Below, piece by piece: positions 1 through 64,000 of a stretch of 64,000 bases of DNA. This DNA is from Candidatus Omnitrophota bacterium. GTDB taxonomy: Bacteria > Omnitrophota > Gorgyraeia > Zapsychrales > Fredricksoniimonadaceae. The notes under the pieces are model-generated. The model ran no database searches and was not told where the DNA came from. It saw nothing but the letters and a program-made list of their open reading frames with translations. The stretch covers positions 7,952 to 71,951 of the forward strand of contig CAWHFJ010000013.1 of assembly GCA_963828495.1 (NCBI GenBank). The letters run 5' to 3'. The position numbers and the translations under genes were made by a program. Numbering within the stretch: position 1 is the first letter of the stretch; the number at the start of each line of letters is the position of its first letter.

Positions 1-143
1 CAACGGCTTTCAAATTACCGTCAGGAAACTGAGAAGAAAAAAGATCAGCGAAGCATTTGTCGCGACCAACGATAGTCCCCGGCATGAGGGGACCAAAGCT
101 GCGTAGGGGCGGACCAAAGTGTCCGCCCGATCCAACTTGGCCC

Positions 144-1106
144 CTACAAAGATTCTTTTAACTGATAGAGCAATCCGGCGGCTATTTCGGGTTTAGCTAA
201 AAAATATTTTCTGGCTTTAATGATGACTTTAGAGGAAGTCCATCCCTGCTTTTGGATTTCAATAACAACGTCACAACCATACGCCTTGGCAAAAATCTTT
301 CCCGCCGCGGAGTCCGTCTTCTTGATGGTCCCTAAACGCTTGATCAGATCTAAACTTTTCTGGTAAACTTGGAATGCAGGATGCGGGATTAGGGACGTAT
401 CCTCATCATTGGCAACAGCAACCCCTATGGCTAACCCCGGCAGGAACCCCACCCCCAGCAACGTGGTTGCGACAAACATCCCGGCGCTGCGTAAGGCGGT
501 GGGCTTTAACGCTTCCACTACCACTAATCCCACGAGTTTAGGCACCCCCTCAATGTTACGGATGGTTTTATCCTTAAGGTCCACATTATAAACTTCAATC
601 AAAGGCGGTGTTTGACTATCATCCTCAACTACGACCTGTTCAATATTCAGTTTAAGGACGTCGATTTTAAAATTGGGCAAAGGCCCCTTGTTCTTTTCAT
701 GGAGCTTCTCCTGCACAATTTTAAGTTCGCTGACATTCAACTTCCCTTGTGAATTTTTGAAAATAATCATTTTATCTAAACGAAAAACAACCAGGGGAAA
801 ATGCAGTTTGCCTTTTAGGGCTTCGAAGGGGGCAATATCCACCAGTATTTCAGAGGCATTAAAAAATAATTTCGACGGGAATCCCTGCTCATTATATATC
901 CGAAAATCGGTGATGTGGATTTGATGGGTCAGAATATTTAAAGAAAGACTGCCCAGGGTGACCCTGGCGCCGATTGTCTGCGTACAGACAGCCTCGAGCA
1001 CGGGCTTAAAAATGACCTGCTGAGTAATCCAAAATACGACAATGGTCAAAAACCCTGCCCACATCCAGCGATAGAAATGGGCAGGGCCTTTGGAAGTTGT
1101 CTTCAT
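144..1106 (-). CDS. Hypothetical membrane-anchored protein (weak AsmA/DUF748-like appearance)
   Basis: ORF 144..1151. Preferred start is MKTTSKGPAHFYRWMWAGFLTIVVFWI (ATG at 1106), which avoids overlap with the upstream gene ending at 1114. It has an N-terminal TM helix followed by a beta-rich region, and no motif I can name with certainty. Confidence 0.45.
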   Translation of the reverse strand: MKTTSKGPAHFYRWMWAGFLTIVVFWITQQVIFKPVLEAVCTQTIGARVTLGSLSLNILTHQIHITDFRIYNEQGFPSKLFFNASEILVDIAPFEALKGKLHFPLVVFRLDKMIIFKNSQGKLNVSELKIVQEKLHEKNKGPLPNFKIDVLKLNIEQVVVEDDSQTPPLIEVYNVDLKDKTIRNIEGVPKLVGLVVVEALKPTALRSAGMFVATTLLGVGFLPGLAIGVAVANDEDTSLIPHPAFQVYQKSLDLIKRLGTIKKTDSAAGKIFAKAYGCDVVIEIQKQGWTSSKVIIKARKYFLAKPEIAAGLLYQLKESL

Positions 1107-1113
1107 GGCAACT

Positions 1114-1653
1114 TTAGTTATTAGCCATATAGTGCTCTTTAAGCAAAGCAATCTGCCCGGCCGGATAATTCTTGACTAACTTGCCACGGGCGTCATAAAT
1201 CGATACCCCGCCATCCGCACCCTGAAGAGAAGAATACAAAACTTGACCCTTCTCATCCTTGGCCGTAATCATGGTGTCGGTCCTTTCAAAGATCACCCCA
1301 TGGTTATTACCGGCTGCCAAAGACGTCACACGAACCTGACCTGTCTTGGCATCATAAGACATTTTGTATTTTTCTTGGCCGTTTTGGACAATACGCGATG
1401 ACGAAGGATTGGCAGACATCTCGACAGGATTTTTACCCGTCCAGAATTCGATGGAGTTAAAAACAATGGCATCAGCCAAAGTGGCAAATCCGTAAACCGG
1501 TATTAAAGCCACCACCAGGAAACAAAGTTCATCAGACCATTTATCAGATTGAGAACGGTGGAAATTATAAACCTTACGTGTCAGATTAAAAGAACCGGTG
1601 CACCCTGTGGTAAAGAAAGCAACAATCAGGATTACAGCCATTGTTTTTTTCAT
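1114..1653 (-). CDS. DUF3332-like lipoprotein
   Basis: Signal peptide with lipobox (FFTTGC). The segment ADAIVFNSIEFWTGKNP resembles the DUF3332 signature as I remember it. Confidence 0.6.
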   Translation of the reverse strand: MKKTMAVILIVAFFTTGCTGSFNLTRKVYNFHRSQSDKWSDELCFLVVALIPVYGFATLADAIVFNSIEFWTGKNPVEMSANPSSSRIVQNGQEKYKMSYDAKTGQVRVTSLAAGNNHGVIFERTDTMITAKDEKGQVLYSSLQGADGGVSIYDARGKLVKNYPAGQIALLKEHYMANN

Positions 1654-1678
1654 GTTCCCTCCTTAAAATAATTAAAGT

Positions 1679-2740
1679 TTAAACACTGGGATACGAACCT
1701 AAAATCTTTAGAAATTTGCACATCCCCTCAAGCTGATTAAGGGCGCGATGGACACGGGGATCATTTTGATGGCCTTCGCAGTCGACGAAGAAATAATAAT
1801 CCCAGGCTTTCTTTTTAGAAGGCCGAGATTCTATTTTAGTGAGGTTGATCTTATTTCTCGAAAAAGGAGTCAACATCGCATGCAAAGCCCCCACTTTGTC
1901 CTTAATAGAAAACACGAGCGACGTGCGGTCAGAACCGGTAGGCGGCACATCGAAATCCGCAATCACCAAAAAACGCGTGATATTGTGTGCGCTGTCCTGA
2001 ATATTTTTATTCAAAATCTTAAGTCCATATAAAGAAGCTGCAACCCGGGAAGCAATGCACGCCGCATTTTTTTTACGCGCCACAATTTGAGCGGCTTTAG
2101 TCGATGATACCACGGCAATCAGATGGGCCTTGGGCATGTTCTTAAGAAGCCACTGACGGCACTGGCCCAAAATCTGCGGGTGCGAATAAACCTCTTTGAC
2201 TTCTCCCCAGTGCCCTTGTGACATCAGATGATGCGTCACATCCAACAAAACCTGGGAGCAGATTTTAAGGTCTGATTCCGCCAACAAATCCATGGTATGG
2301 GTGACCACCCCCTCGATAGAATTTTCAATGGGGACAACCCCGTAATCACAATCCTTACCCTCAACCTTACTGAAGACCTCCGCAACATTATCGCACGCCA
2401 CATGTGCAACCGAGGAACCAAATCTCTTCAAAGATGCCAAATGCGAGAAGGTCGCCTCCGGCCCCATATACGCAATGCGCAAAGGTTGCTCCAAGCTCAA
2501 GGATGCCGACATAATCTCGCGGTAAATCGCTTCCACCGCCTCATTTTTAATCGGGCCCGCATTGAGTTTCTTGACGCGTTGCAATACGTCCTTCTCGCGG
2601 TCAGGCGCATAAATCGGCTTTTTATTCTTGATTTTGTCACGACCAATGGCCAACGTAATGGCTGCCCGGTCATTTAAAAGGCTGACAATCCTAGCATCCA
2701 AAACATCAATTTTTTTACGTAATTGGCTGATATTCATCAT
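1679..2740 (-). CDS. pheA: Bifunctional chorismate mutase / prephenate dehydratase (P-protein)
   Basis: N-terminal chorismate mutase helix (LRKKIDVLDARIVSLLNDRA), prephenate dehydratase core (RIAYMGPEATFSH), and a C-terminal ACT domain (TSLVFSIKDKVGALHAMLTPF...ESRPS). Confidence 0.9.
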   Translation of the reverse strand: MMNISQLRKKIDVLDARIVSLLNDRAAITLAIGRDKIKNKKPIYAPDREKDVLQRVKKLNAGPIKNEAVEAIYREIMSASLSLEQPLRIAYMGPEATFSHLASLKRFGSSVAHVACDNVAEVFSKVEGKDCDYGVVPIENSIEGVVTHTMDLLAESDLKICSQVLLDVTHHLMSQGHWGEVKEVYSHPQILGQCRQWLLKNMPKAHLIAVVSSTKAAQIVARKKNAACIASRVAASLYGLKILNKNIQDSAHNITRFLVIADFDVPPTGSDRTSLVFSIKDKVGALHAMLTPFSRNKINLTKIESRPSKKKAWDYYFFVDCEGHQNDPRVHRALNQLEGMCKFLKILGSYPSV

Positions 2741-3417
2741 TCAGAGACCTCCTCACCGGCGGAATCTTCTGGGTATAACATGTCTTTAGCAATGCGCGAC
2801 TGGCCGCTATTTTCCTGACCGGATGTTGACTCCTGCATCTGTCCAACAGATGCCTCAGATGGTGTTTCATCCCTGGGCCTATCAACGCCTAATTGATGGA
2901 ACTCTTCAATTTTAGGCAAATCTTCCAGTGATTTTAAACCAAAATATTCCAGAAACTCTTTCGTGGTGCCGTATAAAAAAGGCCGGCCGGGCACTTCTTT
3001 GCGGCCGATGATTTTAATAAGTCCCTTATTGAGCAAATGCGCGATAGTCCCGTCGGAATTGACCCCCCGGATGACCTCGACCTCCGCACGGCCCACCGGC
3101 TGTTTATAGGCAATAATCGACAAACTTTCCAATGCCGGACGGGACAGTTTTTCTTTGGTTTTGGTTTTATAAAACGCGCGGATATACGCCGCGGCATTGC
3201 TGTTGGAAAGCATTTGCCAGCCTCCGGCGATTTCCACCACCACCATGCCCGCTTCACGGTTAACATATTCCTCTTGGAGTATCTTAATCAAATCATAAAT
3301 TTGGGAGGGCCTAAGCTCGGGAAAGACTTCTTTGAACTGATCCAAAACCACGGGCTTTTCACTGACGAATAATAACGCTTCAATGGCGCTCTTATAGTTT
3401 TGAACGGATTCATCCAT
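2737..3417 (-). CDS. scpB: Segregation and condensation protein B
   Basis: Typical ScpB N-terminus (IEALLFVSEKPV) and two winged-helix segments (LSRPALESLSIIAYKQPVGRAEVEVIRGV). Confidence 0.85.
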   Translation of the reverse strand: MDESVQNYKSAIEALLFVSEKPVVLDQFKEVFPELRPSQIYDLIKILQEEYVNREAGMVVVEIAGGWQMLSNSNAAAYIRAFYKTKTKEKLSRPALESLSIIAYKQPVGRAEVEVIRGVNSDGTIAHLLNKGLIKIIGRKEVPGRPFLYGTTKEFLEYFGLKSLEDLPKIEEFHQLGVDRPRDETPSEASVGQMQESTSGQENSGQSRIAKDMLYPEDSAGEEVSE

Positions 3418-3418
3418 C

Positions 3419-4042
3419 TTAACGCCTCTGTTTATAAATTTCGTTGAGCAATTCTTCGGACGTGGCTATCGATCCCGCCTGCTCTAACGCCTTCTTAATC
3501 ATATCTTCGGCTTCCGCTTTTTTATATTGCAACTGCAATAAAATATGCAGGGCCTCTTCTTGAATATCACGCGCATCCGAGGTGGCCTTAGAGACGGTTA
3601 CAGAATCGCGCATCAGGGTAAATTTCCCCATCTTCCCCTGTAGCTTCGCCACGATTTCTTTGGCCCTTTGCCCGCCTATCCCGGGAAGGGTTTTCAAATA
3701 GGGAATGTCCCCGCGATCAATGGCCTGAGCAATTTCACCGATAGATTTATTAAGCGCTTTGACCGCCGCCCGCGGACCTATGCCGGAAACCTTGATAAAT
3801 TCCAGAAAAAAATCACGCTCGATTTCATTCAAGAACCCAACCAAAACCGGCACCCCGCTGGAAGGGGCCATCTGATAATAATGATACGTGATTAAACGTA
3901 TATTGCCATCGCTATCTTGATTTTCTTTGACCCTCTGCAGGACGGAAATGGGAGTCAAGATTTCATAACTTAATCCCCCTGTCTCGAGGATCAAGGCCGA
4001 TTCCTGTTGCCGTATAATTTTGCCTTTAATGGCCGTAATCAT
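3419..4042 (-). CDS. ruvA: Holliday junction DNA helicase subunit RuvA
   Basis: MITAIKGKII start and HhH motifs (LIKVSGIGPRAA, LKTLPGIGGQRAKEI). The ATG at 4042 overlaps the ruvC TGA (ATGA overlap). The longer ORF start at 4087 is unlikely. Confidence 0.9.
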   Translation of the reverse strand: MITAIKGKIIRQQESALILETGGLSYEILTPISVLQRVKENQDSDGNIRLITYHYYQMAPSSGVPVLVGFLNEIERDFFLEFIKVSGIGPRAAVKALNKSIGEIAQAIDRGDIPYLKTLPGIGGQRAKEIVAKLQGKMGKFTLMRDSVTVSKATSDARDIQEEALHILLQLQYKKAEAEDMIKKALEQAGSIATSEELLNEIYKQRR

Positions 4043-4524
4043 ATCAATCGATACCGCATCATATGCGCATGCCCCAATGCCAGACACAGCGCATCGCTGG
4101 CATCTAATTTAAACCTTACCGATTTGATATTCAACAGTCTTTTGACAAATTCCTGAATCTGGGCCTTAGTGGCATTGCCGTTGCCGATGAGGGCCTTACG
4201 GACGCGTTTAACACTCTGTTCGACTAGGGCGACCTTCGCTTGGGCGACGCTCAAACAAATCACCCCGCGCACATGGCCTAAAATACTGGCGGTGGCGGGA
4301 TGTTTCGAATGGGCGTATATTTTTTCCAAAACCACTACATCGGGATTATGCACCTTGAGGATCGTCGTTATATGCTGGTGGATTTTCCAAAGCCTTTGCT
4401 CGAAGAGATCGCGCGTATTGGGCTCAATGGTGCCCGCCTCGAGGATTTTGATGCCGCCGCTCGCGATTTCGACGACACCATATCCCGTGGTGATGAGACC
4501 CGGATCGATGCCTAAAATGCGCAT
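4039..4524 (-). CDS. ruvC: Crossover junction endodeoxyribonuclease RuvC
   Basis: MRILGIDPGLITTGYGVVE and full-length RuvC-like sequence. Confidence 0.92.
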   Translation of the reverse strand: MRILGIDPGLITTGYGVVEIASGGIKILEAGTIEPNTRDLFEQRLWKIHQHITTILKVHNPDVVVLEKIYAHSKHPATASILGHVRGVICLSVAQAKVALVEQSVKRVRKALIGNGNATKAQIQEFVKRLLNIKSVRFKLDASDALCLALGHAHMMRYRLI

Positions 4525-4527
4525 AAA

Positions 4528-5280
4528 TTACTCAGCAGACAATTTCGCCATTTCCTCATCGGAAATATCAAAATTGGCGTGCACGTTTTGAATATCTTCG
4601 TTCTCTTCTAAAGCTTCCAAAAGCCCCAGGATATTCCTGGCATCATTGCCTTCGACTTTGACCGTTGAGCTTGGGATCATGGTCACTTCAGCGGACGCGA
4701 TGGCGATTTTATGGGCCGTCAACGCATTTTTGACCGCTTCCAGCAGCAAGGGATCACAAAAAACTTCGAAGGAGTCTCCTTCTGTCTTAATATCATCCGC
4801 ACCGGCTTCAAGGGCCGCTTCCATCACGGCATCTTCGCTGCTTTTATTTTTTTCAATCGTGATATACCCTTTTTTAGCAAACAACCAGGCCGTGGAACCC
4901 GCTCCTGCCATGGAACCGCCCTTTTTATTCAACAGATTACGCACTTCCGCCGTGGTACGATTTTTATTGTCCGTCAAACCTTCAATGAGCATGGCCACCC
5001 CACCCGGCCCATAAGCATCAAAAACCACATTTTCAAAAACAATGCCGGGAATTTCGCCGGTGCCCTTTTTAATGGCGTTTTCGACGTTACTTTGGGGCAT
5101 ATTATATTCGCGGGCACGGGCCATCGCTGCGCGCAAACGAAAATTAGTCTCCGTACTGCCACCGCCTTCTTTGGCGGCCGCAGTGATTTCTTTGCTTAGT
5201 TTTGTAAAAAGCGCACCGCGCTTGGCGTCTTCGGCGCCTTTTTTATGTTTAATTTTTGCCCATTTTGAATGACCTGACAT
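4528..5280 (-). CDS. YebC/PmpR family DNA-binding regulator
   Basis: MSGHSKWAKIKHKKGAEDAKRGALFTKL is the canonical YebC N-terminus. Confidence 0.92.
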   Translation of the reverse strand: MSGHSKWAKIKHKKGAEDAKRGALFTKLSKEITAAAKEGGGSTETNFRLRAAMARAREYNMPQSNVENAIKKGTGEIPGIVFENVVFDAYGPGGVAMLIEGLTDNKNRTTAEVRNLLNKKGGSMAGAGSTAWLFAKKGYITIEKNKSSEDAVMEAALEAGADDIKTEGDSFEVFCDPLLLEAVKNALTAHKIAIASAEVTMIPSSTVKVEGNDARNILGLLEALEENEDIQNVHANFDISDEEMAKLSAE

Positions 5281-5314
5281 TGCCCATACCCCCTATTATG
5301 TACCCTAATTAAAT

Positions 5315-5672
5315 TAAACAAGTCAATAAGCCGAGTTCTGTAACCCCGCCTCTGTAAAGCAGCGGGGCGATGGCCATTAGACTAACACCCCGCATTTTTG
5401 CGAGGTATCTGGCAGCCTACCCGAGAATGATGGCGGGCCGGATTAAGCCCGCTTTCCGTCAAAGGTGGAAATCTTCTCCTATTTGGCATTGCTCCATGCA
5501 GAGATTGCTCGTTTCACTTCCCCCGCCAGCGGCGGAGGACATCGTCACTGTAGCTCTGATCCTACCCCGCCCAAGGGCTGGGTGTCCCGCATTATCGGGA
5601 TGCATTATCCTTTGGAGCTCGGACTTTCCTCTTCGACGCCATGGGCATCAAAGCGGCCATCCTGACTTGATT
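5315..5672 (-). ncRNA. rnpB: RNase P RNA, bacterial type A
   Basis: The minus strand contains GAGGAAAGTCCGAGCTCC (5614-5631), GCCAAATAGG, GGGTAGGCTGC and ACAGAACTCGGCTTA. A P1 pairing joins CAAGTCA (about 5663-5669) with TGACTTG (5319-5325). Ends are approximate, within about 10 nt. Confidence 0.85.
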
Positions 5673-6789
5673 TTTTTAAAACCTGACGAACCAGTCGATC
5701 AGCCTCACGGTTCTGCTCGCGCGGCAGGTGCGCAATGTGAAATGATTTAAAGCCCGTCACTAAATGTTGGACTTGCGCAAAGAGCGGTTTGATGTTCTCA
5801 TGCTTGACCGCATACTCGCCCTTGATCTGCTTACACATCAATTCACTGTCCGTGTTAACCCGGACTTCATCCGCTTTTAAAATCAACGCTTCCTGTAAAG
5901 CCACGATCAACGCCGTATATTCTGCAATATTATTGGTGCCACAACCGATGGCACGGCTCAACGTCTTGACGGTTTTGGAGCCGTTTTTAATGACTACGCC
6001 GATGGCGGCCGGCCCCGGATTACCCGAACAGCCTCCATCGGTGAATATTTTTAATTTCAAAAGTTCCTCACTCAAATATAAAATCCGCGCGCACATATCG
6101 CAGGCGATGATCTGTTCGTATTTTTTAAGTTCATTGAGGACCTGCTCTGTTAAATGCATAAAACAACCGCCGCAGGAATGATTAACCACTTTAACAATAC
6201 CCAGGCCGTCTTTATTTTTTAAGACCCGTTCATAACGGCTTAAATAATCCGGTCTGACGTCAGGTGCAATCCGCGCGCGCTGAGATTCTTTGACCTTGAG
6301 CTGATCATTGATAACCGCCACGTCATCTTCAATCTTCTTTTTGAGGGCATTGAAGTCTTTTTCATACTTGGCCACCGTAGCTTTTTCAGACTCCAGCGCA
6401 CGGCGTGCCGCTTCCACTTCATCAAAGCCCAAAAGGATTTTTTCCTCGACTTGTGACTTATCCGCCTTCAAACTCTCGATTTCTAAAAGTCTGGCTTGGT
6501 ATTCTTTGTTGGTCTTGATAAGACTCAAAGAGGCATCGGTTTTGGCGATATTTTCCTCTTTGACTTTAAGATCCAGTTCCCATTCTTTCTGCTGGACCTG
6601 GATCGCTTTTAATTTATCTTCCAGGACCTTGAGATTGATCTTTTTGGATTCAAATTCTTGCTTTAAATTCTCCACTTCAACGGGTTTATCGCGCAGTTCA
6701 CGTTTAAAACGGAAAATTTCCTCATCCATGACCTGAAGATCGACGAGCTTTCTAATTTGGTCTTTCAAATTTTGATCTGCGACCGTCAT
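5605..6789 (-). CDS. Fusion protein: COG1579-type coiled-coil/C4 zinc-ribbon domain plus RNase HI domain
   Basis: The N-terminal ~240 aa are coiled coil ending in CGGC...CDMC. The C-terminal part is KIFTDGGCSGNPGPAAIGVV...NNIAEYTALIVAL...TDSELM...REQNREADRL, an RNase H fold with DEDD-type residues. The last ~22 codons run into rnpB. Confidence 0.8.
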   Translation of the reverse strand: MTVADQNLKDQIRKLVDLQVMDEEIFRFKRELRDKPVEVENLKQEFESKKINLKVLEDKLKAIQVQQKEWELDLKVKEENIAKTDASLSLIKTNKEYQARLLEIESLKADKSQVEEKILLGFDEVEAARRALESEKATVAKYEKDFNALKKKIEDDVAVINDQLKVKESQRARIAPDVRPDYLSRYERVLKNKDGLGIVKVVNHSCGGCFMHLTEQVLNELKKYEQIIACDMCARILYLSEELLKLKIFTDGGCSGNPGPAAIGVVIKNGSKTVKTLSRAIGCGTNNIAEYTALIVALQEALILKADEVRVNTDSELMCKQIKGEYAVKHENIKPLFAQVQHLVTGFKSFHIAHLPREQNREADRLVRQVLKKSSQDGRFDAHGVEEESPSSKG

Positions 6790-6814
6790 TACATCCCTTT
6801 TTTAATTATATATA

Positions 6815-6891
6815 TGGTGGACTCAGAAGGACTTGAACCTTCGACCTTCGCCATGTGAGGGCGACGCTCTAACCAGCTGAGCCATGAGTCC
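6815..6891 (-). tRNA. tRNA-Val (anticodon CAC), CCA encoded
   Basis: The reverse complement GGACTCATGGCTCAGCTGGTTAGAGCGTCGCCCTCACATGGCGAAGGTCGAAGGTTCAAGTCCTTCTGAGTCCACCA folds by hand as a cloverleaf with anticodon loop CTCACAT. Confidence 0.9.
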
Positions 6892-6904
6892 GTCAAAATT
6901 TCAA

Positions 6905-6978
6905 TGGGCCCACCTGGACTCGAACCAGGGACCAAGAGATTATGAGTCTCCTGCTCTAACCGACTGAGCTATAGGCCC
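6905..6978 (-). tRNA. tRNA with CAT anticodon, probably tRNA-Ile2 (lysidine type) rather than elongator Met
   Basis: The reverse complement is GGGCCTATAGCTCAGTCGGTTAGAGCAGGAGACTCATAATCTCTTGGTCCCTGGTTCGAGTCCAGGTGGGCCCA. The anticodon arm closely resembles E. coli ileX. The C4-G69 and C5-G68 pairs match the TilS identity set as I recall it. No CCA is encoded. Confidence 0.8.
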
Positions 6979-7056
6979 GTCATGGTCGTACTCTATCTCA
7001 GGCTCCAAAGAAGTTCAATATTAGCATAATTATATATTTTATGGGTAGGAAAAATT

Positions 7057-7635
7057 TCAACGGGCATTAATCTTTTTTAACAACCATGCCATATTCTCGC
7101 CCAAATCTTTCATGGTCTGCAGGCCCTCTTCATCACGGGTCACATCGCCGATCTCACGGCCAAAAGCAAAATTCCAATAACTGGAACCTACCACAATCAT
7201 TTCAACAATAGTAAAAAAATGGTTCATGGTGTCAAACGCATGGATCGCGCCGCCCCGGCGGACCGCCATGACCGCGGCACCGATCTTGCGTTTGAAAAAA
7301 CTGCCGTTGGACCTTGACACCAGGCAAGCACGGTCGATAAGCGCTTTCATTTCAGAAGAAACATCCGTCACATAAACCGGGGACCCTAAGATGATAGCGT
7401 CCGCTTCCCTCATTTTATCGAGGCATTCATTGACAATGTCCCCCTCAAAAGAACAATGATTATTCTTCTTTGTAGAACACTTGTAACACGCCATGCATCC
7501 ATGAACAGTATGCCCCGCCATTTGAATTTGCTGACACTCGAAACCGCTCTTGCGTAAAGGCTCAAAAACCTTTTCAATTAAAATAGATGTGTTCCCGTTT
7601 TTGCGCGCACTGCCGTTGATGGCAACAACTTTCAT
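7057..7635 (-). CDS. Iron-sulfur flavoprotein (flavodoxin-like, NADPH-dependent FMN reductase fold)
   Basis: MKVVAINGSARKNGNT is the flavodoxin-like start. A compact Cys cluster CMACYKCSTKKNNHC (CX2CX2CX7C) follows. Confidence 0.8.
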   Translation of the reverse strand: MKVVAINGSARKNGNTSILIEKVFEPLRKSGFECQQIQMAGHTVHGCMACYKCSTKKNNHCSFEGDIVNECLDKMREADAIILGSPVYVTDVSSEMKALIDRACLVSRSNGSFFKRKIGAAVMAVRRGGAIHAFDTMNHFFTIVEMIVVGSSYWNFAFGREIGDVTRDEEGLQTMKDLGENMAWLLKKINAR

Positions 7636-7647
7636 AAGAAGACCTTT

Positions 7648-8219
7648 CTAGGCGATTTTTTCCCCCAGCTCAAAAGCCTGCTGACGGACATCAGGTTGCT
7701 TGACGATCTGGCCGGAGACTCCCGCATTCTTGACGACCAGCGAAGCATAATTCATCCTCGTGTATTCTGCTGTCAAACGAAAAGGTTTTTCAAAGACATC
7801 AAACCCCACGTCTTCATAGCCGCTTCCCAAAAAAACAAATGTCTTGCCCTTAAGCGGCGTTTCCATGGTGTTGGCTTCATTATCCCATTTATAAAGAGAA
7901 AACATCCGGTCCATCACAGCCTTTAATTGACTGCTGGCACCATAAAAGTAAAGCGGCGAGGCCATCACAATCACATCCGCCTGGGCAAAACGTGCCACAC
8001 AATCGCTGACTTCATCCTTAATAACACAGCGATACGCAGCTTTTTTTTGACAAATCCGGCAGGAGTTACAGCCCACACCTTGTGCTTAAGGTCCGCCGCG
8101 CGGATGATCTCAACGCCGGCTCCGGCAGCCCGCGCGCCTTGCGCAAACCATTCAATCAGCAAAGCCGTATTGCCGTCTTTCTTCGGACTACCGGAGATTA
8201 CCAAAATATTCTTAGACAT
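7648..8219 (-). pseudogene. Second iron-sulfur flavoprotein, interrupted by one frameshift near 8065-8080
   Basis: The N-terminal piece MSKNILVISGSPKKDGNT...AADLKHK (ATG at 8219) continues in another frame as GCNSCRICQKKAAYRC...MASPLYFYGASSQLK (ORF 7648..8076). Confidence 0.75.
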
Positions 8220-8244
8220 TGTTTTGCAGCCTTGTTGAATTTGG

Positions 8245-8280
8245 TTCAAAAACCCGCCAGTGATAAGCTGGCGGGTTTTT
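8245..8280 (-). terminator. Rho-independent terminator after the CxxC-x17-CxxC gene
   Basis: A 10-bp stem pairs AACCCGCCAG (8251-8260) with CTGGCGGGTT (8268-8277) around a 7-nt loop, followed by a T-run on the minus strand. Confidence 0.7.
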
Positions 8281-8305
8281 CAAAGAACTGCAACACTCTT
8301 TTGAA

Positions 8306-8473
8306 TCAGCGATTGCTATCTTTGTGCTTTGCAAAACAATCCTTACAATAAACCGGACGGTCTTCTCTAGGCTTAAACGGAACTTCACATTCTTTTTTGC
8401 AGTCTGCACAAACAGCTTTGTGCATTTCCCGTGGGGCTCTGTCATACCCACCTCTACCACCTTGAAAACCCAT
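8306..8473 (-). CDS. Small CxxC-x17-CxxC zinc-ribbon protein (55 aa), absent from the ORF track
   Basis: My own translation is MGFQGGRGGYDRAPREMHKAVCADCKKECEVPFKPREDRPVYCKDCFAKHKDSNR. There are exactly 17 residues between CADC and CKDC. A strong SD (AAGGAG) lies 7 nt upstream and a terminator lies downstream. Confidence 0.75.
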   Translation of the reverse strand: MGFQGGRGGYDRAPREMHKAVCADCKKECEVPFKPREDRPVYCKDCFAKHKDSNR

Positions 8474-8523
8474 ACTCTGTTCTCCTTTGTCGTTGGTGTT
8501 ATACGCTACTGGGGTTCATACTC

Positions 8524-9459
8524 TCACTGATGCAACATTTTCTTAAGGGCATTCATCAGTTCAGGATTAACAGCGTACCCTAATTCTCCCGCTTTTTGTA
8601 AATTAATCCAGGCCTTATTGTATTCTTTTAACTGATAATAAACAATGGCTAGATTATTATACGCCTGTGCAAGCTTAGGATTTGTGGCAATGGCAATGAC
8701 CAGATCCCCCCTGGCTTCCGGAAGATTGCCCTGTTCAATATAAATACTGCTACGGTTAACATAAGCCTCTGCAAATTTAGGATCTATTTCAATAGCTTTG
8801 CTAAAGTCGGCAATGGCTTGAGAGAACTTGCCTTGTTTGTCATAACCAATGCCGCGGTTGTAATAAGCCTTGACAAGCGTAGGATTGATTTCAATGGCTT
8901 TATTTAAGTCCGCCATCGCCTGGGGTAAGTTCCCCTGTCTCTCCCAAGTAAGCCCACGGTTATGATAGGCATCCGCGAATTCAGGATCTATTTTAATGGC
9001 TTGGGTAAAATCAACTATGGCTTTGGGCAAATGACCTTGGTTGGCCAAAGTCAGGGCACGGTTGTAATAAATCCTTGCGTTTTGAGGATTTAATTCAATG
9101 GCCTTGTTATAATCAGCAATGGCGGCAGTGAAATTGCCTGCTTCGGCGTAGGCATTACCTCTCCCCTGATACGCCCCTATATCATGGGGATTTAAGGTAA
9201 TCGCTTGTGTAAAATCAGCAATCGCTTCAAGGTATTTGCCCTGTTTCTCCCAAGCCAAGCCTCGGTCATAATAGGCATCTGCAAGATTGGGACTCATGGC
9301 AACGGCTCTATTTAAGTCCTCCATGCTTGGTCTAGAGTTATTGTAAGCGGCCCCACGGTTATAATAATCTTGTGCTGTCTGCGCACAGACAGAGGAAATA
9401 TTCACACATAATATACCTGCTAAGATTAATATTGTGGATTTAAAACCGTTACTCTTCAT
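8524..9459 (-). CDS. Secreted TPR-repeat protein
   Basis: Signal peptide followed by about 8 consecutive 34-aa TPR units (A.AYYNRG..Y...G....A I.DF..AI.I.P). The ATG at 9459 overlaps the upstream TGA (ATGA). Confidence 0.8.
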   Translation of the reverse strand: MKSNGFKSTILILAGILCVNISSVCAQTAQDYYNRGAAYNNSRPSMEDLNRAVAMSPNLADAYYDRGLAWEKQGKYLEAIADFTQAITLNPHDIGAYQGRGNAYAEAGNFTAAIADYNKAIELNPQNARIYYNRALTLANQGHLPKAIVDFTQAIKIDPEFADAYHNRGLTWERQGNLPQAMADLNKAIEINPTLVKAYYNRGIGYDKQGKFSQAIADFSKAIEIDPKFAEAYVNRSSIYIEQGNLPEARGDLVIAIATNPKLAQAYNNLAIVYYQLKEYNKAWINLQKAGELGYAVNPELMNALKKMLHQ

Positions 9460-9791
9460 GGGGGGGAGCATTTTAGGTTTTGGATCCGGAAGGCGGTCCC
9501 ATGCTTGCTTTTTTTATGCTTCAGATGAATTTGATTAAGCGCATTAAGCCACTGCTTCATTTGGTCCGGAGTCAAAATTTTACTTAATTTTTGATTCTCT
9601 TCATCAATGATCGGTGTAATCTTTTTAGCTTGAGCCACGGTCAATTTTAATTGAGATTGAATATTCGAAACAATAGACTCGGTGTCAACGACCGGCTGTG
9701 TGGGTGTTTGTGGTGTTGGGGTCTGAGGCCAAGCAGGCATTGTGAAAAAAAAGCAGAGTGCCACGGCAGAGCATATTATTCTTCCCTTCAT
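9456..9791 (-). CDS. Small periplasmic LTxxQ-type protein (Spy/CpxP-like, short form)
   Basis: Signal peptide plus LKLTVAQAKKITPII and ILTPDQMKQW motifs. It is a paralogue of 20056..20448. Confidence 0.55.
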   Translation of the reverse strand: MKGRIICSAVALCFFFTMPAWPQTPTPQTPTQPVVDTESIVSNIQSQLKLTVAQAKKITPIIDEENQKLSKILTPDQMKQWLNALNQIHLKHKKSKHGTAFRIQNLKCSPP

Positions 9792-9809
9792 AGCACTCTC
9801 CTTACAAGA

Positions 9810-9840
9810 CCCCGCGGCTTTGGCCTAAGCCCAAGCGGGG
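9810..9840 (-). promoter_or_regulatory. Conserved GC-rich leader/intercistronic hairpin, copy 1
   Basis: The minus strand reads CCCCGCTTGGGCTTAGGCCAAAGCCGCGGGG, followed by AAGGAGAG and the ATG at 9791. It is about 80 percent identical to the element at 21852..21883. Confidence 0.5.
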
Positions 9841-10215
9841 CTATTTTACTGCCGCCGGCGCGTATACAATCAATTCCCCTCTGAATATTAATAACGCATC
9901 GCGCCAATAATGTATTATTTCTGTGCTGGAATTGATAATAGCATCAGCTCCTTTTTTGCGGGCAATCTTTCTGGCTTGATTGGCCAACATTTCAGGAGTG
10001 ACCCCATAACTGGCATACCCTTCAATAGAAACTTTTCCAATCACATAATAAGGATTGGTGGCCGCAAGGGTCTGTGTCCGGGGATAAACATTCATGTTAT
10101 AATATTGATCTTTCGGCGGGAATCTCTGGTCGGTATAATAGACATACCGTGTACTGGTCGCACACCCCACCAAACCCAACACCAATAAACCCAACAACAA
10201 TATTCTTTTTTTCAT
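9841..10215 (-). CDS. Hypothetical lipoprotein
   Basis: Signal peptide with lipobox LLGLLVLGLVGC. No recognisable domain. Confidence 0.55.
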   Translation of the reverse strand: MKKRILLLGLLVLGLVGCATSTRYVYYTDQRFPPKDQYYNMNVYPRTQTLAATNPYYVIGKVSIEGYASYGVTPEMLANQARKIARKKGADAIINSSTEIIHYWRDALLIFRGELIVYAPAAVK

Positions 10216-10239
10216 AAATAAACCCCTGTTTATAAAAAC

Positions 10240-10830
10240 CTATTTCCCATACATAAGTTTTAGCTGAGAAACTTTTGGGAATTCAGGATAAAACTCTCCT
10301 TGTGGCCCCACAAATCCCTTCCCTGATGGTTTGAGGATGACCGCCGTGTACCCTCCCTTGTCATTAGGGACATTAACAGTAATCGTATCTTCTATGTCAG
10401 CAGCCGCAGGAGTTGGGACTGTGACAGCGCTCTGAATGAAAACCCCTTGAGAGGTTACGACCGGTTGGGAAGCTACAACAGGTGGGGAAACCACAACAGG
10501 TTGGGAAGCCACGACCGGCGGCGTTACCGCTTGATAGCCGTAAGCCGTATAAATATAATACACCCCATTGTTAACATAATAAGTGACCCCATTGACAACA
10601 ACCGGTTGATAACTTGTGGAAGGTGAAACAAGCACATAGCCTGGTGCCGCGTAATAAGGATCCCCATAATAAGGGCCGTAATAAGGGCCGTAGTACCCGC
10701 CAGGCCATACCCCTAGATTAATACCAACATAGCCGTGCTCATGCCCATGCCACGCATAGGATGGCGTTGGCCTAATAATTAATAAACTTAGAAACAAAAA
10801 AATAAAAACCGCCTTTAATGAACTTCGCAT
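10240..10830 (-). CDS. Secreted Tyr/Gly/Pro-rich protein, paralogue 1
   Basis: Signal peptide, a GYYGPYYGPYYGDPYY stretch, VNGVTYYVNNGVYYIYTAYGY, PVVASQPVV tandem repeats, and a conserved C-terminus VNVPNDKGGY...GFVGPQGEFYPEFPKVSQLKLMYGK shared with 20490..21179. Confidence 0.6.
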   Translation of the reverse strand: MRSSLKAVFIFLFLSLLIIRPTPSYAWHGHEHGYVGINLGVWPGGYYGPYYGPYYGDPYYAAPGYVLVSPSTSYQPVVVNGVTYYVNNGVYYIYTAYGYQAVTPPVVASQPVVVSPPVVASQPVVTSQGVFIQSAVTVPTPAAADIEDTITVNVPNDKGGYTAVILKPSGKGFVGPQGEFYPEFPKVSQLKLMYGK

Positions 10831-10902
10831 AAAACCCTCCTTATTACTATTCTCTTTCCGTTAAATTTTAAGTCCTGTTAAGACAAGGGGTCAAATTATT
10901 TC

Positions 10903-11118
10903 TTAGTACTGATGATGTCTATGATGCCTATGATGATGCCTATGATGATGTCTATGGTGATGCCTATAATGATGCTTGCCATGACGATCCCCAAACCCAG
11001 GAGAATGATGCCATTGATACACATTCCCGCCATTGCCGGTATCCGCGTAAACCAAAGGTGGCGCTAACGCCAGCGCGGCGGCCATTATAAAAATTATAAT
11101 CTTAACTTTAGAAATCAT
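10903..11118 (-). CDS. Secreted His-rich peptide (71 aa)
   Basis: Signal peptide ending LVYA, then GKHHYRHHHRHHHRHHHRHHRHHQY encoded by a 12-nt (cat cat cat agR) tandem repeat. A good SD (AGGAGG) and an ECF-type promoter lie upstream. Confidence 0.6.
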   Translation of the reverse strand: MISKVKIIIFIMAAALALAPPLVYADTGNGGNVYQWHHSPGFGDRHGKHHYRHHHRHHHRHHHRHHRHHQY

Positions 11119-11149
11119 GTAAACCTCCTAATTTGTATGTCTCATTAAC

Positions 11150-11178
11150 TTAGACAACTATAGTTATTAAAAAGTTCC
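11150..11178 (-). promoter_or_regulatory. ECF sigma-type promoter P1 (GGAACTT-N16-GTCTAA)
   Basis: The minus strand reads TGGAACTTTTTAATAACTATAGTTGTCTAA. The -35 is at 11172-11178 and the -10 at 11150-11155. It lies 30 nt upstream of the His-rich peptide ATG. The same fixed positions occur at 22427..22455. Confidence 0.65.
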
Positions 11179-11183
11179 ATAAA

Positions 11184-12588
11184 TTATTTGGTAGGGGTCC
11201 ATCCTCCTCCGAGATATTCGATGAGCAGTACGCAGGCATTCATGCGTTCACCAAGAATGGTAACTGCGGTTTTTTCATTGTTTAACGCGATGGCTTGGGT
11301 AGTGATCACATCCAGCGCGCTGACTGTCCCTGCTTTATACTGATTTGTTTCAAGTGCGACCGCTTTCTGGGCGTCCTTGACGGCTTCATCCTGCACTTGG
11401 GCTTCTTGTTCCAAAATACGCAGCGCCGCTAAATTATCTTCCACCTGGCCAAACGCGGTCAACACCGTCTGACGGTAGCGGCCACATCCGCGTCATACAC
11501 AGCCCTGGCTTGGGCTGTCTGCGCCTGCCTTAACCCCGCGTCAAATATGGTTTCTGCCAATGCCGGCCCGACTGACCACAACGGATTAGGCGATGAAAAT
11601 ATCCGGGATAAATTTGAGCTTTCATAACTGCCTGAGGCGCTTAATGTCAGCGTCGGAAAATACGCGGATTCGGCAACACCAATAGGGCGTTGGCCGCCGC
11701 GACAGTCCTTTCCGCGGCGGCAATATCCGGCCTGCGCTCAAGAATCTCCGACGGTAAACCAGCAGGTACGGACGGCACCGTGGCCGGCAAGGTCAAAGGC
11801 GGAATAGAAAAATCCGAGGCTGGTTTGCCGATAAGCAAGGCGATAGCGTGCTCTAATTGCGAACGTTGAACGCCGATATCAATCGACTGGGCTTCAGTCG
11901 CCTCAAGCTGGGTTTTCGCCTGAATAACATCTGATTGGGCCGCCACACCGCTGGCATAACGGTTTTTTGTCAAATCAAAAAACTTTTGATAAATGGCATC
12001 CGTATCATCAATAAGCTTTTTTTGCGCATCCAGAGAACAAAGCTGAAAATAATCCTGGGCTAATTGGGCCTGGGCGCTTAATCGGGCATTTTCAAGGTCA
12101 GCCGCGCTCGCTTGGGCATTGGCACGGTTGGCTTCCATCGTTCGACGGATTTTCCCCCAGAGGTCTATTTCCCAGTTCACATCGGCACTTAACAAATTAT
12201 GCGAAACGGCTCTTTGCATTTGAAGAAGTGCCTCGCCGGTATGTGATCGTGTATAAGAAGCCTGTGGCACTCAGCGTCGGAAAAAAACCTGACTTGGCTG
12301 CTTGCACAGGCGCGTGCGCCTGGGCATACTGCGCCTGGGCTTGCGCTATATTCTGATTCGAAATGTTGACCTGCTCCTCCAGCGCGTCTAATCGAGGGTC
12401 ATTGAAAATTTTCCACCATGCTCCACGAATAATATCATCTTGAGGATGGGCTTTTTTCCAATCCCCCGATTCTTTATAAGCCGCCGGTATCTGCGTTGTC
12501 GGCTTGACATATTTAGGGCCGACCGCGCAGCCGGTTAAAAGCACGAGCAAACTATGATACTAAAAGCCATTTTTTTTACGCTGAACAT
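11184..12588 (-). pseudogene. Outer-membrane efflux factor (NodT/TolC family lipoprotein), broken by about 4 frameshifts
   Basis: Four fragments are visible. They are a signal peptide piece (MFSVKKMAFSIIV), LLTGCAVGPKYVKP... (12197..12550), 11647..12270, an unlisted frame across 11480-11690, and 11184..11465 (TAFGQVEDNLAAL...LGGGW). Confidence 0.75.
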
Positions 12589-12596
12589 ATTGTTAA

Positions 12597-12637
12597 CACC
12601 CCCACCTAACTTTCCCCATCAAGGGGAAGGAAAATTC
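12597..12637. repeat. GC-rich palindromic element (CACCCCCACCTAAC...CCCC-loop-GGGG type), copy 1
   Basis: CACCCCCACCTAACTTTCCCCATCAAGGGGAAGGAAAA is similar to the element at 21199..21236. Confidence 0.6.
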
Positions 12638-12747
12638 CGTTATGCCGTTTACATTGAAATTTCTTGCTTTTTTTAGATTCCCACCAAATCTTAAAACGCT
12701 CCATATAAAGATAAATGACCGGAGTGGTGTAAAGCGTAAGCATTTGA

Positions 12748-15732
12748 CTAAAAATAAGCCCGCCGATGATGGCAATACCCAACGGACGGCGCAAGTTCCG
12801 AGCCCATGCCCCAACCTAAGGCCAACGGCAGTGAGCCCAATATCGCCGACATGGTGGTCATCATAATAGGACGGAACCTCAAGAGACAAGCCTCATAAAT
12901 CGAATCCCGCGAATTTTTCCCTTCCAGACGCTCGGCGTCAAGGGCAAAGTCCACCATCATAATGCCATTCTTCTTGACCAGACCAATCAAAAGGATAACA
13001 CCAATGATCGCAATGATGCTTAATTCCGTGTGACAAATAAAAAGAGCCAGCAGCGCCCCCACACCGGCGGATGGCAAGGTCGAAAGAATGGTGATGGGAT
13101 GGATATAACTTTCATACAAAATACCCAACACAATATAAACGGCTGCCAGCGCCGTCAAGATCAATATCCCCTCATTGCTCAAAGAGGACTGAAAAGCCTG
13201 GGCCGTACCCTGGAAACTGCCGTGGATGGTCGAGGGCAGCATGATCTTATTCATCGCTGCATCAACGGCCTTGACCGCATCCCCCAGAGCTACCCCCAAG
13301 GGTAGATTAAACGAGAATGTAATTGCCGGAAATTGGCCTTGATGGGCAACGGCCAGCGACGTAGTCGATGATGTATAGTGCGCAAATGCGCTTAAAGGGA
13401 CTAATGTCCCATTTGATGACGCCACATAGATTTGCTTTAATGTTTCCGGACGCTGCCAGAATTTGGGCGCGACTTCCATAACAACATAATACTGATTTAA
13501 TTGTTTATATGTAGTCGACACTTCCCTCTGGCCAAAAGCATCGTAGAGAGTGCTATCTATTTCCTGGGCAGTTATACCCAGACGTGCCGCGGTTTTGCGG
13601 TCAATGACAAGATCAGTCTCCTGACCATTGTTTTGTTTATCGCTGCTTAAATCAGCTATTTGGGGCAATTTGCGTAACGCGGCTTCCACCCGCGGTGACC
13701 ATGTTGTCAGATCAGCCAGGTGATCGGCCTGAAGCGTATATTGATATTGCGCATTGCCCATCCTCCCTCCGATAGTCAAGTCCTGCACGGCTGTAAGATA
13801 GGCCGGCGCGCCCGGCACACTGATTAATTTTTTACGCAGACGTGCTATCACCTGGTCGGTGGTGACCTTGCGCACTTCTAAAGGCTTGAGGGCTATGAAC
13901 ATCCTAGCCGTATTTCTGGTAGAGCCGCCGCCGGTGAAAGCCGCTAGCGTATCCACGGCAGGGTCTTTCAAGATGATCTTGACCACTGCCCTTAATTTCT
14001 TCTCCATCGATTGAAACGATATATCTTGAGCGGCCTGAATACTCCCGCCCAAACGCCCGGTATCCTGCTGAGGGAAAAATCCTTTAGGGACAATAGTAAA
14101 CATAACAACACTACTCACAAGGGCGGCTAACGTCAAGGTCAACATGATCCCCTGATGCCGCAATGCCCATGACAAGCTCTTATCATAACTGCGGTGCATC
14201 CAGTCAAATACCCCTTCAGTAGCGTTATACAGGCGGCCATGGGTTTCTTCTTTTTTAGATTTTAAAAGGATCGCGCACATCATGGGGGTCGTCGTCAAAG
14301 AAACCACCATGGAGATCAAAATGGCCACCGACAAGGTCAGGGCAAATTCACGAAACAGTCGCCCCAAAACCCCTCCCATCAATAAGATGGGGATAAATAC
14401 AGCGACAAGGGAAATACTCATTGTAAGAATAGTAAATCCTATCTCTTGGGCCCCCTTAATGGCTGCCTCTTTAGGGGCCATGCCTTTCTCAATATAACGC
14501 GTAATGTTTTCCACTACCACGATAGCATCGTCAACGACAAACCCGGTGGCGACGGTCAACGCCATGAGTGAGAGATTATCCAAACTAAAATGCAAGAGAT
14601 ACATCGCTCCGAAGGTGCTGATGATCGACACAGGGACCACAATACTCGGAATAATGGTAGACCGGACATTGCGTAAAAAAAGGAATACCACTAAAATCAC
14701 CAGTAACCCTGAGATCACCACCGTACGCTGGGCCTCTTTCATGGAGGCACGGATGGTGGGCGAGCGGTCCATGACAACCGAAAGATCGATCGCCGGAGAA
14801 ATAGCTGCCCGCAGTTGCGGGAATAAATTAAGCACAGCATCCACTGTCTTGATCACATTTGCCCCCGGCTGGCGAAATAGTATCACAGGGATGCCTTGCT
14901 TGCCGTTGATCAAGGCCGCATTACGAAGGTCCGCCACCGAATCCTGCACATCAGCTACGTCACTTAACCGTACCGGACGGCCGTTGGAGTAAGCCACGAT
15001 CAGAGGGCGATAATCTTTGGCCTCATAAAGTTGATCATTAGTTTGGATTTCCCAAGTCTTGCTGCCATTGGCGAGCTGCCCTTTGGGACGGTCCGCATTG
15101 GTACTGCTGATGGCGGTACGCACCACGTCGAGGCCTATCCCGTATTTGTTTAACGCCGTGGGATTAAGCTCCACCCTTACTGCCTGCGAAGCCCCTCCGC
15201 CGATGATGACCTGACCAATGCCATCAACCTGGGATAATTTTTGCGCCAGAATGCTGTCCGCTATATCATAGATAGCCGCTTTGGTCATGGTATCGGATGT
15301 CAGAGACAAAATAAGGATCGGCGCTTCAGCCGGATTGACCTTGCGGTAGGATGGATGGATCGGAAGGTCCGCCGGTAAAAAACTCTGTGCCGCGTTGATC
15401 GCCGCCTGAACATCGCGCGCGGCCCCGTTAATATCACGGCTTAAATCAAACTGCAAAGTAATGTTGGTAGACCCCAGACCACTGCTAGAAGTCATTTCAG
15501 TAACCCCCGCGATATGGGCCAGCTGACGCTCCAATGGTGCCGCGACTGAAGAAGCCATGGTCTCAGGGCTTGCTCCGGGTAAACCCGCAGATACGCTGAT
15601 CGTGGGATAATCCATCTGCGGCAAGGTGGATACCGGTAATAAACCAACCGCCACCAGCCCGGCGAGAACCAACCCCACCGTCAAGAGGGTCGTTGCCACA
15701 GGTCTTTGGATGAATGGTGTTGAAATACTCAT
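12748..15732 (-). CDS. mdtC: RND multidrug efflux permease, MdtC-like (HAE-1)
   Basis: It is the second of two tandem RND paralogues after the MFP gene. TM4 motif is [21 protein letters not shown]. One frameshift near 12790 detaches the last ~60 aa, which continue in ORF 12606..12794 ([27 protein letters not shown]). Confidence 0.85.
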
Positions 15733-18700
15733 TTTGAAGTGCCTACACCTAAGCGTTTGCCGACCCGATCAAACCACAAATAAATAACCGGAGTCGTATA
15801 AAGAGTGAGAATTTGACTGAAAATAAGCCCGCCGATAATGGTAATCCCCAATGGCTGCCTCAGTTCAGCCCCCATGCCCCCACAAAAAGCCAGCGGCACC
15901 GCTCCCAGTATAGCGGACATCGTCGTCATCATGATCGGCCTAAACCTTAAAAGGCAAGCCTGATAAATCGCGTCCACCGGAGCTTTGCCTTCCTCACGCT
16001 CGGCATCCAAGGCAAAGTCCACCATCATGATACCGTTTTTCTTGACGATGCCGATTAAAAGGATGATACCGATGAGCGCGATCACGCTTAAATCCGTACG
16101 GAAAATCAAAAGCGACAAAATGGCCCCCACACCTGCCGACGGCAGCGTCGATAAAATAGTGATGGGATGAATATAGCTTTCATACAAAACCCCCAGCACG
16201 ATATACACCGTAATCAAAGCCGCCAGAATCAAAAGGGGCTCATTGCTCAAAGACGATTGGAAAGCCTGGGCCGTACCCTGAAACTCGCCGTTAATACTGT
16301 CGGGCAATCCTATCGAACGCGTAGTCGACTCAATGGCCTTGACCGCATCCCCCAAGGACGCCCCCGGCGCCAAATTAAATGATAATGTCACCGCCGGGAA
16401 TTGCCCCAGATGGCTGATAATCAGAGGCCCTGTCGTTTCCTTAAATTTGGTCAGCACATCCAACGGCACCTGTGCGCTATTGCTGCCTCGCACATAAAGA
16501 TTATGTAACTTATCAGGATCATTTTTGAAATCAGGTTTTACCTCGAGGATAACCCGGTACTGGTTAAGCTGAGTGAATATCGTTGACACGATCCGCTGGC
16601 CATAAGCGCTATAAAGGGTATTATCAATGACCGACGGAGTTACTCCCATCCGGGAGGCGGTGGCGCGGTCAATGGTAATGGATGCCTGCAAAGCTTTGTC
16701 CTGCTGATCGCTGCCAACGTCAACTAACTGCGGCAAGCGACTTAAAGCCGCAACCACCTTAGGCGCCCAGGTATTCAGCTCATCGGCATTAGGGTCTTCC
16801 AGGGTATACTGATATTGAGTGCGGCTGACCGTATCATCAACGGTCAAATCCTGTACCGGCTGCATGTAGAGTTTGACCCCACGAACATCCGCCAATTTCT
16901 TCTGCAAACGGCGGATAATCTCACTGGCAGAAATTTTGCGTTCTTCAATAGGCTTGAGGTTGATCAAAATCCTGCCGCTGTTAAGAGTGGTATTAGTGCC
17001 ATCCACGCCGATAAACGTGGAAAGACTTTCAACCGCCGGGTCTTTGAGGATAACCGTGGCCAATTGCTGCTGACGCCGTGCCATCGCCGGGAAAGAAACC
17101 GATTGAGACGCTTCGGAAATACCCTGGATAATACCGGTGTCCTGGATGGGGAAAAACCCTTTGGGCGCAAAAATGTACAGTCCCACCGTTAAAACAAGCG
17201 TTGCTAAAGCGACAGTTAAGGTCCATTTCTGATGCCGCAACACCCATTGCAGGGATTGGCCGTATTGCTTAATAACCTTGTTAAACATTTCTTCAGAAGT
17301 ATGGTAAAACTTTCCTTGTTTGCCCGGCGGTATATGTTTAAGTAATTTGGCACACATCATCGGCGTTAACGTCAACGATACGATCGCTGAAATGACAATG
17401 GTTACGCCCAGGGTCACGGCGAACTCGCGAAAGAGCCTACCCACCACATCCCCCATAAAAAGCAGAGGGATCAGTACCGCGATCAGGGAAATACTCAAAG
17501 AAAGGATGGTAAAAGCCACCTGCCCCGAACCTTTGAGCGCGGCTTGCAGGGGCTCTTCTCCGGCTTCTATATATCTGGCAATATTTTCAATCATGACAAT
17601 CGCGTCATCCACCACAAAACCCGTCGCGATGGTCAAAGCCATTAAAGACAAATTGTTCAGGCTGAAGCCCAACAGATACATGGCCCCAAAAGTACCGACG
17701 AGCGATACCGGGACCGCAATGCTGGGAATGATCGTCGCCGCCAAGGTACGCAAAAACAGGAACATGACCATAACGACCAACGCCACCGCCAACATCAGTT
17801 CAAACTGCACATCCTTGACCGAGGAGCGGATAGTGGTCGTTCTGTCGGTTAATATGGAAACCTGTACAGAAGCCGGCAGGGAACTTTCCAACTGCGGCAG
17901 CATCTTCTTGATGCCGTCAACAACCTGGATCACGTTAAAGCCGGGCTGCCGTTGGATGTTAATAATGACCGCAGGAGAAGTACTCATCCATGCCGCCTGC
18001 TTGACATTCTCAGCGTCATCAATGACTTGGGCCACATCAGACAATAATACCGGTGCGCCCTTTTGATAGGCGACAATGAGAGACCGGTAGTCTTGGCTGG
18101 ATTTCAGTTGATCATTGGCGTTGATGATGGAGGACTGCCTTGAGCCGTCAAAACTTCCCTTGGCTTGATTGACATTGGCAGAAGAGATCGCTGTGCGCAA
18201 ATCTTCCAAAGTCAAACCATAAGAAGCCAATGACGTGGGGTTGGCTTGAATCCTGACGGCAGGTCTCTGACCGCCGCTGATACTGACAAGGCCTACACCT
18301 GATAGTTGAGAAATTTTCTGGGCGAGACGAGTGTCGGCCAAATCTTCAATCTGAGGCAGAGGCAGAGTTTTTGAAGTCAAGGCCAAGGTCAAAATCGGCG
18401 CGTCGGCGGGGTTGACCTTGCTGTAAACCGGAGGATTGGGCAGATCTGCCGGCAATAAATTAGCCCCCGCATTAAGGGCCGCCTGGACTTCCTGTTCGGC
18501 GATATCAATGCTCAAGTCTAAACTGAATTGAAGTGTGATGACTGAACTACCGCCGGAACTGGTCGAGCGCATCTGCTTAAGACCGGGCATCTGCCCGAAT
18601 TGACGTTCCAGGGGGGCGGTAATGGCTGTGGACATAACATCAGGAGAGGCCCCGGGATAAAAAGTAACGACTTGAATGACCGGGTAATCAACCTGCGGTA

Positions 18701-18809
18701 AAGCGGAGATGGGAAGTTGAAAATAAGCGACACCGCCGGCCAGAAGGATGGCCACCATCAATAAGACAGTCGCCACCGGCCGCATAATAAATATGCGGGA
18801 AGGATTCAT
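15729..18809 (-). CDS. mdtB: RND multidrug efflux permease, MdtB-like (HAE-1)
   Basis: Intact 1026-aa ORF with [21 protein letters not shown]. It has 4-nt overlaps with both neighbours. Confidence 0.88.
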
Positions 18810-20044
18810 GCGCCATCTCCACCAGATGATGGGCCTGAGGGAGATTTTTTATGTTGATAAGCTGCGGACAAGGTGACCTTGCTGCCTTCTTTTAATTTGT
18901 CAGCTCCTTCGACCACAACCACCTCATCCTCTGACAATCCATCCTTAATGGCCACGTTATCTGTCTGGGTTGCCCCCAGCGTGACCGGGCGCACAGTCAC
19001 CGTCTTATCATCTTTGACCACGAAAACAAAATTTCCTTGAGGCCCTTGCTGGATCGCGGCGACCGGAATAATCACAGCCCCTTGGTCGACATCTACAAGC
19101 AGATGAATATTAACGAACTGGTTGGGAAACAAGGCATTATCTGTGTTTTCAAAAATCGCTTTGAGCTTAACTGTACCTGTGGTGGGATCGATCTGGCTGT
19201 CAACAGCAAGTAAATAGCCCATCGCTATCTTTTTAGTTTCCTCACGATCATAAGCCTCTGCCGTCAATTTTTCTCCGGCTTGATATTTACTAAGTACTTG
19301 CGGAAGATTGTCCTCGGGAATAGCAAATACGACTGTGATCGGCTGCAGCTTGGTGATCACGGCCAATCCGGTGGTATCACTAGGCGAAACAATATTACCG
19401 GCATCCTCCAGGCGTAACCCGATTTGCCCGCTGATGGGGGCCGTGACATGCGCATAAGTCAGCTGCAATTTGGCATTGTTGACTTGGGCCTCATCAACCT
19501 TCACTGTCCCTTCATACTGGTGGACCAAAGCATCCTGGGTATCCAATTGTTGTTTGGGTATGGAGTCTTGGGACCACAAGGCCTGATAGCGCGCCAAATC
19601 TAACTTGGCATCAGTGAGCAAGGACTTATCCTTGGCTAATTGCCCCTGGGCTTGGGACAACTGAATCTCAAATGGCCGGGTATCAATGAGGGCCAACAGA
19701 TCGCCCTGCTTGACAATTTGGCCTTCCTTGAATAACACTTGCATCAACTGCCCGCCCACCAGGTACTTGACCGTGACCGTATTAAGGGCCGTCACAGATC
19801 CCAAAGCATTGATATAAATGTCAATATCGCCTTTTTTTGCCGTCGCTGTCACAATAGGCGAATCGCTGGGCCCCCGCCCACCCTTGACAGAGCTGCTTCC
19901 GGCACTTAAAGAGGGGTTGCTAGAGGCTTGATGCTTATGCCAAAAAAAGTAGGCCCCAAGGCCCACCACTAAAACTATCACCACAAACCATTTCCACCGA
20001 GAAGGCCGACGGACCTTGGGCAAAGAACTTTTTTCAACCGCCAT
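18806..20044 (-). CDS. mdtA: RND periplasmic adaptor (membrane fusion protein), MdtA-like
   Basis: N-terminal TM anchor, then lipoyl/beta-barrel MFP sequence ([16 protein letters not shown]...AKLDLARY). Confidence 0.85.
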
Positions 20045-20055
20045 TAATCCTCCCT

Positions 20056-20448
20056 TTATTCTCCAGTACTAGAAGCACTCTCTGCCCCACCCGTTGCATA
20101 TCTATGCCGCGCATGGTTTTGCATATTGCTCCATTGACTCATTTGATCTTGGCTGAGAATTTGAGACAACTCTTGATTCTCATCTTCTCTCAACTGTTCC
20201 AACTGTCCATGCATGTCCCCCTTATCCAGGGTCCCATCCTTCAGGCTTTGCCGAAGTTCCTGGCGTTTGGAGATATATTTCTCAATGATCGGTGTAATGG
20301 CCGTCACTTGGTCCGGGGTCAAATTTAATTGAGATCGCAGCTTCGCGACCACATCCGCCGTTGTTTTAGACCCCTGTCCCTGTGCATAAACAGGCATCGT
20401 TACAAAAAGTAACGCTACGCATACACCGACCATTATTTTCACCTTCAT
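20056..20448 (-). CDS. Small periplasmic LTxxQ-type protein (Spy/CpxP-like, short form)
   Basis: Signal peptide plus [15 protein letters not shown] and [10 protein letters not shown] motifs. It is a paralogue of 9456..9791. Confidence 0.55.
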
Positions 20449-20489
20449 ATTATATGCCTCTTCTTTATAATCAATATGACGATTTTTAT

Positions 20490-21179
20490 TTATTTTCCAT
20501 ACATCACTTTAAGTTGCGAAACTTTAGGAAATTCAGAATAGAACTCGCCTTGTGGTCCCACAAAACCATTGCCTGATCTCCTAATGACCACAGGCATATA
20601 CCCGCCACTATTATTAGGGACGTTAACCGTAAACGTATCCTGCATAACAGGAGCTGGTGCCGGTGGGGCTGGCGGAGCCACCACTGTTACCGCCGGCTGT
20701 GCCATCACAACAGGCTGTTCCATCACCACAGGCTGGGGCATCACAACAGGCTGCTCCACCACCCGATAACCATGACGGGTGTACACATAATAGATCCCGT
20801 CATTGAAATAATAGGTCATGCCATTGATAACAACCGGTTGAAAATCAGACGGAATGGCAGTCACCACAGCTCCTGCAGGAGGAGGCACGATCACATAATC
20901 TCCGTAGCCTGCATAGCGGTAGTACACCCCATCATAATAATAGTACCTCATCCCCCCTACCCAAACCGTAAAGCACCCGTCGGGCAGATAGTGCATGTGC
21001 AGACCATAATGAGGATGATCATGATAACGGTAAAAACGACGATCATCATCGTGATGATACCCCGGACCGCCGACACTAACGCCTATGCCCCAATCCGCGT
21101 AGGATAATCGGGGGGCGGCAAATAAAGCCAATACAAAAAGTCCGATAGATAATTTCGTTACACTGAGTTTGTTTAACAT
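20490..21179 (-). CDS. Secreted Tyr/Gly/Pro-rich protein, paralogue 2
   Basis: Preferred start is MLNKLSVTKLSIGLFVLALFAAP (ATG at 21179). It has INGMTYYFNDGIYYVYTRHGY, QPVVM repeats, and the C-terminus VNVPNNSGGY...GFVGPQGEFYSEFPKVSQLKVMYGK. The longer ORF start reads through a palindromic repeat. Confidence 0.6.
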   Translation of the reverse strand: MLNKLSVTKLSIGLFVLALFAAPRLSYADWGIGVSVGGPGYHHDDDRRFYRYHDHPHYGLHMHYLPDGCFTVWVGGMRYYYYDGVYYRYAGYGDYVIVPPPAGAVVTAIPSDFQPVVINGMTYYFNDGIYYVYTRHGYRVVEQPVVMPQPVVMEQPVVMAQPAVTVVAPPAPPAPAPVMQDTFTVNVPNNSGGYMPVVIRRSGNGFVGPQGEFYSEFPKVSQLKVMYGK

Positions 21180-21198
21180 ACGCCTTTCTCCTTTGTTA

Positions 21199-21236
21199 TC
21201 ACCCCCACCTAACCTCCCCCATTCAGGGGGAGGAAT
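21199..21236. repeat. GC-rich palindromic element (CACCCCCACCTAAC type), copy 2
   Basis: CACCCCCACCTAACCTCCCCCATTCAGGGGGAGGAATA, with stem CCTCCCCC/GGGGGAGG. Confidence 0.6.
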
Positions 21237-21266
21237 AGCGATGGGCACTTAAACTATTAAAATTGA

Positions 21267-21833
21267 TTACTCTCCAAATTCAGGAGGATGTCCCTTATCC
21301 CCTTTGTTGCCCCAATCTTTATGCTCTTCTCCATGTTTACCCCAAGCGCATGGGGGGCCGAATTTCTTGTGCTCTTGTTTCATTAATTTTCTTTCTTTTT
21401 TCAAGGCCATGAAACCTGCAAATTGCTCAGGCGTCATAATTTTCTTCATTTCCAGAACGGAATTTAATTGATTATCCGCCATCTGTGCTTGAATAGTTTT
21501 CAATTGATTCTGAAGATCATTGATCTTATTCATGTCCGGGGTGGCCTTCACGATTTCTTCATTAAAGGCTTCCCTGTTTGTCTTGATGGCCTCAAAAGTA
21601 CTTTTCATCGTGTCCCGCTGTTTTTGCTTAATCGCTTTTAGCTGCTTTTGCTGGTCTTCAGTCAAGTTAAGGACTCGGGCCATCAAATGATGCTTCCCAT
21701 GATGACATTCCTGCCATCCCTTGAAAGAATCAGTTCCAGCCGCAAAATTACCGCCATTATCCGCGTAAACGATTGACGAAGATAAAACCATGGCCGCTAC
21801 CATTAACCCCGTTAATTTAGCTTTTGTTCTCAT
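21267..21833 (-). CDS. Spy/CpxP family periplasmic chaperone-like protein
   Basis: Signal peptide plus two LTxxQ-type motifs (LNLTEDQQKQL and IMTPEQFAGF) in a helical Lys/Gln-rich protein. Both ends are His-rich. Confidence 0.7.
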   Translation of the reverse strand: MRTKAKLTGLMVAAMVLSSSIVYADNGGNFAAGTDSFKGWQECHHGKHHLMARVLNLTEDQQKQLKAIKQKQRDTMKSTFEAIKTNREAFNEEIVKATPDMNKINDLQNQLKTIQAQMADNQLNSVLEMKKIMTPEQFAGFMALKKERKLMKQEHKKFGPPCAWGKHGEEHKDWGNKGDKGHPPEFGE

Positions 21834-21851
21834 ATGCCCTCTCCTTTTGAA

Positions 21852-21883
21852 CCCCGCCGCTCGGGCCTACAGCCCAGGCGGGG
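21852..21883 (-). promoter_or_regulatory. Conserved GC-rich leader/intercistronic hairpin, copy 2
   Basis: The minus strand reads CCCCGCCTGGGCTGTAGGCCCGAGCGGCGGGG, followed by AAGGAGAG and the ATG at 21833. Confidence 0.5.
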
Positions 21884-21888
21884 CTATA

Positions 21889-22401
21889 CTACAAAAAATA
21901 TTTCTCAATAGGTGTCCCCAAATCTGCACTCTCACTGCCAGAGACACCTCCTGAAACATCTGTCAGCAAACTCAAATATTCGACTTGTCCCACTTCATCA
22001 ATCTTAACCGCTGGATTGTTCATCATAAATTGAGGCAGTATGCCAATCATAAGAATTAAAGTGACAACGGATGCCAGAGCAAATACCGGTCTAGGGAAAA
22101 TGGGAACAGCTACCAATTCCCTAATAGAACTCAACCGTTGGCAAATTTCCGCTATTAAGTTTGTTTTTGCCTCTTGCCGGGCCCTAATCTCTGCTCTAAC
22201 CTGGTCCCAAATAACGACCGGGACCTCTTGCTTTTCCACATTAATAAAAGGCTTAACAACCCTTTCTTGGGCAATACTGGCAAACTCTTTACAATGCTGA
22301 CAATGCGCCAAATGCTCTTCAATGGCGCACTTATGCTTGTCGTCTAATTGGCCGTCCATATAATCCGTGAGGATGATCTCTTGAATTTTTCGGCAGTTCA
22401 T
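21889..22401 (-). CDS. Anti-sigma factor (zf-HC2 type) with one TM helix
   Basis: N-terminal HLAHCQHCKEF (H-x3-C-x2-C), a central TM segment (VFALASVVTLILMIGILP) and a periplasmic tail. No ECF sigma gene is adjacent. Confidence 0.75.
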   Translation of the reverse strand: MNCRKIQEIILTDYMDGQLDDKHKCAIEEHLAHCQHCKEFASIAQERVVKPFINVEKQEVPVVIWDQVRAEIRARQEAKTNLIAEICQRLSSIRELVAVPIFPRPVFALASVVTLILMIGILPQFMMNNPAVKIDEVGQVEYLSLLTDVSGGVSGSESADLGTPIEKYFL

Positions 22402-22426
22402 TTTTGGTTAACCCCCTTTCACCTAT

Positions 22427-22455
22427 TTAGACAATCAACGGGGTCAAAAAGTTCC
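22427..22455 (-). promoter_or_regulatory. ECF sigma-type promoter P2 (GGAACTT-N16-GTCTAA)
   Basis: The minus strand reads TGGAACTTTTTGACCCCGTTGATTGTCTAA. The -35 is at 22449-22455 and the -10 at 22427-22432. It lies 25 nt upstream of the anti-sigma ATG. Confidence 0.7.
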
Positions 22456-22456
22456 A

Positions 22457-23881
22457 CTATTTTTCCCAACCTCCACCCAGCGCTTTATATAAAACAACCA
22501 ACGCCTGTAGCTCATTGCGCTGGGCTTGGGCCAATTCAAGTTGGGCAGAATAATATCTCGTATTACTATCCAGCACTTCCAGATAACTGGATGTCCCGCC
22601 CTTATAGCGCAATTCAGACAATCGCGCCGCGTCCTTGGCCGATTGAGTCAACATTTCCTGTTGCGTCCTAAATTCCTGATTTTTGCGGTAGGCCACCAGC
22701 GCGTCGGAGACTTCCCTAAATGCCTGTTGTATCGTCTTACGGTAAAAATGCAAGGCTTCCTGCTGTTGGGCCTTAGCGAATTTGACCCCGGCCCGGATCC
22801 GTCCGGCGGTAAAGATCGGCTGTGTCAGGGTGCCGACAATGTCCCAAAGTCCGCTGGGTCCGCTAAAAAGTTTGCTTAGCGCGGCACTTTGATACCCGCC
22901 GGTTGCGGTCAAGCTGATATCCGGGAAATACGCCCCCTGGGCCACGCCAATCTGCGCGTTATACGCAACCAATTGCTGCTCGGCTTGCTGAATATCCGGC
23001 CTGCGTTCCAGCAAAGAGGAAGGAAGTCCGGCAGGAACCACCGGTGCATGCGGCTGTTGGGTCAAGACCCGTCCGCGTTCAACACTACCCGGGTTATTCC
23101 CCAAAAGAATACTGATTAAATTTTCCTGTTGCTCGATCCTGCGTTCCAGGTCAGGCACACTTTTGGCTGCGGTGTACACTAATTGCTCGGCTTGGCGTAC
23201 ATCTAACATCGACGCAGAACCATGGTCAGCCAAATGCTTGATAAGCCCTAAGGAATCCTGCTGGGAGGCCAACGTGCGTTTGGAAATTTCTAACTCCATG
23301 TCTAATTCACGCAGTTGGAAATACGCGCTACTCACGTCCGCAATCAAGGAAGTAATCACCGCCTGACGGGCCCAGTGGCTCGCCAACAGATTGGCCCTGG
23401 AAACTTCAATCATCCGGCGATATTTTCCCCAAAAATCAAGGTCCCATGTCACCGTTCCAGTAAACGAATAGGCGCCCAGCTCATACGGATTGGATGAAGG
23501 CATCCTTTCAATCCGCTCTCCGATGATCCCAGTCCCTGCAGTGATAGTCGGCAGTTCATAACTACTCGTTATCGTCAACTGTGCTTGTGCTTCGAGAATG
23601 CGGTCTGCCGCGATACGCACGTCATAATTTTGCTGCAAGGCCGTATGGATCAACTCCTGCAGTTTGCTGTCTTGAAAAACTTCCCCCCATTTCTGCTCAC
23701 CGATAGAAGCACTGCCTATTGATGAATCAGGAGATATCCCCCGATAGGCTCCCGGGACATCAACGCTAGGTTTCTTATAATTAGGGCCAATCGCGCAACC
23801 GGCCAATAAGGCGCATAATAAAACAAGAGATTGCTTCGCCCATCGGGCTCGCAATGACACTGCTGTTATACCTCTGTTCAT
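22457..23881 (-). CDS. Outer-membrane efflux factor (NodT/TolC family lipoprotein)
   Basis: Preferred start is MNRGITAV (ATG at 23881, ATGA overlap with the RND stop). Lipobox is LLAGCAIGPNYKKP. The sequence is a full-length OMF ending ALGGGWEK. Confidence 0.85.
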   Translation of the reverse strand: MNRGITAVSLRARWAKQSLVLLCALLAGCAIGPNYKKPSVDVPGAYRGISPDSSIGSASIGEQKWGEVFQDSKLQELIHTALQQNYDVRIAADRILEAQAQLTITSSYELPTITAGTGIIGERIERMPSSNPYELGAYSFTGTVTWDLDFWGKYRRMIEVSRANLLASHWARQAVITSLIADVSSAYFQLRELDMELEISKRTLASQQDSLGLIKHLADHGSASMLDVRQAEQLVYTAAKSVPDLERRIEQQENLISILLGNNPGSVERGRVLTQQPHAPVVPAGLPSSLLERRPDIQQAEQQLVAYNAQIGVAQGAYFPDISLTATGGYQSAALSKLFSGPSGLWDIVGTLTQPIFTAGRIRAGVKFAKAQQQEALHFYRKTIQQAFREVSDALVAYRKNQEFRTQQEMLTQSAKDAARLSELRYKGGTSSYLEVLDSNTRYYSAQLELAQAQRNELQALVVLYKALGGGWEK

Positions 23882-26800
23882 TTTATATGCTCCACTGGCT
23901 TTTTCTTCTTTGCAAACCGCTCTGTAATGACAAACAAAGCGGGAATGATAAAAATCGCTATCATCGTTGCTGTCAACATGCCGGCAATGACCACTGTTCC
24001 CAGCACCTGGCGCGCGACGGAGCCGGAGCCTTTGGCAAACCACAGCGGCAGACAGCCCAAGATAAAAGCAAAAGAAGTCATCAGGATCGGACGAAAACGA
24101 AGCCTCGCTCCCTCCAGCGCCGCATCTATAGTATCGCGGCCTTTTTCATGTTCCATTTTGGCAAACTCCACGATCAGAATGGCGTTCTTGGCGGACAGAC
24201 CTATGAGCATGATCAAACCGATCTGGGAATAAACATTAAGATCAAAATGGCGCATGAAAAGCCCCGCAAAAGCGCCACAGATTGCGATGGGCACGGAAAG
24301 CAAAACTGAAAATGGTAACGACCAACTTTCGTAAAGAGCGGCGAGGATCAAAAATACTACAACGATCGACAACGCGAAAATAGGACCTGCAGTTCCCGCC
24401 ACTGTTTTCTCCTGAAAGGAAAGGTCACTATAATCATACCCCATATTAAGCGGCAAGGTCTCACGGGCCACCTCTTCAAGTGCCGCCAGCGCTTGACCCG
24501 AGCTATAGCCCGGCGCTGCGGACCCCAGAATCTGGGCCGCGCGGTAAAGGTTAAAACGGTTGGTGTACTCGGTGCCGAAGATTTTTTTAATGGTGACTAT
24601 GCTCGAAAGCGGAACCATGTCTTGATTACTATTGCGCACATAAAACTGGTTGATACTCTCGGAACGCATCCTGTCTTCGCCTTCTGCCTGTACCAAAACC
24701 TTCCATTGCCGGCCAAAACGGTTGAATTGATTGACATACAACCCCCCCAGAAAAGCCTGCAGCGTCTGATAAACGCTGCCTATATCCACCCCTTGTTTCA
24801 ATACTTTATCGCGGTCGACATCAGCGTACAGTTGAGGAACGGTCGCAGAAAATCCTGAAATAACCCCTGCAAGCTCCGGCCGTTTTTTACAAGCCGCTAA
24901 GAATTTCTTGACATTCTGGTCAAGAAATTCAATCGACCCGCCGCTTTTGTCCTGCAGCCAAAACGAAAAACCGCCGGAAGTCCCGAGTCCCGGAATAGCC
25001 GGCGGCAATCCGGCAAAAGCTCTGGCCTCGGGCACTTCGGTCGCCAATCTTCTATTGATATTGTTAATGACCGATTGAATTTGTAATTGTCGTGATGTGC
25101 GTTCATCCCACGGAGAGAGTGTCACAAAAAAGAACCCATTGTAGCTGGCTGAAACACGGGTCAACAAACTAAATCCGGAAATACTCGTATAATATTGGAT
25201 CCCCGGAGTGGTCGCCAGGATCCCTTCAATTTTATGAGCCACCTTGTCCGTCCTCTCCAGCGAAGAAGCAGTAGGCAGCTGCAGATTGAGAAAACAGAAA
25301 CCATAATCTTCATTAGGCAGAAACCCTGTCGGGATCTTCCACCCCATCGCTCCATGTCTAAAACCGCGAAGCCGCGCCAAGAAGAATCATGCCTATCAGG
25401 GCCTTGCGGATAACGACAAGGCTCCATTGACCATACTTTTGTGTTACTTTTTTAAACCATTGATTGAAACGATCAAAAAAATTGGCTAAAAAGCTATGGG
25501 ATGCCGCATGACGAGGCCGTAACAAAATTGAGGCCAAGCGCCGGTGAAAGGCTCAGGGCATTAAACGCTGAAATAAGGACCGAAATGGCCACGGTCAAGG
25601 CAAACTGCTTGTTTAAACTCCCCTGGATCCCGCTCATTAACGCAACGGGAATAAATACGGAAGAAAGCACCAGTGCTATGCCTATGACGGGACCGGAAAC
25701 TTCCTCCATGGCCTTAAACGCCGCATCCCTTGGCGTCATCCCTTCCCCTATATGACGCTCAATGGCCTCCACCACCACGATAGCATCGTCGACTACAAGG
25801 CCGATGGCCAACACAAGACCGAACAGCGATAGCGTATTGATGGAGAAATGTAAAAACGGGAAAAAAGCAAAAGTGCCGATCAAAGAAACAGGGACAGCGA
25901 TCATAGGAATAAGTGTGGCCCGCCAATTTTGCAGGAAAAGAAAAACGACCAAGGTGACCAGGAGCATCGCGATCAGAGCGTTATTAAAATCTCCCGGATC
26001 CCTTCAGTCACCGGCAAGGTAGTGTCCAACGCCACTGTATAGTCAAGGTCAGCCGGGAAACGATCTTTGAGCTTTGCCAATGCCTTTTTGATCCCTTCGG
26101 CGACCTGTATAGCGTTAGAACCTGGGGTTTGAAAAACAGCAATATTACAGCTGGGCTGGCCGTTAAATCTCCCAATGACTTGATAGTTCAAAGCGCCCAA
26201 CTCAATGCGGGCCACATCTTTCAGGCGTACAAATGAACCGTCCGGATTGGAGCGTATCACAATTTGCCCAAATTCCTCAGGAGTAACCAGCCGCCCCTGG
26301 GCCCTGACAGTATAAGTTTTTTCTTTACCCTTGGGGGCCGGTTCAGATCCCACCTGGCCGGCAGGATTGACGGTATTCTGCTCTCCGACGGCGTTAACGA
26401 TATCGGCAACGATTAGACCCAGCTTCGCCAGCATTTGCGGCTTGACCCAAATGCGCATCGTATAATCCCCTGCGCCAAAAATCCTGACTTCGCCGACACC
26501 CGGAACACGATAAAGCACATCATTAATATTAATATTCGCATAGTTAGCCAGAAAAAGAGATTTATACGTCTTGTGAGGTGAAAACAAGGAGACGATCATC
26601 ATCGGGAAGCCTGTTGACTTACGAAATGCCAACCCATATTGATTAACATCCGGAGGTAAATTAGGCTGTGCCTGTGCCAGGCGATTTTGCACGTTGACCT
26701 GGTCGATGTTAGAATCACTGTCTACGCTAAAAGTAATGGCTTCTTGGAAGGTGCCGTCATTGGCGTTGGTCGACTGCATGTAAAGCATGTTCTCAACACC

Positions 26801-27010
26801 ATTCATGGATTGCTCTATGGGTGTTGCTACCGACTGCTCGATGGTGATTGCGTCGGCCCCCGTATATGCTGTGCTGACAAAAATCTGCGGCGGGACAATC
26901 TGAGGGAATTGGGCCAGAGGCAACCCCTGTATCGCCACAAGACCGGCGATAACAGTCAAAATGGCGATGACCATCGCCACGATAGGGCGGTTAATAAAGA
27001 ATTTTGACAT
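23878..27010 (-). pseudogene. RND efflux permease (AcrB-like, HAE-1) broken by about 3 frameshifts
   Basis: Fragments are 25973..27010 (MSKFFINRPIVAMVIAIL), 25494..25967 ([18 protein letters not shown]), an unlisted frame at 25381-25530, and 23878..25380. Confidence 0.8.
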
Positions 27011-27054
27011 AATTGTAATTACCTTTTAGTGGTCATTGACAAGCATTCTTCAGT

Positions 27055-27124
27055 GTCATTGCGAGGAGCGAAGCGACGAAGCAATCTCTTAAAAACGGGA
27101 TTGCTTCGCTTCGCTCGCAATGAC
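27055..27124. repeat. Long palindromic element (GTCATTGCGAGGAGCGAAGCGACGAAGCAATC ... GATTGCTTCGCTTCGCTCGCAATGAC)
   Basis: Near-perfect inverted repeat arms at 27055-27086 and 27099-27124. It supplies the last codons (VIASEAKQSRF) of the MFP ORF. Confidence 0.7.
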
Positions 27125-28247
27125 ACCAGTAGTCACATTAACTACCGCTCCGTCTTTGACATTCTGTACGCCTTCGACAACTACGCGCTCGTCGGGTTGG
27201 AGGCCCTCATTGATGATCCACATCGAATCCACAGTCTCACCGACTTTGACCGTACGTATCGCAACCTTATTATCGCTACCGACAACCGCAACCTGATAAC
27301 TCCCCTGAAGCTCCATGACTGCGCGTTGAGGCACCAGAATCGTGCATTTCTCTCACACTCATCACCGCGCGCACGCGCCCAAACTGTCCGGGGCGCAAAA
27401 TATTGCCCGGATTAGGGAACGATACCGCAACAAGAATGGTCCCGGTGCCGGTGTCTATCTGACGGTCCGCAAAAATAAAGGCCCCTTTTTCCGGATAAGT
27501 TTCTCCATTGCCCAAAATCAAAGTCAGCTGAGAATCTTCCTGAGGAGGCTCTTGATCCCCCGATGCGGCCGCATCAATTTTTTTAGTGAAACTGAAATAT
27601 TCCTGCTCACTCATAGACACATAAGCTTTGATAGGGTCCACTTGCGAAACGGTAGTCAACTGTGTCGTGGGCCCGACCAAATCCCCGATCTGCCCTTTGG
27701 CAATCCCCGCAATCCCGTCGACGAGGGACTTGACCTTGGTAAAGTCTAAATTTAATTGGGCCTGGGCGACATCGGCCTGGGCGGATTCGACCGCGGCCCT
27801 AGCCGACAACTCTGCCTGGATATCGTCGTCCAACTGGCTTTGGGCAATGGCTTTTTCTGCGGCCAGCGGTGTATCGCGCTTGACATCCAGTGTCGTCTTG
27901 CCTAATTGGGCCTGAGCTTGGGCCAGCGCTCCCCGGGCTCTTTCCAGAGCTACCTGAAACGGACGGGGATCAATCTCAAAAAGCACATCATTCTTATGGA
28001 CAAGAGAGCCTTCCTTATATATCTGCCCCACCAGATAACCTGAAACCTGCGGCTGAATATGCGCGTTGACATACCCGTCTAAGGTCGTGACCCATTCTCT
28101 ATAAACAGGAACGTCTTTCTGAACGACACCGGCAACTTCCACATTAGCCACCATAGCAGGGGGCGCCACCGGTTTGTTCTGGCATCCCTGAAAGCATAAA
28201 GTAACCGCTATCGTCAATAAGAATAAAGAGAATCGAAGAATATTCAT
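27089..28247 (-). pseudogene. RND periplasmic adaptor (AcrA-like MFP lipoprotein) with one frameshift near 27340
   Basis: ORF 27276..28247 (lipobox LCFQGC, MFP core) continues in ORF 27089..27334 (ILVPQRAVMELQGSYQVAVV). Confidence 0.8.
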
Positions 28248-28253
28248 AGTCCC

Positions 28254-28709
28254 CTATGCCCCCCTATTTTCATAAGAAAAACTTTCCACAATTTTCTCCA
28301 GGATCCTTAAATAATCTTCCCTTTCTTTGGCGCTGACCCGGCTGAAAACCTGCATAAACGCTTTTCGCCGCCGCTGGTTGTCCTCCAGCAGAATTTTCTT
28401 GCCCTTGGCACTTAACGCCACGAAAACCGTACGCCTGTCTTCCCTGCCACGTTGGCGTATGACAAACCCTGTCTTGACCAATCTATCAATAATGGTAGTT
28501 ACGGCGGAAAATTTGACCTTGAGGGCGCCCACCAAGGTATTCATCTTGCAAGGGCCGCACGCGGACAAACATTCCAAAACCAAGAGCTGGGTGGTGGTAA
28601 TCCCTCTGCGGATTAAAGAATGGTTCTCATAGCAGGCAAGCTCAACCTTTAATTTGGGGACAAGTTCAACCATGCGGCTGCCAAACTCATCCAATCTTAA
28701 TTGCCCCAT
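28254..28709 (-). CDS. MarR family transcriptional regulator
   Basis: Winged-helix segment TTTQLLVLECL...MNTLVGALKVKFSAVTTIIDRLVKTGFVIRQRGREDRRTVFVALSAKG. Confidence 0.85.
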   Translation of the reverse strand: MGQLRLDEFGSRMVELVPKLKVELACYENHSLIRRGITTTQLLVLECLSACGPCKMNTLVGALKVKFSAVTTIIDRLVKTGFVIRQRGREDRRTVFVALSAKGKKILLEDNQRRRKAFMQVFSRVSAKEREDYLRILEKIVESFSYENRGA

Positions 28710-28751
28710 AGCCCCTCATTTATTTATCAATGTGAAATATTATCCTTATTA

Positions 28752-28780
28752 AATATATACCACGCCAACTAAGCCGTCAA
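28752..28780 (-). promoter_or_regulatory. Putative sigma70-type promoter for the marR-RND operon (TTGACG-N17-TATATT)
   Basis: On the minus strand the -35 TTGACG is at 28775-28780 and the -10 TATATT at 28752-28757, about 43 nt upstream of the marR ATG. Confidence 0.45.
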
Positions 28781-28785
28781 GACAA

Positions 28786-30009
28786 TTACTTAATTGTAGA
28801 CGTCACCATTAAACCGCCATTCAATTTCTTTTCTAACTCTTCCACCTGCTTTTGAAGGACATTGATCTCCCTGGCTTCTTCATCATTTCTTTTTTGCATG
28901 TCTTCAAATTTCTTGTCCAACTCCTTAATGGCATTAACAGCTGCGGCGAGAATGGGCGTTGTGCTGACTTGTTTGTAGCCTTCCCCGCCGATATTGACCG
29001 CTTCGGGAAGCGCCTTCTCAACGTCCTGAGCAATAAACCCGGAATAACGCACTCCCCCGTCATAAAGATAGGAATCTTTTTTCCACGAATAAGTCTGAGG
29101 ATTGATTTTAGATATTGCGGATAAGCCTTGGTCAAAACTGCCGTGAATGTCCTTGAGCCGCACATCAGAGGTGCAGCTCATCAAACCGGCCGCGCTTGTC
29201 TGAACGCCAGCGCAAGAAACAAGCCCTGCAACAGTAAGACTTCCGCCGTTAAGCACCCTCGCGCTTCCAAACACGTCAAGCTTTGACCCCGGCGTGATCG
29301 ATCCAATCCCCACATTACCAACCTGCACGATTAAACTCCCTCCGGGAGTGATCCATGTGCCGATGCCTACATTACCGTTAGTCACAACCAGACCGGCCTG
29401 TGGAGTCGTCGTGCCTATGCCCACGTTGCCTAATCTTACAGCAACACCAATATCGGAAACATCCATTGTAGGCGCAGCCGCCGTTCCGATTTCAAATTCA
29501 GGTTGGGCCATCTGATAGGCGCCCTGACCAGGACGATTTTCATACCGTATGTTCCTTTGATTGGTTAAACCTTTAAATACAAAATCTACTAGATCCACGC
29601 TCCCCAATTGCTGAAACATGGCACCATTAACGCCATTTCTATTTTGCATATTTAATGCTACTGTCCCATATGTATCTCCCGTTTCTTGAAAAGTTAAACC
29701 TGTGTTGGCTGTAATTACTGAGTTAACTGCTCCAAAGGCCCATTGTGCCCCCCCAGTCACCCACGTCCCAATCCCCACATTGCCGTTCATCACCACTAAA
29801 GCTGCTTCACCGGCTCCACCGACAAAGGTTGTACCGATGCCGAGATTTCCACTATGGTACGCATCCCCAATCGTGCTAAACGGCTTTGCCGGCACCCATG
29901 TCCCTATCCCCACATTGCCGCCCATGACGCTCAAAGCAGCAGTCGATGTCTTAGTCGTGCCAATGCCTACATTACCGTTACTGTCAACCGCAAAAGGATC
30001 AGCTACCAT
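28786..30009 (-). CDS. Giant fibre protein 2, C-terminal part (GNVGIGT repeats plus Peptidase S74-like intramolecular chaperone domain)
   Basis: It begins (A)DPFAVDSNGNVGIGT, which in the larger paralogue directly follows ...MFQVSNGS. It therefore continues 29999..32419 across a 1-nt insertion near 30000-30004. The C-terminus is CTSDVRLKDIHG...GFIAQDVEKALPEAV plus a coiled coil. Confidence 0.8.
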   Translation of the reverse strand: MVADPFAVDSNGNVGIGTTKTSTAALSVMGGNVGIGTWVPAKPFSTIGDAYHSGNLGIGTTFVGGAGEAALVVMNGNVGIGTWVTGGAQWAFGAVNSVITANTGLTFQETGDTYGTVALNMQNRNGVNGAMFQQLGSVDLVDFVFKGLTNQRNIRYENRPGQGAYQMAQPEFEIGTAAAPTMDVSDIGVAVRLGNVGIGTTTPQAGLVVTNGNVGIGTWITPGGSLIVQVGNVGIGSITPGSKLDVFGSARVLNGGSLTVAGLVSCAGVQTSAAGLMSCTSDVRLKDIHGSFDQGLSAISKINPQTYSWKKDSYLYDGGVRYSGFIAQDVEKALPEAVNIGGEGYKQVSTTPILAAAVNAIKELDKKFEDMQKRNDEEAREINVLQKQVEELEKKLNGGLMVTSTIK

Positions 30010-32419
30010 TGCTGACCTGAAACATCACCGTCGGCGCCCACGTCCCTATCCCCACATTCCCGTTCATGACCACCAATCCTGCCCCAACCCCTGATGTTGT
30101 TCCTATCCCTACGGTGTTCGTCGTATTTATCCCGACGTTGCCCATGCCGCCGGCTAACGACCAATAGTTATTAGCCTCAACCCATGATGTTTTACAACTA
30201 CTGCCAAAACAAATCGTGCCTGTCGGGCTTACGTCTAAGGAACCAGCCGGAGCTACGGAGCTGATGCCGACGTTCCCATTTATGGTCAGCTGTTGCCCCG
30301 TGAGAGAGCCAGCTGAACCCGAGAATGTACCATATAACAATGAATATGTATGATCGTTTGCAAGACTCCCTTCCGGAACATTATTCACATAAAAAGAGTT
30401 TGAAGCGGTCTCATTATAGCCAGCATTGGCGCCGATAAAAATATCCCCTGAGCCTGTGCTATTGTTATTACCTGCTTGATATCCAAGAGCGGTGTTGTTA
30501 GAGCCTGTGGTGTTATTACCGAGCGCATAATATCCATTTGCGGTGTTGCTAGTGCCTGTGGTATTAAACCGGAGCGCATTATATCCATTTGCGGTGTTGG
30601 AAGATCCTGTGGTATTAGTAGAGAGCGCCCCTTCTCCATTTGCGGTGTTGTTAGAGCCTGTGGTGTTAGAATAGAGCGCCCAACTTCCATTTGCAGCGTT
30701 GTTAGAGCCTGTGGTGTTATTATAGAGCGCATTATATCCATACGCAGTGTTATTCAAATTTCCTGCTGCCGTTAAAACTCCAGCTTGATAACCGGCATAA
30801 ATACTTGTCGTGTCTGCATGCAAAGTTAAAATAGTAGTGCCTGAAGTGCCTGCCATAATACCAAAAGCCGTACCAATGCCAATGTTGCCGCTAACCACAT
30901 CCAGCAAATTCGCCGGCACCCATGTGCCTATCCCTACATTACCATTGGTCACCACCAATGCTCCTTGATTAGTCGCCTTGGTCCCTATCCCTACATTACC
31001 ATTATAATATGTGTCCCCCATGACGCTTAACGGTTTGACCGGCGCCCATGTCCCTATCCCCACATTGCCGTTCATAACAACTAATCCTGCTCCAACTCCC
31101 GAAGTCGTCCCTATACCTACGGTGTTCGTGGTGCTTATGCCGACGTTGCCCGTGCCGCCGGCTAACGACCAATAGTTATTAGCACTAGCCCATGATGTTT
31201 TACAACTACTGCCAAAACATATTGTGCCTGTCGGGCTTACGTCTAACGAACCCGCAGGAGTTATGGAGCCGATGCCTACATTACCACTGCCAAGAATTGT
31301 CATTAATGGTGTGCCATAGCCATTAGAAAATTGTGCCATAATGTCCGAATTGGCAAGATTAGTAACACCAGTACCGCCATTAGTTTTAAATCCCTGGAAT
31401 ATAATTGCTGCCAAACCATTTGTATTGGTGTTTCCAAAAACTCCACCTAGAGCTAATGGTTGATCACTATTATTATTGGAAGCGTTTGTACTAAATCCGT
31501 AAATCAATAAACCTCCCCATCCAGCACTATCATTATCAATTAAACCGTATGCATGAGTTGTTAAATTATTTGCTGAAGCGCCAAAACCAGCTGAAGAATA
31601 ATTTGGAATAGTTAGACTAGTGTCCTCAAATAGTACACCTGCACCCGCCGGGGAGACTAAGTCCATAGTATCCACCGGTATCCACGTGCCAATCCCCACG
31701 TTACCGTTCATCACCGTCAATGCGCCTTCACCGCCACCTCCGCCGACAAAGGTCGTGCCGATACCGATATTCCCATTATTATATTCATCCCCCGTCACGC
31801 TCAATGGTTTCGCCGGCGCCCATGTCCCTATCCCCACATTGCCGTTCATAACAACTAACCCTGCTCCAACTCCCGAAGTCGTCCCTATACCTACGGTGTT
31901 CGTGGTGCTTATCCCGACGTTGCCTGTGCCGCCGGCTAACGACCAATAGTTACTAGAACTCGCCCATGATGTTTTACAACTACTGCCAAAACATATCGTG
32001 CCTGTCGGGCTTACGTCTAACGAACCCGCCGGAGCTACGGAGCCGATCCCCACATTACCAACCACATTCAACGCCGAGCCCGGCACCCAGGTGCCGATGC
32101 CTACATTACCATTCATCACCGTCAATGCGCCAAGTGGCGTGCTCGTCCCGATGCCGATGTTCATATTAACGTTGGTATTGAAAGGCATATATGAGGCCAT
32201 CGCCGGTAAGGAACAAGCCATGCAAAGGAAACCAATGAGCATAAAAACAATCGATTTCTTACGGTCTGCTTCTATTAATTCCCTGAGAATCGTCACAAAA
32301 GACGGGTCTTGCCCACGCATTTTTCTATCGAGAGCTTTAATTTTAAGAAACTGGTATTGATCGGCGGTCAGATCAATAGAAGTCTTAATCATTCTCTCTT
32401 CGGGTTTCTTCTGTGCCAT
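29999..32419 (-). CDS. Giant fibre protein 2, N-terminal part (RHH-like segment, TM/signal segment, fibre repeats)
   Basis: Preferred start is MAQKKPEERMIKTSIDLTADQYQFLKIKALDRKMRG (ATG at 32419). The hydrophobic segment is IVFMLIGFLCMACSLPAMA. It has three 76-aa modules and a 17-aa NTxxG/NTTG repeat block. Confidence 0.8.
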   Translation of the reverse strand: MAQKKPEERMIKTSIDLTADQYQFLKIKALDRKMRGQDPSFVTILRELIEADRKKSIVFMLIGFLCMACSLPAMASYMPFNTNVNMNIGIGTSTPLGALTVMNGNVGIGTWVPGSALNVVGNVGIGSVAPAGSLDVSPTGTICFGSSCKTSWASSSNYWSLAGGTGNVGISTTNTVGIGTTSGVGAGLVVMNGNVGIGTWAPAKPLSVTGDEYNNGNIGIGTTFVGGGGGEGALTVMNGNVGIGTWIPVDTMDLVSPAGAGVLFEDTSLTIPNYSSAGFGASANNLTTHAYGLIDNDSAGWGGLLIYGFSTNASNNNSDQPLALGGVFGNTNTNGLAAIIFQGFKTNGGTGVTNLANSDIMAQFSNGYGTPLMTILGSGNVGIGSITPAGSLDVSPTGTICFGSSCKTSWASANNYWSLAGGTGNVGISTTNTVGIGTTSGVGAGLVVMNGNVGIGTWAPVKPLSVMGDTYYNGNVGIGTKATNQGALVVTNGNVGIGTWVPANLLDVVSGNIGIGTAFGIMAGTSGTTILTLHADTTSIYAGYQAGVLTAAGNLNNTAYGYNALYNNTTGSNNAANGSWALYSNTTGSNNTANGEGALSTNTTGSSNTANGYNALRFNTTGTSNTANGYYALGNNTTGSNNTALGYQAGNNNSTGSGDIFIGANAGYNETASNSFYVNNVPEGSLANDHTYSLLYGTFSGSAGSLTGQQLTINGNVGISSVAPAGSLDVSPTGTICFGSSCKTSWVEANNYWSLAGGMGNVGINTTNTVGIGTTSGVGAGLVVMNGNVGIGTWAPTVMFQVSNGS
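30038..30265 (-). repeat. 228-nt / 76-aa fibre module, copy 1 of 7
   Basis: Encodes ISSVAPAGSLDVSPTGTICFGSSCKTSWVEANNYWSLAGGMGNVGINTTNTVGIGTTSGVGAGLVVMNGNVGIGTW. Confidence 0.85.
31046..31273 (-). repeat. 228-nt / 76-aa fibre module, copy 2 of 7
   Basis: Encodes IGSITPAGSLDVSPTGTICFGSSCKTSWASANNYWSLAGGTGNVGISTTNTVGIGTTSGVGAGLVVMNGNVGIGTW. Confidence 0.85.
31820..32047 (-). repeat. 228-nt / 76-aa fibre module, copy 3 of 7
   Basis: Same module (…WASSSNYW…). It is part of the ~600-nt 5' region shared with gene 1. Confidence 0.85.
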
Positions 32420-32442
32420 ACCTTTACCTACATTAATTTCTC

Positions 32443-35400
32443 TCAATTCCCTATACGGGATTTGAGATCAGCTATTTCTTCCTTCATCGTTGCGATTTCT
32501 ACTCGCAAACCCTCAACTTGTGCCTCAAGCGTCTTGACACTATTGATTTTATTATTCAACGATTGCATGCCGAGGATCATATAACCCAGGGTATTGACCG
32601 GATTAACAATGTTGCCGTCATAATGCATCGCCCATGGAGCATCCTCAGCCATGACACCCACATATTCTGTTTTACTATCTCCCGTCCCCATGCCGGGTTT
32701 ATAACGGAAGCGGTAGACCTGGGTATGAAGTATTTTGTCAAGCGCATCGGAAGAATTGGCAAGACCAATAATATTTTTCCATTTCCGCAAAGAACCTGGG
32801 GCCGCCCAAGAAGTGACTCCGCTGTTGGCGGCAGCTACTGTCAACTGAAATCCGGCTGTGGGATTCTGAGCGGCAGGCAAAGTCATGGTCCATGAGGTTA
32901 CGGTGGCAGGGACAGTTATCGCTAGGGTCCCAGAAGTTGCGCCGGCAAGACGGATAACTCCGGCTTGAGAACCGGCATTACCCACATCCAATAACACGCC
33001 AGGGTTCGTGGTGCTGATACCCACGTTGCCGTTGGAATTGACGAACATTGCCGGAATAGGGTTCCCCCCTACGTTATAAACTCCAAACTCTAAACTACTT
33101 CCTGCACTGGCGTTTTCAATAATGTCAAGATTACTTGTTGTATTTACGCCAAAATTGAGCGAAGTACCTCCTCCAAGCCAACTGCCATTGGCAATCTTCA
33201 TCATGGGATCTCCAGCGACCAATCCCCACTGACTCATTCCTTCTCCAGCTCCATCACTTCTTCCGATGAAAGTTCCTACGGTAGGCGACGTTATGCTATT
33301 CGCAGTATCTATTACGTGGATCGCCCCGCCCTTAACATCCAGCTCGTAACTCGGCACCCAGGTGCCGATGCCCACGCTACCAGATATAGCTAATCCATTG
33401 CTTGGCCCCGCTGTACTGGCAGAATATCCAATGGCCGCATTCCCACTGACTTGCAACGTGCTTCCCGAAGCACTCGTCCCGATGCCCACGCTGGCATTAG
33501 TAAAATATGCTTGTGCATACCAAGAAGAAGCGGTAATTGTAAAGTGTTCGTAAGGATTGCCGCTGCCATCAGAGGTATACATGCGAATTCCACGCGGGTT
33601 TATGCCCGATGGATCCCCTCCCACAAGCGTGAGTGTATCAGGGGTTGCGGGGGCAGGGGCGGCCAGCGACCCACCAGTGATATTAACGCTTGATACCTTG
33701 CCGTTTAATATTATTGGATTTGTGCTTTCTACATCAAGACCGCCTACCGGAATCGTAGTGCCGATGCCAACGTTGCCTCCAGCCTGATTAAGACCATTAA
33801 AAATAATTGGAATAGTTCCTTCGACATCAAGCCTACCTGCCGGCTGATATGAGCCTATACCCGTGTTGCCGGTGGGAGTAATAGTCAAGGCGCCCCCGAC
33901 CCAAGTCCCACCCATTACAGGCTGAAATGTCATGATACCTGTGCTCCTAACGCCGAAATCACCGCTTCCGTCAGGGGAATAATTGAGCCATGTACCATTG
34001 CCATTACCGACAGAAAATATGAACGTTCCGGTTCTGATGTCCAAATTTTGAGCGGGACTCGTCACTCCGATACCGACATTGCCGTTTGTTATAATCAACC
34101 CTCCACCGTTAGCTGTTGTTGTCCCAACCCCGACAATTTCTAATGGAACAAGCGGCACCCAGGTGCCGATACCCACGTTGCCGTTCATGACGCTTAAAGC
34201 GGCAGTCGATGTCTTAATCGTACCAATGCCTACATTACCGTTACTGTCAACCGCAAAAGGATCAAAACCATTGCTGACCTGAAACATCACCGCCGGCACC
34301 CAAGTACCGATGCCCACATTACCGTTCATGACAACCAATCCCGCGCCAACTCCCGAAGTCGTCCCTATCCCTACCGTGTTCGTGGTACTTATCCCGACGT
34401 TACCTGTACCGCCGGCTAACGACCAATAGTTATTAGCACTAGCCCATGATGTTTTACAACTACTGCCAAAACATATTGTGCCTGTCGGGCTTACGTCTAA
34501 CGAACCCGCCGGAGCTACGGAGCCAATCCCCACATTGCCAACCCGCACGATTAAACTCCCACCGGAAGTGGTCCATGTGCCGATGCCCACATTACCATTG
34601 GTCACAACTAAACCACCTACCGGAGTAGCCGTGCCGATGCCGACATTACCAGCACCGGTAACTACATCATAAACTACAGTTCCAGCCTTATTATCCAAAT
34701 CGAGAATGTCTGAAGTAGCTGTATTAGAACCAAACACAGTTAGGGCTGGGTCTGTGGCTGTGCCGGCAATAAATCCTCCGGTAACGCCTGCATAAGCTCC
34801 ATGTATTTCTATCCCCCAATAAGCGGATAATTGCATCCTTTCACCATACCCATTTTGAATAACATTGTTGTTATCCCCAAATTGCAGTTGAGCTGCTTGC
34901 CCATTGGCAAATGCTGGTGCAAATCCGAATGTTCTTGGGGCAGCTGTACTTGAACCGGCAGCGTTCTCTAATATATTTCCAGTTGCTCCTATAGAGCCAT
35001 TGACGGCTAAAGTGGTTGTTAGAGACACCCATGTCCCGATGCCCACATTGCCATTCATTATGTCTAACGCGCCATTCGTCACCCATGTCCCTATCCCCAC
35101 ATTGCCGTTCATCACCGTCAATGCGCCTTCACCGCCACCTCCGCCGACAAAGGTCGTGCCGATACCGATATTCCCGTTATGATACGCATCCCCAGTCACG
35201 CTAAATGGCTTCGCCGGCGCCCATGTTCCTATCCCCACATTACCGTTCATGACCACCAAACCTGCCCCAACTCCTGAAGTCGTTCCTATACCTACGGTGT
35301 TCGTGGTGCTTATGCCGACGTTACCCGTGCCGCCTGCTAACGACCAATAGTTATTAGCACCAACCCATGATGTTTTACAACTACTGCCAAAACATATTGT

Positions 35401-37275
35401 GCCTGTCGGGCTCACGTCCAGGGAACCCGCCGGGGCTACGGAGCCGATCCCCACATTCCCGTTCATCACCGCCAATGCGGCTTCACCCGTTGCGCCGACA
35501 AAATTAGTACCAATGCCAACATTCCCTTTAACTACTAAACCATAAGAACCGCCAGCAGGTACCCATGTCCCTATTCCAACATTTCCATAGGGATAAATAG
35601 TAGTAGTTACGTTATGGTTGCCGAAAGTAATCGTATTGCTTCCGTTACCTGTGCAGTTATATCCATAACAGGCCTCGTTTGTGTCCCCGGAGTTATTGAG
35701 AGGAGCGGCGTTTTCTCCTACGAGTGTTAAATAAGTGTCATAAGTTTCGCTGCTTCCTGCGTTGTAGCCGACTGCGGTGTTATCTGTTCCTGTGGTGTTA
35801 GCATAGAGCGCTTGAAATCCATTTGCGGTGTTGTAAGAACCTGTGGTATTAGCTTGAAGTGCATAATATCCATTTGCGGCATTGCTGAGGCCCATGGTGT
35901 TACTTTTGAGAGCTTCATATCCAAATGCGGTGTTGCCAGTACCTGTGGTGTTATTATAAAGTGCCTGCACTCCACTTGCGGTATTCCAACTACCTGTGGT
36001 GTTCCAATAGAGCGCCGCCCATCCATTTGCGGTGTTTTGAACGCCTGTGGTGTTACTATAGAGCGCCTGATTTCCATACGCGGTATTATTTAAACTTCCT
36101 CCTGTCGTTGAAGCTCCAGCTTGATAACCGGCATAAATACTTGTAGTGTCTGTACGCAAAGTTAAAATAGTATTACCTGAACCGCCTGCCATAATACTAA
36201 AAGCCGTCCCAATACCGATGTTGCCGCCAGCTACATCCAGCAAATTCGCCGGCACCCATGTCCCTATCCCCACATTGCCGCTCATCACAACCAATCCCGC
36301 TCCAACTCCTGAAGTCGTTCCTATACCTACGGTGTTCGTAGTGCTTATCCCGACGTTGCCGGTGCCGCCGGCTAACGACCAATAGTTACTAACACTAGCC
36401 CATGATGTTTTACAACTACTGCCAAAACAAATCGTGCCTGTCGGACTCACGTCCAGGGAACCAGCCGGAGTTATGGAGCCGATACCCACATTGCCGTTCA
36501 TCACGCTCAAAGCCGAGCCCGGCACCCAGGTCCCTATCCCCACATTGCCGCCCATGACGCTCAAAACAGCAGTCGATGTCTTAGTCGTGCCAATGCCTAC
36601 ATTACCGTTACTGTCAACCGCAAAAGGATCGGAACCGTTGCTGACCTGAAACATCACCACCGGCGCCCAGGTGCCAATGCCCACATTACCATTCATGACA
36701 ACTAATCCCGCCCCAACCCCTGCAGTCGTTCCTATACCTACAGTATTCGTGGTGCTTATGCCGACGTTGCCGGTGCCGCCGGCTAACGACCAATAGTTAC
36801 TAGAACTCGCCCATGATGTTTTACAACTACTGCCAAAACATATCGTGCCTGTCGGGCTTACGTCTAACGAACCCGCCGGAGCTACGGAGCCGATCCCCAC
36901 ATTACCAACCACATTCAAAACCGATCCCGGCACCCATGTCCCTATCCCCACATTACCATTCATCACCGTCAATGCACCAAGTGGTGTGCTCGTCCCGATG
37001 CCGATGTTCATATTAACGTTGGTATTGAAAGGCATGTATGAGGCCATCGCCGGCAAGGCATGAGCCATGCAAAGGAAACCAATGAGCATAAAAACGATCG
37101 ATTTTTTACGATCTGCTTCTATTAATTCCCTGAGAATCGTCACAAAAGACGGGTCTTGCCCCCGCATTTTTCTATCGAGAGCTTTAATTTTGAGAAACTG
37201 GTATTGATCGGCGGTCAGATCAATAGAAGTCTTAATCATTCTCTCTTTGGGTTTTGAGGATTTCTTCTCAGCCAT
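32443..37275 (-). CDS. Giant fibre protein 1 (~1610 aa): RHH-like segment, TM/signal segment, GNVGIGT fibre repeats, S74-like C-terminal domain
   Basis: Uninterrupted ORF. Preferred start is MAEKKSSKPKERMIKTSIDL (ATG at 37275, same context GTAAAGGNATG as the paralogue). It has more than 30 GNVGIGT-type motifs and four 76-aa modules. The C-terminus is PGSLRKWKNI...YVGVMAEDAP plus a coiled coil. Confidence 0.85.
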   Translation of the reverse strand: MAEKKSSKPKERMIKTSIDLTADQYQFLKIKALDRKMRGQDPSFVTILRELIEADRKKSIVFMLIGFLCMAHALPAMASYMPFNTNVNMNIGIGTSTPLGALTVMNGNVGIGTWVPGSVLNVVGNVGIGSVAPAGSLDVSPTGTICFGSSCKTSWASSSNYWSLAGGTGNVGISTTNTVGIGTTAGVGAGLVVMNGNVGIGTWAPVVMFQVSNGSDPFAVDSNGNVGIGTTKTSTAVLSVMGGNVGIGTWVPGSALSVMNGNVGIGSITPAGSLDVSPTGTICFGSSCKTSWASVSNYWSLAGGTGNVGISTTNTVGIGTTSGVGAGLVVMSGNVGIGTWVPANLLDVAGGNIGIGTAFSIMAGGSGNTILTLRTDTTSIYAGYQAGASTTGGSLNNTAYGNQALYSNTTGVQNTANGWAALYWNTTGSWNTASGVQALYNNTTGTGNTAFGYEALKSNTMGLSNAANGYYALQANTTGSYNTANGFQALYANTTGTDNTAVGYNAGSSETYDTYLTLVGENAAPLNNSGDTNEACYGYNCTGNGSNTITFGNHNVTTTIYPYGNVGIGTWVPAGGSYGLVVKGNVGIGTNFVGATGEAALAVMNGNVGIGSVAPAGSLDVSPTGTICFGSSCKTSWVGANNYWSLAGGTGNVGISTTNTVGIGTTSGVGAGLVVMNGNVGIGTWAPAKPFSVTGDAYHNGNIGIGTTFVGGGGGEGALTVMNGNVGIGTWVTNGALDIMNGNVGIGTWVSLTTTLAVNGSIGATGNILENAAGSSTAAPRTFGFAPAFANGQAAQLQFGDNNNVIQNGYGERMQLSAYWGIEIHGAYAGVTGGFIAGTATDPALTVFGSNTATSDILDLDNKAGTVVYDVVTGAGNVGIGTATPVGGLVVTNGNVGIGTWTTSGGSLIVRVGNVGIGSVAPAGSLDVSPTGTICFGSSCKTSWASANNYWSLAGGTGNVGISTTNTVGIGTTSGVGAGLVVMNGNVGIGTWVPAVMFQVSNGFDPFAVDSNGNVGIGTIKTSTAALSVMNGNVGIGTWVPLVPLEIVGVGTTTANGGGLIITNGNVGIGVTSPAQNLDIRTGTFIFSVGNGNGTWLNYSPDGSGDFGVRSTGIMTFQPVMGGTWVGGALTITPTGNTGIGSYQPAGRLDVEGTIPIIFNGLNQAGGNVGIGTTIPVGGLDVESTNPIILNGKVSSVNITGGSLAAPAPATPDTLTLVGGDPSGINPRGIRMYTSDGSGNPYEHFTITASSWYAQAYFTNASVGIGTSASGSTLQVSGNAAIGYSASTAGPSNGLAISGSVGIGTWVPSYELDVKGGAIHVIDTANSITSPTVGTFIGRSDGAGEGMSQWGLVAGDPMMKIANGSWLGGGTSLNFGVNTTSNLDIIENASAGSSLEFGVYNVGGNPIPAMFVNSNGNVGISTTNPGVLLDVGNAGSQAGVIRLAGATSGTLAITVPATVTSWTMTLPAAQNPTAGFQLTVAAANSGVTSWAAPGSLRKWKNIIGLANSSDALDKILHTQVYRFRYKPGMGTGDSKTEYVGVMAEDAPWAMHYDGNIVNPVNTLGYMILGMQSLNNKINSVKTLEAQVEGLRVEIATMKEEIADLKSRIGN
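34300..34527 (-). repeat. 228-nt / 76-aa fibre module, copy 4 of 7
   Basis: Same module in gene 1 (…WASANNYW…), found with the anchor ccaatagtt at 34423. Confidence 0.85.
35221..35448 (-). repeat. 228-nt / 76-aa fibre module, copy 5 of 7
   Basis: Same module in gene 1 (…WVGANNYW…), anchor at 35344. Confidence 0.85.
36256..36483 (-). repeat. 228-nt / 76-aa fibre module, copy 6 of 7
   Basis: Same module in gene 1 (…WASVSNYW…, MSGNVGIGTW), anchor at 36379. Confidence 0.85.
36667..36894 (-). repeat. 228-nt / 76-aa fibre module, copy 7 of 7
   Basis: Same module in gene 1 (…WASSSNYW…), anchor at 36790. It is the counterpart of copy 3. Confidence 0.85.
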
Positions 37276-37417
37276 GCCTTTACCTGCCACAATATTTTTA
37301 TATAACGCTATAATTATATAAAATTGGAGGAAAAAAGCCACAGGAATTTCGATAATTTTCATCGGGAAATAAATGGTGACATCTACCAAATTATTGTATA
37401 CTTAAATAGGGTGAGAT

Positions 37418-37852
37418 ATGAATAACAGAAAAGGGTTTACTTTAGTTGAAATAACAGCGGCTCTGGTTATTATAGGCATTTTGGCCGCCATCACTGTCCC
37501 CCATTATACGGCTTATACCCAACAGGGTGCGGCCAGGGCTGCCCTGAATAATTTAATAACCATTTATGGGGCGCAAAATAATTACTATACGGGGACAAGC
37601 GGCAATGGCGCCTATTGTATCGCCGGTTGTGATACTCTGTCTGATATCAATACTAATCTGTTTTTGAACCTCGTTGACCCCAACTTCCAATATACCTGCA
37701 GTACAACCGCTACGCAAAACCCGAATCGTTCGACTGGATTCACATGCACAGCAACGGACAGTTACTTTACTCTGACCTTAACAGACGCTCATCTCGTGCC
37801 CTATGCTAACCCAAAATGTGTCCCTGCTGGTTCCACAACTTGCCCTGGTTAA
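37418..37852 (+). CDS. Type IV pilin / pseudopilin-like protein (prepilin-type N-terminal cleavage/methylation domain)
   Basis: MNNRKG|FTLVEITAALVIIGILAAITVP is a class III signal (G-1, F+1, E+5). The C-terminal domain has 6 Cys. An SD-like GGGTGAG lies upstream. It is the only credible plus-strand gene. Confidence 0.8.
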   Translation: MNNRKGFTLVEITAALVIIGILAAITVPHYTAYTQQGAARAALNNLITIYGAQNNYYTGTSGNGAYCIAGCDTLSDINTNLFLNLVDPNFQYTCSTTATQNPNRSTGFTCTATDSYFTLTLTDAHLVPYANPKCVPAGSTTCPG

Positions 37853-37870
37853 AAAGAGATTACTGCGGGA

Positions 37871-39067
37871 TTAGAGGACTTCTTTAAGACGCTTGGTGAG
37901 AAGAGGGATAATTTCGAAAATATCGCCGACAATGCCGTAATTAGCGACATTAAAAATCGGAGCGGACGGATCCCTGTTAATGGCAATGATAACGTCCGAG
38001 GACTGCATGCCGACCAAATGCTGGATCTGGCCGGAAATGCCGCAGGCAATGTAAATAGTGGGACATACAGTCTTCCCGGTCTGGCCGACCTGGTGGGAAT
38101 AGGGCATCCATCCCTCATCGACAGCAGCACGTGACGCACCCACCGCCCCATTCAAGACCTTGGCCAATTCTTCGAGCATTTTGAAATTCTGTGCCCCCCC
38201 CATGGCCCGCCCGCCCGAGACGATCACGTTGGCCTCGGCAATATTGACCGTCGATATGACCTCATCAACCACCTTTAAGACTTTGGCCCTTGAGATAAAA
38301 AAAGACTTGTCAAATTCAACAACTTCGATGGCGCCTTTTCTTTTGGGGTCAACGGCAGCTTCTTTCATTACCTTATGACGGACCGTGGCCAACTGAGGCC
38401 TGTGATGTTTGGAGAGGATCGTGGCCATAATATTACCGCCGAAGGCCGGCCGCGTCTGCAAAAGATAGCGTTCATCCATATTAACGTCCAAACCTGTGCA
38501 ATCCGCCGTCAGGCCAACACGTAACTGGACCGCAACTCTGGATACCACGGATCTTCCCATATTGGTGGCCGGACACAAAAAGATCTCAGGCCTATGCTTT
38601 CTAATGAGATTTGTCACGATCCTAGCATAGGGTTCCTCCAGCAAATGCTCAAGCTTGGGATTATCCATCACATAGACTTTATCCGCCCCGCGAGCAATCA
38701 AGTCTTGCGCTTTCTCTTTAATATTATGTCCCAAAAGAACGCAGGCTACCTCCACCTTCAGTTTATCCGCCAGCTCCCTGGCCTTCCCCAGCAATTCGTA
38801 GGTGACCGATTGGACAACACCTTTTCTCTGCTCTGCAAAGACCCAGACCCCTTTGTATTTTTCTATATCCGGTGTTTGGGTACTCGTGCGGACAATTTCA
38901 ATGGCGCAAAACTTGCGGCAGGCCTCCACACAGGAACTACACAGCGTACACTTGTCCAGATCGATTATGGCTTTCTTGTCAACTACCGTGATGGCCTCAA
39001 AAGGACAGGCCTTGACACAAAGCGCACAACCCGTACATTTATCTTGATAAACAGTGATCCCGCTCAA
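37871..39067 (-). CDS. etfA: Electron transfer flavoprotein alpha subunit with N-terminal 2x[4Fe-4S] ferredoxin domain
   Basis: CTGCALCVKACP and CTLCSSCVEAC motifs, then the ETF-alpha FAD domain (VVSGGRAMGG...ACGISGQIQHLVGM). Confidence 0.88.
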   Translation of the reverse strand: MSGITVYQDKCTGCALCVKACPFEAITVVDKKAIIDLDKCTLCSSCVEACRKFCAIEIVRTSTQTPDIEKYKGVWVFAEQRKGVVQSVTYELLGKARELADKLKVEVACVLLGHNIKEKAQDLIARGADKVYVMDNPKLEHLLEEPYARIVTNLIRKHRPEIFLCPATNMGRSVVSRVAVQLRVGLTADCTGLDVNMDERYLLQTRPAFGGNIMATILSKHHRPQLATVRHKVMKEAAVDPKRKGAIEVVEFDKSFFISRAKVLKVVDEVISTVNIAEANVIVSGGRAMGGAQNFKMLEELAKVLNGAVGASRAAVDEGWMPYSHQVGQTGKTVCPTIYIACGISGQIQHLVGMQSSDVIIAINRDPSAPIFNVANYGIVGDIFEIIPLLTKRLKEVL

Positions 39068-39848
39068 TGAAGTAACCCCTTTAAAGAATCGACCAGTTGA
39101 TCAACGACATGCTGCCCCTCGCCTTCAAAAATTTTTCCCTTGGGTTTGGGCGGGGGTGTGAAAATCTTCAACACCCAGGTCGGCGAACCTTTCAATCCAA
39201 TACGGTTTTCTTCTGCACCGATATCCGCCGCTTTCCAGATCTGTATGACCGCACTTTTAGCTTTCATCTTGCCTTTTAAAGAGGGCAGCCTGGGAGTATT
39301 GATTTCCTTGACCACCGTCATAAGACAAGGAAGCTTTGTCTCAACGACTTCATATCCATATTCTGTCATACGTTCGAGCCGTAATGGTCCCGTCTTTGAT
39401 ATCTTCGATCTTGCGCACATTAATGATTTGGGGAATATCAAGGGTCGCCGGCGATCCCGGGCCCGACCTGGGCCGTGTCCCCGTCAATGGCCTGTTTCCC
39501 GCAAAAAATCATATCATAATCTTTGATCTTCTCGATCGCTTTAGACAGGGTATAACTGGTGGCCAGGGTGTCTGAACCGGCAAATGCGCGATCACTGACT
39601 AAGATCGCCTCATCACAACCCAAAGAAATGGCTTCTCTTAAAGCTGATTCTGCCTGCGGGGGCCCCATGGTGAGAACTATGACTTTTCCGCCGAGTTTTT
39701 CTTTAAGGCGCAAGCCCTCTTCAATGGCATACATATCAAAAGGATTGATCATGGACTTGACACCTTCTCTGACAAGGTTATTGGTGGCCGGATCAATCTT
39801 GACTTCAGAGGTATCCGGCACTTGTTTTACACAGACAATGATGTTCAT
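39064..39848 (-). pseudogene. etfB: Electron transfer flavoprotein beta subunit, two frameshifts (near 39440 and near 39375)
   Basis: [16 protein letters not shown]...CGKQAIDGDTAQVGPGIA, then a third frame LDIPQIINVRKIEDIKDGTITA, then ...MTEYGYEVVETKLPCLMTVVKEINTPRLPSLKGKMKAK (39064..39441). Confidence 0.8.
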
Positions 39849-40998
39849 TTGGAGCTCTCTCTGATCAAACCCATGCCAATGATATTACGCTGGATCTGAT
39901 TTGTCCCTTCATAAATCTGGGTGATCTTGGCATCACGCATATATTTTTCAACAGGATATTCTTTCATATACCCATAACCGCCAAAGATCTGGACCGCATC
40001 CGTGGTGACCTTCATCGCCACATCCGAGGCATACATTTTAGCCATGGCCGAATGCACGCCGACATCCTTCACTCCGGCGTCCACTTCTCTTGCCGAAGCA
40101 TAAACTAAGGCCCTGGCCGCTTCTACTTCGGTCGCCATATCCGCCAGCATCCATTGGATCCCCTGAAAACTGGCGATGGTTTTATCAAATTGTTTTCTTT
40201 GCTTGGCATACTTAAGCGCTTCATCCAGCGCGCCCTGGGCAATGCCGACGGCTTGAGCGCCAATCCCCGGCCGGGACATATCAAATGTCCTCATCGCAGA
40301 AATGAATCCCATCCCTTCCTTCCCAATAAGATTTTCTGCAGGGATCTTGCAATTATTAAAAATCAGTTCACTGGTGGAAGAGGCGCGGATTCCCATCTTG
40401 TCTTCCTTTTTACCAAAAGTAAAACCCGGGTGCCTTTTTCAACAACAAAAAGACTGGCCCCCCGGGCCCCTCTGGATTTATCCGTCATCGCAATGATCGT
40501 ATAGATATCCGCATCTCCGCCGTTAGTGATGAAATGTTTGACCCCATTAAGGATATAGTGGTCGCCCTTTTTTTCAGCCGTTGTTTGAAGGGCGCTGGCA
40601 TCCGAACCCGCGGCAGGTTCTGTAAGACCAAATGCGGCCAGCTTTTCTCCTTTAGCTATTGCGGGAAGATACTTTTTCTTCTGTTCGTCGTTGCCGGCCA
40701 AAATGATCGGATAAGTCCCCAGCGCTGATGCGGAATAACAAATCGCAATCCCCGCGCACCCTTTGGAGAACTCTTCTGTCGCAAGGCATAACTCCAATAT
40801 GCCGCCGCCCATCCCGCCGTACTTTTCTTCAATATAGACCCCAAAAAGGTCCGATTGGGCGATGATCTTCATAATATCCCAGGGGAATTTTTCAGACCGG
40901 TCATATTCAGCCGCTACAGGACGGATTTTTTCATCTGTGATCTGGCGGGCCAGATCACGGATCATGATTTGTTCTTCTGTAAGCAAATAGTCTATCAT
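39845..40998 (-). pseudogene. Acyl-CoA dehydrogenase (butyryl-CoA dehydrogenase-like), one frameshift near 40428-40430
   Basis: The 40363..40998 piece ends FVVEKGT. Adding one C to the run restores [26 protein letters not shown], which continues as 39845..40396. Confidence 0.8.
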
Positions 40999-41180
40999 TA
41001 TGCCTCCTGATTATCATTGAATAAATCGGACACTGCTTTCGAACTAGCTGGATCTAATGTAAAATAGTCGGGGACGACGACCCACTTAATAAGCAATTAA
41101 GTATTCTTGAATAGTACCAATAATATCAAGGAACGTAAAGAATAAAGAATTATTTTTAAAAAATACTTACTATAGGGACT

Positions 41181-42362
41181 TCAGTGGTTGACATCAGCTT
41201 CATAATCAACACCATTAAAACCAAAACCGAAAAGTTTTAAAAAATCATCATTGTAACCCTGAATGTCAGCGACCTTAGGAAGATTCCCGCTATCGACCTG
41301 TTCCCAAAGGTGCCTGACTTCTTCCTGGACGTCACTGCGCATTTCCCAATCATCTATGCGCACACGCCCACGATCGTCAACGGGAATTTGGAACAGAGGC
41401 CGCCCATTGTACAGTCGCTCGGCAAAAAGACGATACATTTGATGGATACAATATTCCTTCAGCCCCTTTTGTTTCATGACCTTCATCAAAATGACAAAAT
41501 ACAAAGGAATAAAAGGAATAGCCGAAGAACTCTGGGTGACAAGGGCTTTGTTAACAGACACCAAGGCCCGGCCGCCATGTTTGCTGCATGAACCCATCGA
41601 GCCGTTGGGCCGTCGCCTCAAGATGGTCTTTGGCCGCGCCCAAGGTCCCGTTACGGTAAACCGGCTTTGTCACATCCGGACCGATATACGAATACGCCAC
41701 CGTGACTGCTTTAGGCGCCAGTAAATTCTCGGCATCCAAAGCCTCGATCCACAATTGCCAGTCTTCCCCTCCCATGACTTTAACGGTTTCTGCGATATCT
41801 TGCTCGGAGGCTGCTTCCAAAAGGATCGGGACCACCTGAATATTTTCAAAATCAATGGTCTTATTCTTGTACGAAGAGCCCTTGGGTTTAATGACCGATT
41901 TATAAATATAACCGGTTTTAGGGTCTACCCTACGGGGAGAGGCCAGCGAATAAATGACGCAGTCAACGCCTCCCCAATCCTCTTTGATCGCCTTGCAAAC
42001 ATCCTGCCGCATTTGATCAGAGAAGGCATCGCCATTAAACGAGCGGGAATAAAGGTTCGCTTTTTTTGCTTGGGATTCAAAGGCCGCAGAGTTATACCAA
42101 CCGGCTGTTGCCGTCCGGTGTTCCTCAGACGGCTTTTCAAAAAACACCCCCATCGTCGCAGCGCCGCAGCCAAAAGCCGCGGTAATGCGTGAGGCCAAAC
42201 CATAGCCGGTTGAAGCGCCGATCACTAAGACTTTCTTGGGGCCGCCGGTAATGGGGCTTGTGATTGCACGTAGGCAATCTGTTCTGCCACGTGAGCGGCA
42301 CAACCCACCGGATGGGCCGTGGTACAGATAAATCCCCGAATTTTAGGCTTGTAATCAATCAC
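41181..42362 (-). pseudogene. fabV: Trans-2-enoyl-CoA/ACP reductase (FabV/Ter family), two frameshifts (near 42255 and near 41600)
   Basis: [32 protein letters not shown] (own translation), then [23 protein letters not shown]...VKVMGGEDWQLW...AYSYIGP, then SVNKALVTQSSSAIPFIPLY...RIDDWEMR. It is collinear with Treponema Ter as I remember it. Confidence 0.8.
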
Positions 42363-42380
42363 TTAGGTCAAGCCAGAATA

Positions 42381-43583
42381 TCATAACGATGTTTTTTTTG
42401 CCACAATGACAATGCCGGAGGTCGTCAGCACAAAACGCTGGCGGTCCAAATCCGGATTAAAACCAATCTTTGTTCCTGCAGGAATATCTACGTCCTTATC
42501 AATGATGGCCCCCTGGATCTGGGTCCCTCTACCTATGGTCACCCTATCCATGATCACGGAATTTTTAATAAACACACCGTCTTTAATGACCACATTGTTG
42601 GAAACAACCGAGTGTTCAATCCGGCCGCTTTCCAGGACACAACCGCTGGCGACCAAAGAATCGACAATCGTGCCCGGAGTTTTCCCTGTGGTGTAGACTC
42701 TTAGCGGCGGATAATGATGATGGTGCGTGCGCAAAGGCCATGCCTTCTCATACAAATTAAATTTAGGTTTGGCCCCGCACAGGTCCATATTCGCCTGATA
42801 ATACGAATCACGGGTCCCTATGTCGCGCCAATAAGAAGACGTATTCTCCTTGGCAAAATCATAGGCGAACACTTTGAGTTTCCGTGCCACCATCTGAGGA
42901 ATGATATTCCTGCCGAAATCATGGTCAGAGTCCATCTTGGCCGCGTCAGCGATCAGTTCTTTTTTAAGGACATCCGCATTAAATAAATAAATCCCCATGG
43001 AGCCAAAAATTGCGTCGGGGATGCCGGGGATTGTCTTGGGTATTTCGGGTTTCTCCTGAAAACCGATGACCATGTTATGTTTGTCCACCTGCACCACCCC
43101 AAAATAAATGGAATCATTTTTAGGCATGGCAATGCAAGCGACCGTCATGTCCGCACCCTTATCCAAATGATATTCGATCAACTTGCGGTAATCCATTTTA
43201 TACACATGGTCCCCGGCCAAAACCAGCACCCGTTTGGGATCATAATCCCCGACCATGTTCAAATTCTGGTAAATAGCGTCCGCCGTGCCGCGGTACCAGT
43301 CGCTGGAAATGCGCTGCTGGGCCGGCACCACATCAATGAATTCCCCTAATTGATTGGAATAAATGTTCCAGCCTTCTAAAATATGCCTCTGCAGGGAAAA
43401 TGATTTATACTGGGTCAAAAGAAATATGCGGCGCAACCCCGAATTGACGCAATTCGAAAGCGCAAAATCAACAATGCGGTAAATCCCGCCGAAAGGCACC
43501 GCAGGCTTGGCCCGATCGCGGGTCAAAGGGTCAAGGCGTTCGCCTTTCCCGCCGGCTAAAATAAAAGTTAAAACGTCACGCAT
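42381..43583 (-). CDS. glgC: Glucose-1-phosphate adenylyltransferase
   Basis: FILAGGKGERLDPLTRDRAKPAVPFGGIYRIVDFALSNCVNSG, followed by a C-terminal left-handed beta-helix region. Confidence 0.9.
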   Translation of the reverse strand: MRDVLTFILAGGKGERLDPLTRDRAKPAVPFGGIYRIVDFALSNCVNSGLRRIFLLTQYKSFSLQRHILEGWNIYSNQLGEFIDVVPAQQRISSDWYRGTADAIYQNLNMVGDYDPKRVLVLAGDHVYKMDYRKLIEYHLDKGADMTVACIAMPKNDSIYFGVVQVDKHNMVIGFQEKPEIPKTIPGIPDAIFGSMGIYLFNADVLKKELIADAAKMDSDHDFGRNIIPQMVARKLKVFAYDFAKENTSSYWRDIGTRDSYYQANMDLCGAKPKFNLYEKAWPLRTHHHHYPPLRVYTTGKTPGTIVDSLVASGCVLESGRIEHSVVSNNVVIKDGVFIKNSVIMDRVTIGRGTQIQGAIIDKDVDIPAGTKIGFNPDLDRQRFVLTTSGIVIVAKKTSL

Positions 43584-45737
43584 ACAATTAAATGACTTTC
43601 CTTTTTAGGAATCTTTATATTTTTTTTGCTATTTATAATATCATGAATTTTCTTAACATCAACCTTATCTTCAGGAGCCATTTTTTGAGCCTGATTAAGC
43701 GCGTCCAATGCTTGTCTTTCCTGTCCGCTTAAAGCATAGACGCGGGCCAAACCAAAACGGGCGCTGACATTCTTGGGGGAAGCTTCCACCACCCTGCGAT
43801 ACTGAATAATCGCCCCTTGATACTCTTTTAAATTCTCATACGCCATGGCTAAATCCAAACGCATGGGAATGTCCCCGCCGGCAAACATGGCCCCCAGCCG
43901 GAAATACTCAAAGGCTTTATGATAATCTTTGCGGTCATGATAAATCTTCCCTAATATTTTATAGGCGGGCGCGTAATCAGGAGTCACCCGAAGCGCCTCT
44001 TTGGCATTCCCTCAGCGCCGCTTCCAGTCCCAAAGTTTCTAAGATGTGCGCCCTGCTGGTAAAAGGAAAAGGGTCGATGCGTTTGGTGGCTAATTTAAAA
44101 AGATCCATGGGGCCGGGCTTCCACTTGGCTTAAATTCACAGAGAACTTGTCAATGATGGGTTTATTGGCAGGGGTCTGTTTTAAAAAAATCACCGCGTCA
44201 TCATCAAAATAAACGATAGACCAATTTTTAAAAGAATGGAACATCTTAAGGACAGGCGTGGGGATCTCCTGATGGGCATCATTCAAGAAAGCCCCGGTAA
44301 TATTGTCTTTGCGCTCAAATTGTGCAAAAATTTTAGCATTACCGTCTTGCCATATTTTCTGGTAAGTCTCAAAAAATGACGCCCCATAAACTTCGGTACG
44401 CCCGTCTATAAAAACTTTAATATTAGGATACGTCCTGCCGATCAAATAGGCGCCTGAGTTAAAATCATTAAAAATATTGGCCTTAATCTTGTTGCGCAGG
44501 AGAAAATCCACCGCCTTGTAAGGATAGACACGCTTGGAGACGCCAAAAAATTCACTCTTACGGTTGTAGGTATCAAAATCAAAATAACCGTTGAGCGTCA
44601 TTTGCATGCCGTAGTTAACCATCCACATGATCAAAACTGAACTTAAAGACAATCCCGGTAATATATTTGAATCGGACAGAAGAAAAATGCAACGGCACCA
44701 CGGCCTCCCACGATAGGGAAATGACATTGACCATAAAAACCAGATACGCTGCTATCGCGAAAAAAACCAGATTACGGACGGCCGCCAAGGAGAACCCTAA
44801 GAAAATCGCCCATACCAAAAAACTGCTGATATCTATTTTGCGCCGGTTAAACACAAAACTACACGCGGAAAGGATGATCAGGATTTTATACTGCAAGTAT
44901 CTGCTCGCTGGCAACGTTCGCCAGGGCAATGGGTCTTTGCAATTCAAGGATATGGCTGAAAAATATTTTATTATTCCCCCCTAAATGAAAAAAGACGCCT
45001 AACGGATACCAGGCCCCTTGGAATGTCAAAGGGTTAACACAGGACGCTAATATCAAAACCGGAAACATTTTCTTGAGCGCCCCGTATTCGCCATCGGTCA
45101 GACGTCCCCCTGTGTTCCATTCATAGGGCATCGGCAGGCGGCGCTTGATCATCTCTGCCAAAATACCCACCCCCACCAGTAAAGGGCCGAAAAAGAAAAA
45201 GCCGTGCATATTCGTCCACAAGATTTGCAAGACTACCAGGGCATACAGTGAGACGCGTTTATTGATATGCAAGGCGAGGATATAAATGTAAAGCACAAAA
45301 AATAAAAGGCTGAAAATATCCGGACGGATGGTAAAACGGGTTTGATACACCATCAGGACCATCAGTAGTGCAAAGACCGTCAGCCATTGACGCTCACGGC
45401 TATAACCTAAAAACAACAGCACCAAAAACGTAAAAGCCACGACTACCGACTGCATGCTGATAAGACCGTCGAAACCAAAGGCCCTGTAGATTTGGTAAAT
45501 GAAAACTTGAAACAACCATTCGTGATTGACCCAGGGTTTTCCGGAAATAGTACAGGAAAGCACGTCGTAGCTCGGGACAAAACCATGCTGGCTGATCCAT
45601 TGCCCCATGCGCAAATGCAGCCATAAATCCAAATCCTTGATTTCGATGCTGGAAGAAAAAGTGATCAGGGCAAAAAGGACGCAGATGGACAGCCAGCCCA
45701 AAACCATACTCAATTTTTGCCAAAACCGTTCGCTCAT
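43568..45737 (-). pseudogene. Polytopic membrane protein with C-terminal TPR domain (possible GT-C-type glycosyltransferase), about 4 frameshifts
   Basis: Collinear pieces are 44886..45737, 44615..44947, 44095..44727, an unlisted frame (KWKPGPMDLFKLATKRIDPFPFTSRAHILETLGLEAA) and 43568..43987 (TPR). Confidence 0.55.
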
Positions 45738-46445
45738 AAATTTTTACCAAACGCCGCCTGTACCAATTGCCGCGTATACGGATGCACCGGGGATTCCAGG
45801 ACGGCCTCAACCTTGCCTTCTTCCACAATTTTCCCCTGATACATTACAGCTATTTTATCACTAAAATTCCGCACCAGACGCAAATTATGAGAAATAAAAA
45901 TATAGGTGAGATTAAATTCTTGTTTTATTTTTTTTAAAAGGTCTAGGATCTGTTTTTGCACCAGAGTGTCCAACGCAGAGACCGCTTCATCCAGAATAAT
46001 GATACGGGGAGACGCCAGCAAAGCCCGGGCAATGGCTATGCGCTGGCGCTCTCCTCCGCTGAATTCATGGGGAAAACGCTGCAACACTCCGGGGCTAAGT
46101 CCAACGGCCACAAGCATTTGCTCCATTTTCTCCTGCATTTGGGGCACTGATAAATAACGTTGGCGCCATAAAGCTTCCTTTAAGGTCCCCCTCACATTCC
46201 ATAATGGGTCCAGTGAAGAATAGGGATCCTGAAAAATCATCTGCACGTGACACTTGTCTGCTGCGATGACACCGCCATCGGGTTTAATGAGCCCTATCAT
46301 CATTTTAGCCAGGGTGGTCTTACCGCAACCGGATTCGCCGATTAAGGCCAAATGGTCTCCACAATTCGAGTGAAAAGCTGACACCGTCGACGGCCCGCAG
46401 GTCCCCAAAAGTTTTGACCACATGGTGAACTTGTAAAATACTCAT
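45734..46445 (-). pseudogene. Opp/Dpp-family ABC transporter ATPase (OppF-like), one frameshift near 46360
   Basis: MSILQVHHVVKTFGDLRAVDGVSFSLE (ATG at 46445, ATGA overlap with the upstream stop) continues as GDHLALIGESGCGKTT...LSGGERQRIAIARAL. Confidence 0.8.
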
Positions 46446-47209
46446 TGAAAAGCCCCGACTAATGCCTTTGTATATGCCTGTTGAGGATGGTCTATCACCT
46501 GGCGGACACTCCCTTGTTCTATCACTTGCCCCTCTTGACAAATAATGACCTCATCCGCCAGACGAGAAATCATCCCCAGATCATGGGAGATTAGCACAAA
46601 CGACACCTTCTTCTTAGATTTAAGGGCCCCGAAGAGTTCCATAATCTTGGCCTGCAAGGTGACGTCCAGACTGCTGGTCGGCTCATCGGCAATAATTAAA
46701 GAAGCTCCGCCGACTAAGGCCTGTGCCACCATGGCTCGCTGGCGCATGCCGCCGCTTAATTGATGCGGGAAGCTTGCATAAACGCGTTGGGGGTCCGGCA
46801 ATTCCACGTCGGACAAGGTCTGCAACACTTGGGAGTACCTGTGGCGTTTTAAGGTGCGCGTGTGTGCGATTAAAACTTCGTCTAATTGTTGACCGATGGT
46901 AAACAAAGGATCAAAAGCGCTTAAAGGCTCCTGAAAAACCATGCCTATGCGCGAGCCCCTACATTGGCGCATCTCTTCATCCGCAAGGCCCAATAAATCT
47001 ATGCCTTCAAAAATAATACTCCCTCCCCGAATGTGTAACCCGGGGGATATTAAACGCAAAATAGATAGCCCGATAGTTGTCTTGCCGCTGCCGGAGCCTC
47101 CTGCAATAGCCACAATCTTGCCCCTAGGCACATCGAAGGACACATCATCGACCAAGACCTTGGCCCCAACTGTTACCGTTAAATTTTTAATAGAAAGGAT
47201 TTTTTCCAT
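46442..47209 (-). CDS. Opp/Dpp-family ABC transporter ATPase (OppD-like)
   Basis: Walker A GGSGSGKTT, signature LSGGMRQRAMVAQAL, Walker B LIIADEPTSSLD. Confidence 0.88.
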   Translation of the reverse strand: MEKILSIKNLTVTVGAKVLVDDVSFDVPRGKIVAIAGGSGSGKTTIGLSILRLISPGLHIRGGSIIFEGIDLLGLADEEMRQCRGSRIGMVFQEPLSAFDPLFTIGQQLDEVLIAHTRTLKRHRYSQVLQTLSDVELPDPQRVYASFPHQLSGGMRQRAMVAQALVGGASLIIADEPTSSLDVTLQAKIMELFGALKSKKKVSFVLISHDLGMISRLADEVIICQEGQVIEQGSVRQVIDHPQQAYTKALVGAFQ

Positions 47210-49189
47210 TTAGTCTCCGGCTGATACTGCTTTAAGCGAACTGATAAATGCAGGATCAACAACAGCCCCTAATTCTTCGGTTTTGTGTACATCTTGCCAA
47301 GCCCTATCATATTCTTTTAAGGCATAATAAACACGCGCTCGGTTATAATAAAACCTTGCAAAGTTAGGATTTATTTCAATGGCTTTGCTGTAATCTGCTA
47401 TGGCTTGAGTAAAATGACCTTGTTGATTATAAATGTTCCCCCGGTCATTATAGGCCTCCGCACTGTGGGGGTTTAATTGAATGGCTCTATTGTAATCTGC
47501 CAGCGCTTGCGTGAGATGGCCTGCTTCAGCGTAGAGGATGCCACGGTTGTTATAGGCCTCTGCAATGTTAGGGTCAATGGCCATAACTCTATTATAATCT
47601 GCCAAAGCTTGGAGTACGTTGCCTTGCTTGACGTAGCAAATGGCGCGGTCGTAAAACCCCCATGCTAACCCGGGATTTATTTCAATGGCTTTATTAAAAT
47701 CAGACAGAGCTTGCGTGAATTTGCCTTCTTGGCTATAAAGATTCCCGCGGTTATTATAGGCATCCCCAAAATTAGGATCCAGCTCAATAGTTTTATTAAA
47801 ATCAGACAGAGCTTGCGAGAAGCGACCTTGTTTGCCATAAACGTTCCCGCGATTATTATAGGCCTCTGTAAAATGAGGATCGATTTCAATGGCTTTATTA
47901 AAATCGAACAACGCCTGCGTGAGATCACCTTGGGTTTCGTAAACCATGCCAAGGCCATTGTACGGCCTTGCGGCATGAGGAGATTTGTGCACTGTATCCT
48001 TCCATAAAGTAATTTCACTTTCCCAAACTTTATTTCTTTGATACGCCAAAATGGCATAACAGGCTATGGTCATAATGAGCACTTTAATCATTGTCTTAAA
48101 ATGCTTCATCCCCCCAAGATAGTACGCGCCACAGACGAGAAACAGGCTATACCCCACCAAAGGTAAATAAAGCCTGTGTTCAAAAATCACATCTTTGATC
48201 GGGACAACGCTGGATTCAGGGACAAGTGTCAGGAAAAACCAAAAAATAGAAAAAGAAAGTATCCTGTACTTTGAAAACAGCTGTTTGGCCCAAAAAAGAA
48301 TCGTTAGCAAAAATAAAAAGCTGGTGACCACCGGCCATTGAAAGAAACTCTTAAAAATGGGGTAGTCATAATCCAGGTTCTGATGCACGGGCAAAAAAAC
48401 CAATCTGACATAGGTGACCATGACCCTGAATTGAGTCAGCAGATAGTGTAGCGAAGAGATCCCCGGTTCACGACTCAGCTCCTGTAATCTCACCGGCCGG
48501 GTCTCGGTGAGCAACATGGTTAAGGGAATAATCAACAACGTCATCAGAAAGGGAACAGAATATTGCCAATTAAAACTCTTTTTAGTTTTGAAAAAACACA
48601 ACTCATAGAGCACAACCATCAGAGGCAACGTGATGGCTGTCTCCTTCGTAAACATGGCCATAACGGTAACTGCCAGTGCGCCTATATAATAAAATTTCCG
48701 AGTAACGACGGTGGGATTTTTATCCTGCAGCAGTCTTGATTGGACAAAGGCATAAACTGGCCACATAGAACATGGTCGCCATAGAAGCGGCCCGTTGCAC
48801 AATATAGGTCACCGCTTCGGTTTGAATGGGATGCGCTACAAACACCAGCCCTGCCAATAACGCAAGGGTCTCGGCATGTTGCGCGATCTTTTCCTTTTTC
48901 ATCACAGGACTTGAGAAAGTCAAAAGGGTCAGCCACCAAACTAGTATGGCTGTTACCAAATGGACGCCCAAATTAAACAGGTGATAACCGCATACATCCA
49001 GCCGCTGAAATGATAGTTAAGCGCAAGGGAAAGATAGAGGATAAAACGACGAGGCAGAAAATTCCAAATGCTTTGCCAATAATGGATATTCCTGATAGTA
49101 AAATTGTAAATAATGGAAGACTGGTCGTCCAAATGAAATGAGCAATGAAAAGTGTTCGCATAGATAATGATCCCTAAAGCAGAAATCAT
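47210..49189 (-). pseudogene. PMT/TMTC-like membrane protein with C-terminal TPR array, two frameshifts (near 48960 and near 48790)
   Basis: N-terminus is MISALGIIIYANTFHCSFHLDDQSSII (a motif I associate with TMTC/PMT_2-like proteins). Multiple TM helices follow, then 7 or more TPR units (AEAYNNRG..Y...G....A..D...AI...P). Confidence 0.55.
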
Positions 49190-49208
49190 TACGAACGTCA
49201 GCAGCTTC

Positions 49209-50240
49209 CTATTTAATGGCTTCACAATCCCCTCCTCGTAACATCGGATCAAAGGCATCCCGCAGCGCGTCCCCGACGACATTAAAACACATGACGGCAA
49301 TAAAAATAAAAAGTCCCGGTAACAATATCCACGGGGCAAAAATTACGGGCACGATTTCCATCGCCTGAGAAAGCAGATTCCCCCAGCTGGGCACCGGGTC
49401 CTGGATCCCTAACCCCACGACACTTAATCCCGCCTCCGCTAAAATATACGATGAGACCGTTAACATCAAGGTGGCCATCGAATAGGAAATCGTCTGGGGC
49501 AAAATATGTCGTAAAATAATGACTATATCCGGCACCCCCAGAGTTTTCGCCGCCAATACATAATCCCTCTCGCGTAAAGAAAGCGCCATGCCGCGGATAA
49601 TGCGCGCCAGGGACGCCCAGCCGATAAACGCCAAAATGACCACAACACTGAAATACACTTGGAAAGAATTAAAATTCTCCGGCACCGCTGCCCTTAGGGC
49701 TAGCATCAGATAAAAACCCGGAAGCATCATGAACATTTCACACACACGCATCAAAACACCGTCCACCCAACCGCCATAAAAACCGGCTATCCCTCCGATC
49801 AAAAGCCCCAGCATAAAAGAAATAGCGACCCCCAACAGGCCGATGGACAAAGAAATCCTCGCCCCATACCAAATACGGGAGAACAAATCACGGCCGCGCG
49901 CATCCGCACCCCACAGATAAAGACGGCCCGGGGCATCCACCCCGAATAAACGTCCGTCTTTAAAAAAATGCAGCGGATATTTTTTAGTCTTATCTATGAC
50001 ATAAACCCGCCGGTGCATGGGGTCAAATGTCAAGGTGCGATGATACACAAAAGGACGGACCGCGTGACCATGGTCGAAAAACTCAACAGCTGTCGGAGGA
50101 CAATAAGAAAAATTACGCTCTTCATCTTTATAAGAATAAGGGCTGATAAAATCAGCGAAAATGGCGAGCAGATACAAAACCGCCAACACCCATAGGCAGG
50201 CCATCGCTATACGATTACGGCTAAAGGAATTATTATTCAT
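49209..50240 (-). CDS. Opp/Dpp-family ABC transporter permease (OppC-like)
   Basis: Permease with an EAA-type loop (ERDYVLAAKTLGVPDIVIILRHILPQ). Confidence 0.85.
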   Translation of the reverse strand: MNNNSFSRNRIAMACLWVLAVLYLLAIFADFISPYSYKDEERNFSYCPPTAVEFFDHGHAVRPFVYHRTLTFDPMHRRVYVIDKTKKYPLHFFKDGRLFGVDAPGRLYLWGADARGRDLFSRIWYGARISLSIGLLGVAISFMLGLLIGGIAGFYGGWVDGVLMRVCEMFMMLPGFYLMLALRAAVPENFNSFQVYFSVVVILAFIGWASLARIIRGMALSLRERDYVLAAKTLGVPDIVIILRHILPQTISYSMATLMLTVSSYILAEAGLSVVGLGIQDPVPSWGNLLSQAMEIVPVIFAPWILLPGLFIFIAVMCFNVVGDALRDAFDPMLRGGDCEAIK

Positions 50241-50258
50241 AGAACATTTCGTTCAATG

Positions 50259-51225
50259 TCATTTTACGCGAATACGCGGGTCAACCCACGCCAATAAAAT
50301 ATCGGCCAGAATATTACCCACCACCAAAAGGACTCCTGCTAATAATGTGCTGCTCATGACTAAATACACATCTTTGGCCCGTACGGCGGTCAAAAGCAGG
50401 AACCCTAACCCCGGCCAACTGCAGACAATTTCAATCAAGGCGGCCCCGCTTAAGAGTGCCGCGAATTCATACCCCAGCAAAGTGACCATCGGATTAAATG
50501 CATTGCGCAGCGCATGACGGTAAATCACAACCCTTTCCGGCAGGCCTTTGGCACGGGCCGCTAAAATATACTGCTGGCGTAAAACCCCCAGCATATTGCC
50601 GCGCATAATCCGCTGTAAAGACGCCATCGCTGATAAAGAAAGGACCCCCGCCGGAATCACCAAATGAAGGGCCGTGTCCCCGATTTTACCGATGAGCGTC
50701 ATATCATCATAATGCGGACTGTGCATCCCGCCTAAAGGGAGAGCTCCCCATCGACTGGCCGCGTATAAAACCAGCATCGCCAAAAAGAACCCCGGTGTAG
50801 AAAACGCGGCAAAAGACAATACGGAAAGTACGCGGTCCACCCATTGATTGCGCCTTAACGCGGCCCACACGCCCAAGGGAATTGCGAATCCCCAAGTCAA
50901 AAGAAAACTGGTAAACGACAAAATAAACGTATTGAACAGACGGCTGCCCAGGACATGCGTGACGGGCACATTATAATAAAAAGAATACCCCCACTCTCCG
51001 TGCAGGATATTGACGATCCAATGTAGGTACTGCACCAACACAGGGTCCTTGAGATGATAAAGCTTTTCGTAACGCGCAATAGTCTCCGGAGAAATCTGAG
51101 GATTTAACCGCAAGCTATCAAAAAAACTCCCGGGGGTCGCGTGCATCAGCCAGAAGGTAAAAAAGCTAACGGCCAGCAAGTAGCAGGATCGTTGAGCACA
51201 GGCGCTGGATAATGTGTTTGATCAT
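50259..51225 (-). pseudogene. Opp/Dpp-family ABC transporter permease (OppB-like), one frameshift near 51180
   Basis: MIKHIIQRLCSTILLL (ATG at 51225, own translation) shifts into LAVSFFTFWLMHATPGSFF... (50259..51179). EAA-type loop QQYILAARAKGLPERVVIYRHALRNA. Confidence 0.8.
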
Positions 51226-51460
51226 AAATTAAATGGTGACGTCTACCAATTATATTCGCGTACATTCTATTCGGCCATTGTATTTCCTTCTCAGGCACGC
51301 TCGCCTCGTCCAGCGACTCGGCTTCGCTAGGGCCCAGGCTGATTTGCCACCGCATGAATTCTGCCTGTGGACCATGCCAAATCAGCCTTCTACTGCCTTC
51401 GAAGAAAACACAATGTCCGAATAGACAGCTGCATTAATGTGCCTCACACATAATAGATTT

Positions 51461-53191
51461 TCATCTCGATTGGCGTATATATATTTCCTCAATATTATGA
51501 AACGCGCCGCCGTTGACCGTGGGCTTTAGGTTCCCGAATTTATTGCGCACGGCGTACATGTCTGTGTTTAAAACCGTATAGATGACCGGCAACTGGTCGG
51601 CGACGATGCGTTGAAATTCATCATACAAAGCTTTACGCTTGGTCTCATCTAATTCTTGGGCGCCCTGGTCATAAATTTCGTCTATGCGCGCCTCCCAAGC
51701 GGTCTGGGGCTTCTGCTGATGCGGATTCCATAAATGCAGTCCGCCGGAGGAACGCCACACGTTTTGCCCAAAATGCGGCTCCACCCCGCCGGTCAATCCC
51801 ACCATCACCGCATCCCAATCAAAAGACGACATCAATTTGTTGACCAAGGTATTAAATTCCACCGGCACTAAATTGACCTTCATGCCTAATTTTTCCATAT
51901 CCGAACGGATGATGGCGGCCATTTGCAGATGCGCGGCCCCGCCCGCATCGGCTGTATATAAATTAAATTCCACAGGATGCCCTTGGGGGTCGACAAGCGT
52001 CTGAGTGCGCTCGTGATATTGAAATCCCGCCTGCTTCAAAATTAAGCGCGCTTTTTCTAAATTATAGTCATACCCCGTCACATCAGGATTATAAAAAAAG
52101 CCGCTGCTGGGGCTCATGGGGCCATTCTGGGGATACCCAAAACCATTATTAAGGATCTCTATGATTTTCTTTTTATCAATAGCATGGGCTATGGCCCGAC
52201 GGAATTGCAGGTTGGTAAACCAGGACAATTTGACACGATCAACAAAAGGCTTATGGGTATTGGGATTGACGGCCGGGGTTCTGATTAAGGGTCAGAAAAT
52301 TGGTGCCGAAATCCGCCCCAGCCTCATAAATATGGAAATTCTTTTGTTTCTCCAATGGTTTCAGTAACGGATACTCCTGGCCTTGCACCGGCGGTAGCAT
52401 CAAGTTCACCATCGATAAATTTTAATAGCTGTGCCTGGGGATCAGGAATGATCAGAAAAATGACTTTGTCCAAATAGGGCAACGCCTCGCCTCTCGGAGA
52501 AGATTTTTTCCAGTAATGGGGATTACGTTTAAATACCAAGCGCTCGCCGGGATGATACTCACTTAACATAAACGGGCCGGTGCCGATAATTTGGGCGGGT
52601 GGCGTATCAATGCCCCAGGTAAAAGAAAATTTCTTTTGTTCGACAACCCTCATTAAACAATGTTTGGGCAAAATCGACCTGACTCATGGCCCTCAAGAAT
52701 GGGGCGAATTTGACCGGCAATATAAAACGCACCGTATACTCATCTATTTTTTCAACCTTCAGAGGTTTTCCGTTAATAGTCAAAACATCCCTCGAAGAAG
52801 AAGGGATATCCGGATTATAAATCACGTCATTAAAAGTAAATAGCACATCATCCGCGCTGAAGCCTACCCCATCAAACCACGTGACATCGTCCCTTAAATG
52901 AAATGTCCATTGCAACCCGTCGGGACTGACTTCCCAGGATTTGGCTAAATTGGGAATGACTTTTAAAGTGAACGGATCCGCCGTAGTCAAGCCTTCAAAA
53001 AGCATGGCCGTGATAGCACCGCTATACGCATCTGTGGAAACAATATCATTGAAGGTTTTGGGATCGGAAGGGACGGCTTCGACAAGGCTGCCGCCATAAC
53101 GGCTGGGGGTGGTGGTCGCCTGGGCACAAAAAGCCCCTAAACAAACACACCCGATAACACAACACAAGAATAATTTATTTCGTACCCTCAT
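51461..53191 (-). pseudogene. Opp/Dpp-family periplasmic substrate-binding protein (family 5 SBP), 2 or more frameshifts
   Basis: Preferred start is MRVRNKLFLCCVIGCVCLGAFCAQA (ATG at 53191). Pieces are 52607..53242, 52324..52671 and 51461..52228. Confidence 0.75.
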
Positions 53192-53549
53192 GCCGGGTAC
53201 TATCGCTGGTCGTAGCATTAGCCATCGGCTTGGGAGCTTCAACTTTGACAGTAGGTTCAGGCTCAGGTTCCGAAGGTTTGGCCATGGGAACCTTTGTGAG
53301 AAGTCTCTTATGCGCCATCAAAGACTGTGTCCCTTTAGATGATTGAAAAGCGAAGATCAAAGAAGTGCTTATAAAAATCACCGCCAAAATCGTCGTAAAA
53401 CGGACCATGAACGCGTTGGTCTGCGTGCCGAACATGGATTCCGCGGATTGAAAAGTCTCGGTCAAGCCGCCACCGCGGCCTGCCTGCATTAATATGGAAA
53501 TCACGAGCAACATACACACAATCACATGAATAACAAGAATAAAGCCCAT
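53175..53549 (-). CDS. secG: Preprotein translocase subunit SecG
   Basis: MGFILVIHVIVCMLLVISILMQAGRGGGL...FGTQ...TTILAVIFISTSLIFA. Confidence 0.85.
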   Translation of the reverse strand: MGFILVIHVIVCMLLVISILMQAGRGGGLTETFQSAESMFGTQTNAFMVRFTTILAVIFISTSLIFAFQSSKGTQSLMAHKRLLTKVPMAKPSEPEPEPTVKVEAPKPMANATTSDSTRHEGTK

Positions 53550-53568
53550 AGATTTAATACCTCTTATT

Positions 53569-53619
53569 GAGATCCTTCGCCTCTACGGCTCAGGATGACT
53601 CTGACATTTCGTCAGAGTC
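53569..53619. repeat. Two adjacent GC-rich hairpin elements between tpiA and secG
   Basis: GAGATCCTTCGCCTCTACGGCTCAGGATGAC is followed by a perfect 9-bp stem GACTCTGAC/GTCAGAGTC (53597-53619) that includes the tpiA stop codon. Confidence 0.55.
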
Positions 53620-54376
53620 ATTTTTTAGCGCCTTTAACAATGGCCGCGAAAGAGGGCGCTTTTAAACTTGCTCCCCCGACTAATGCGCCATCAATATCTG
53701 CCTGACTCATCAGGGCCACAATATTATCCGGCGTCACGCTGCCGCCATATTGAATACGGACACTGCCGGCCACATCAGGATCAAACATCTTCCCTAATAA
53801 TTGGCGGATAAACACATGCACTTCCTGGGCCTGTTGTGGTGTGGCTGTTTTTCCCGTGCCTATAGCCCATACCGGTTCATACGCTAACACTATTTTTTTA
53901 ACCTCTTCCTCGGTCAAACCTTTCAGCGAACCCTCACAATGATTCTTGACGACATCAAAAGTCTTATTGGATTCACGTTCACCCAAATTTTCCCCCACGC
54001 ATACAATGGGAACAAGCCCATGCTTTAACGCTGCACGCAAACGCTTATTAACCGTCTCATTGGTCTCATAAAAATACTGGCGGCGCTCGGAATGGCCGAT
54101 AATCACGTAGGCGACACCCAAATCTTTGAGCATGGGCGCGGAAATTTCTCCCGTAAAAGCGCCGGCATCTTCCCAAAATATATTCTGGGCCCCCAGCGCA
54201 ATATTGGTCTCTGTCAAAACATCCGCCACATCGGCCAGCGCCGTAAACGGCGGACACAACACAATGTCGACGCCATCCACATCAACGATGTCACGTTTAA
54301 GCTCATTGGCCAAAATAATCGCCTCATGCGGCGTCTTATTTAATTTCCAGTTTCCTGCGATGATCGGCTTACGCAT
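53618..54376 (-). CDS. tpiA: Triosephosphate isomerase
   Basis: [39 protein letters not shown]. Confidence 0.93.
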
Positions 54377-54395
54377 ATTTCTTTATGCCCCTCAA

Positions 54396-55580
54396 TTATT
54401 TTTTATCATTAAGTGCCGCAATTCCCGGTAATGACTTGCCCTCTAAGAATTCCAGCGATGCCCCGCCTCCGGTGGAAATATGCGTCATTTTATCTTCCAA
54501 GCCGAATTTAGCCACCGCAGCCGCAGAATCCCCGCCGCCTATGATCACCGTTACATCTTTTAACCCAGCCAGATAATCCGCAATGGCCCGGGTGCCTTTG
54601 GCATAAACATCCCGCTCAAAGACCCCTAAAGGACCGTTCCACACCACGGTTTTGGCACCAGATAAAATGTCTTTATAGTGCTGGATGGTCTTGGGTCCGA
54701 TATCCAGGCTCTCCCATCCGTCGGGAATGACATCCGAAATTTTACACTCATCCGAGGTAAAGCTTTGGGTAATGACAAAATCCGTGGTCAACGCCAGCTC
54801 CACACCCGCTTTTTTGGCTTGCGCCATCAATTCACGGGCCGTATCAATCTTGTCTTTTTCTAATTTGGAATTGCCGACATTGATCCCCTGGGCTTTTAAA
54901 AAGGTATAGGCCATGCCCCCGCCGATAATAATGGTGTTGGCTTTGGGGATAAGATTCTTGATCAATTCGATCTTGTCCGATACCTTGGCCCCGCCTAAAA
55001 TAATGACCAAAGGACGCTTGGGGTTATTGATGGCATTGCCCAAATACTGCAGTTCCTTTTCTATCAAGAACCCCGCCACCGACGGTAAATAGGCTGTTAT
55101 GCCGGCGGTTGAGGCGTGCGCGCGATGCGCCGTGCCAAAGGCATCATTCACATAAATATCCGCCAATGACGCTAATTCTTGGGCAAACGCAGGATCGTTC
55201 TTTTCTTCGGCTTTATGAAAACGCAGGTTCTCCAGTAAAACTACCCTCTCGGAAGACTTGGCGATCGTGTCAACAACTGACGGGCCTATACAATCATCCA
55301 AGAATAAAACTTTTTCTTTAAGAAGCTCCTGCAGTCGTTTGGCCACGGGCGCAAGAGAAAATGCCTTTTCAAAACCAGTCCCCTTGGGGCGGCCCAAATG
55401 GCTCATGAGAATGACTTTGGATGCCCCCTGAGCTAGAACATATTGGATGGTCGGCAAGGAGGCTTGAATGCGACGGTCATCCGTAATATGAAATGCTTCA
55501 TCTAAAGGAACGTTAAAATCCACACGGATAATCACCTTTTTGGATTTAACATTGATATCCCGCACAGTCATTTTCTGCAT
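54396..55580 (-). CDS. pgk: Phosphoglycerate kinase
   Basis: [46 protein letters not shown]. Confidence 0.93.
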
Positions 55581-55596
55581 AATGCAACTCCCTAGC

Positions 55597-55623
55597 TGGA
55601 TTCCCGCTTCCGCGGGAATGACA
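55597..55623. repeat. GC-rich hairpin element in the pgk leader (TGGATTCCCGC-TTCC-GCGGGAATGACA)
   Basis: A perfect 9-bp stem ATTCCCGC(T)/GCGGGAAT lies between the consensus promoter and the pgk SD. Confidence 0.55.
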
Positions 55624-55648
55624 TATATAAATGTTAATAAAAAACAAT

Positions 55649-55676
55649 ATTATAACGAAGAGCGCTGTTTTGTCAA
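55649..55676 (-). promoter_or_regulatory. Consensus sigma70 promoter for pgk-tpiA-secG (TTGACA-N16-TATAAT)
   Basis: The minus strand reads TTGACAAAACAGCGCTCTTCGTTATAAT. The -35 is at 55671-55676 and the -10 at 55649-55654, about 70 nt upstream of the pgk ATG. Confidence 0.65.
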
Positions 55677-55710
55677 AGAGGATTACGCTTGACCCGCATT
55701 CCTATTTAGA

Positions 55711-59055
<3,345 letters not shown>

Positions 59056-59056
<1 letters not shown>

Positions 59057-60483
59057 TAATAAGCCCCTTGCCCTTTGAAAACCACCGGAAAAGTTTTGAA
59101 TAATATATATAAATCCAGTCCAAAAGACCAGTTATTTATATACCAGATGTCCCAACGCAGCAATTTGTCAAAAGACACGTCGCTGCGTCCCCTGATCTGC
59201 CAGAGTCCCGTCATGCCCGGGCGTATCCCTAAACGTCTTAATTGGCGTAAATCTTCCTTTTCTACCTGAGTGATCGGCAACGGCCTTGGCCCCACCAGAC
59301 TCATGTCGCCTTTAAGAACATTGAATATTTGCGGCAACTCATCCAGACTCCAGCGGCGCAAATAGGCCCCCACACGGGTGATACGGGGATCTTTCCTGAT
59401 TTTAAAAATAGGGCCGTCCGCTTCATTGCGCTCTTTTAACTGCGTCAATAACTCGTCCGCATTCACGACCATACTACGGAACTTCAACATATTGAACACC
59501 CGGGCATTGTACCCGTGGCGTTTGGAACAATAAAAAACCGGTCCGGAGCTGTCTAACTTAATCAAAACGATCAGCACAAGTAAAAAAGGCAAAAGGAGAA
59601 TCGCCAACAGCAAAGATAAAACAAAATCAAAGACGCGTTTAGCCCCCTGACGGGAATTGACGTCAACGTCGGAATATTCCAGAACGGGGACGATGCCGAC
59701 ATTATATTTGATAAAATCCTGGACCATATACTCATAGCCCTGAGGCACCACCCTGACGGCGATACCCAGCTCACGGGCCTCCTCCAGCAATTTGATAAAA
59801 GTCTGATGTTCGGGATAAATCGTAATAAAAACCTGGTCGATAAATTCCCGTTGTACGATATTCTGAAAATCTTTCAACGAGCCCAATAACTTCTCCCCCG
59901 TCTGGTTCAAAGGCTCCTCGTCATCCAGGAAACCGATAATTTTAATCCCTAAGGCCGGCTGTTTTTGTATTTCCTCCGATAATAAAACGCCTACTTTCCT
60001 GGCACCAATAATAACAGCATTAAAATTGTTATAGCCATGCTGTACCAAAACATTGACCAGCAGTTTCTTGAGGACCCTCCACAAAGACAACAAAACGCTG
60101 ATGGCCACCGCGCTAAAAACCAGGACCCCTCGAGGGAAATCTTGAATTTTGAGTAAATACACCGCCACAATGGCCACCAACGTTGAGATGGCGACCGCCC
60201 GCATCACCTGCCATATTTCCAGACTTTCGAGTTTCTCGCGACGGGTTTGGTAAAGGCCGTGGGCCTGATTAAAAAATAAAATGACGGGGACCCACAGGAG
60301 AAAAACTATTTTGAAAGGATTGGCCGAGGAGAAAAACCCTTCCCACGAAATCGCAAAGTGCAAAGTCCCCTGGCGCAATAAAAGGACCAGATAAATCGCC
60401 GCATAAATACAAATAATATCTATGAGCACATAGACGCTGTGAATGATCCATTCCTGACGGGCATTACGCACGGTGATTTTCAT
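59056..60483 (-). CDS. Polyprenyl-phosphate sugar phosphotransferase (WbaP/EpsB-type initiating enzyme)
   Basis: N-terminal TM helices, a central Rossmann-like region, and a C-terminal catalytic domain ([12 protein letters not shown]...[11 protein letters not shown]...MLKFRSM...[21 protein letters not shown]). Confidence 0.88.
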
Positions 60484-61233
60484 TAAATTTAAAACAATCC
60501 TTGATCACATAATAAATAAATAGGCTGTTGCCGACTAAATACCTTTTCCATAAACGCCGCGGCTCACAGATCAGGCGAAACAGCCACTCCAAACCGCTAT
60601 TTTGTATCCACCGGGGCGCCTGAGGTTTTGACTCCGGATAAAAAATCAAAAGCGGCTCCTGCCCCAACGATGACCGGCACATCCAAAAAGGGCCGGTGAT
60701 TTTGCATCCAAAAATCCTGCTTGGGTGAGCCTAATCCCACCCAAAGAATGTCGGCTTGGGTCTTCATGGATACGGTCAATCGCCTCCTGGTCTTTAAAGG
60801 CAAAATCCTCCCGGAAATCCGGGGCCAAACTGCCGACAATTTTTATTTTAGGATAACACAACTTCAAGCGCTGCTCTAATTTTTCTAATGTCTCCTTGGT
60901 GCTGCCATAAAAGAAATGCCGTAAGCCACCAGCCTCCCCCTGCCGACAGACCTCTTGCATTAAATCCGGGCCATAGGTGCGGACAATATCTTTGCAGCCT
61001 TTAAAACGCGCCAGCCACACCACGGGCATACCGTCGGGGGTGACCATGCCGGCAGCACGGATTACCTCCCTATATTTCCCATCACGCTGCGCGTCCACCA
61101 AGGTCGCAACCGGGGCCACACACACATAGGTGCGATATTTCTGCGCCACCCACTGGCAAATCTGCCCAGCTGCAAAAACAGGATTGACCCGGCTGACAGG
61201 AACGCCTAAAAGAGAGATAGTTTTGAGCATCAT
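60464..61233 (-). pseudogene. WecG/TagA/CpsF family glycosyltransferase, two frameshifts (near 60820 and near 60660)
   Basis: LGVPVSRVN...VTPDGMPVVWLAR (60646..61233), then ILWVGLGSPKQDFWMQ (60597..60839), then GLEWLFRLICEPRRLWKRY (60464..60682). Confidence 0.75.
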
Positions 61234-61287
61234 GCGAAGGCAGTATTATATATCAAAAATTATATATCATGGGGGAAAATCAATCCC

Positions 61288-62508
61288 TTACAGGATTGAA
61301 AACACATAACCCCCCAACCCAAAAGCAGATATGAAATTCAATGAAATAAATCTTTCCATCGAAAAAGGCAGTACCCAGGAATACAGATGATGAAATGAAT
61401 TAACAACTAAAATAAGTATCGCCGTAATCCAAAACACCCTGTTTGCTTTAAAGATCCTCTCCATATCATAACGCTTCATCACCAGTGCCAACGCCGTCAT
61501 CATAGCCACTAGCCCCATAGCCCCCAGTCGTGTCCCGCTGCCTTTAGGATAGCCCGTCACTGCGGGGCCGGCCAAAATCGGTTGCAAAGAAATAAGCAGC
61601 ATCATCAACAGGCAACTGAAAAACTCAACCGCATGGTGTTGCCTAGACGACCAACGATAGTCCCCGGTATGAGGGGACAAAGACAGTTTAAGAAAAATCC
61701 CTGCCATAAAGGCCAGTGCGAAAACATCCGGCATGAAACTTCTCAACACAAGCTCTGTGATAATCTTCCATTGAAATCCATGTTGTGCGATCCAGGGGAA
61801 TAAACCCGAGAGATGTGCTGCGATCAAAAGAGGAGAGGACGTCATTAGGCCAGCCATAAACTCTGTCCAACGGAAAACAGCAGATATAATAAAAATTAAC
61901 GTCCCGGCAAAAATCAATCTTCGTTGTAGTGAAATAGCCTTCCATGATGGGGCAGCTAATACCCACCACAACACCCCCGGCAATAATAACAACAGGCTTT
62001 GACGTGAAAGGATACCCGCAAGACCGGCTATGAGTATCAATACCCTATTACGTTTGAACAAGCCTAACATCATAGCCGCCGTAGCGCATATAAATACGGT
62101 CGCATTCAAATCCCCGGGCACCAACATATAAAAACGAAAAATATAGGGATTAAATATGAAAAAAGCCATTATCAGCGTATAGGAGGAAATGCCCAATCCT
62201 ATAGTTTCAAGGATCAAATGGAAAAAGAAAAGGAGCAAGAATAAACTTAATCCCGTAAGTAGGCAAAACGCCGAAGGGATCGATAGATGACAGGTCTTAG
62301 CCAACTCCCCTGCCACATATGATGGGAAGAAACGCTGGGCCAAATGCAACGGTATCGGTTGGACATAAAGGCCTGGCACTGCCTGCGCCATATGCACGTA
62401 CGTGGGAACATCCTGGCCATACATATAATCGATCCCCTCTTGCCATCCCATCCAGCGGTTGGTCAACATTAAAACCAAAACAAAACCAAACACAATGCCT
62501 ATTTTCAT
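61288..62508 (-). CDS. Polytopic membrane protein of unknown function (glycan-cluster associated)
   Basis: 406 aa with about 11 hydrophobic helices. No motif I can name. It contains one copy of a 31-nt repeat also found at 63..93. Confidence 0.5.
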   Translation of the reverse strand: MKIGIVFGFVLVLMLTNRWMGWQEGIDYMYGQDVPTYVHMAQAVPGLYVQPIPLHLAQRFFPSYVAGELAKTCHLSIPSAFCLLTGLSLFLLLFFFHLILETIGLGISSYTLIMAFFIFNPYIFRFYMLVPGDLNATVFICATAAMMLGLFKRNRVLILIAGLAGILSRQSLLLLLPGVLWWVLAAPSWKAISLQRRLIFAGTLIFIISAVFRWTEFMAGLMTSSPLLIAAHLSGLFPWIAQHGFQWKIITELVLRSFMPDVFALAFMAGIFLKLSLSPHTGDYRWSSRQHHAVEFFSCLLMMLLISLQPILAGPAVTGYPKGSGTRLGAMGLVAMMTALALVMKRYDMERIFKANRVFWITAILILVVNSFHHLYSWVLPFSMERFISLNFISAFGLGGYVFSIL

Positions 62509-63437
62509 AAAACACTCTTTAACCGCGTAATGACCCTTTGCGTCCTTATCTGCCTGGCCCGTGCATTCAAATGATAGTCTGTGTCATAGAAGTGGTCCTC
62601 AGGGAAAACGTCTTCTCCAGGCGTCCCCAAAACAGGGACTTTCAACTCTTTTCTGAACACTCGGGCAAGTAAGTTTATCTTTTCTTCCTCATGCCTATAC
62701 TTCTTTTCTTCCGTCGCCGGGTAAATCAAAAAGACTTTGGCCCCTTGCACTCGAGCATAAAGTTCCAAGTCATTCAGGGCGGCGATAGCTTCCGGATTGA
62801 TCGGGCCATTGATTGTCTCCCGACCAAACACCCCTGGTCGCTCTTTATTCAAATGCCCCAAGGAATCCCCATGGGCATTGAACGCTGACCGACAATACGC
62901 AAAGCTTGTCGAAAATAATTGGTTGGAAAGCTGATTATACACAGAAGCCCTTATGGCCATCGGCGAATTCTTTATAATCATCACATATTGTTTCCAGGAG
63001 GTTATATATTGACGGCACTCCGGGAACCTCATAACGATAAATGCCAGTTCAAATCCGCCATCAAAGGCTGAACCGAAGAATGGCTCATATTCGGAAATGA
63101 CAATAACTACATCCCCTTTCCTAATAAACGGCTTAACCTCGGACAGCATATAGCGCAAACCGAACCCCACATGCAGCCCCATGTTAACCACGCGCATACC
63201 TATCTGCTTCTCAATAAGCTCGCTGTCCAGACCAAACGCCAATCCTGAGCCTCCGACGAAGATAAGGCGCGGAGGGCGGGTTTGCTCTAACAGGCGGTGC
63301 TTGTCCAAAATGGCGGCTTCATAGACAGGGTCCTGGGCCGGGGCCGGCTTCGGGAAGAAAAAGAAAAGAAGCAGCCAAAGGGTCCCGACAAGGAATACGA
63401 GAAGGCCTATTTTAAGAAAAAACTTTGTCATGATCAA
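62505..63437 (-). CDS. Membrane-anchored SGNH/AlgJ/DltD-like accessory protein of an MBOAT O-acyltransferase
   Basis: N-terminal anchor, LIFVGGSGLAFG near the N-terminus and DTDYHLN near the C-terminus (SGNH-like blocks I and V). It lies immediately downstream of an MBOAT gene. Confidence 0.5.
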   Translation of the reverse strand: MIMTKFFLKIGLLVFLVGTLWLLLFFFFPKPAPAQDPVYEAAILDKHRLLEQTRPPRLIFVGGSGLAFGLDSELIEKQIGMRVVNMGLHVGFGLRYMLSEVKPFIRKGDVVIVISEYEPFFGSAFDGGFELAFIVMRFPECRQYITSWKQYVMIIKNSPMAIRASVYNQLSNQLFSTSFAYCRSAFNAHGDSLGHLNKERPGVFGRETINGPINPEAIAALNDLELYARVQGAKVFLIYPATEEKKYRHEEEKINLLARVFRKELKVPVLGTPGEDVFPEDHFYDTDYHLNARARQIRTQRVITRLKSVL

Positions 63438-64000
63438 AATTGAAAATAAATAAATTGTTGTGAGATATCAAAATACCCGAAGATCAGCATAGTGATCATC
63501 AAGGAACAATAACATCCCCATCTCACCCACACAGGCTGTTGTGCTAATCTTATCCTGATGGCACCCTGCCGCTGGACAATCTCGACGGCTATCAAAAAAA
63601 TGATCAAAACTACCGCTACGCAAAACTCCATAGCCCTATGCCCCAGAAAAACCGGCTGAAAAACTTCCATGCCTGTGCCTATCGGGCCTTGGCGATGAAT
63701 GACCCTGATAAAAAAATCGGGGACGCCGGCAAACAAATGACGAACAATATACCAGGCGTCAGCTATGTTCTTGGCCCGGAAGAATATCCACGCAAAACAC
63801 ACGAGCAGAAAGGTCACAACCCTTTGGATGAACGGATAAACCCCCTTGTCCTCCTGCAGCCTAAAATATCCCGTAATTTTCTGCCTGATATGCACTGTCA
63901 GGGCCCCGAATGCCATAAAAAAACCGTGCATGGCCCCCCAAACAATATACGTCCAATTCGCGCCATGCCATAGGCCGCTGAGCAAAAACGTTATCAACAA
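63434..64000 (-). CDS. MBOAT family O-acyltransferase (AlgI/DltB-like), C-terminal part; the gene continues beyond the window
   Basis: FLLSGLWHGANWTYIVWGAMHG contains the conserved MBOAT histidine. The ORF is open at the window edge. Confidence 0.75.
   Translation of the reverse strand: MLITFLLSGLWHGANWTYIVWGAMHGFFMAFGALTVHIRQKITGYFRLQEDKGVYPFIQRVVTFLLVCFAWIFFRAKNIADAWYIVRHLFAGVPDFFIRVIHRQGPIGTGMEVFQPVFLGHRAMEFCVAVVLIIFLIAVEIVQRQGAIRIRLAQQPVWVRWGCYCSLMITMLIFGYFDISQQFIYFQF

Follow-up and report, generated by a model that had tools for sequence, protein, structure and literature searches.

Gene content of the locus

The window, as the whole 64 kb stretch of DNA analyzed here is called, carries two copies of a short bipartite element on its minus strand, each at the head of a gene module. 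The names that homologs carry assign the organism to Omnitrophota. The upstream copy, site 2 (22427-22456), is preceded on the minus strand by a MarR gene (28254-28709), an adaptor gene, a frameshifted RND pump gene and the OMF2 gene, in that order, as assigned with Pfam and NCBIfam. Farther upstream of this MarR-efflux operon, the minus strand of 28786-37389 holds ORFs of 407 aa (Peptidase_S74, endosialidase chaperone), 815 aa and 1648 aa. The first gene behind site 2 (21889-22401, minus strand) encodes a 170-aa zf-HC2 anti-sigma factor (PF13490, 29.5 bits against a cut-off of 22.2). Its N-terminal zinc-binding domain carries the HxxxCxxC motif of class I ZAS proteins (HLAHCQHC) and is followed by one transmembrane helix and a short periplasmic tail of ~40 aa. 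The NCBIfam models give weak anti-sigma and ChrR matches, and no RseA family match was found in Pfam or NCBIfam. The gene is an orphan: in homologous loci it adjoins an ECF sigma gene, whereas here the gene upstream is OMF2. This corrects an earlier reading of the module beginning at 22401, since the window is without a sigma gene and the anti-sigma itself stands first.

Three minus-strand genes complete this module. A 188-aa periplasmic protein of the LTXXQ/Metal_resist type (21267-21833; PF13801 and PF07813) resembles Spy, CpxP and ZraP, with matches to the NCBIfam CpxP and Spy models that stay below the cut-offs. It is followed by a second DUF6515 paralog (20490-21248; Pfam, E 1.9e-16) and by a small LTXXQ protein of 130 aa (20056-20448), whose Pfam LTXXQ match is weak and below the cut-off (E 5e-4). 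Between the two modules lies an RND efflux operon of the MdtABC type (11184-20044, minus strand) that encodes an MdtA/MuxA adaptor (NCBIfam, 431.8 bits; cut-off 391), two RND pumps and OMF1. In the window, frameshifts interrupt OMF1 and the C-terminal part of the second pump, both of which relatives have intact. OMF1, two RND pump genes and an acyl-CoA dehydrogenase gene are split in this way (11184-12550, 12606-15732, 23878-27010 and 39845-40998). L008, L009 and L010 have intact orthologs, and a second assembly of the organism (L001) shows its breaks at other places; the pattern suggests indel errors of long-read sequencing in the window sequence and not pseudogenes.

The downstream copy of the element, site 1 (11150-11179, minus strand), heads a unit of six ORFs on the same strand. 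The first encodes a secreted His/Arg-rich peptide of 71 aa (10903-11118), in which a signal peptide is followed by HHYRHHHRHHH and further residues. The ORF is conserved in L134 and L135 with an in-frame repeat indel, and no family match was found for it in Pfam or NCBIfam. Next comes a Tyr/Gly/Pro-rich protein of 196 aa with a signal peptide (10240-10830), which belongs to DUF6515 (PF20125). For this Tyr-rich protein, an AF2 model with a mean pLDDT of 66 and a pTM of 0.32 gave no PDB match at E <= 0.001 in Foldseek (best E 0.34); the structure prediction and the fold search offered no functional lead. A full-text literature search found no functional study of DUF6515. In some relatives (L026, 4496-5137; L184, ~3850-4432) the DUF6515 protein itself begins with a His/Gly-rich N-terminal part, unlike the window, where a separate His-rich peptide ORF stands ahead of the DUF6515 gene.

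The unit continues with a 124-aa lipoprotein (9841-10215, lipobox LVGC), whose homologs follow DUF6515 in about 30 loci, and a secreted protein of 111 aa with LTxxQ-like strings (9456-9791), a homolog of which occupies the same place in L012 and L135. The label "LTxxQ" given earlier to this 111-aa protein finds no backing in Pfam or NCBIfam, neither of which returned a match. A TPR protein of 315 aa (8524-9471; Pfam TPR_1, E 1e-61), syntenic in L012, L134, L135 and L137, comes next. The original prediction had listed the Tyr-rich protein, the lipoprotein, the small protein and the TPR protein as co-directional genes downstream of site 1, which they are, but had stopped short of the end of the unit. 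The last gene encodes a treble-clef zinc-ribbon protein of 55 aa (8306-8473; PF23477, E 3e-20), of a family also found behind the TPR gene in L012, and the unit closes at about 8250 with an intrinsic terminator consisting of a hairpin and a U-run (8244-8288, minus strand; RNA fold dG -23.2 kcal/mol, z -4.57).

Two exact copies of a bipartite motif

A scan of the window for TGGAACTTTTT-N11-TTGTCTAA with up to three mismatches returned two matches only, both on the minus strand and both without a mismatch (11150-11179 and 22427-22456). On that strand site 1 reads TGGAACTTTTTAATAACTATAGTTGTCTAA (11179-11150) and site 2 reads TGGAACTTTTTGACCCCGTTGATTGTCTAA (22456-22427). The two sites share 19 fixed positions at identical spacing; by inspection, their 11-nt spacers are unrelated, with 3 of 11 bases identical. 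Dinucleotide-preserving shuffles put the chance expectation at 0.02 matches, and none of 100 shuffles contained two or more. A relaxed scan of the window (up to four mismatches, spacers of 11-13 nt) produced no further convincing sites. A GGAAC-N18-GTCT string at 8379-8405 on the plus strand, a third match, lies antisense within the zinc-ribbon gene and was regarded as a chance occurrence.

Both sites are tightly packed between genes. The 30-mer of site 1 begins 4 nt past the OMF1 stop codon (TAA, 11184-11186), and 31 nt separate its last base from the ATG of the His-rich peptide gene at 11118. Site 2 directly adjoins the OMF2 stop codon (TAG, 22457-22459), and its last base is 25 nt from the ATG of the anti-sigma gene at 22401. 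The original prediction had described two elements with 19 fixed positions and equal spacing, which the exact matches bear out, and its chance estimate of 0.01-0.02 agrees with the shuffles. Its starting coordinates, 11150 and 22427, stand as well; the ends were off by one, as the 30-mer reaches 11179 and 22456. The distances it gave for site 1, 6 nt after the OMF1 stop and 30 nt before the ATG, have to be replaced by the measured 4 and 31 nt.

Anatomy of the probable promoters

The two boxes have the form of a promoter of the sigma-E type. The -35 element is GGAACTTTT at 11178-11170 in site 1 and at 22455-22447 in site 2, and includes the GGAAC(TT) core. The -10 element is TTGTCTAA at 11157-11150 and 22434-22427, respectively, and includes the GTC core; in site 1 the -10 hexamer GTCTAA occupies 11155-11150. 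In E. coli the -35 consensus of sigma-E is likewise GGAACTTTT and the -10 consensus is (T/C)GGTCAAAA (Rhodius et al. 2006, PMC1312014), elements that have been summarized as "GGAACTT" and "GTC" (PMC6648896). The distance from GGAACTT to TCAAA in E. coli is 15-19 nt with 16 preferred, the discriminator is 5/6 nt long and the promoters have an A/T-rich UP region (PMC1312014). The window sites therefore share with E. coli an identical -35 element, a -10 element of the GTC..AA type and a spacer within the 15-19 nt range (GGAACTT-N17-TCTAA at both sites), and differ in having 17 nt instead of 16.

The motif has the orientation of the downstream gene, and in the window the distance from its -10 element to the ATG is 25-31 nt. 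By the 5/6-nt discriminator rule (PMC1312014), transcription is predicted to start at about 11143-11145 for site 1 and at about 22420-22421 for site 2. A consensus of 51 non-redundant sites, built from the main spacing class to which the window sites belong, adds an A/T-rich stretch upstream, again as in E. coli, and a G.TGAAGG block 4-10 nt past the -10 element. In the many loci whose leaders are very short, this block corresponds to the start site together with the Shine-Dalgarno sequence.

Several features count against reading the sites as ECF promoters. The 64 kb of the window contain no ECF sigma gene. Site 1 is without the G.TGAAGG block found after the -10 element in most sites, and with 17 nt the spacer exceeds the 16 nt preferred in E. 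coli. Each site lies close behind the stop codon of a co-directional gene, and no terminator intervenes, so that read-through alone could express the downstream genes. The frameshifts in the window also mean that single-base errors are possible.

Conservation in relatives

The arrangement GGAACTTTT-N12-(A)TTGTCTAA is found upstream of zf-HC2 orthologs whose protein identity is 89% (L008, L009), 65% (L010), 54% (L012) and 41% (L013). Both boxes are intact even in L012 and L013, which have a different gene upstream and surrounding DNA that cannot be aligned. The conservation of site 2 is a classical phylogenetic footprint.

For site 1, 80 metagenome-contig loci with homologs of the Tyr-rich DUF6515 protein were collected, of which 62 were testable. 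In the syntenic locus L134 the OMF1 stop codon is followed by TTTA, TGGAACTTTTGGGTAACTATTTTTGTCTAA, a 31-nt leader and the His-rich ORF. The site in L135 is identical to site 1 of the window, and L137 has kept the site with the His-rich ORF absent. More broadly, a motif with up to two mismatches lies within 450 nt upstream of DUF6515 in 33 of the 62 testable loci; in most of the others it is found farther upstream, before the preceding zf-HC2 or LTXXQ genes. The 51 matches in the ~388 kb of DUF6515 homolog loci are without exception on the strand of the gene, against zero on the other strand. The spacing is that of the window in 48 of these and one nucleotide shorter in the remaining 3. Downstream, the order DUF6515-lipoprotein recurs in about 30 loci. 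In L012, whose anti-sigma is 54% identical, LTXXQ, DUF6515, the lipoprotein, the homolog of the 111-aa protein and the TPR protein follow a second copy of the motif just past the stop codon of an efflux gene. One copy thus precedes each of two modules there, and the layout of two modules with two promoters is conserved. The claim that site 1 is a second ECF-type promoter, and that both modules belong to one putative regulon, is in this way supported by phylogenetic footprinting together with the motif scans.

A sigma-70-type promoter before the DUF6515 gene

The DUF6515 gene of the site 1 unit has another promoter-like element immediately upstream. TTGACC-N18-TAAAAT (10865-10894, minus strand) agrees with the sigma-70 consensus at 10 of 12 positions, and TTTGACCCCTTGTCTTAA at 10895-10878 on the minus strand is part of it. 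In L134, L137, L139 and L141 the stretch from the ECF site to the DUF6515 start contains this element as well, there with a spacer of 17 nt. Among the 62 loci, 19 have such an element within 160 nt upstream of DUF6515, compared with four matches in the other 708 kb scanned. The hexamers resemble TTGACA and TATAAT, have a spacing within 16-18 nt and are conserved before the gene. A degenerate relative of the ECF site had been proposed at about 10870-10890; an element does exist there, but it is not a decayed ECF site, being a separately conserved promoter of the sigma-70 type. With both promoter types upstream, the DUF6515 gene has tandem promoters, one ECF-type and one sigma-70-type, and in the lineage to which the window and L134 belong the His-rich ORF sits between the two. 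In many cases the spacer of the sigma-70-type promoter is a palindrome (CCTCTT-N5-AAGAGG), a hint of an operator, perhaps for a repressor.

The sigma factor associated with the motif

Neither Pfam on 30 ORFs nor tblastn with RpoE and SigW detected an ECF sigma gene in the 64 kb window, and a database search with the sigma profile A2 did not find the cognate sigma of this genome. Four candidates for it (P0107, P0125, P0089 and P0094), chosen because their source patterns resembled that of the window's anti-sigma, were dismissed, all coming from other organisms. When one genome per species was scanned with GGAACTTTT-N12-TTGTCTAA, at least 120 loci were obtained; the window's own genome was not among the matches listed. 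Within these listed matches the first ORF behind the motif is an ECF sigma in at least 12 loci, a DUF6515 protein in at least 9 and an LTXXQ/Metal_resist protein in at least 6; OEP, a DegP-like protease, DUF4139 and VIT-VWA proteins are also found. Nine of the 12 motif-preceded sigmas among the matches listed share 49-55% identity; they come from Omnitrophota, Nitrospiraceae and Planctomycetia, and behind each of the nine lies an anti-sigma homologous to the 170-aa protein of the window (E 1e-11 to 1e-27). The canonical cassette, as seen in L040, consists of the motif, the sigma gene, the anti-sigma gene, a second motif that overlaps the end of the anti-sigma gene, and then LTXXQ.

Since these loci had been selected by the motif itself, the sigma was examined again in loci picked by protein identity alone. 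In all four (L214, L223, L225 and L228) the motif stands 15-16 nt before the sigma ATG with no or one mismatch. A second copy precedes the LTXXQ gene in three of the four, and a third precedes DUF6515 in one. To judge by its arrangement, this pattern is the signature of an autoregulated ECF sigma with its regulon, and the motif ahead of the sigma gene is observed in relatives in at least 12 loci among the scan matches listed as well as in 4 of 4 identity-picked loci. The sigma group comprises at least 2140 database proteins at E <= 1e-40. Its L040 member scores 99.3 bits against the RpoE equivalog TIGR02939, far from the cut-off of 236.15, and passes only the ECF superfamily model TIGR02937. 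The system would work like sigma-E but is placed outside the RpoE-RseA family, as the sigma passes the general ECF model only and the anti-sigma is of the zf-HC2 type.

Interpretation and alternative explanations

What has been observed directly is the motif with its conservation and strand specificity, and its link to sigma/anti-sigma cassettes in relatives. Taken together, these observations make it very probable that the two elements serve as promoters for a sigma-E-type sigma factor of the ECF class (group IV). A different account would accept the ECF ancestry and treat the sites as relics: the sigma has been excised from the cassette, the sites are silent or weakly used, and the genes are expressed by read-through and from the sigma-70-type promoter of the DUF6515 gene. 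The missing sigma in the window, the orphan anti-sigma directly behind its promoter and the sigma-70-type promoter itself fit such a history. So do L008 and L010, where ~75 nt separate promoter and anti-sigma. The inserts there (L008 ~9900-10000, with DIKETAQILN; L010 ~9910-10000, with SIEETAQIQK) resemble the helix-turn-helix of sigma region 4.2 and may be the remnant of a deleted sigma gene, although they are too short for statistics. Against decay, both boxes are perfect in this sigma-less arrangement at 89% and 65% anti-sigma identity while spacers and flanks diverge, which argues for continued selection. An anti-sigma without a sigma would moreover have no role, and yet its ORF is intact and conserved. 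Disused promoters are accordingly an improbable explanation of the two sites.

Bipartite boxes with a variable spacer can also be the binding sites of a DNA-binding transcription factor, and a MarR gene does lie upstream of site 2. An operator of this kind is harder still to reconcile with the observations, as the two boxes are neither direct nor inverted repeats of each other, the strand specificity is strict (51 versus 0), the motif keeps a fixed short distance to start codons, its boxes equal the -35 and -10 consensus of sigma-E, and it precedes ECF sigma genes themselves. Least probable of all is that the resemblance arose by chance, or that the identity is a passive consequence of a duplicated OMF 3' end with its downstream segment. 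Duplication has in its favor that both sites lie behind paralogous OMF genes, whose products end in LGGGW, and that both lead modules with DUF6515 and LTXXQ paralogs. Passive identity would hardly leave unrelated spacers, however, and the motif also precedes homologous genes that have no OMF context (L013, L139, L141 and L223); chance is opposed by the expectation of 0.02 matches. Both readings are thus already at odds with the comparative data.

Returning to promoters read by an ECF sigma, a mechanism may be outlined. The sigma would belong to the large orthologous group of Omnitrophota, Nitrospirota and Planctomycetota, whose usual cassette is promoter-sigma-zf-HC2 anti-sigma-promoter-LTXXQ chaperone. 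Envelope stress would inactivate the membrane anti-sigma; the stress is possibly metal-related, as the Metal_resist/LTXXQ proteins, the His-rich peptide and the efflux pumps suggest. The freed sigma would then direct RNA polymerase to sites 1 and 2. The perfect retention of both boxes without an adjacent sigma, in relatives of 89% and 65% identity, argues that the cognate sigma is encoded elsewhere in the genome. With the sigma gene of the cassette absent from the locus, site 2 would drive the anti-sigma directly, as a negative feedback. The LTXXQ, DUF6515 and LTXXQ genes would come next on the transcript, and read-through would probably extend it to the MdtABC-OMF1 pump. Site 1 would act as an internal promoter for a short-leader mRNA extending from the His-rich peptide to the zinc-ribbon gene and ending at the terminator near 8250, and would raise the His-rich module independently of the long efflux operon upstream. 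Read-through from the OMF genes probably adds basal expression, and the sigma-70-type promoter at 10894-10865 would be a second, presumably basal, input to DUF6515 and all later genes.

Relation to known stress systems

Beyond the promoter sequence, the system resembles sigma-E of E. coli in the probable autoregulation of the sigma gene, which in relatives has the motif ahead of it, and in a regulon of envelope proteins, a periplasmic chaperone and outer-membrane factors. It differs in that a zf-HC2 anti-sigma takes the place of RseA, in that the sigma is not adjacent to the anti-sigma in this genome, and in the regulon members, which here are LTXXQ proteins, DUF6515, the His-rich peptide and efflux components instead of the E. 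coli core regulon. With the ZAS pairs SigW-RsiW of B. subtilis and SigE-ChrR of R. sphaeroides it shares an anti-sigma with an N-terminal HxxxCxxC motif and a single transmembrane helix and, in relatives, the co-transcription of anti-sigma and sigma from an autoregulated promoter. The anti-sigma of the window is unlike those of the ZAS pairs in its very short periplasmic part (~40 aa) and its orphan gene. The promoter consensus is sigma-E-like, in contrast to SigW-type promoters with TGAAAC...CGTA. Spy, CpxP and ZraP are controlled by the two-component systems CpxAR, BaeSR and ZraSR. The 188-aa LTXXQ/Metal_resist protein is similar to them as a directly controlled output of an envelope-stress regulator and dissimilar in that the control is exerted through an ECF sigma promoter and in that its matches stay under the NCBIfam equivalog cut-offs.

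In the literature library covered, no published work on ECF regulation in the uncultured Omnitrophota was found. With a promoter code that is legible in the sequence and agrees with the E. coli sigma-E consensus, regulons can be predicted from metagenome-assembled genomes. The code also places DUF6515, the small LTXXQ proteins and the secreted His-rich peptide in a functional setting for the first time: a response to envelope or metal stress under ECF control, with ties to RND and MacB efflux. As a mechanism this is textbook; the gain is in annotation and in testable regulon membership, with no new principle. What the comparative evidence supports is an ECF sigma-E-type promoter and its regulon in an uncultured phylum, a regulatory signal that can be regarded as solid but fairly ordinary. 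A bolder reading can be offered only tentatively. The sigma/zf-HC2/LTXXQ cassette with DUF6515 could constitute an undescribed and widespread envelope/metal-stress regulon of Omnitrophota, Nitrospirota and Planctomycetota that uses a nearly exact copy of the E. coli sigma-E code. Here the sigma would have been cut from the cassette, with the autoregulatory promoter feeding only the anti-sigma, and a sigma encoded at another locus, or a different ECF sigma that captured the regulon, would control its genes, among them that of a newly inserted secreted His-rich peptide. If true, this would be a natural rewiring of the sigma/anti-sigma feedback.

The scan across species also touched other lineages. 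In about 40 of the matches listed, from Ignavibacteriota, Melioribacteraceae and Bacteroidota (L021, 2776-2804; L022; L030; L037), the motif is embedded in the 3' end of recO with varying spacers, and a DegP/HtrA protease gene follows ~140-200 nt downstream. These matches were at first viewed as coding-sequence noise, a view given up as the DegP/HtrA gene is just downstream; the recO-embedded motif is possibly a sigma-E-type promoter for degP. In Nitrospirota and Desulfobacterota, again among the matches listed, the motif is found before genes for DUF4139 proteins and VIT-VWA-TonB_C proteins (L025, L048, L062, L066 and L069, ~485 aa; L068, L072, L120 and L125, ~780 aa). These DUF4139 and VIT-VWA-TonB_C genes may be lineage-specific components of a regulon of this type.

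Follow-up and report, generated by a model that had tools for sequence, protein, structure and literature searches.

Genes and features at the locus

On the minus strand of the window, by which we mean the whole 64-kb stretch of DNA analysed, a candidate promoter (P1) lies between the end of one efflux operon and an anti-sigma gene at the head of a second string of genes. The minus strand from 22456 to 22427 reads TGGAACTTTTTGACCCCGTTGATTGTCTAA, i.e., GGAACTT at 22455-22449, 16 nt, and GTCTAA at 22432-22427, which bears out the reading GGAACTT-N16-GTCTAA at 22427-22455 given in a preliminary description of this DNA. That description had also placed the motif just past the OMF stop and 25 nt before the anti-sigma ATG, and both positions hold: the stop codon TAG of the upstream OMF ORF occupies 22459-22457, leaving one base between it and GGAAC, and the ATG (22401) lies 25 nt 3' of the motif. 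Transcription from P1 is predicted to start at about 22419-22422. From the upstream OMF gene to the end of the second efflux operon, the features are as follows:

22457..23881, minus strand: upstream OMF gene of 474 aa, closing a MarR-MFP-RND-OMF operon that extends to 28709 and whose RND gene is present as three ORFs in this assembly; the OMF stop abuts P1
22427..22455, minus strand: predicted promoter P1, with -35 box GGAACTTT at 22455-22448, variable 13-nt spacer at 22447-22435 and -10 box TTGTCTAA at 22434-22427
22412..22420, minus strand: ribosome-binding site GAAAGGGGG, belonging to an RTGAARGG box that is kept 3' of the -10 box in nearly all sites
21889..22401, minus strand: sigma-less ("orphan") zf-HC2/ZAS-type single-pass anti-sigma, 170 aa
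21267..21833, minus strand: LTXXQ protein (Metal_resist), CpxP/Spy/ZraP-like, secreted, His-rich, 188 aa
20490..21179, minus strand: DUF6515 protein, secreted, His/Tyr-rich, 229 aa as called in orthologues
20056..20448, minus strand: small secreted LTXXQ-like protein, 130 aa, below the Pfam threshold (21.1 bits, cutoff 24.3)
12748..20044, minus strand: MdtABC-like efflux genes with overlapping starts and stops (MFP 18806-20044, RND 15729-18809, RND 12748-15732)
11184..12550, minus strand: OMF gene ending the efflux operon, present as three ORFs in this assembly (intact orthologues 466-487 aa)

The upstream OMF was identified by a Pfam OEP match (E=4e-52). Between P1 and a second copy of the motif (P2, described below), all genes lie on the minus strand in the order zf-HC2 anti-sigma, LTXXQ, DUF6515, LTXXQ-like, MFP, RND, RND and OMF, with gaps of 0-87 nt, and they are treated here as a putative operon. 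A scan for terminators and sigma-70-type promoters detected none in the gap between the OMF stop and P1, and nothing above shuffle expectation. With no terminator separating P1 from the upstream MarR-controlled efflux operon, read-through from that operon may also express the genes downstream. An Rfam search retrieved no RNA family near the P1 site.

Occurrence of the motif in the window

GGAACTT-N15-17-GTCTAA occurs twice in the 64-kb window, at 22427-22455 and at 11150-11178, both times on the minus strand, whereas 0.00 copies were expected from 100 dinucleotide-preserving shuffles. A scan of the window allowing up to 3 mismatches returned no motif copies beyond these two. The looser form GAAC-N18-20-TCTNA was not enriched in the window (2 found vs. 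3.9 expected), and the signal therefore resides in the longer conserved boxes GGAACTTT and TTGTCTAA; the consensus GGAACTTT-N13-TTGTCTAA is the same as GGAACTT-N16-GTCTAA. This lack of enrichment of the short form is what one could cite in favour of the view that the motif fits a loose ECF consensus by chance. The shuffle statistics refute that reading, as do the conservation of the motif and its association with particular gene families (both below), and we put its likelihood at next to nil.

The second copy stands before a further string of genes:

11150..11178, minus strand: predicted promoter P2, the second exact motif copy (GGAACTTTTTAATAACTATAGTTGTCTAA), beginning 5 nt past the OMF stop
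9456..11118, minus strand: the genes predicted to be driven by P2, four in number and directly 3' of it, as given in the next four lines
10903-11118, minus strand: His-rich secreted peptide, 71 aa, the first gene behind P2
10240-10830, minus strand: DUF6515 paralogue
9841-10215, minus strand: lipoprotein
9456-9791, minus strand: LTXXQ-like protein, 111 aa
8524-9471, minus strand: TPR lipoprotein-like gene, sharing 16 nt with the end of the string of P2 genes

The mature part of the 71-aa peptide consists almost entirely of His and Arg (HHYRHHHRHHHRHHHRHHRHHQY). Three orthologous loci (L025, L046, and L058) are without this peptide and have the DUF6515 orthologue directly behind the motif. The best NCBIfam matches of the TPR protein were MamA and NlpI, all of them below cutoff; its gene may belong to the P2 transcription unit.

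Conservation of the motif in relatives

The upstream regions of relatives were retrieved via protein homology and not via the motif, so the test of conservation is not circular. Across orthologous anti-sigma loci (41-89% protein identity), GGAACTTT and TTGTCTAA are kept exactly and the 13-nt spacer has changed, as seen in the following promoter regions:

Locus L001: GGAACTTTTTGACCCCGTGGATTGTCTAA
Locus L003: GGAACTTTTGGGCTCCCGGCATTGTCTAA
Locus L006: GGAACTTTTTGGCATTGTTTATTGTCTAA (anti-sigma 54% identical, upstream genes entirely different)
Locus L010: GGAACTTTTTGCCCTTATTTATTGTCTAA (anti-sigma 41% identical)

When 12 upstream sequences were aligned, the invariant columns were G.AACTTT, TTGTCTAA, and part of the downstream GAARG, at a mean column identity of 39%, and the spacing of the boxes was identical in all 12 aligned sites. 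Perfect boxes at two window sites and in relatives with diverged spacers point to ongoing selection. The motif is evolutionarily conserved and is very probably a genuine ECF sigma promoter of Omnitrophota.

The leaders behind the promoter come in two lengths. In the close orthologues L001 (9901-10000) and L003 (9912-10000), the stretch from promoter to ATG is about 75-100 nt longer than its counterpart in the window (22402-22426); the window and L006 share the short form. The long leader contains a conserved stretch, GGAAACGGCACAAATC, and that of L001 also contains a 24-codon mini-ORF. At the long-leader loci RTGAARGG after the -10 box is still conserved, though it lies too distant from the start for a ribosome-binding role. 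We considered whether the long leader with the mini-ORF (MKGRFSNMDIKETAQILNYLESNI) of L001 and L003 could be a remnant of a sigma gene and set the idea aside as unsupported: the start codon is lost in L003, and the likeness to sigma N-termini is slight.

The anti-sigma protein

The 170-aa ORF matches Pfam zf-HC2 (PF13490) with E=7.9e-7 and 29.5 bits, above the cutoff of 22.2, and no sigma gene adjoins it; to call it an orphan zf-HC2 anti-sigma gene, as was done from the start, is thus appropriate. NCBIfam yielded sub-threshold ChrR, RsrA, and anti-sigma matches. The models matched are accordingly of the zf-HC2 and ChrR/RsrA types, with no RseA among them, and do not indicate an RseA/MucA-type protein. 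The zinc ligands C3, H30, C34, and C37 are invariant in 17 aligned sequences, and a transmembrane helix spans about residues 103-128. The AlphaFold model is confident only in the N-terminal helical domain (pLDDT 83-93 over residues 1-50; helices 3-14, 21-33, and 35-53). A Foldseek search with this model placed the anti-sigma domains of RsiW, DdvA, and RslA at the top, as statistically weak matches (E about 0.7-7).

At its C-terminus the protein ends in TPIE(K/H)YFL (residues 163-170; window 21892-21915), which is invariant both in the sigma-less proteins and in the sigma-linked class described in the next section. No comparable described motif is known to us; a protease or the LTXXQ protein could use this end as a recognition tail.

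Search for the sigma gene

Searching all six-frame ORFs of the 64-kb window that are 60 aa or longer by phmmer, with RpoE of E. coli and SigW of B. subtilis as queries, returned nothing, and Pfam assigned ten window ORFs of 161-229 aa to unrelated families, none of them a sigma. The homologues of the anti-sigma form 16 clusters, from Candidatus Omnitrophica where named, and those at 65-100% identity in other assemblies have the same gene context as the window. No sigma was found within about 10 kb of the anti-sigma in the orthologous loci, nor was a sigma ORF present in the 8 kb retrieved at each of seven anti-sigma-first loci from the genome scan described below. What had been said of the immediate neighbourhood, namely that no sigma gene lies next to the anti-sigma, can thus be extended to the 64-kb window and to about 10 kb of the orthologous loci. 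Adjacency to an ECF sigma gene is confined to a paralogous class of anti-sigma, 161 aa long.

This second class belongs to what we call the canonical operon, which consists of an ECF sigma (182-194 aa), the 161-aa zf-HC2 anti-sigma, and an LTXXQ protein, and which was found in L011, L013, L020, L021, and L131/L132. Its anti-sigmas are 31-39% identical to those of the sigma-less class. The gene directly after the anti-sigma is of the LTXXQ family in all canonical loci and in most orphan loci. In each of the five canonical loci checked (L011, L013, L020, L021, and L132), the motif precedes the ECF sigma gene, 13-21 nt before its start. The sigma promoters of L013, L020, and L021 read GGAACTTT-N13-TTGTCTAA, and those of L011 and L132 read GAAACTTT-N13-TTGTCTAA, with GAAAC in place of GGAAC. 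A motif before the sigma factor's own gene is the classic signature of autoregulation among ECF sigma factors, and the general expectation of the preliminary description, that ECF sigma/anti-sigma pairs are autoregulated, agrees with these five loci of relatives.

More than 1,600 clusters make up this large and well-conserved sigma family. With TIGR02939 (RpoE_Sigma70), whose cutoff is 236 bits, a related sigma (P0086) reached 101 bits, and it passed only the generic TIGR02937. The nearest solved structures are those of M. tuberculosis SigE, P. aeruginosa AlgU (6in7), and E. coli RpoE (1or7), and a sigma with such relatives fits an RpoE-like promoter. The original designation of P1 as an RpoE/AlgU-type ECF promoter therefore needs to be divided: an ECF promoter is supported by the conservation of the boxes and by the presence of the motif before sigma genes, whereas the sigma is merely RpoE/AlgU-like and not an orthologue of RpoE.

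Both kinds of locus were located in the same genome in three cases:

GCA_015233335.1: sigma-less anti-sigma on contig 5, canonical sigma operon on contig 24
GCA_015233675.1: sigma-less anti-sigmas on contigs 1 and 14 (two copies; L074 and L123), canonical sigma operon on contig 12
MFD01476.bin.2.120: sigma-less anti-sigma at about 0.10 Mb and canonical operon at about 1.17 Mb of the same 1.29-Mb contig, about 1.07 Mb apart

It had been proposed that either the sigma gene is elsewhere or the operon was rearranged. In these relatives both are right, as all three genomes have a canonical operon elsewhere together with a sigma-less paralogue. The two copies in GCA_015233675.1 indicate that the sigma-less class can exist more than once in a genome. 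Of the five motif sites in that genome, one belongs to the sigma operon, two to sigma-less anti-sigmas that differ from each other, and two to DUF6515 genes (L046, L052, and L104 being among these loci).

In a neighbour-joining tree, the sigma-less and the sigma-linked anti-sigmas separate into two clades with bootstrap support of 100/100. By its place in this tree, the "orphan" anti-sigma belongs to what appears to be an old sigma-less paralogous lineage, and its presumed partner sigma gene lies elsewhere in the related genomes. We infer that the genome from which the window comes also encodes the sigma elsewhere.

Such an old, separate clade, at 31-39% identity to the sigma-linked proteins, would also be expected if the promoter were real and the sigma-less zf-HC2 protein no longer an anti-sigma, having taken up another membrane role such as anchoring, LTXXQ sensing, or efflux modulation. 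The gene moreover always travels with periplasmic LTXXQ/DUF6515 cargo and not with a sigma. The best conserved part of the protein, however, is its cytoplasmic N-terminal domain, which would be hard to account for without a conserved cytoplasmic partner, and the two classes share the ILTDYxDG motif and the four ligands C3, H30, C34, and C37, as well as having one transmembrane helix each. We regard the loss of anti-sigma function as unlikely.

The sigma of the window's own genome was not located, and -35 variants (GGAAC vs. GAAAC) exist between sites, so one may ask whether P1 and P2 depend on an ECF sigma other than that of the canonical operon, e.g., a second paralogue dedicated to the orphan anti-sigma. 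Where the two kinds of promoter can be compared within one genome, the sigma promoter and the orphan promoter are indistinguishable in boxes and spacing (L020 vs. L006; L021 vs. L010), which makes a different sigma very improbable. We give still less credence to the promoter being a relic in a lineage that lost its sigma, with the genes now expressed by read-through from the MarR-MFP-RND-OMF operon. The absence of a terminator between the OMF stop and P1 and of a sigma in the 64 kb would suit a relic. Against it, the boxes are perfect both at the two window sites and in relatives whose anti-sigmas are 54-89% identical and whose spacers have diverged, and wherever the sigma locus of an orphan-carrying genome was looked up (three genomes), the sigma had been retained.

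Motif sites across genomes

We scanned a collection with one genome per species (185,579 species) for the pattern GGAACTTT-N13-TTGTCTAA-N4-7-GAARG. The window's own contig was not part of this collection, in which the best nucleotide matches to the window were at 74-83%. The scan yielded 111 sites on 109 stretches, mostly from Omnitrophota-type MAGs, and for 108 of the 111 sites we could extract the first ORF downstream. At 81 of these 108, it was an ECF sigma, a zf-HC2 anti-sigma, a CpxP/Spy-like LTXXQ protein, or DUF6515:

LTXXQ/Metal_resist: 35 sites
DUF6515: 21 sites
ECF sigma: 18 sites
zf-HC2 anti-sigma: 7 sites
Other: 27 sites

The ribosome-binding element in the scan pattern biases the result towards gene starts, though not towards these families. 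Among the 27 other sites, 15 come from genomes labelled Firmicutes, Proteobacteria, Nitrospirae, Ignavibacteria, or Anaerohalosphaeraceae, and no site in such genomes precedes any of the four families; the remaining 12 are from Omnitrophota-type MAGs.

In a full-text literature search, no paper was found that brings Omnitrophota and ECF sigma factors together. For a phylum that is uncultured, the present results would define a conserved ECF regulon purely from sequence, with its promoter consensus, its sigma, two classes of anti-sigma, and targets of the LTXXQ and DUF6515 families. They would also provide a first functional context, that of envelope or metal stress, for DUF6515 and for several small secreted proteins, and they mark the sigma-less anti-sigma paralogue as a stable, recurrent member of the regulon and not an accident of assembly or annotation. 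The promoter, the sigma, and the two anti-sigmas make up a ready test set for synthetic biology. No principle of ECF regulation is overturned; we see this as a tidy regulatory finding of modest novelty.

Proposed regulation and comparison with known systems

We consider it quite probable that P1 is a functional promoter of a widespread Omnitrophota ECF sigma (group 4) and that the sigma-less anti-sigma heads an LTXXQ-DUF6515-RND efflux operon within an envelope/metal-stress regulon. In the canonical arrangement, the promoter would drive an operon of the sigma, the 161-aa zf-HC2 anti-sigma, and the CpxP/Spy-like LTXXQ protein. P1 would drive the sigma-less anti-sigma, LTXXQ, DUF6515, the LTXXQ-like protein, and the MdtABC-like RND pump with its OMF, and P2 the His-rich peptide, the second DUF6515, the lipoprotein, and another LTXXQ-like protein. 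Since the products are CpxP/Spy/ZraP-like and His-rich, the stress is likely one of the envelope or of metals. It would free the sigma from the membrane anti-sigma or anti-sigmas, probably via regulated proteolysis as for RsiW, and might be sensed through the periplasmic tail of the anti-sigma and the LTXXQ protein. The freed sigma would then transcribe from P1 and P2; the extra anti-sigma so induced would feed back negatively on the same sigma, possibly adding a second sensory input, and the co-transcribed chaperone-like and efflux proteins would handle the stress.

Anti-sigma and LTXXQ are constantly paired and the periplasmic C-terminus is invariant, which suggests that LTXXQ gates the anti-sigma, and we speculate that it might do so in the manner of CpxP-CpxA or CnrX-CnrY. 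A further elaboration, which we hold to be doubtful and put forward tentatively, is a multi-input ECF switch, in which a set of paralogous membrane anti-sigmas (a sigma-linked one plus one or two that are sigma-less and sigma-induced) would all hold one conserved sigma, each being gated by its own LTXXQ protein via TPIE(K/H)YFL, with DUF6515 as a new family of envelope/metal-stress effectors. Were this true, a CpxP-CpxA-like or CnrX-CnrY-like principle of sensing would have been transplanted onto a ZAS anti-sigma.

The RpoE/AlgU promoters of Proteobacteria (GGAACTT-N16-TCnnA) are nearly identical to P1 in -35 box, -10 box, and spacing, and RpoE/AlgU, as in our reading of Omnitrophota, combine an envelope-stress type regulon with an autoregulated sigma gene. 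The systems differ in that the Omnitrophota sigma falls below the RpoE equivalog cutoff, that its anti-sigma is a zinc-finger ZAS protein and not RseA/MucA, and that the phylum is a different one. SigW-RsiW of Bacillus and SigL-RslA of Mycobacterium likewise have an anti-sigma that crosses the membrane once and has an HxxxCxxC zinc domain at its N-terminus. Regulated proteolysis removes both RsiW and RslA, and this route may by analogy apply to the Omnitrophota anti-sigma. Their genes are co-transcribed with the sigma, whereas the Omnitrophota orphan gene stands alone behind its promoter, and, unlike RsiW and RslA, the orphan has as its extracytoplasmic part a short tail ending in TPIEKYFL.

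For an anti-sigma gene placed apart from any sigma, a comparison can be made with rsiA2 of S. meliloti, which a passage of PMC6180224 describes as an orphan NepR-type anti-sigma in the alphaproteobacterial EcfG/NepR systems. As there, three related Omnitrophota genomes have an extra anti-sigma gene away from any sigma and the canonical pair elsewhere. The NepR-type proteins, however, are small and cytoplasmic and act by partner switching, whereas the Omnitrophota orphan is of the membrane ZAS type and heads an efflux operon.

The arrangement also resembles CnrYXH-CnrCBA of Cupriavidus, in which the anti-sigma has as its neighbour a periplasmic protein of the Metal_resist/LTXXQ type, and ECF promoters serve the RND efflux genes that follow. 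CnrY is short and non-ZAS, however, and cnrH lies inside the same cluster, whereas the cluster in the window is without a sigma. CnrH (4cxf) is a distant match to the Omnitrophota sigma (E=3.7e-9, vs. 6e-23 for SigE). Among solved structures, a sequence search with the 188-aa LTXXQ protein matched only Spy and did not recover CnrX, so the resemblance to CnrX rests on the name of the Pfam family, PF13801, which we take to be linked to CnrX. With a zf-HC2 anti-sigma, no sigma in the cluster, and CnrH a distant match, the locus has neither a CnrY-type anti-sigma nor a CnrH orthologue.

Other features of the window

Many genes in the window are split or truncated (23878-27010, 11184-12550, 12748-15732, 39845-40998, and 52607-53242), among them an RND pump in three ORFs, an OMF in three ORFs, an acyl-CoA dehydrogenase in two, and an SBP fragment. 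The RND gene at 12748-15732 is frameshift-truncated relative to 1033-aa orthologues. In orthologous assemblies the RND and OMF genes are intact, and in L007, from another assembly of the same organism, the breaks fall at different places; the broken genes of the window thus look like long-read indel errors and not pseudogenes.

The minus-strand stretch 28786-37389 contains a row of three very large ORFs (407, 815, and 1648 aa) that consist of GNVGIGT(W/S) repeats, and near-identical N-terminal leader segments recur among them, as does a block SVAPAGSLDVSPTGTICFGSSCKTSWA. A bacterial RNase P RNA (class A, 159 bits) lies at 5311-5673 on the minus strand and overlaps the 3' end of the listed ORF 5605-6789. 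Two tRNA genes are found at 6818-6891 and 6905-6978, both on the minus strand.

Follow-up and report, generated by a model that had tools for sequence, protein, structure and literature searches.

Seven copies of a 76-residue module in two neighboring fiber genes of an Omnitrophota bacterium

The fiber locus and its surroundings

The window, by which we mean the whole 64-kb stretch of DNA that was analyzed, contains two long fiber genes on the minus strand. Both lie within 28.7-37.4 kb, and no GNVGIGT motif was found in the 64-kb window beyond that interval. The neighborhood is chromosomal, with genes for RND efflux, MarR, etf/acd and tRNAs, and the named homologues of a glgC-like gene in the window came only from Omnitrophica/Omnitrophota (62-94% identity). 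The two genes and their parts are as follows.

32443-37275, minus strand: gene 1, fiber protein of 1610 aa counted from the likely ATG at 37275, which lies behind GGTAAAGG
37102-37275, minus strand: gene 1, in-frame N-terminal extension of 58 aa, preceding a hydrophobic signal-like segment (37042-37101)
35773-36089, minus strand: gene 1, tandem array of 51-nt units (6.2 copies) encoding 17-aa repeats of the NTTGxxNTAxGxxAL type
32638-32795, minus strand: gene 1, weak S74-like region in which SLRKWK replaces SDxxxK; a coiled coil follows
29999-32419, minus strand: gene 2, N-terminal ORF from the likely ATG at 32419, with three modules; 815 aa when counted from the TTG at 32446 (29999-32446)
30489-30741, minus strand: gene 2, tandem array of 51-nt units (5 copies) encoding 17-aa NTTGxxNTAxGxxAL repeats
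30001-30004, minus strand: gene 2, frameshift site
28786-30009, minus strand: gene 2, C-terminal ORF of 407 aa, which continues the fiber in the +1 frame
28996-29169, minus strand: gene 2, Peptidase_S74 intramolecular chaperone domain with an SDVRLK motif (Ser281/Lys286 of the 407-aa ORF)
37418-37852, plus strand: prepilin-type (N_methyl) gene adjoining gene 1 and divergently transcribed (context only)

The longest ORF of gene 1 spans 32443-37389 (1648 aa), and the gene contains four modules, 33 NVGIGT-type motifs and the weak S74-like C-terminus. Its product is identical to a database protein (P0001); an exact look-up of this protein and of a relative (P0014) on contigs returned no record. 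In gene 2, the C-terminal ORF comprises the Peptidase_S74 domain together with a globular insert and a coiled coil at the C-terminus. The ribosome-binding site with its ATG, the N-terminal extension (58 aa in gene 2 as in gene 1) and the signal segment are the same in both genes, and the stalk halves are alike while the distal ends differ. In homologues, a signal peptide stands at the start and the conserved sequence SY(M/I/L)PFNTNVNMN comes next, and a signal-type segment and the family-conserved N-terminus (SYMPFNTNVNMNIGIGT...) are present in the fibers of the window.

The N-terminal extension had no match in Pfam, NCBIfam or PDB. Single-sequence AlphaFold2 modeling gave two helices plus a transmembrane helix at low confidence (pLDDT 60). 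A ribbon-helix-helix domain was considered for the extension and set aside; it was without a database match and remains a pattern-level suggestion only. As a separate possibility, this 58-aa stretch might be a cytoplasmic extension that is released on export, coupling fiber secretion to gene regulation.

The C-terminal ORF of gene 2 matched Pfam PF13884 at E=1.2e-13 and 51.5 bits (cut-off 22), and its SDVRLK (S281, K286) aligns with SDRRIK of phage S16 gp37 (PDB 6f45, E=9e-5). The C-terminus of gene 1 aligns with that of gene 2 at 22% identity (E=6e-4), and its SLRKWK retains the Ser/Lys spacing with the Asp missing. Because the gene 1 match of 18.7 Pfam bits is under the gathering cut-off of 22, PF13884 was assigned to gene 2 only. 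A preliminary description of this DNA had called both genes fiber genes, a label that the analysis supports. Domains of the Peptidase_S74 family drive trimer folding and then remove themselves by self-cleavage. By analogy with characterized S74 proteins, we infer that the fibers of the window would fold as homotrimers starting from the C-terminus, that the chaperone would be shed after folding, and that the mature fibers may work as surface adhesins towards other cells.

The S74 domain is also homologous to the C-termini of phage tail fibers (455 phage records, together with PDB 6f45 and 8jov), which speaks for the two genes being part of an integrated phage or tailocin. However, only the C-terminal 150-280 residues resemble phage proteins, at 25-30% identity, and the N-terminal segments are of signal type, as in cellular secreted proteins. 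No other phage genes were found in the 64 kb, and the flanks consist of efflux, MarR, pilin, etf and acd genes. We regard such a phage element as extremely improbable, and prophage origin was ruled out by the gene context.

The modules and the assembly at the locus

The preliminary description had reported seven 228-nt modules with a common 76-aa translation, shared within and between the two genes. All seven were reproduced, at the following positions.

36667-36894, minus strand: gene 1, first module
36256-36483, minus strand: gene 1, second module
35221-35448, minus strand: gene 1, third module
34300-34527, minus strand: gene 1, fourth module
31820-32047, minus strand: gene 2, first module
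31046-31273, minus strand: gene 2, second module
30038-30265, minus strand: gene 2, third module, the most divergent copy (ISS..., VEANNYW, GGMGNVGIN)

A module HMM applied to six-frame translations found exactly seven modules in the 64-kb window, four in gene 1 and three in gene 2. The C-x4-C pair noted earlier (ICFGSSC) is present once per module, in 7 of 7, and the nucleotide stretch quoted with it, cccatgatgttttacaactactgccaaaaca, occurs 7 times with 0 mismatches (0 expected in shuffles). The term "near-identical" holds for the protein, at 87-99% identity, but not for the DNA, where identity is 86-96%, or 10-32 differences per 228 nt. A perfect 31-mer is common to all seven modules (all 21 pairs); the longest exact within-module runs besides this 31-mer measure 122 nt, between 31820 and 36667, and 101 nt, between 31046 and 34300. 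The modules are dispersed at distances of 411-2480 nt and are not in tandem.

Each module is laid out as a GNVGIGS turn followed by LDVSPTGT, a C-x4-C hairpin (ICFGSSCKTSW), NYW and three G-N-V-G-I-x-T turns. The cysteines of the mature parts that lie inside the modules, and one extra pair in gene 1, are all C-x4-C pairs. The module would serve as a disulfide-stapled node or spacer of the stalk. The AlphaFold2 monomer of the module, built from a 50-sequence alignment, was too poor for a fold search (pLDDT 60.6, pTM 0.24).

Compared with two paralogous sites in gene 1, a 1-nt insertion gives rise to the stop of the N-terminal ORF and splits gene 2 into the 815-aa and 407-aa ORFs; the window reads GGTAGCTGATCC where the gene 1 sites read GGT-TCCGATCC and GGT-TTTGATCC. 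Judged from these sites, the split at ~30001-30004 is probably a consensus error. No intact gene 2 junction was found in other assemblies, the best match (P0255; 98% identity, 273 aa) lying on a 2.1-kb contig that ends before the junction.

The earlier caution that repeats of this kind may upset an assembly was justified, since this organism's assemblies, from short reads and otherwise, are interrupted at the locus. Contig ends fall at it or within it in five other assemblies, one at 37226 (L047), two at 37024 (L048, L050), one at 28935 (L051) and the fifth being the P0255 contig. The window also has 1-nt indels relative to short-read contigs that coincide with broken etfB, acd and RND adaptor ORFs, and the insertion in gene 2 is similar to these. 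Both observations would fit a misjoin or repeat collapse in a noisy long-read metagenome assembly, by which the number or order of the modules, or the two-gene arrangement itself, would be an artifact. However, the modules are all distinct, the smallest divergence of any module from any other being 4.4%, whereas only near-identical copies would be prone to collapse. Gene 1 is one unbroken ORF of 4.9 kb, its 5' end is matched by an independent short-read contig (L050, from ERR10755936) at 99.7% identity with no gaps, and tandem long fiber genes with many modules are also present in relatives (L001). An assembly artifact is very unlikely on this evidence, a chimeric join in register being the form that is left to it. 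For practical purposes, the fiber locus is a warning: short-read assemblies break there, and noisy long-read ones are prone to mis-call it.

Relatives and comparable fiber systems

Omnitrophota are widespread, uncultured and mostly ultra-small bacteria that are presumed to live on other cells or at their expense. In the literature searched, giant ORFs and type IV pili of this phylum are discussed but these fibers are not, and the Omnitrophota papers that were read make no mention of S74 or fibers; in the same literature, Omnitrophota and "tail fiber" were not paired and the NVGIGT motif was absent.

The module profile matched 166 of 1.84 billion cluster representatives at E<=1e-3, and the wider family comprises at least 1296 long proteins. 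Relatives are confined almost wholly to Omnitrophota MAGs. The module domain was found at 126-148 bits in proteins with 2 copies (P0006, and P0014/P0127), 5 copies (P0003) and 10-11 copies in 3774 aa (P0122), and variants of the module, either Cys-containing (GTICLGHTCNSSWP) or Cys-less (LDVNGTVRATGF), occur in many other fibers. The 30-nt core was absent from JGI metagenome contigs, and a protein-level scan of those contigs found modules of <=77% identity only. According to precomputed Pfam assignments, S74 is present in only some homologues. Other C-terminal domains take its position, one common to P0014, P0009, P0018 and P0034, and another to P0002 and P0013.

The closest functional analogue is the mosaic adhesive trimer (MAT) fiber superfamily of Bdellovibrio bacteriovorus (Caulton et al. 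2024, PMC10769870). The signal peptide of every MAT is followed by a beta-rich N-terminal domain of ~130 aa that is conserved across the superfamily, and crystal structures of MAT C-terminal fragments are available in PDB (PMC10769870). Like the MATs, the window fibers are long, secreted products of multiple chromosomal paralogues in a bacterium that is presumed dependent on other cells. In both, a signal peptide precedes a conserved N-terminal region, the stalk is repetitive and beta-rich, and the distal ends are mosaic or variable; the family likewise splits into S74 members, such as gene 2, and the members with other tips listed above. For the window fibers, localization and binding are predicted. 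Unlike the MATs, the window fibers come from another phylum, have the 58-aa extension ahead of the signal segment, and possess a stalk in which 17-aa NTTG/NTA repeats and the 76-aa Cys-hairpin module accompany GNVGIGTW-type repeats; PMC10769870 describes none of these three for MATs. When gene 1 and the C-terminal ORF of gene 2 were compared by phmmer with all PDB chains, only phage fibers or nothing came back, and no similarity to the solved MAT constructs was found. S74-terminated, mosaic, multi-paralogue fibers parallel to the MATs would offer a concrete candidate for the means by which Omnitrophota recognize hosts or prey.

A C-terminal Peptidase_S74 chaperone is also found in phage fibers and tailspikes such as the K1F endosialidase, T5 pb1 and S16 gp37. 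The window fibers share with these the C-terminal SDxxxK motif followed by a helical region, together with the Pfam and PDB matches, but the likeness is restricted to the chaperone domain. In contrast to the phage proteins, they are encoded by cellular genes, and their N-termini are of signal type where the phage proteins have a domain for attachment to the virion.

Trimeric autotransporter adhesins (YadA-like) are likewise long, repetitive, Gly/Asn/Thr-rich fibers, and the 17-aa NTTGxxNTAxGxxAL repeats recall their head-type repeats. Some database homologues are named "trimeric autotransporter adhesin" or have PF05658. Pfam and NCBIfam searches found no YadA anchor in the three ORFs, and the window proteins gave no Pfam match to a Hep_Hag/YadA head or stalk domain. 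The C-terminus here is an S74 chaperone and not a beta-barrel anchor, and membership in the trimeric autotransporters was ruled out because the anchor domain is absent.

Age of the copies and exchange among them

The seven modules differ at 53 variable sites, distributed over the three codon positions as 7/7/39 (39 of 53 at third positions), with a mean dN of 0.032, a mean dS of 0.437 and a ratio of 0.07. In a tree, in which the 228-nt length allows only weak resolution, the modules of the window are intermingled with those of other contigs, and for 4 of the 7 the nearest nucleotide neighbor is in another genome. Taken together, the interleaving, the neighbors in other genomes and the dS indicate that the copies are old paralogues subject to purifying selection rather than recent duplicates or a homogenized array. 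The similarity of the modules is due mainly to purifying selection on a structural domain. The preliminary description had treated the repeats as highly similar DNA, a claim that fails against a dS of ~0.44 and the interleaving with modules of other genomes; these two results also argue against frequent conversion, recent expansion and a fast variation mechanism. More generally, near-identity of repeats in a protein is no proof of recent duplication unless synonymous divergence is checked. A 2026 preprint on long proteins of Omnitrophota reports that the repeat architecture outlasts the tandem repeats in the DNA, which have decayed (10.64898/2026.06.07.730766).

Synonymous variation is locally suppressed in the Cys-hairpin core (the shared 31 nt), both here and in other genomes, and protein-level selection alone is not a sufficient explanation for this. 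The fixed codons of the 31-mer are TGT TTT GGC AGT AGT TGT AAA ACA TCA. RNA structure behind the invariant 31-mer was considered and rejected, the fold z-score of -1.8 being unremarkable.

The modules had also been proposed as substrates for homologous recombination, which agrees with the 31-nt exact core in 21/21 pairs and with an exact 146-nt run between the genes (36773-36918 = 31926-32071). A conversion-like tract between 31820 and 36667 was significant globally (permutation p<0.0005), and several others were significant pairwise. There is thus statistical support for one or more events of inter-gene exchange or late duplication (31820 vs 36667). The 5' ends of the two genes share the following tract.

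36774-37248, minus strand: gene 1, 5' tract of 475 nt, 95.6% identical to 31927-32401 of gene 2
31927-32401, minus strand: gene 2, 5' tract, the counterpart of 36774-37248 of gene 1

In gene 1 this tract contains the 146-nt exact run and covers the N-terminal extension and signal segment, followed by the conserved start SYMPFNTNVNMN and by module 1 over its first half. Reshuffling of cassettes by recombination is shown here for this one 5' tract and is suggested for a relative, in which two contigs (L001 and L002) have flanks that are 99.8-99.9% identical and differ in a ~500-nt cassette with GNVGIGTW repeats at its borders.

The preliminary description had gone on to propose that expansion, contraction and conversion could plausibly lead to variation of the fiber. 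One exchange or late duplication, and module numbers of 2, 5 and as many as 10-11 in related proteins, bear out part of this, but there was no sign of rapid or programmed variation. In its strongest form, the proposal is that RecA-dependent crossover or conversion among modules often alters fiber length or swaps segments between genes within a population, giving length or antigenic variation. The exact core in every pair, the 146-nt run, the significant and pairwise-significant tracts and the spread of module numbers are all in line with it, and the synonymous suppression precisely in the shared core would fit selection for a recombination anchor. The same may be said of the cassette difference bounded by GNVGIGTW repeats and of a 95%-identical relative (L049), in which a non-fiber gene lies upstream of the pilin gene, at the place that gene 1 has in the window. 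However, dS is ~0.44 and most pairs are ~10% divergent, which strongly lowers homologous recombination; the modules do not cluster by genome, so homogenization is not ongoing; and the modules are dispersed rather than tandem. Each gene also has its own start, ribosome-binding site and signal segment, which leaves no silent donor cassettes, and the difference between L001 and L002 could be misassembly in noisy contigs because the L002 variant has frameshifts. Frequent variation of this kind is unlikely.

It is still more doubtful that the fiber family is built for cassette shuffling, with the 31-nt core and the GNVGIGTW-coding anchors identical beyond protein need and serving as in-register crossover points. 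If this were true, cells could swap cassettes of the stalk and tip inside one fiber gene or between paralogues, and so retarget host attachment.

We consider it likely that the seven modules are one 76-residue structural domain, one building block among several, in paralogous secreted S74-ended fibers that consist largely of GNVGIGTW-type repeats, that the protein is kept alike by purifying selection on old duplicates, and that recombination is occasional and not programmed. Under this reading of old, selected duplicates, occasional crossover between copies and at conserved repeat anchors would reshuffle cassettes over evolutionary time. The result is an ordinary modular fiber with a few unusual details.

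The locus resembles Neisseria pilE/pilS and Borrelia vlsE/vls in having repeated, partly identical coding segments in or near a surface-protein gene, with conversion-like tracts. Unlike those systems, it is without promoterless silent cassettes, as all seven modules lie inside two long ORFs, and its copies are ~10% divergent with a dS of ~0.44. Furthermore, the repeated segment here is the conserved part of the protein and not the variable one.

Against the reading of old, selected duplicates, the L001/L002 cassette difference and the break in synteny in L049 hint at a turnover faster than "ancient and stable".

Copy number, divergence and age of the modules

Two long minus-strand ORFs fill positions 29999..37389, and the remainder of gene 2 is encoded by a third ORF:

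32443..37389, minus strand: gene 1 ORF, 1648 aa
29999..32446, minus strand: gene 2 N-terminal ORF, 815 aa
28786..30009: gene 2 C-terminal ORF, 407 aa

The preliminary description placed seven copies of a 76-aa (228-nt) module in these genes, at 30038, 31046 and 31820 in gene 2 and at 34300, 35221, 36256 and 36667 in gene 1. Two approaches agreed with this placement: a repeat finder returned a seven-copy family with members beginning 7 nt ahead of each coordinate, and translation of the seven 228-nt segments gave the expected 76-aa sequence with one ICFGSSC pair in every copy (7/7). The quoted 31-mer of the module occurred 7 times with 0 mismatches, compared to 0 times in shuffled sequence; together with the module profile, these counts indicate that the repeat is real and far beyond chance. 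The profile detected no eighth copy within the 64-kb window, and the GNVGIGT motif was absent from the window outside the fibre locus.

The copies had been called near-identical, which holds for the proteins (87-99% identity) but not for the DNA (only 86-96%). There were 53 variable sites among the seven modules, 39 of them at third codon positions, and the average dN was 0.032 and dS 0.437, a ratio of 0.07 (Nei-Gojobori). The modules are thus under strong purifying selection; the copies are old, well separated in time, and kept alike by selection on the protein.

The suggested comparison with related genomes was performed using modules from three other contigs with the same domain, namely L001 and L002, which are two samples of one related species, and L046, from another relative. 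In a neighbour-joining tree (228 nt, weakly resolved), the window modules interleaved with those of the other contigs. For 4 of the 7 window modules the nearest nucleotide neighbour was in another genome, at a distance of 7.5-9.2%, which is typical of the distance between modules within the window. Judged from these sequences the overall pattern is plain, and it is the opposite of what would be expected under frequent gene conversion or recent expansion. A reading of the modules as recent, recombinogenic repeats was therefore not upheld. A 2026 preprint on long Omnitrophota proteins reached the same general conclusion, that nucleotide repeats have decayed while architectures are old (10.64898/2026.06.07.730766).

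The exact module is rare, with a module-profile match in 166 of 1.84 billion cluster representatives at E<=1e-3 and in 21 at E<=1e-30. Less exact variants, with GTICLGHTCNSSWP in some cases and without cysteines in others (LDVNGTVRATGF...), are frequent across the family, and its members carry from 2 to 10-11 modules per protein. L001 (ERZ25039529 contig_25849) carries four fibre genes in a row, encoding 3208, 760, 1135 and 3774 aa, and 13 modules within 23 kb; arrangement in tandem arrays is therefore a trait of the family.

Recombination traces and the conserved core

In a permutation test that scored runs of concordant variable sites between module pairs, one pair stood out: 31820 and 36667, each the first module of its gene (41 sites; 0/2000 permutations reached the run). 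Tracts between 31046/34300, 31046/31820, 34300/36667 and 31820/34300 were significant pairwise but not globally. A 475-nt 5' tract with 95.6% identity (37248-36774 in gene 1, 32401-31927 in gene 2) begins just past the start codon, reaches halfway into module 1 and contains a 146-nt exact run; beyond it, identity between the genes falls to 84% and is lost past module 1. At least one recombination tract thus exists, and to this extent an exchange between the two fibre genes, or a late duplication, was borne out. The larger repeat units have a mosaic build: after the module comes one of three alternative flanks, and these flanks are also common to both genes.

Within the 3774-aa fibre gene, a cassette of about 500 nt is entirely different between L001 (20442-20935) and L002 (1732-2268), while both flanks are 99.8-99.9% identical. 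The cassette is bounded by GNVGIGTW-coding repeats, and the L002 version partly matches another site on the same contig at 94%. The contigs come from different samples; either a cassette was swapped at strain level or the noisy contigs are misassembled here. The layout of cassette-type antigenic variation loci was not matched by the fibre locus.

Variation within the module is uneven. Codon heterozygosity was 0.12 in codons 8-35 compared to 0.34 in codons 36-76; for the 12-codon stretch with the least synonymous variation, the permutation p was 0.002 (25 unique modules, several genomes). The 31-mer encoding CFGSSCKTSW was the same in 7/7 copies and nearly so in the 25 unique modules from other genomes:

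34443-34473 (example) and six paralogous sites: 31-mer core, module codons 19-35; the rest of the module is rich in synonymous changes

RNA folding does not account for this suppression in the Cys-hairpin core. It could reflect constraints on codons or translation, repeated conversion over short tracts, or selection to keep a shared crossover anchor.

Assembly quality and the split of gene 2

One extra base interrupts gene 2 at 30001-30004, where the window reads GGTAGCTGATCC and the paralogous sites of gene 1 read GGT-TCCGATCC and GGT-TTTGATCC. The insertion creates an overlapping ATGGTAGCTGA stop/start between the 815-aa and 407-aa ORFs, and downstream of it the 407-aa ORF carries on the paralogous sequence DPFAVDSNGNVGIGT. 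If real, it would cut off the stalk, with its signal segment, from the S74 chaperone, probably leaving gene 2 inactive. Compared to short-read contigs of close relatives, the window has further 1-nt indels at 27346, 39377, 39450 and 40429, which fall exactly at breaks in the etfB, acd and RND-adaptor ORFs; in the short-read contigs these genes are unbroken. The RND pump beside the fibres is likewise in several pieces (ORF fragments at 23878-27010), and the window has the appearance of a long-read assembly that was not polished. Since the paralogous sites lack the extra base and similar indels break other ORFs, the split is most likely a consensus error of a long-read assembly. A repaired gene 2 would code for a protein of about 1221 aa with S74 at its end.

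None of the other assemblies found covers the gene 2 junction. Five end at or inside the fibre locus:

37024: ends of L048 and L050
37226: end of L047
28935: end of L051
within the gene 2 C-terminal ORF: end of the contig of database homologue P0255

The earlier warning of assembly collapse is therefore justified for short-read data. In the window itself collapse is unlikely, because every module copy is distinct, but an in-register misjoin is possible.

Fibre proteins, gene neighbourhood and possible function

The two genes are tandem paralogues with related stalks, different distal ends and signal-type N-termini. Gene 2 belongs to the S74 group: its 407-aa ORF contains Peptidase_S74 (PF13884, E=1.2e-13) with SDVRLK, aligns with the chaperone of phage S16 gp37 (6f45), and matches fibre C-termini in 455 phage records at 25-30% identity. 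The gene 1 C-terminus gave a sub-threshold S74 match, with SLRKWK at the aligned position. Searches of Pfam, NCBIfam and PDB returned no match for the remainder of either protein. The stalks are rich in Gly/Asn/Thr/Ser, contain several non-repetitive inserts of 95-210 aa, and carry NVGIGT-type motifs (33 in gene 1, 18+7 in gene 2). Tandem arrays of unequal copy number encode 17-aa NTTGxxNTAxGxxAL repeats, which are reminiscent of head repeats in trimeric adhesins, and gene 1 has an extra cysteine pair:

30489-30741: 51-nt array in gene 2, 5 copies
35773-36089: 51-nt array in gene 1, 6.2 copies
about 35653-35670: extra C-x4-C pair (CYGYNC), gene 1 ORF residues 574-579, outside the seven modules

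All cysteines of the mature fibres, including those of the modules, are in C-x4-C pairs, except for one C-x12-C pair just ahead of the gene 2 S74 site. This pairing fits an oxidising, extracytoplasmic location.

The homologues of gene 1 number at least 1296, and most are 1000-2800 aa long; some carry S74. In the homologues a signal peptide is followed by a conserved SY(M/I/L)PFNTNVNMN(I/V)GIGT, and their C-terminal domains are of at least three kinds. Loci encoding module relatives are almost entirely from Candidatus Omnitrophota MAGs, and the window's glucose-1-phosphate adenylyltransferase gene has named homologues only in Omnitrophica/Omnitrophota (62-94% identity). The fibre neighbourhood is chromosomal, contains no phage genes, and includes:

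two RND efflux systems with outer-membrane factor
a MarR gene
etfAB, acyl-CoA dehydrogenase and enoyl reductase genes
tRNA genes
37418-37852, plus strand: prepilin-type gene, divergent from and adjoining gene 1

An association of the fibres with type IV pilus genes is possible. On L046 (1-2040), the related fibre gene P0127 is about 8 kb from T2SSE/T2SSF/pilin genes. The contig L049 (1-491) is 95% identical to the window over the pilin-etf region, but its synteny stops at 37384, and the gene upstream of pilin is a different one that does not encode a fibre; the fibre pair may therefore be an insertion that varies between strains.

By analogy with S74 proteins and the mosaic adhesive trimer (MAT) fibres of Bdellovibrio (PMC10769870), the fibre would fold as a trimer nucleated at its C-terminus, the S74 chaperone would cleave itself off after folding, and the fibre would be displayed on the cell surface as a putative adhesin towards host or prey cells. 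The module could be a disulfide-stapled node in the stalk, a guess from the spacing of the C-x4-C pair and from a hairpin modelled with low confidence. As read from sequence, the locus would work like both MAT and phage S74 fibres. MAT membership is not established, because the comparison, made with the solved MAT structures, gave no sequence link; a trimeric autotransporter was ruled out because the anchor domain is absent. Our literature search found no paper with the NVGIGT motif or with Omnitrophota together with "tail fiber", and the two Omnitrophota papers retrieved, one being the preprint cited earlier, deal with giant ORFs and pili and do not discuss S74 fibres. S74-type mosaic fibres are a known kind of protein, of which this locus encodes a new and uncharacterised form; its main interest is as a candidate system for host attachment in Omnitrophota.

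Both genes also carry an in-frame 58-aa extension (…ERMIKTSIDLTADQYQFLKIKALDRKMRGQDPSFVTILRELIEADRKK) ahead of a hydrophobic signal-like segment:

37102-37275, minus strand: N-terminal extension of gene 1
about 32255-32419, minus strand: N-terminal extension of gene 2

Homologues elsewhere start directly with the signal peptide. The strand-helix-helix pattern of the extension recalls a ribbon-helix-helix domain, for which profile and PDB searches gave no supporting match. Its core differs between the two genes at 5 nucleotides, all synonymous (5/5), and the extension is also present in the independent short-read contig L048 with one D-to-E change.
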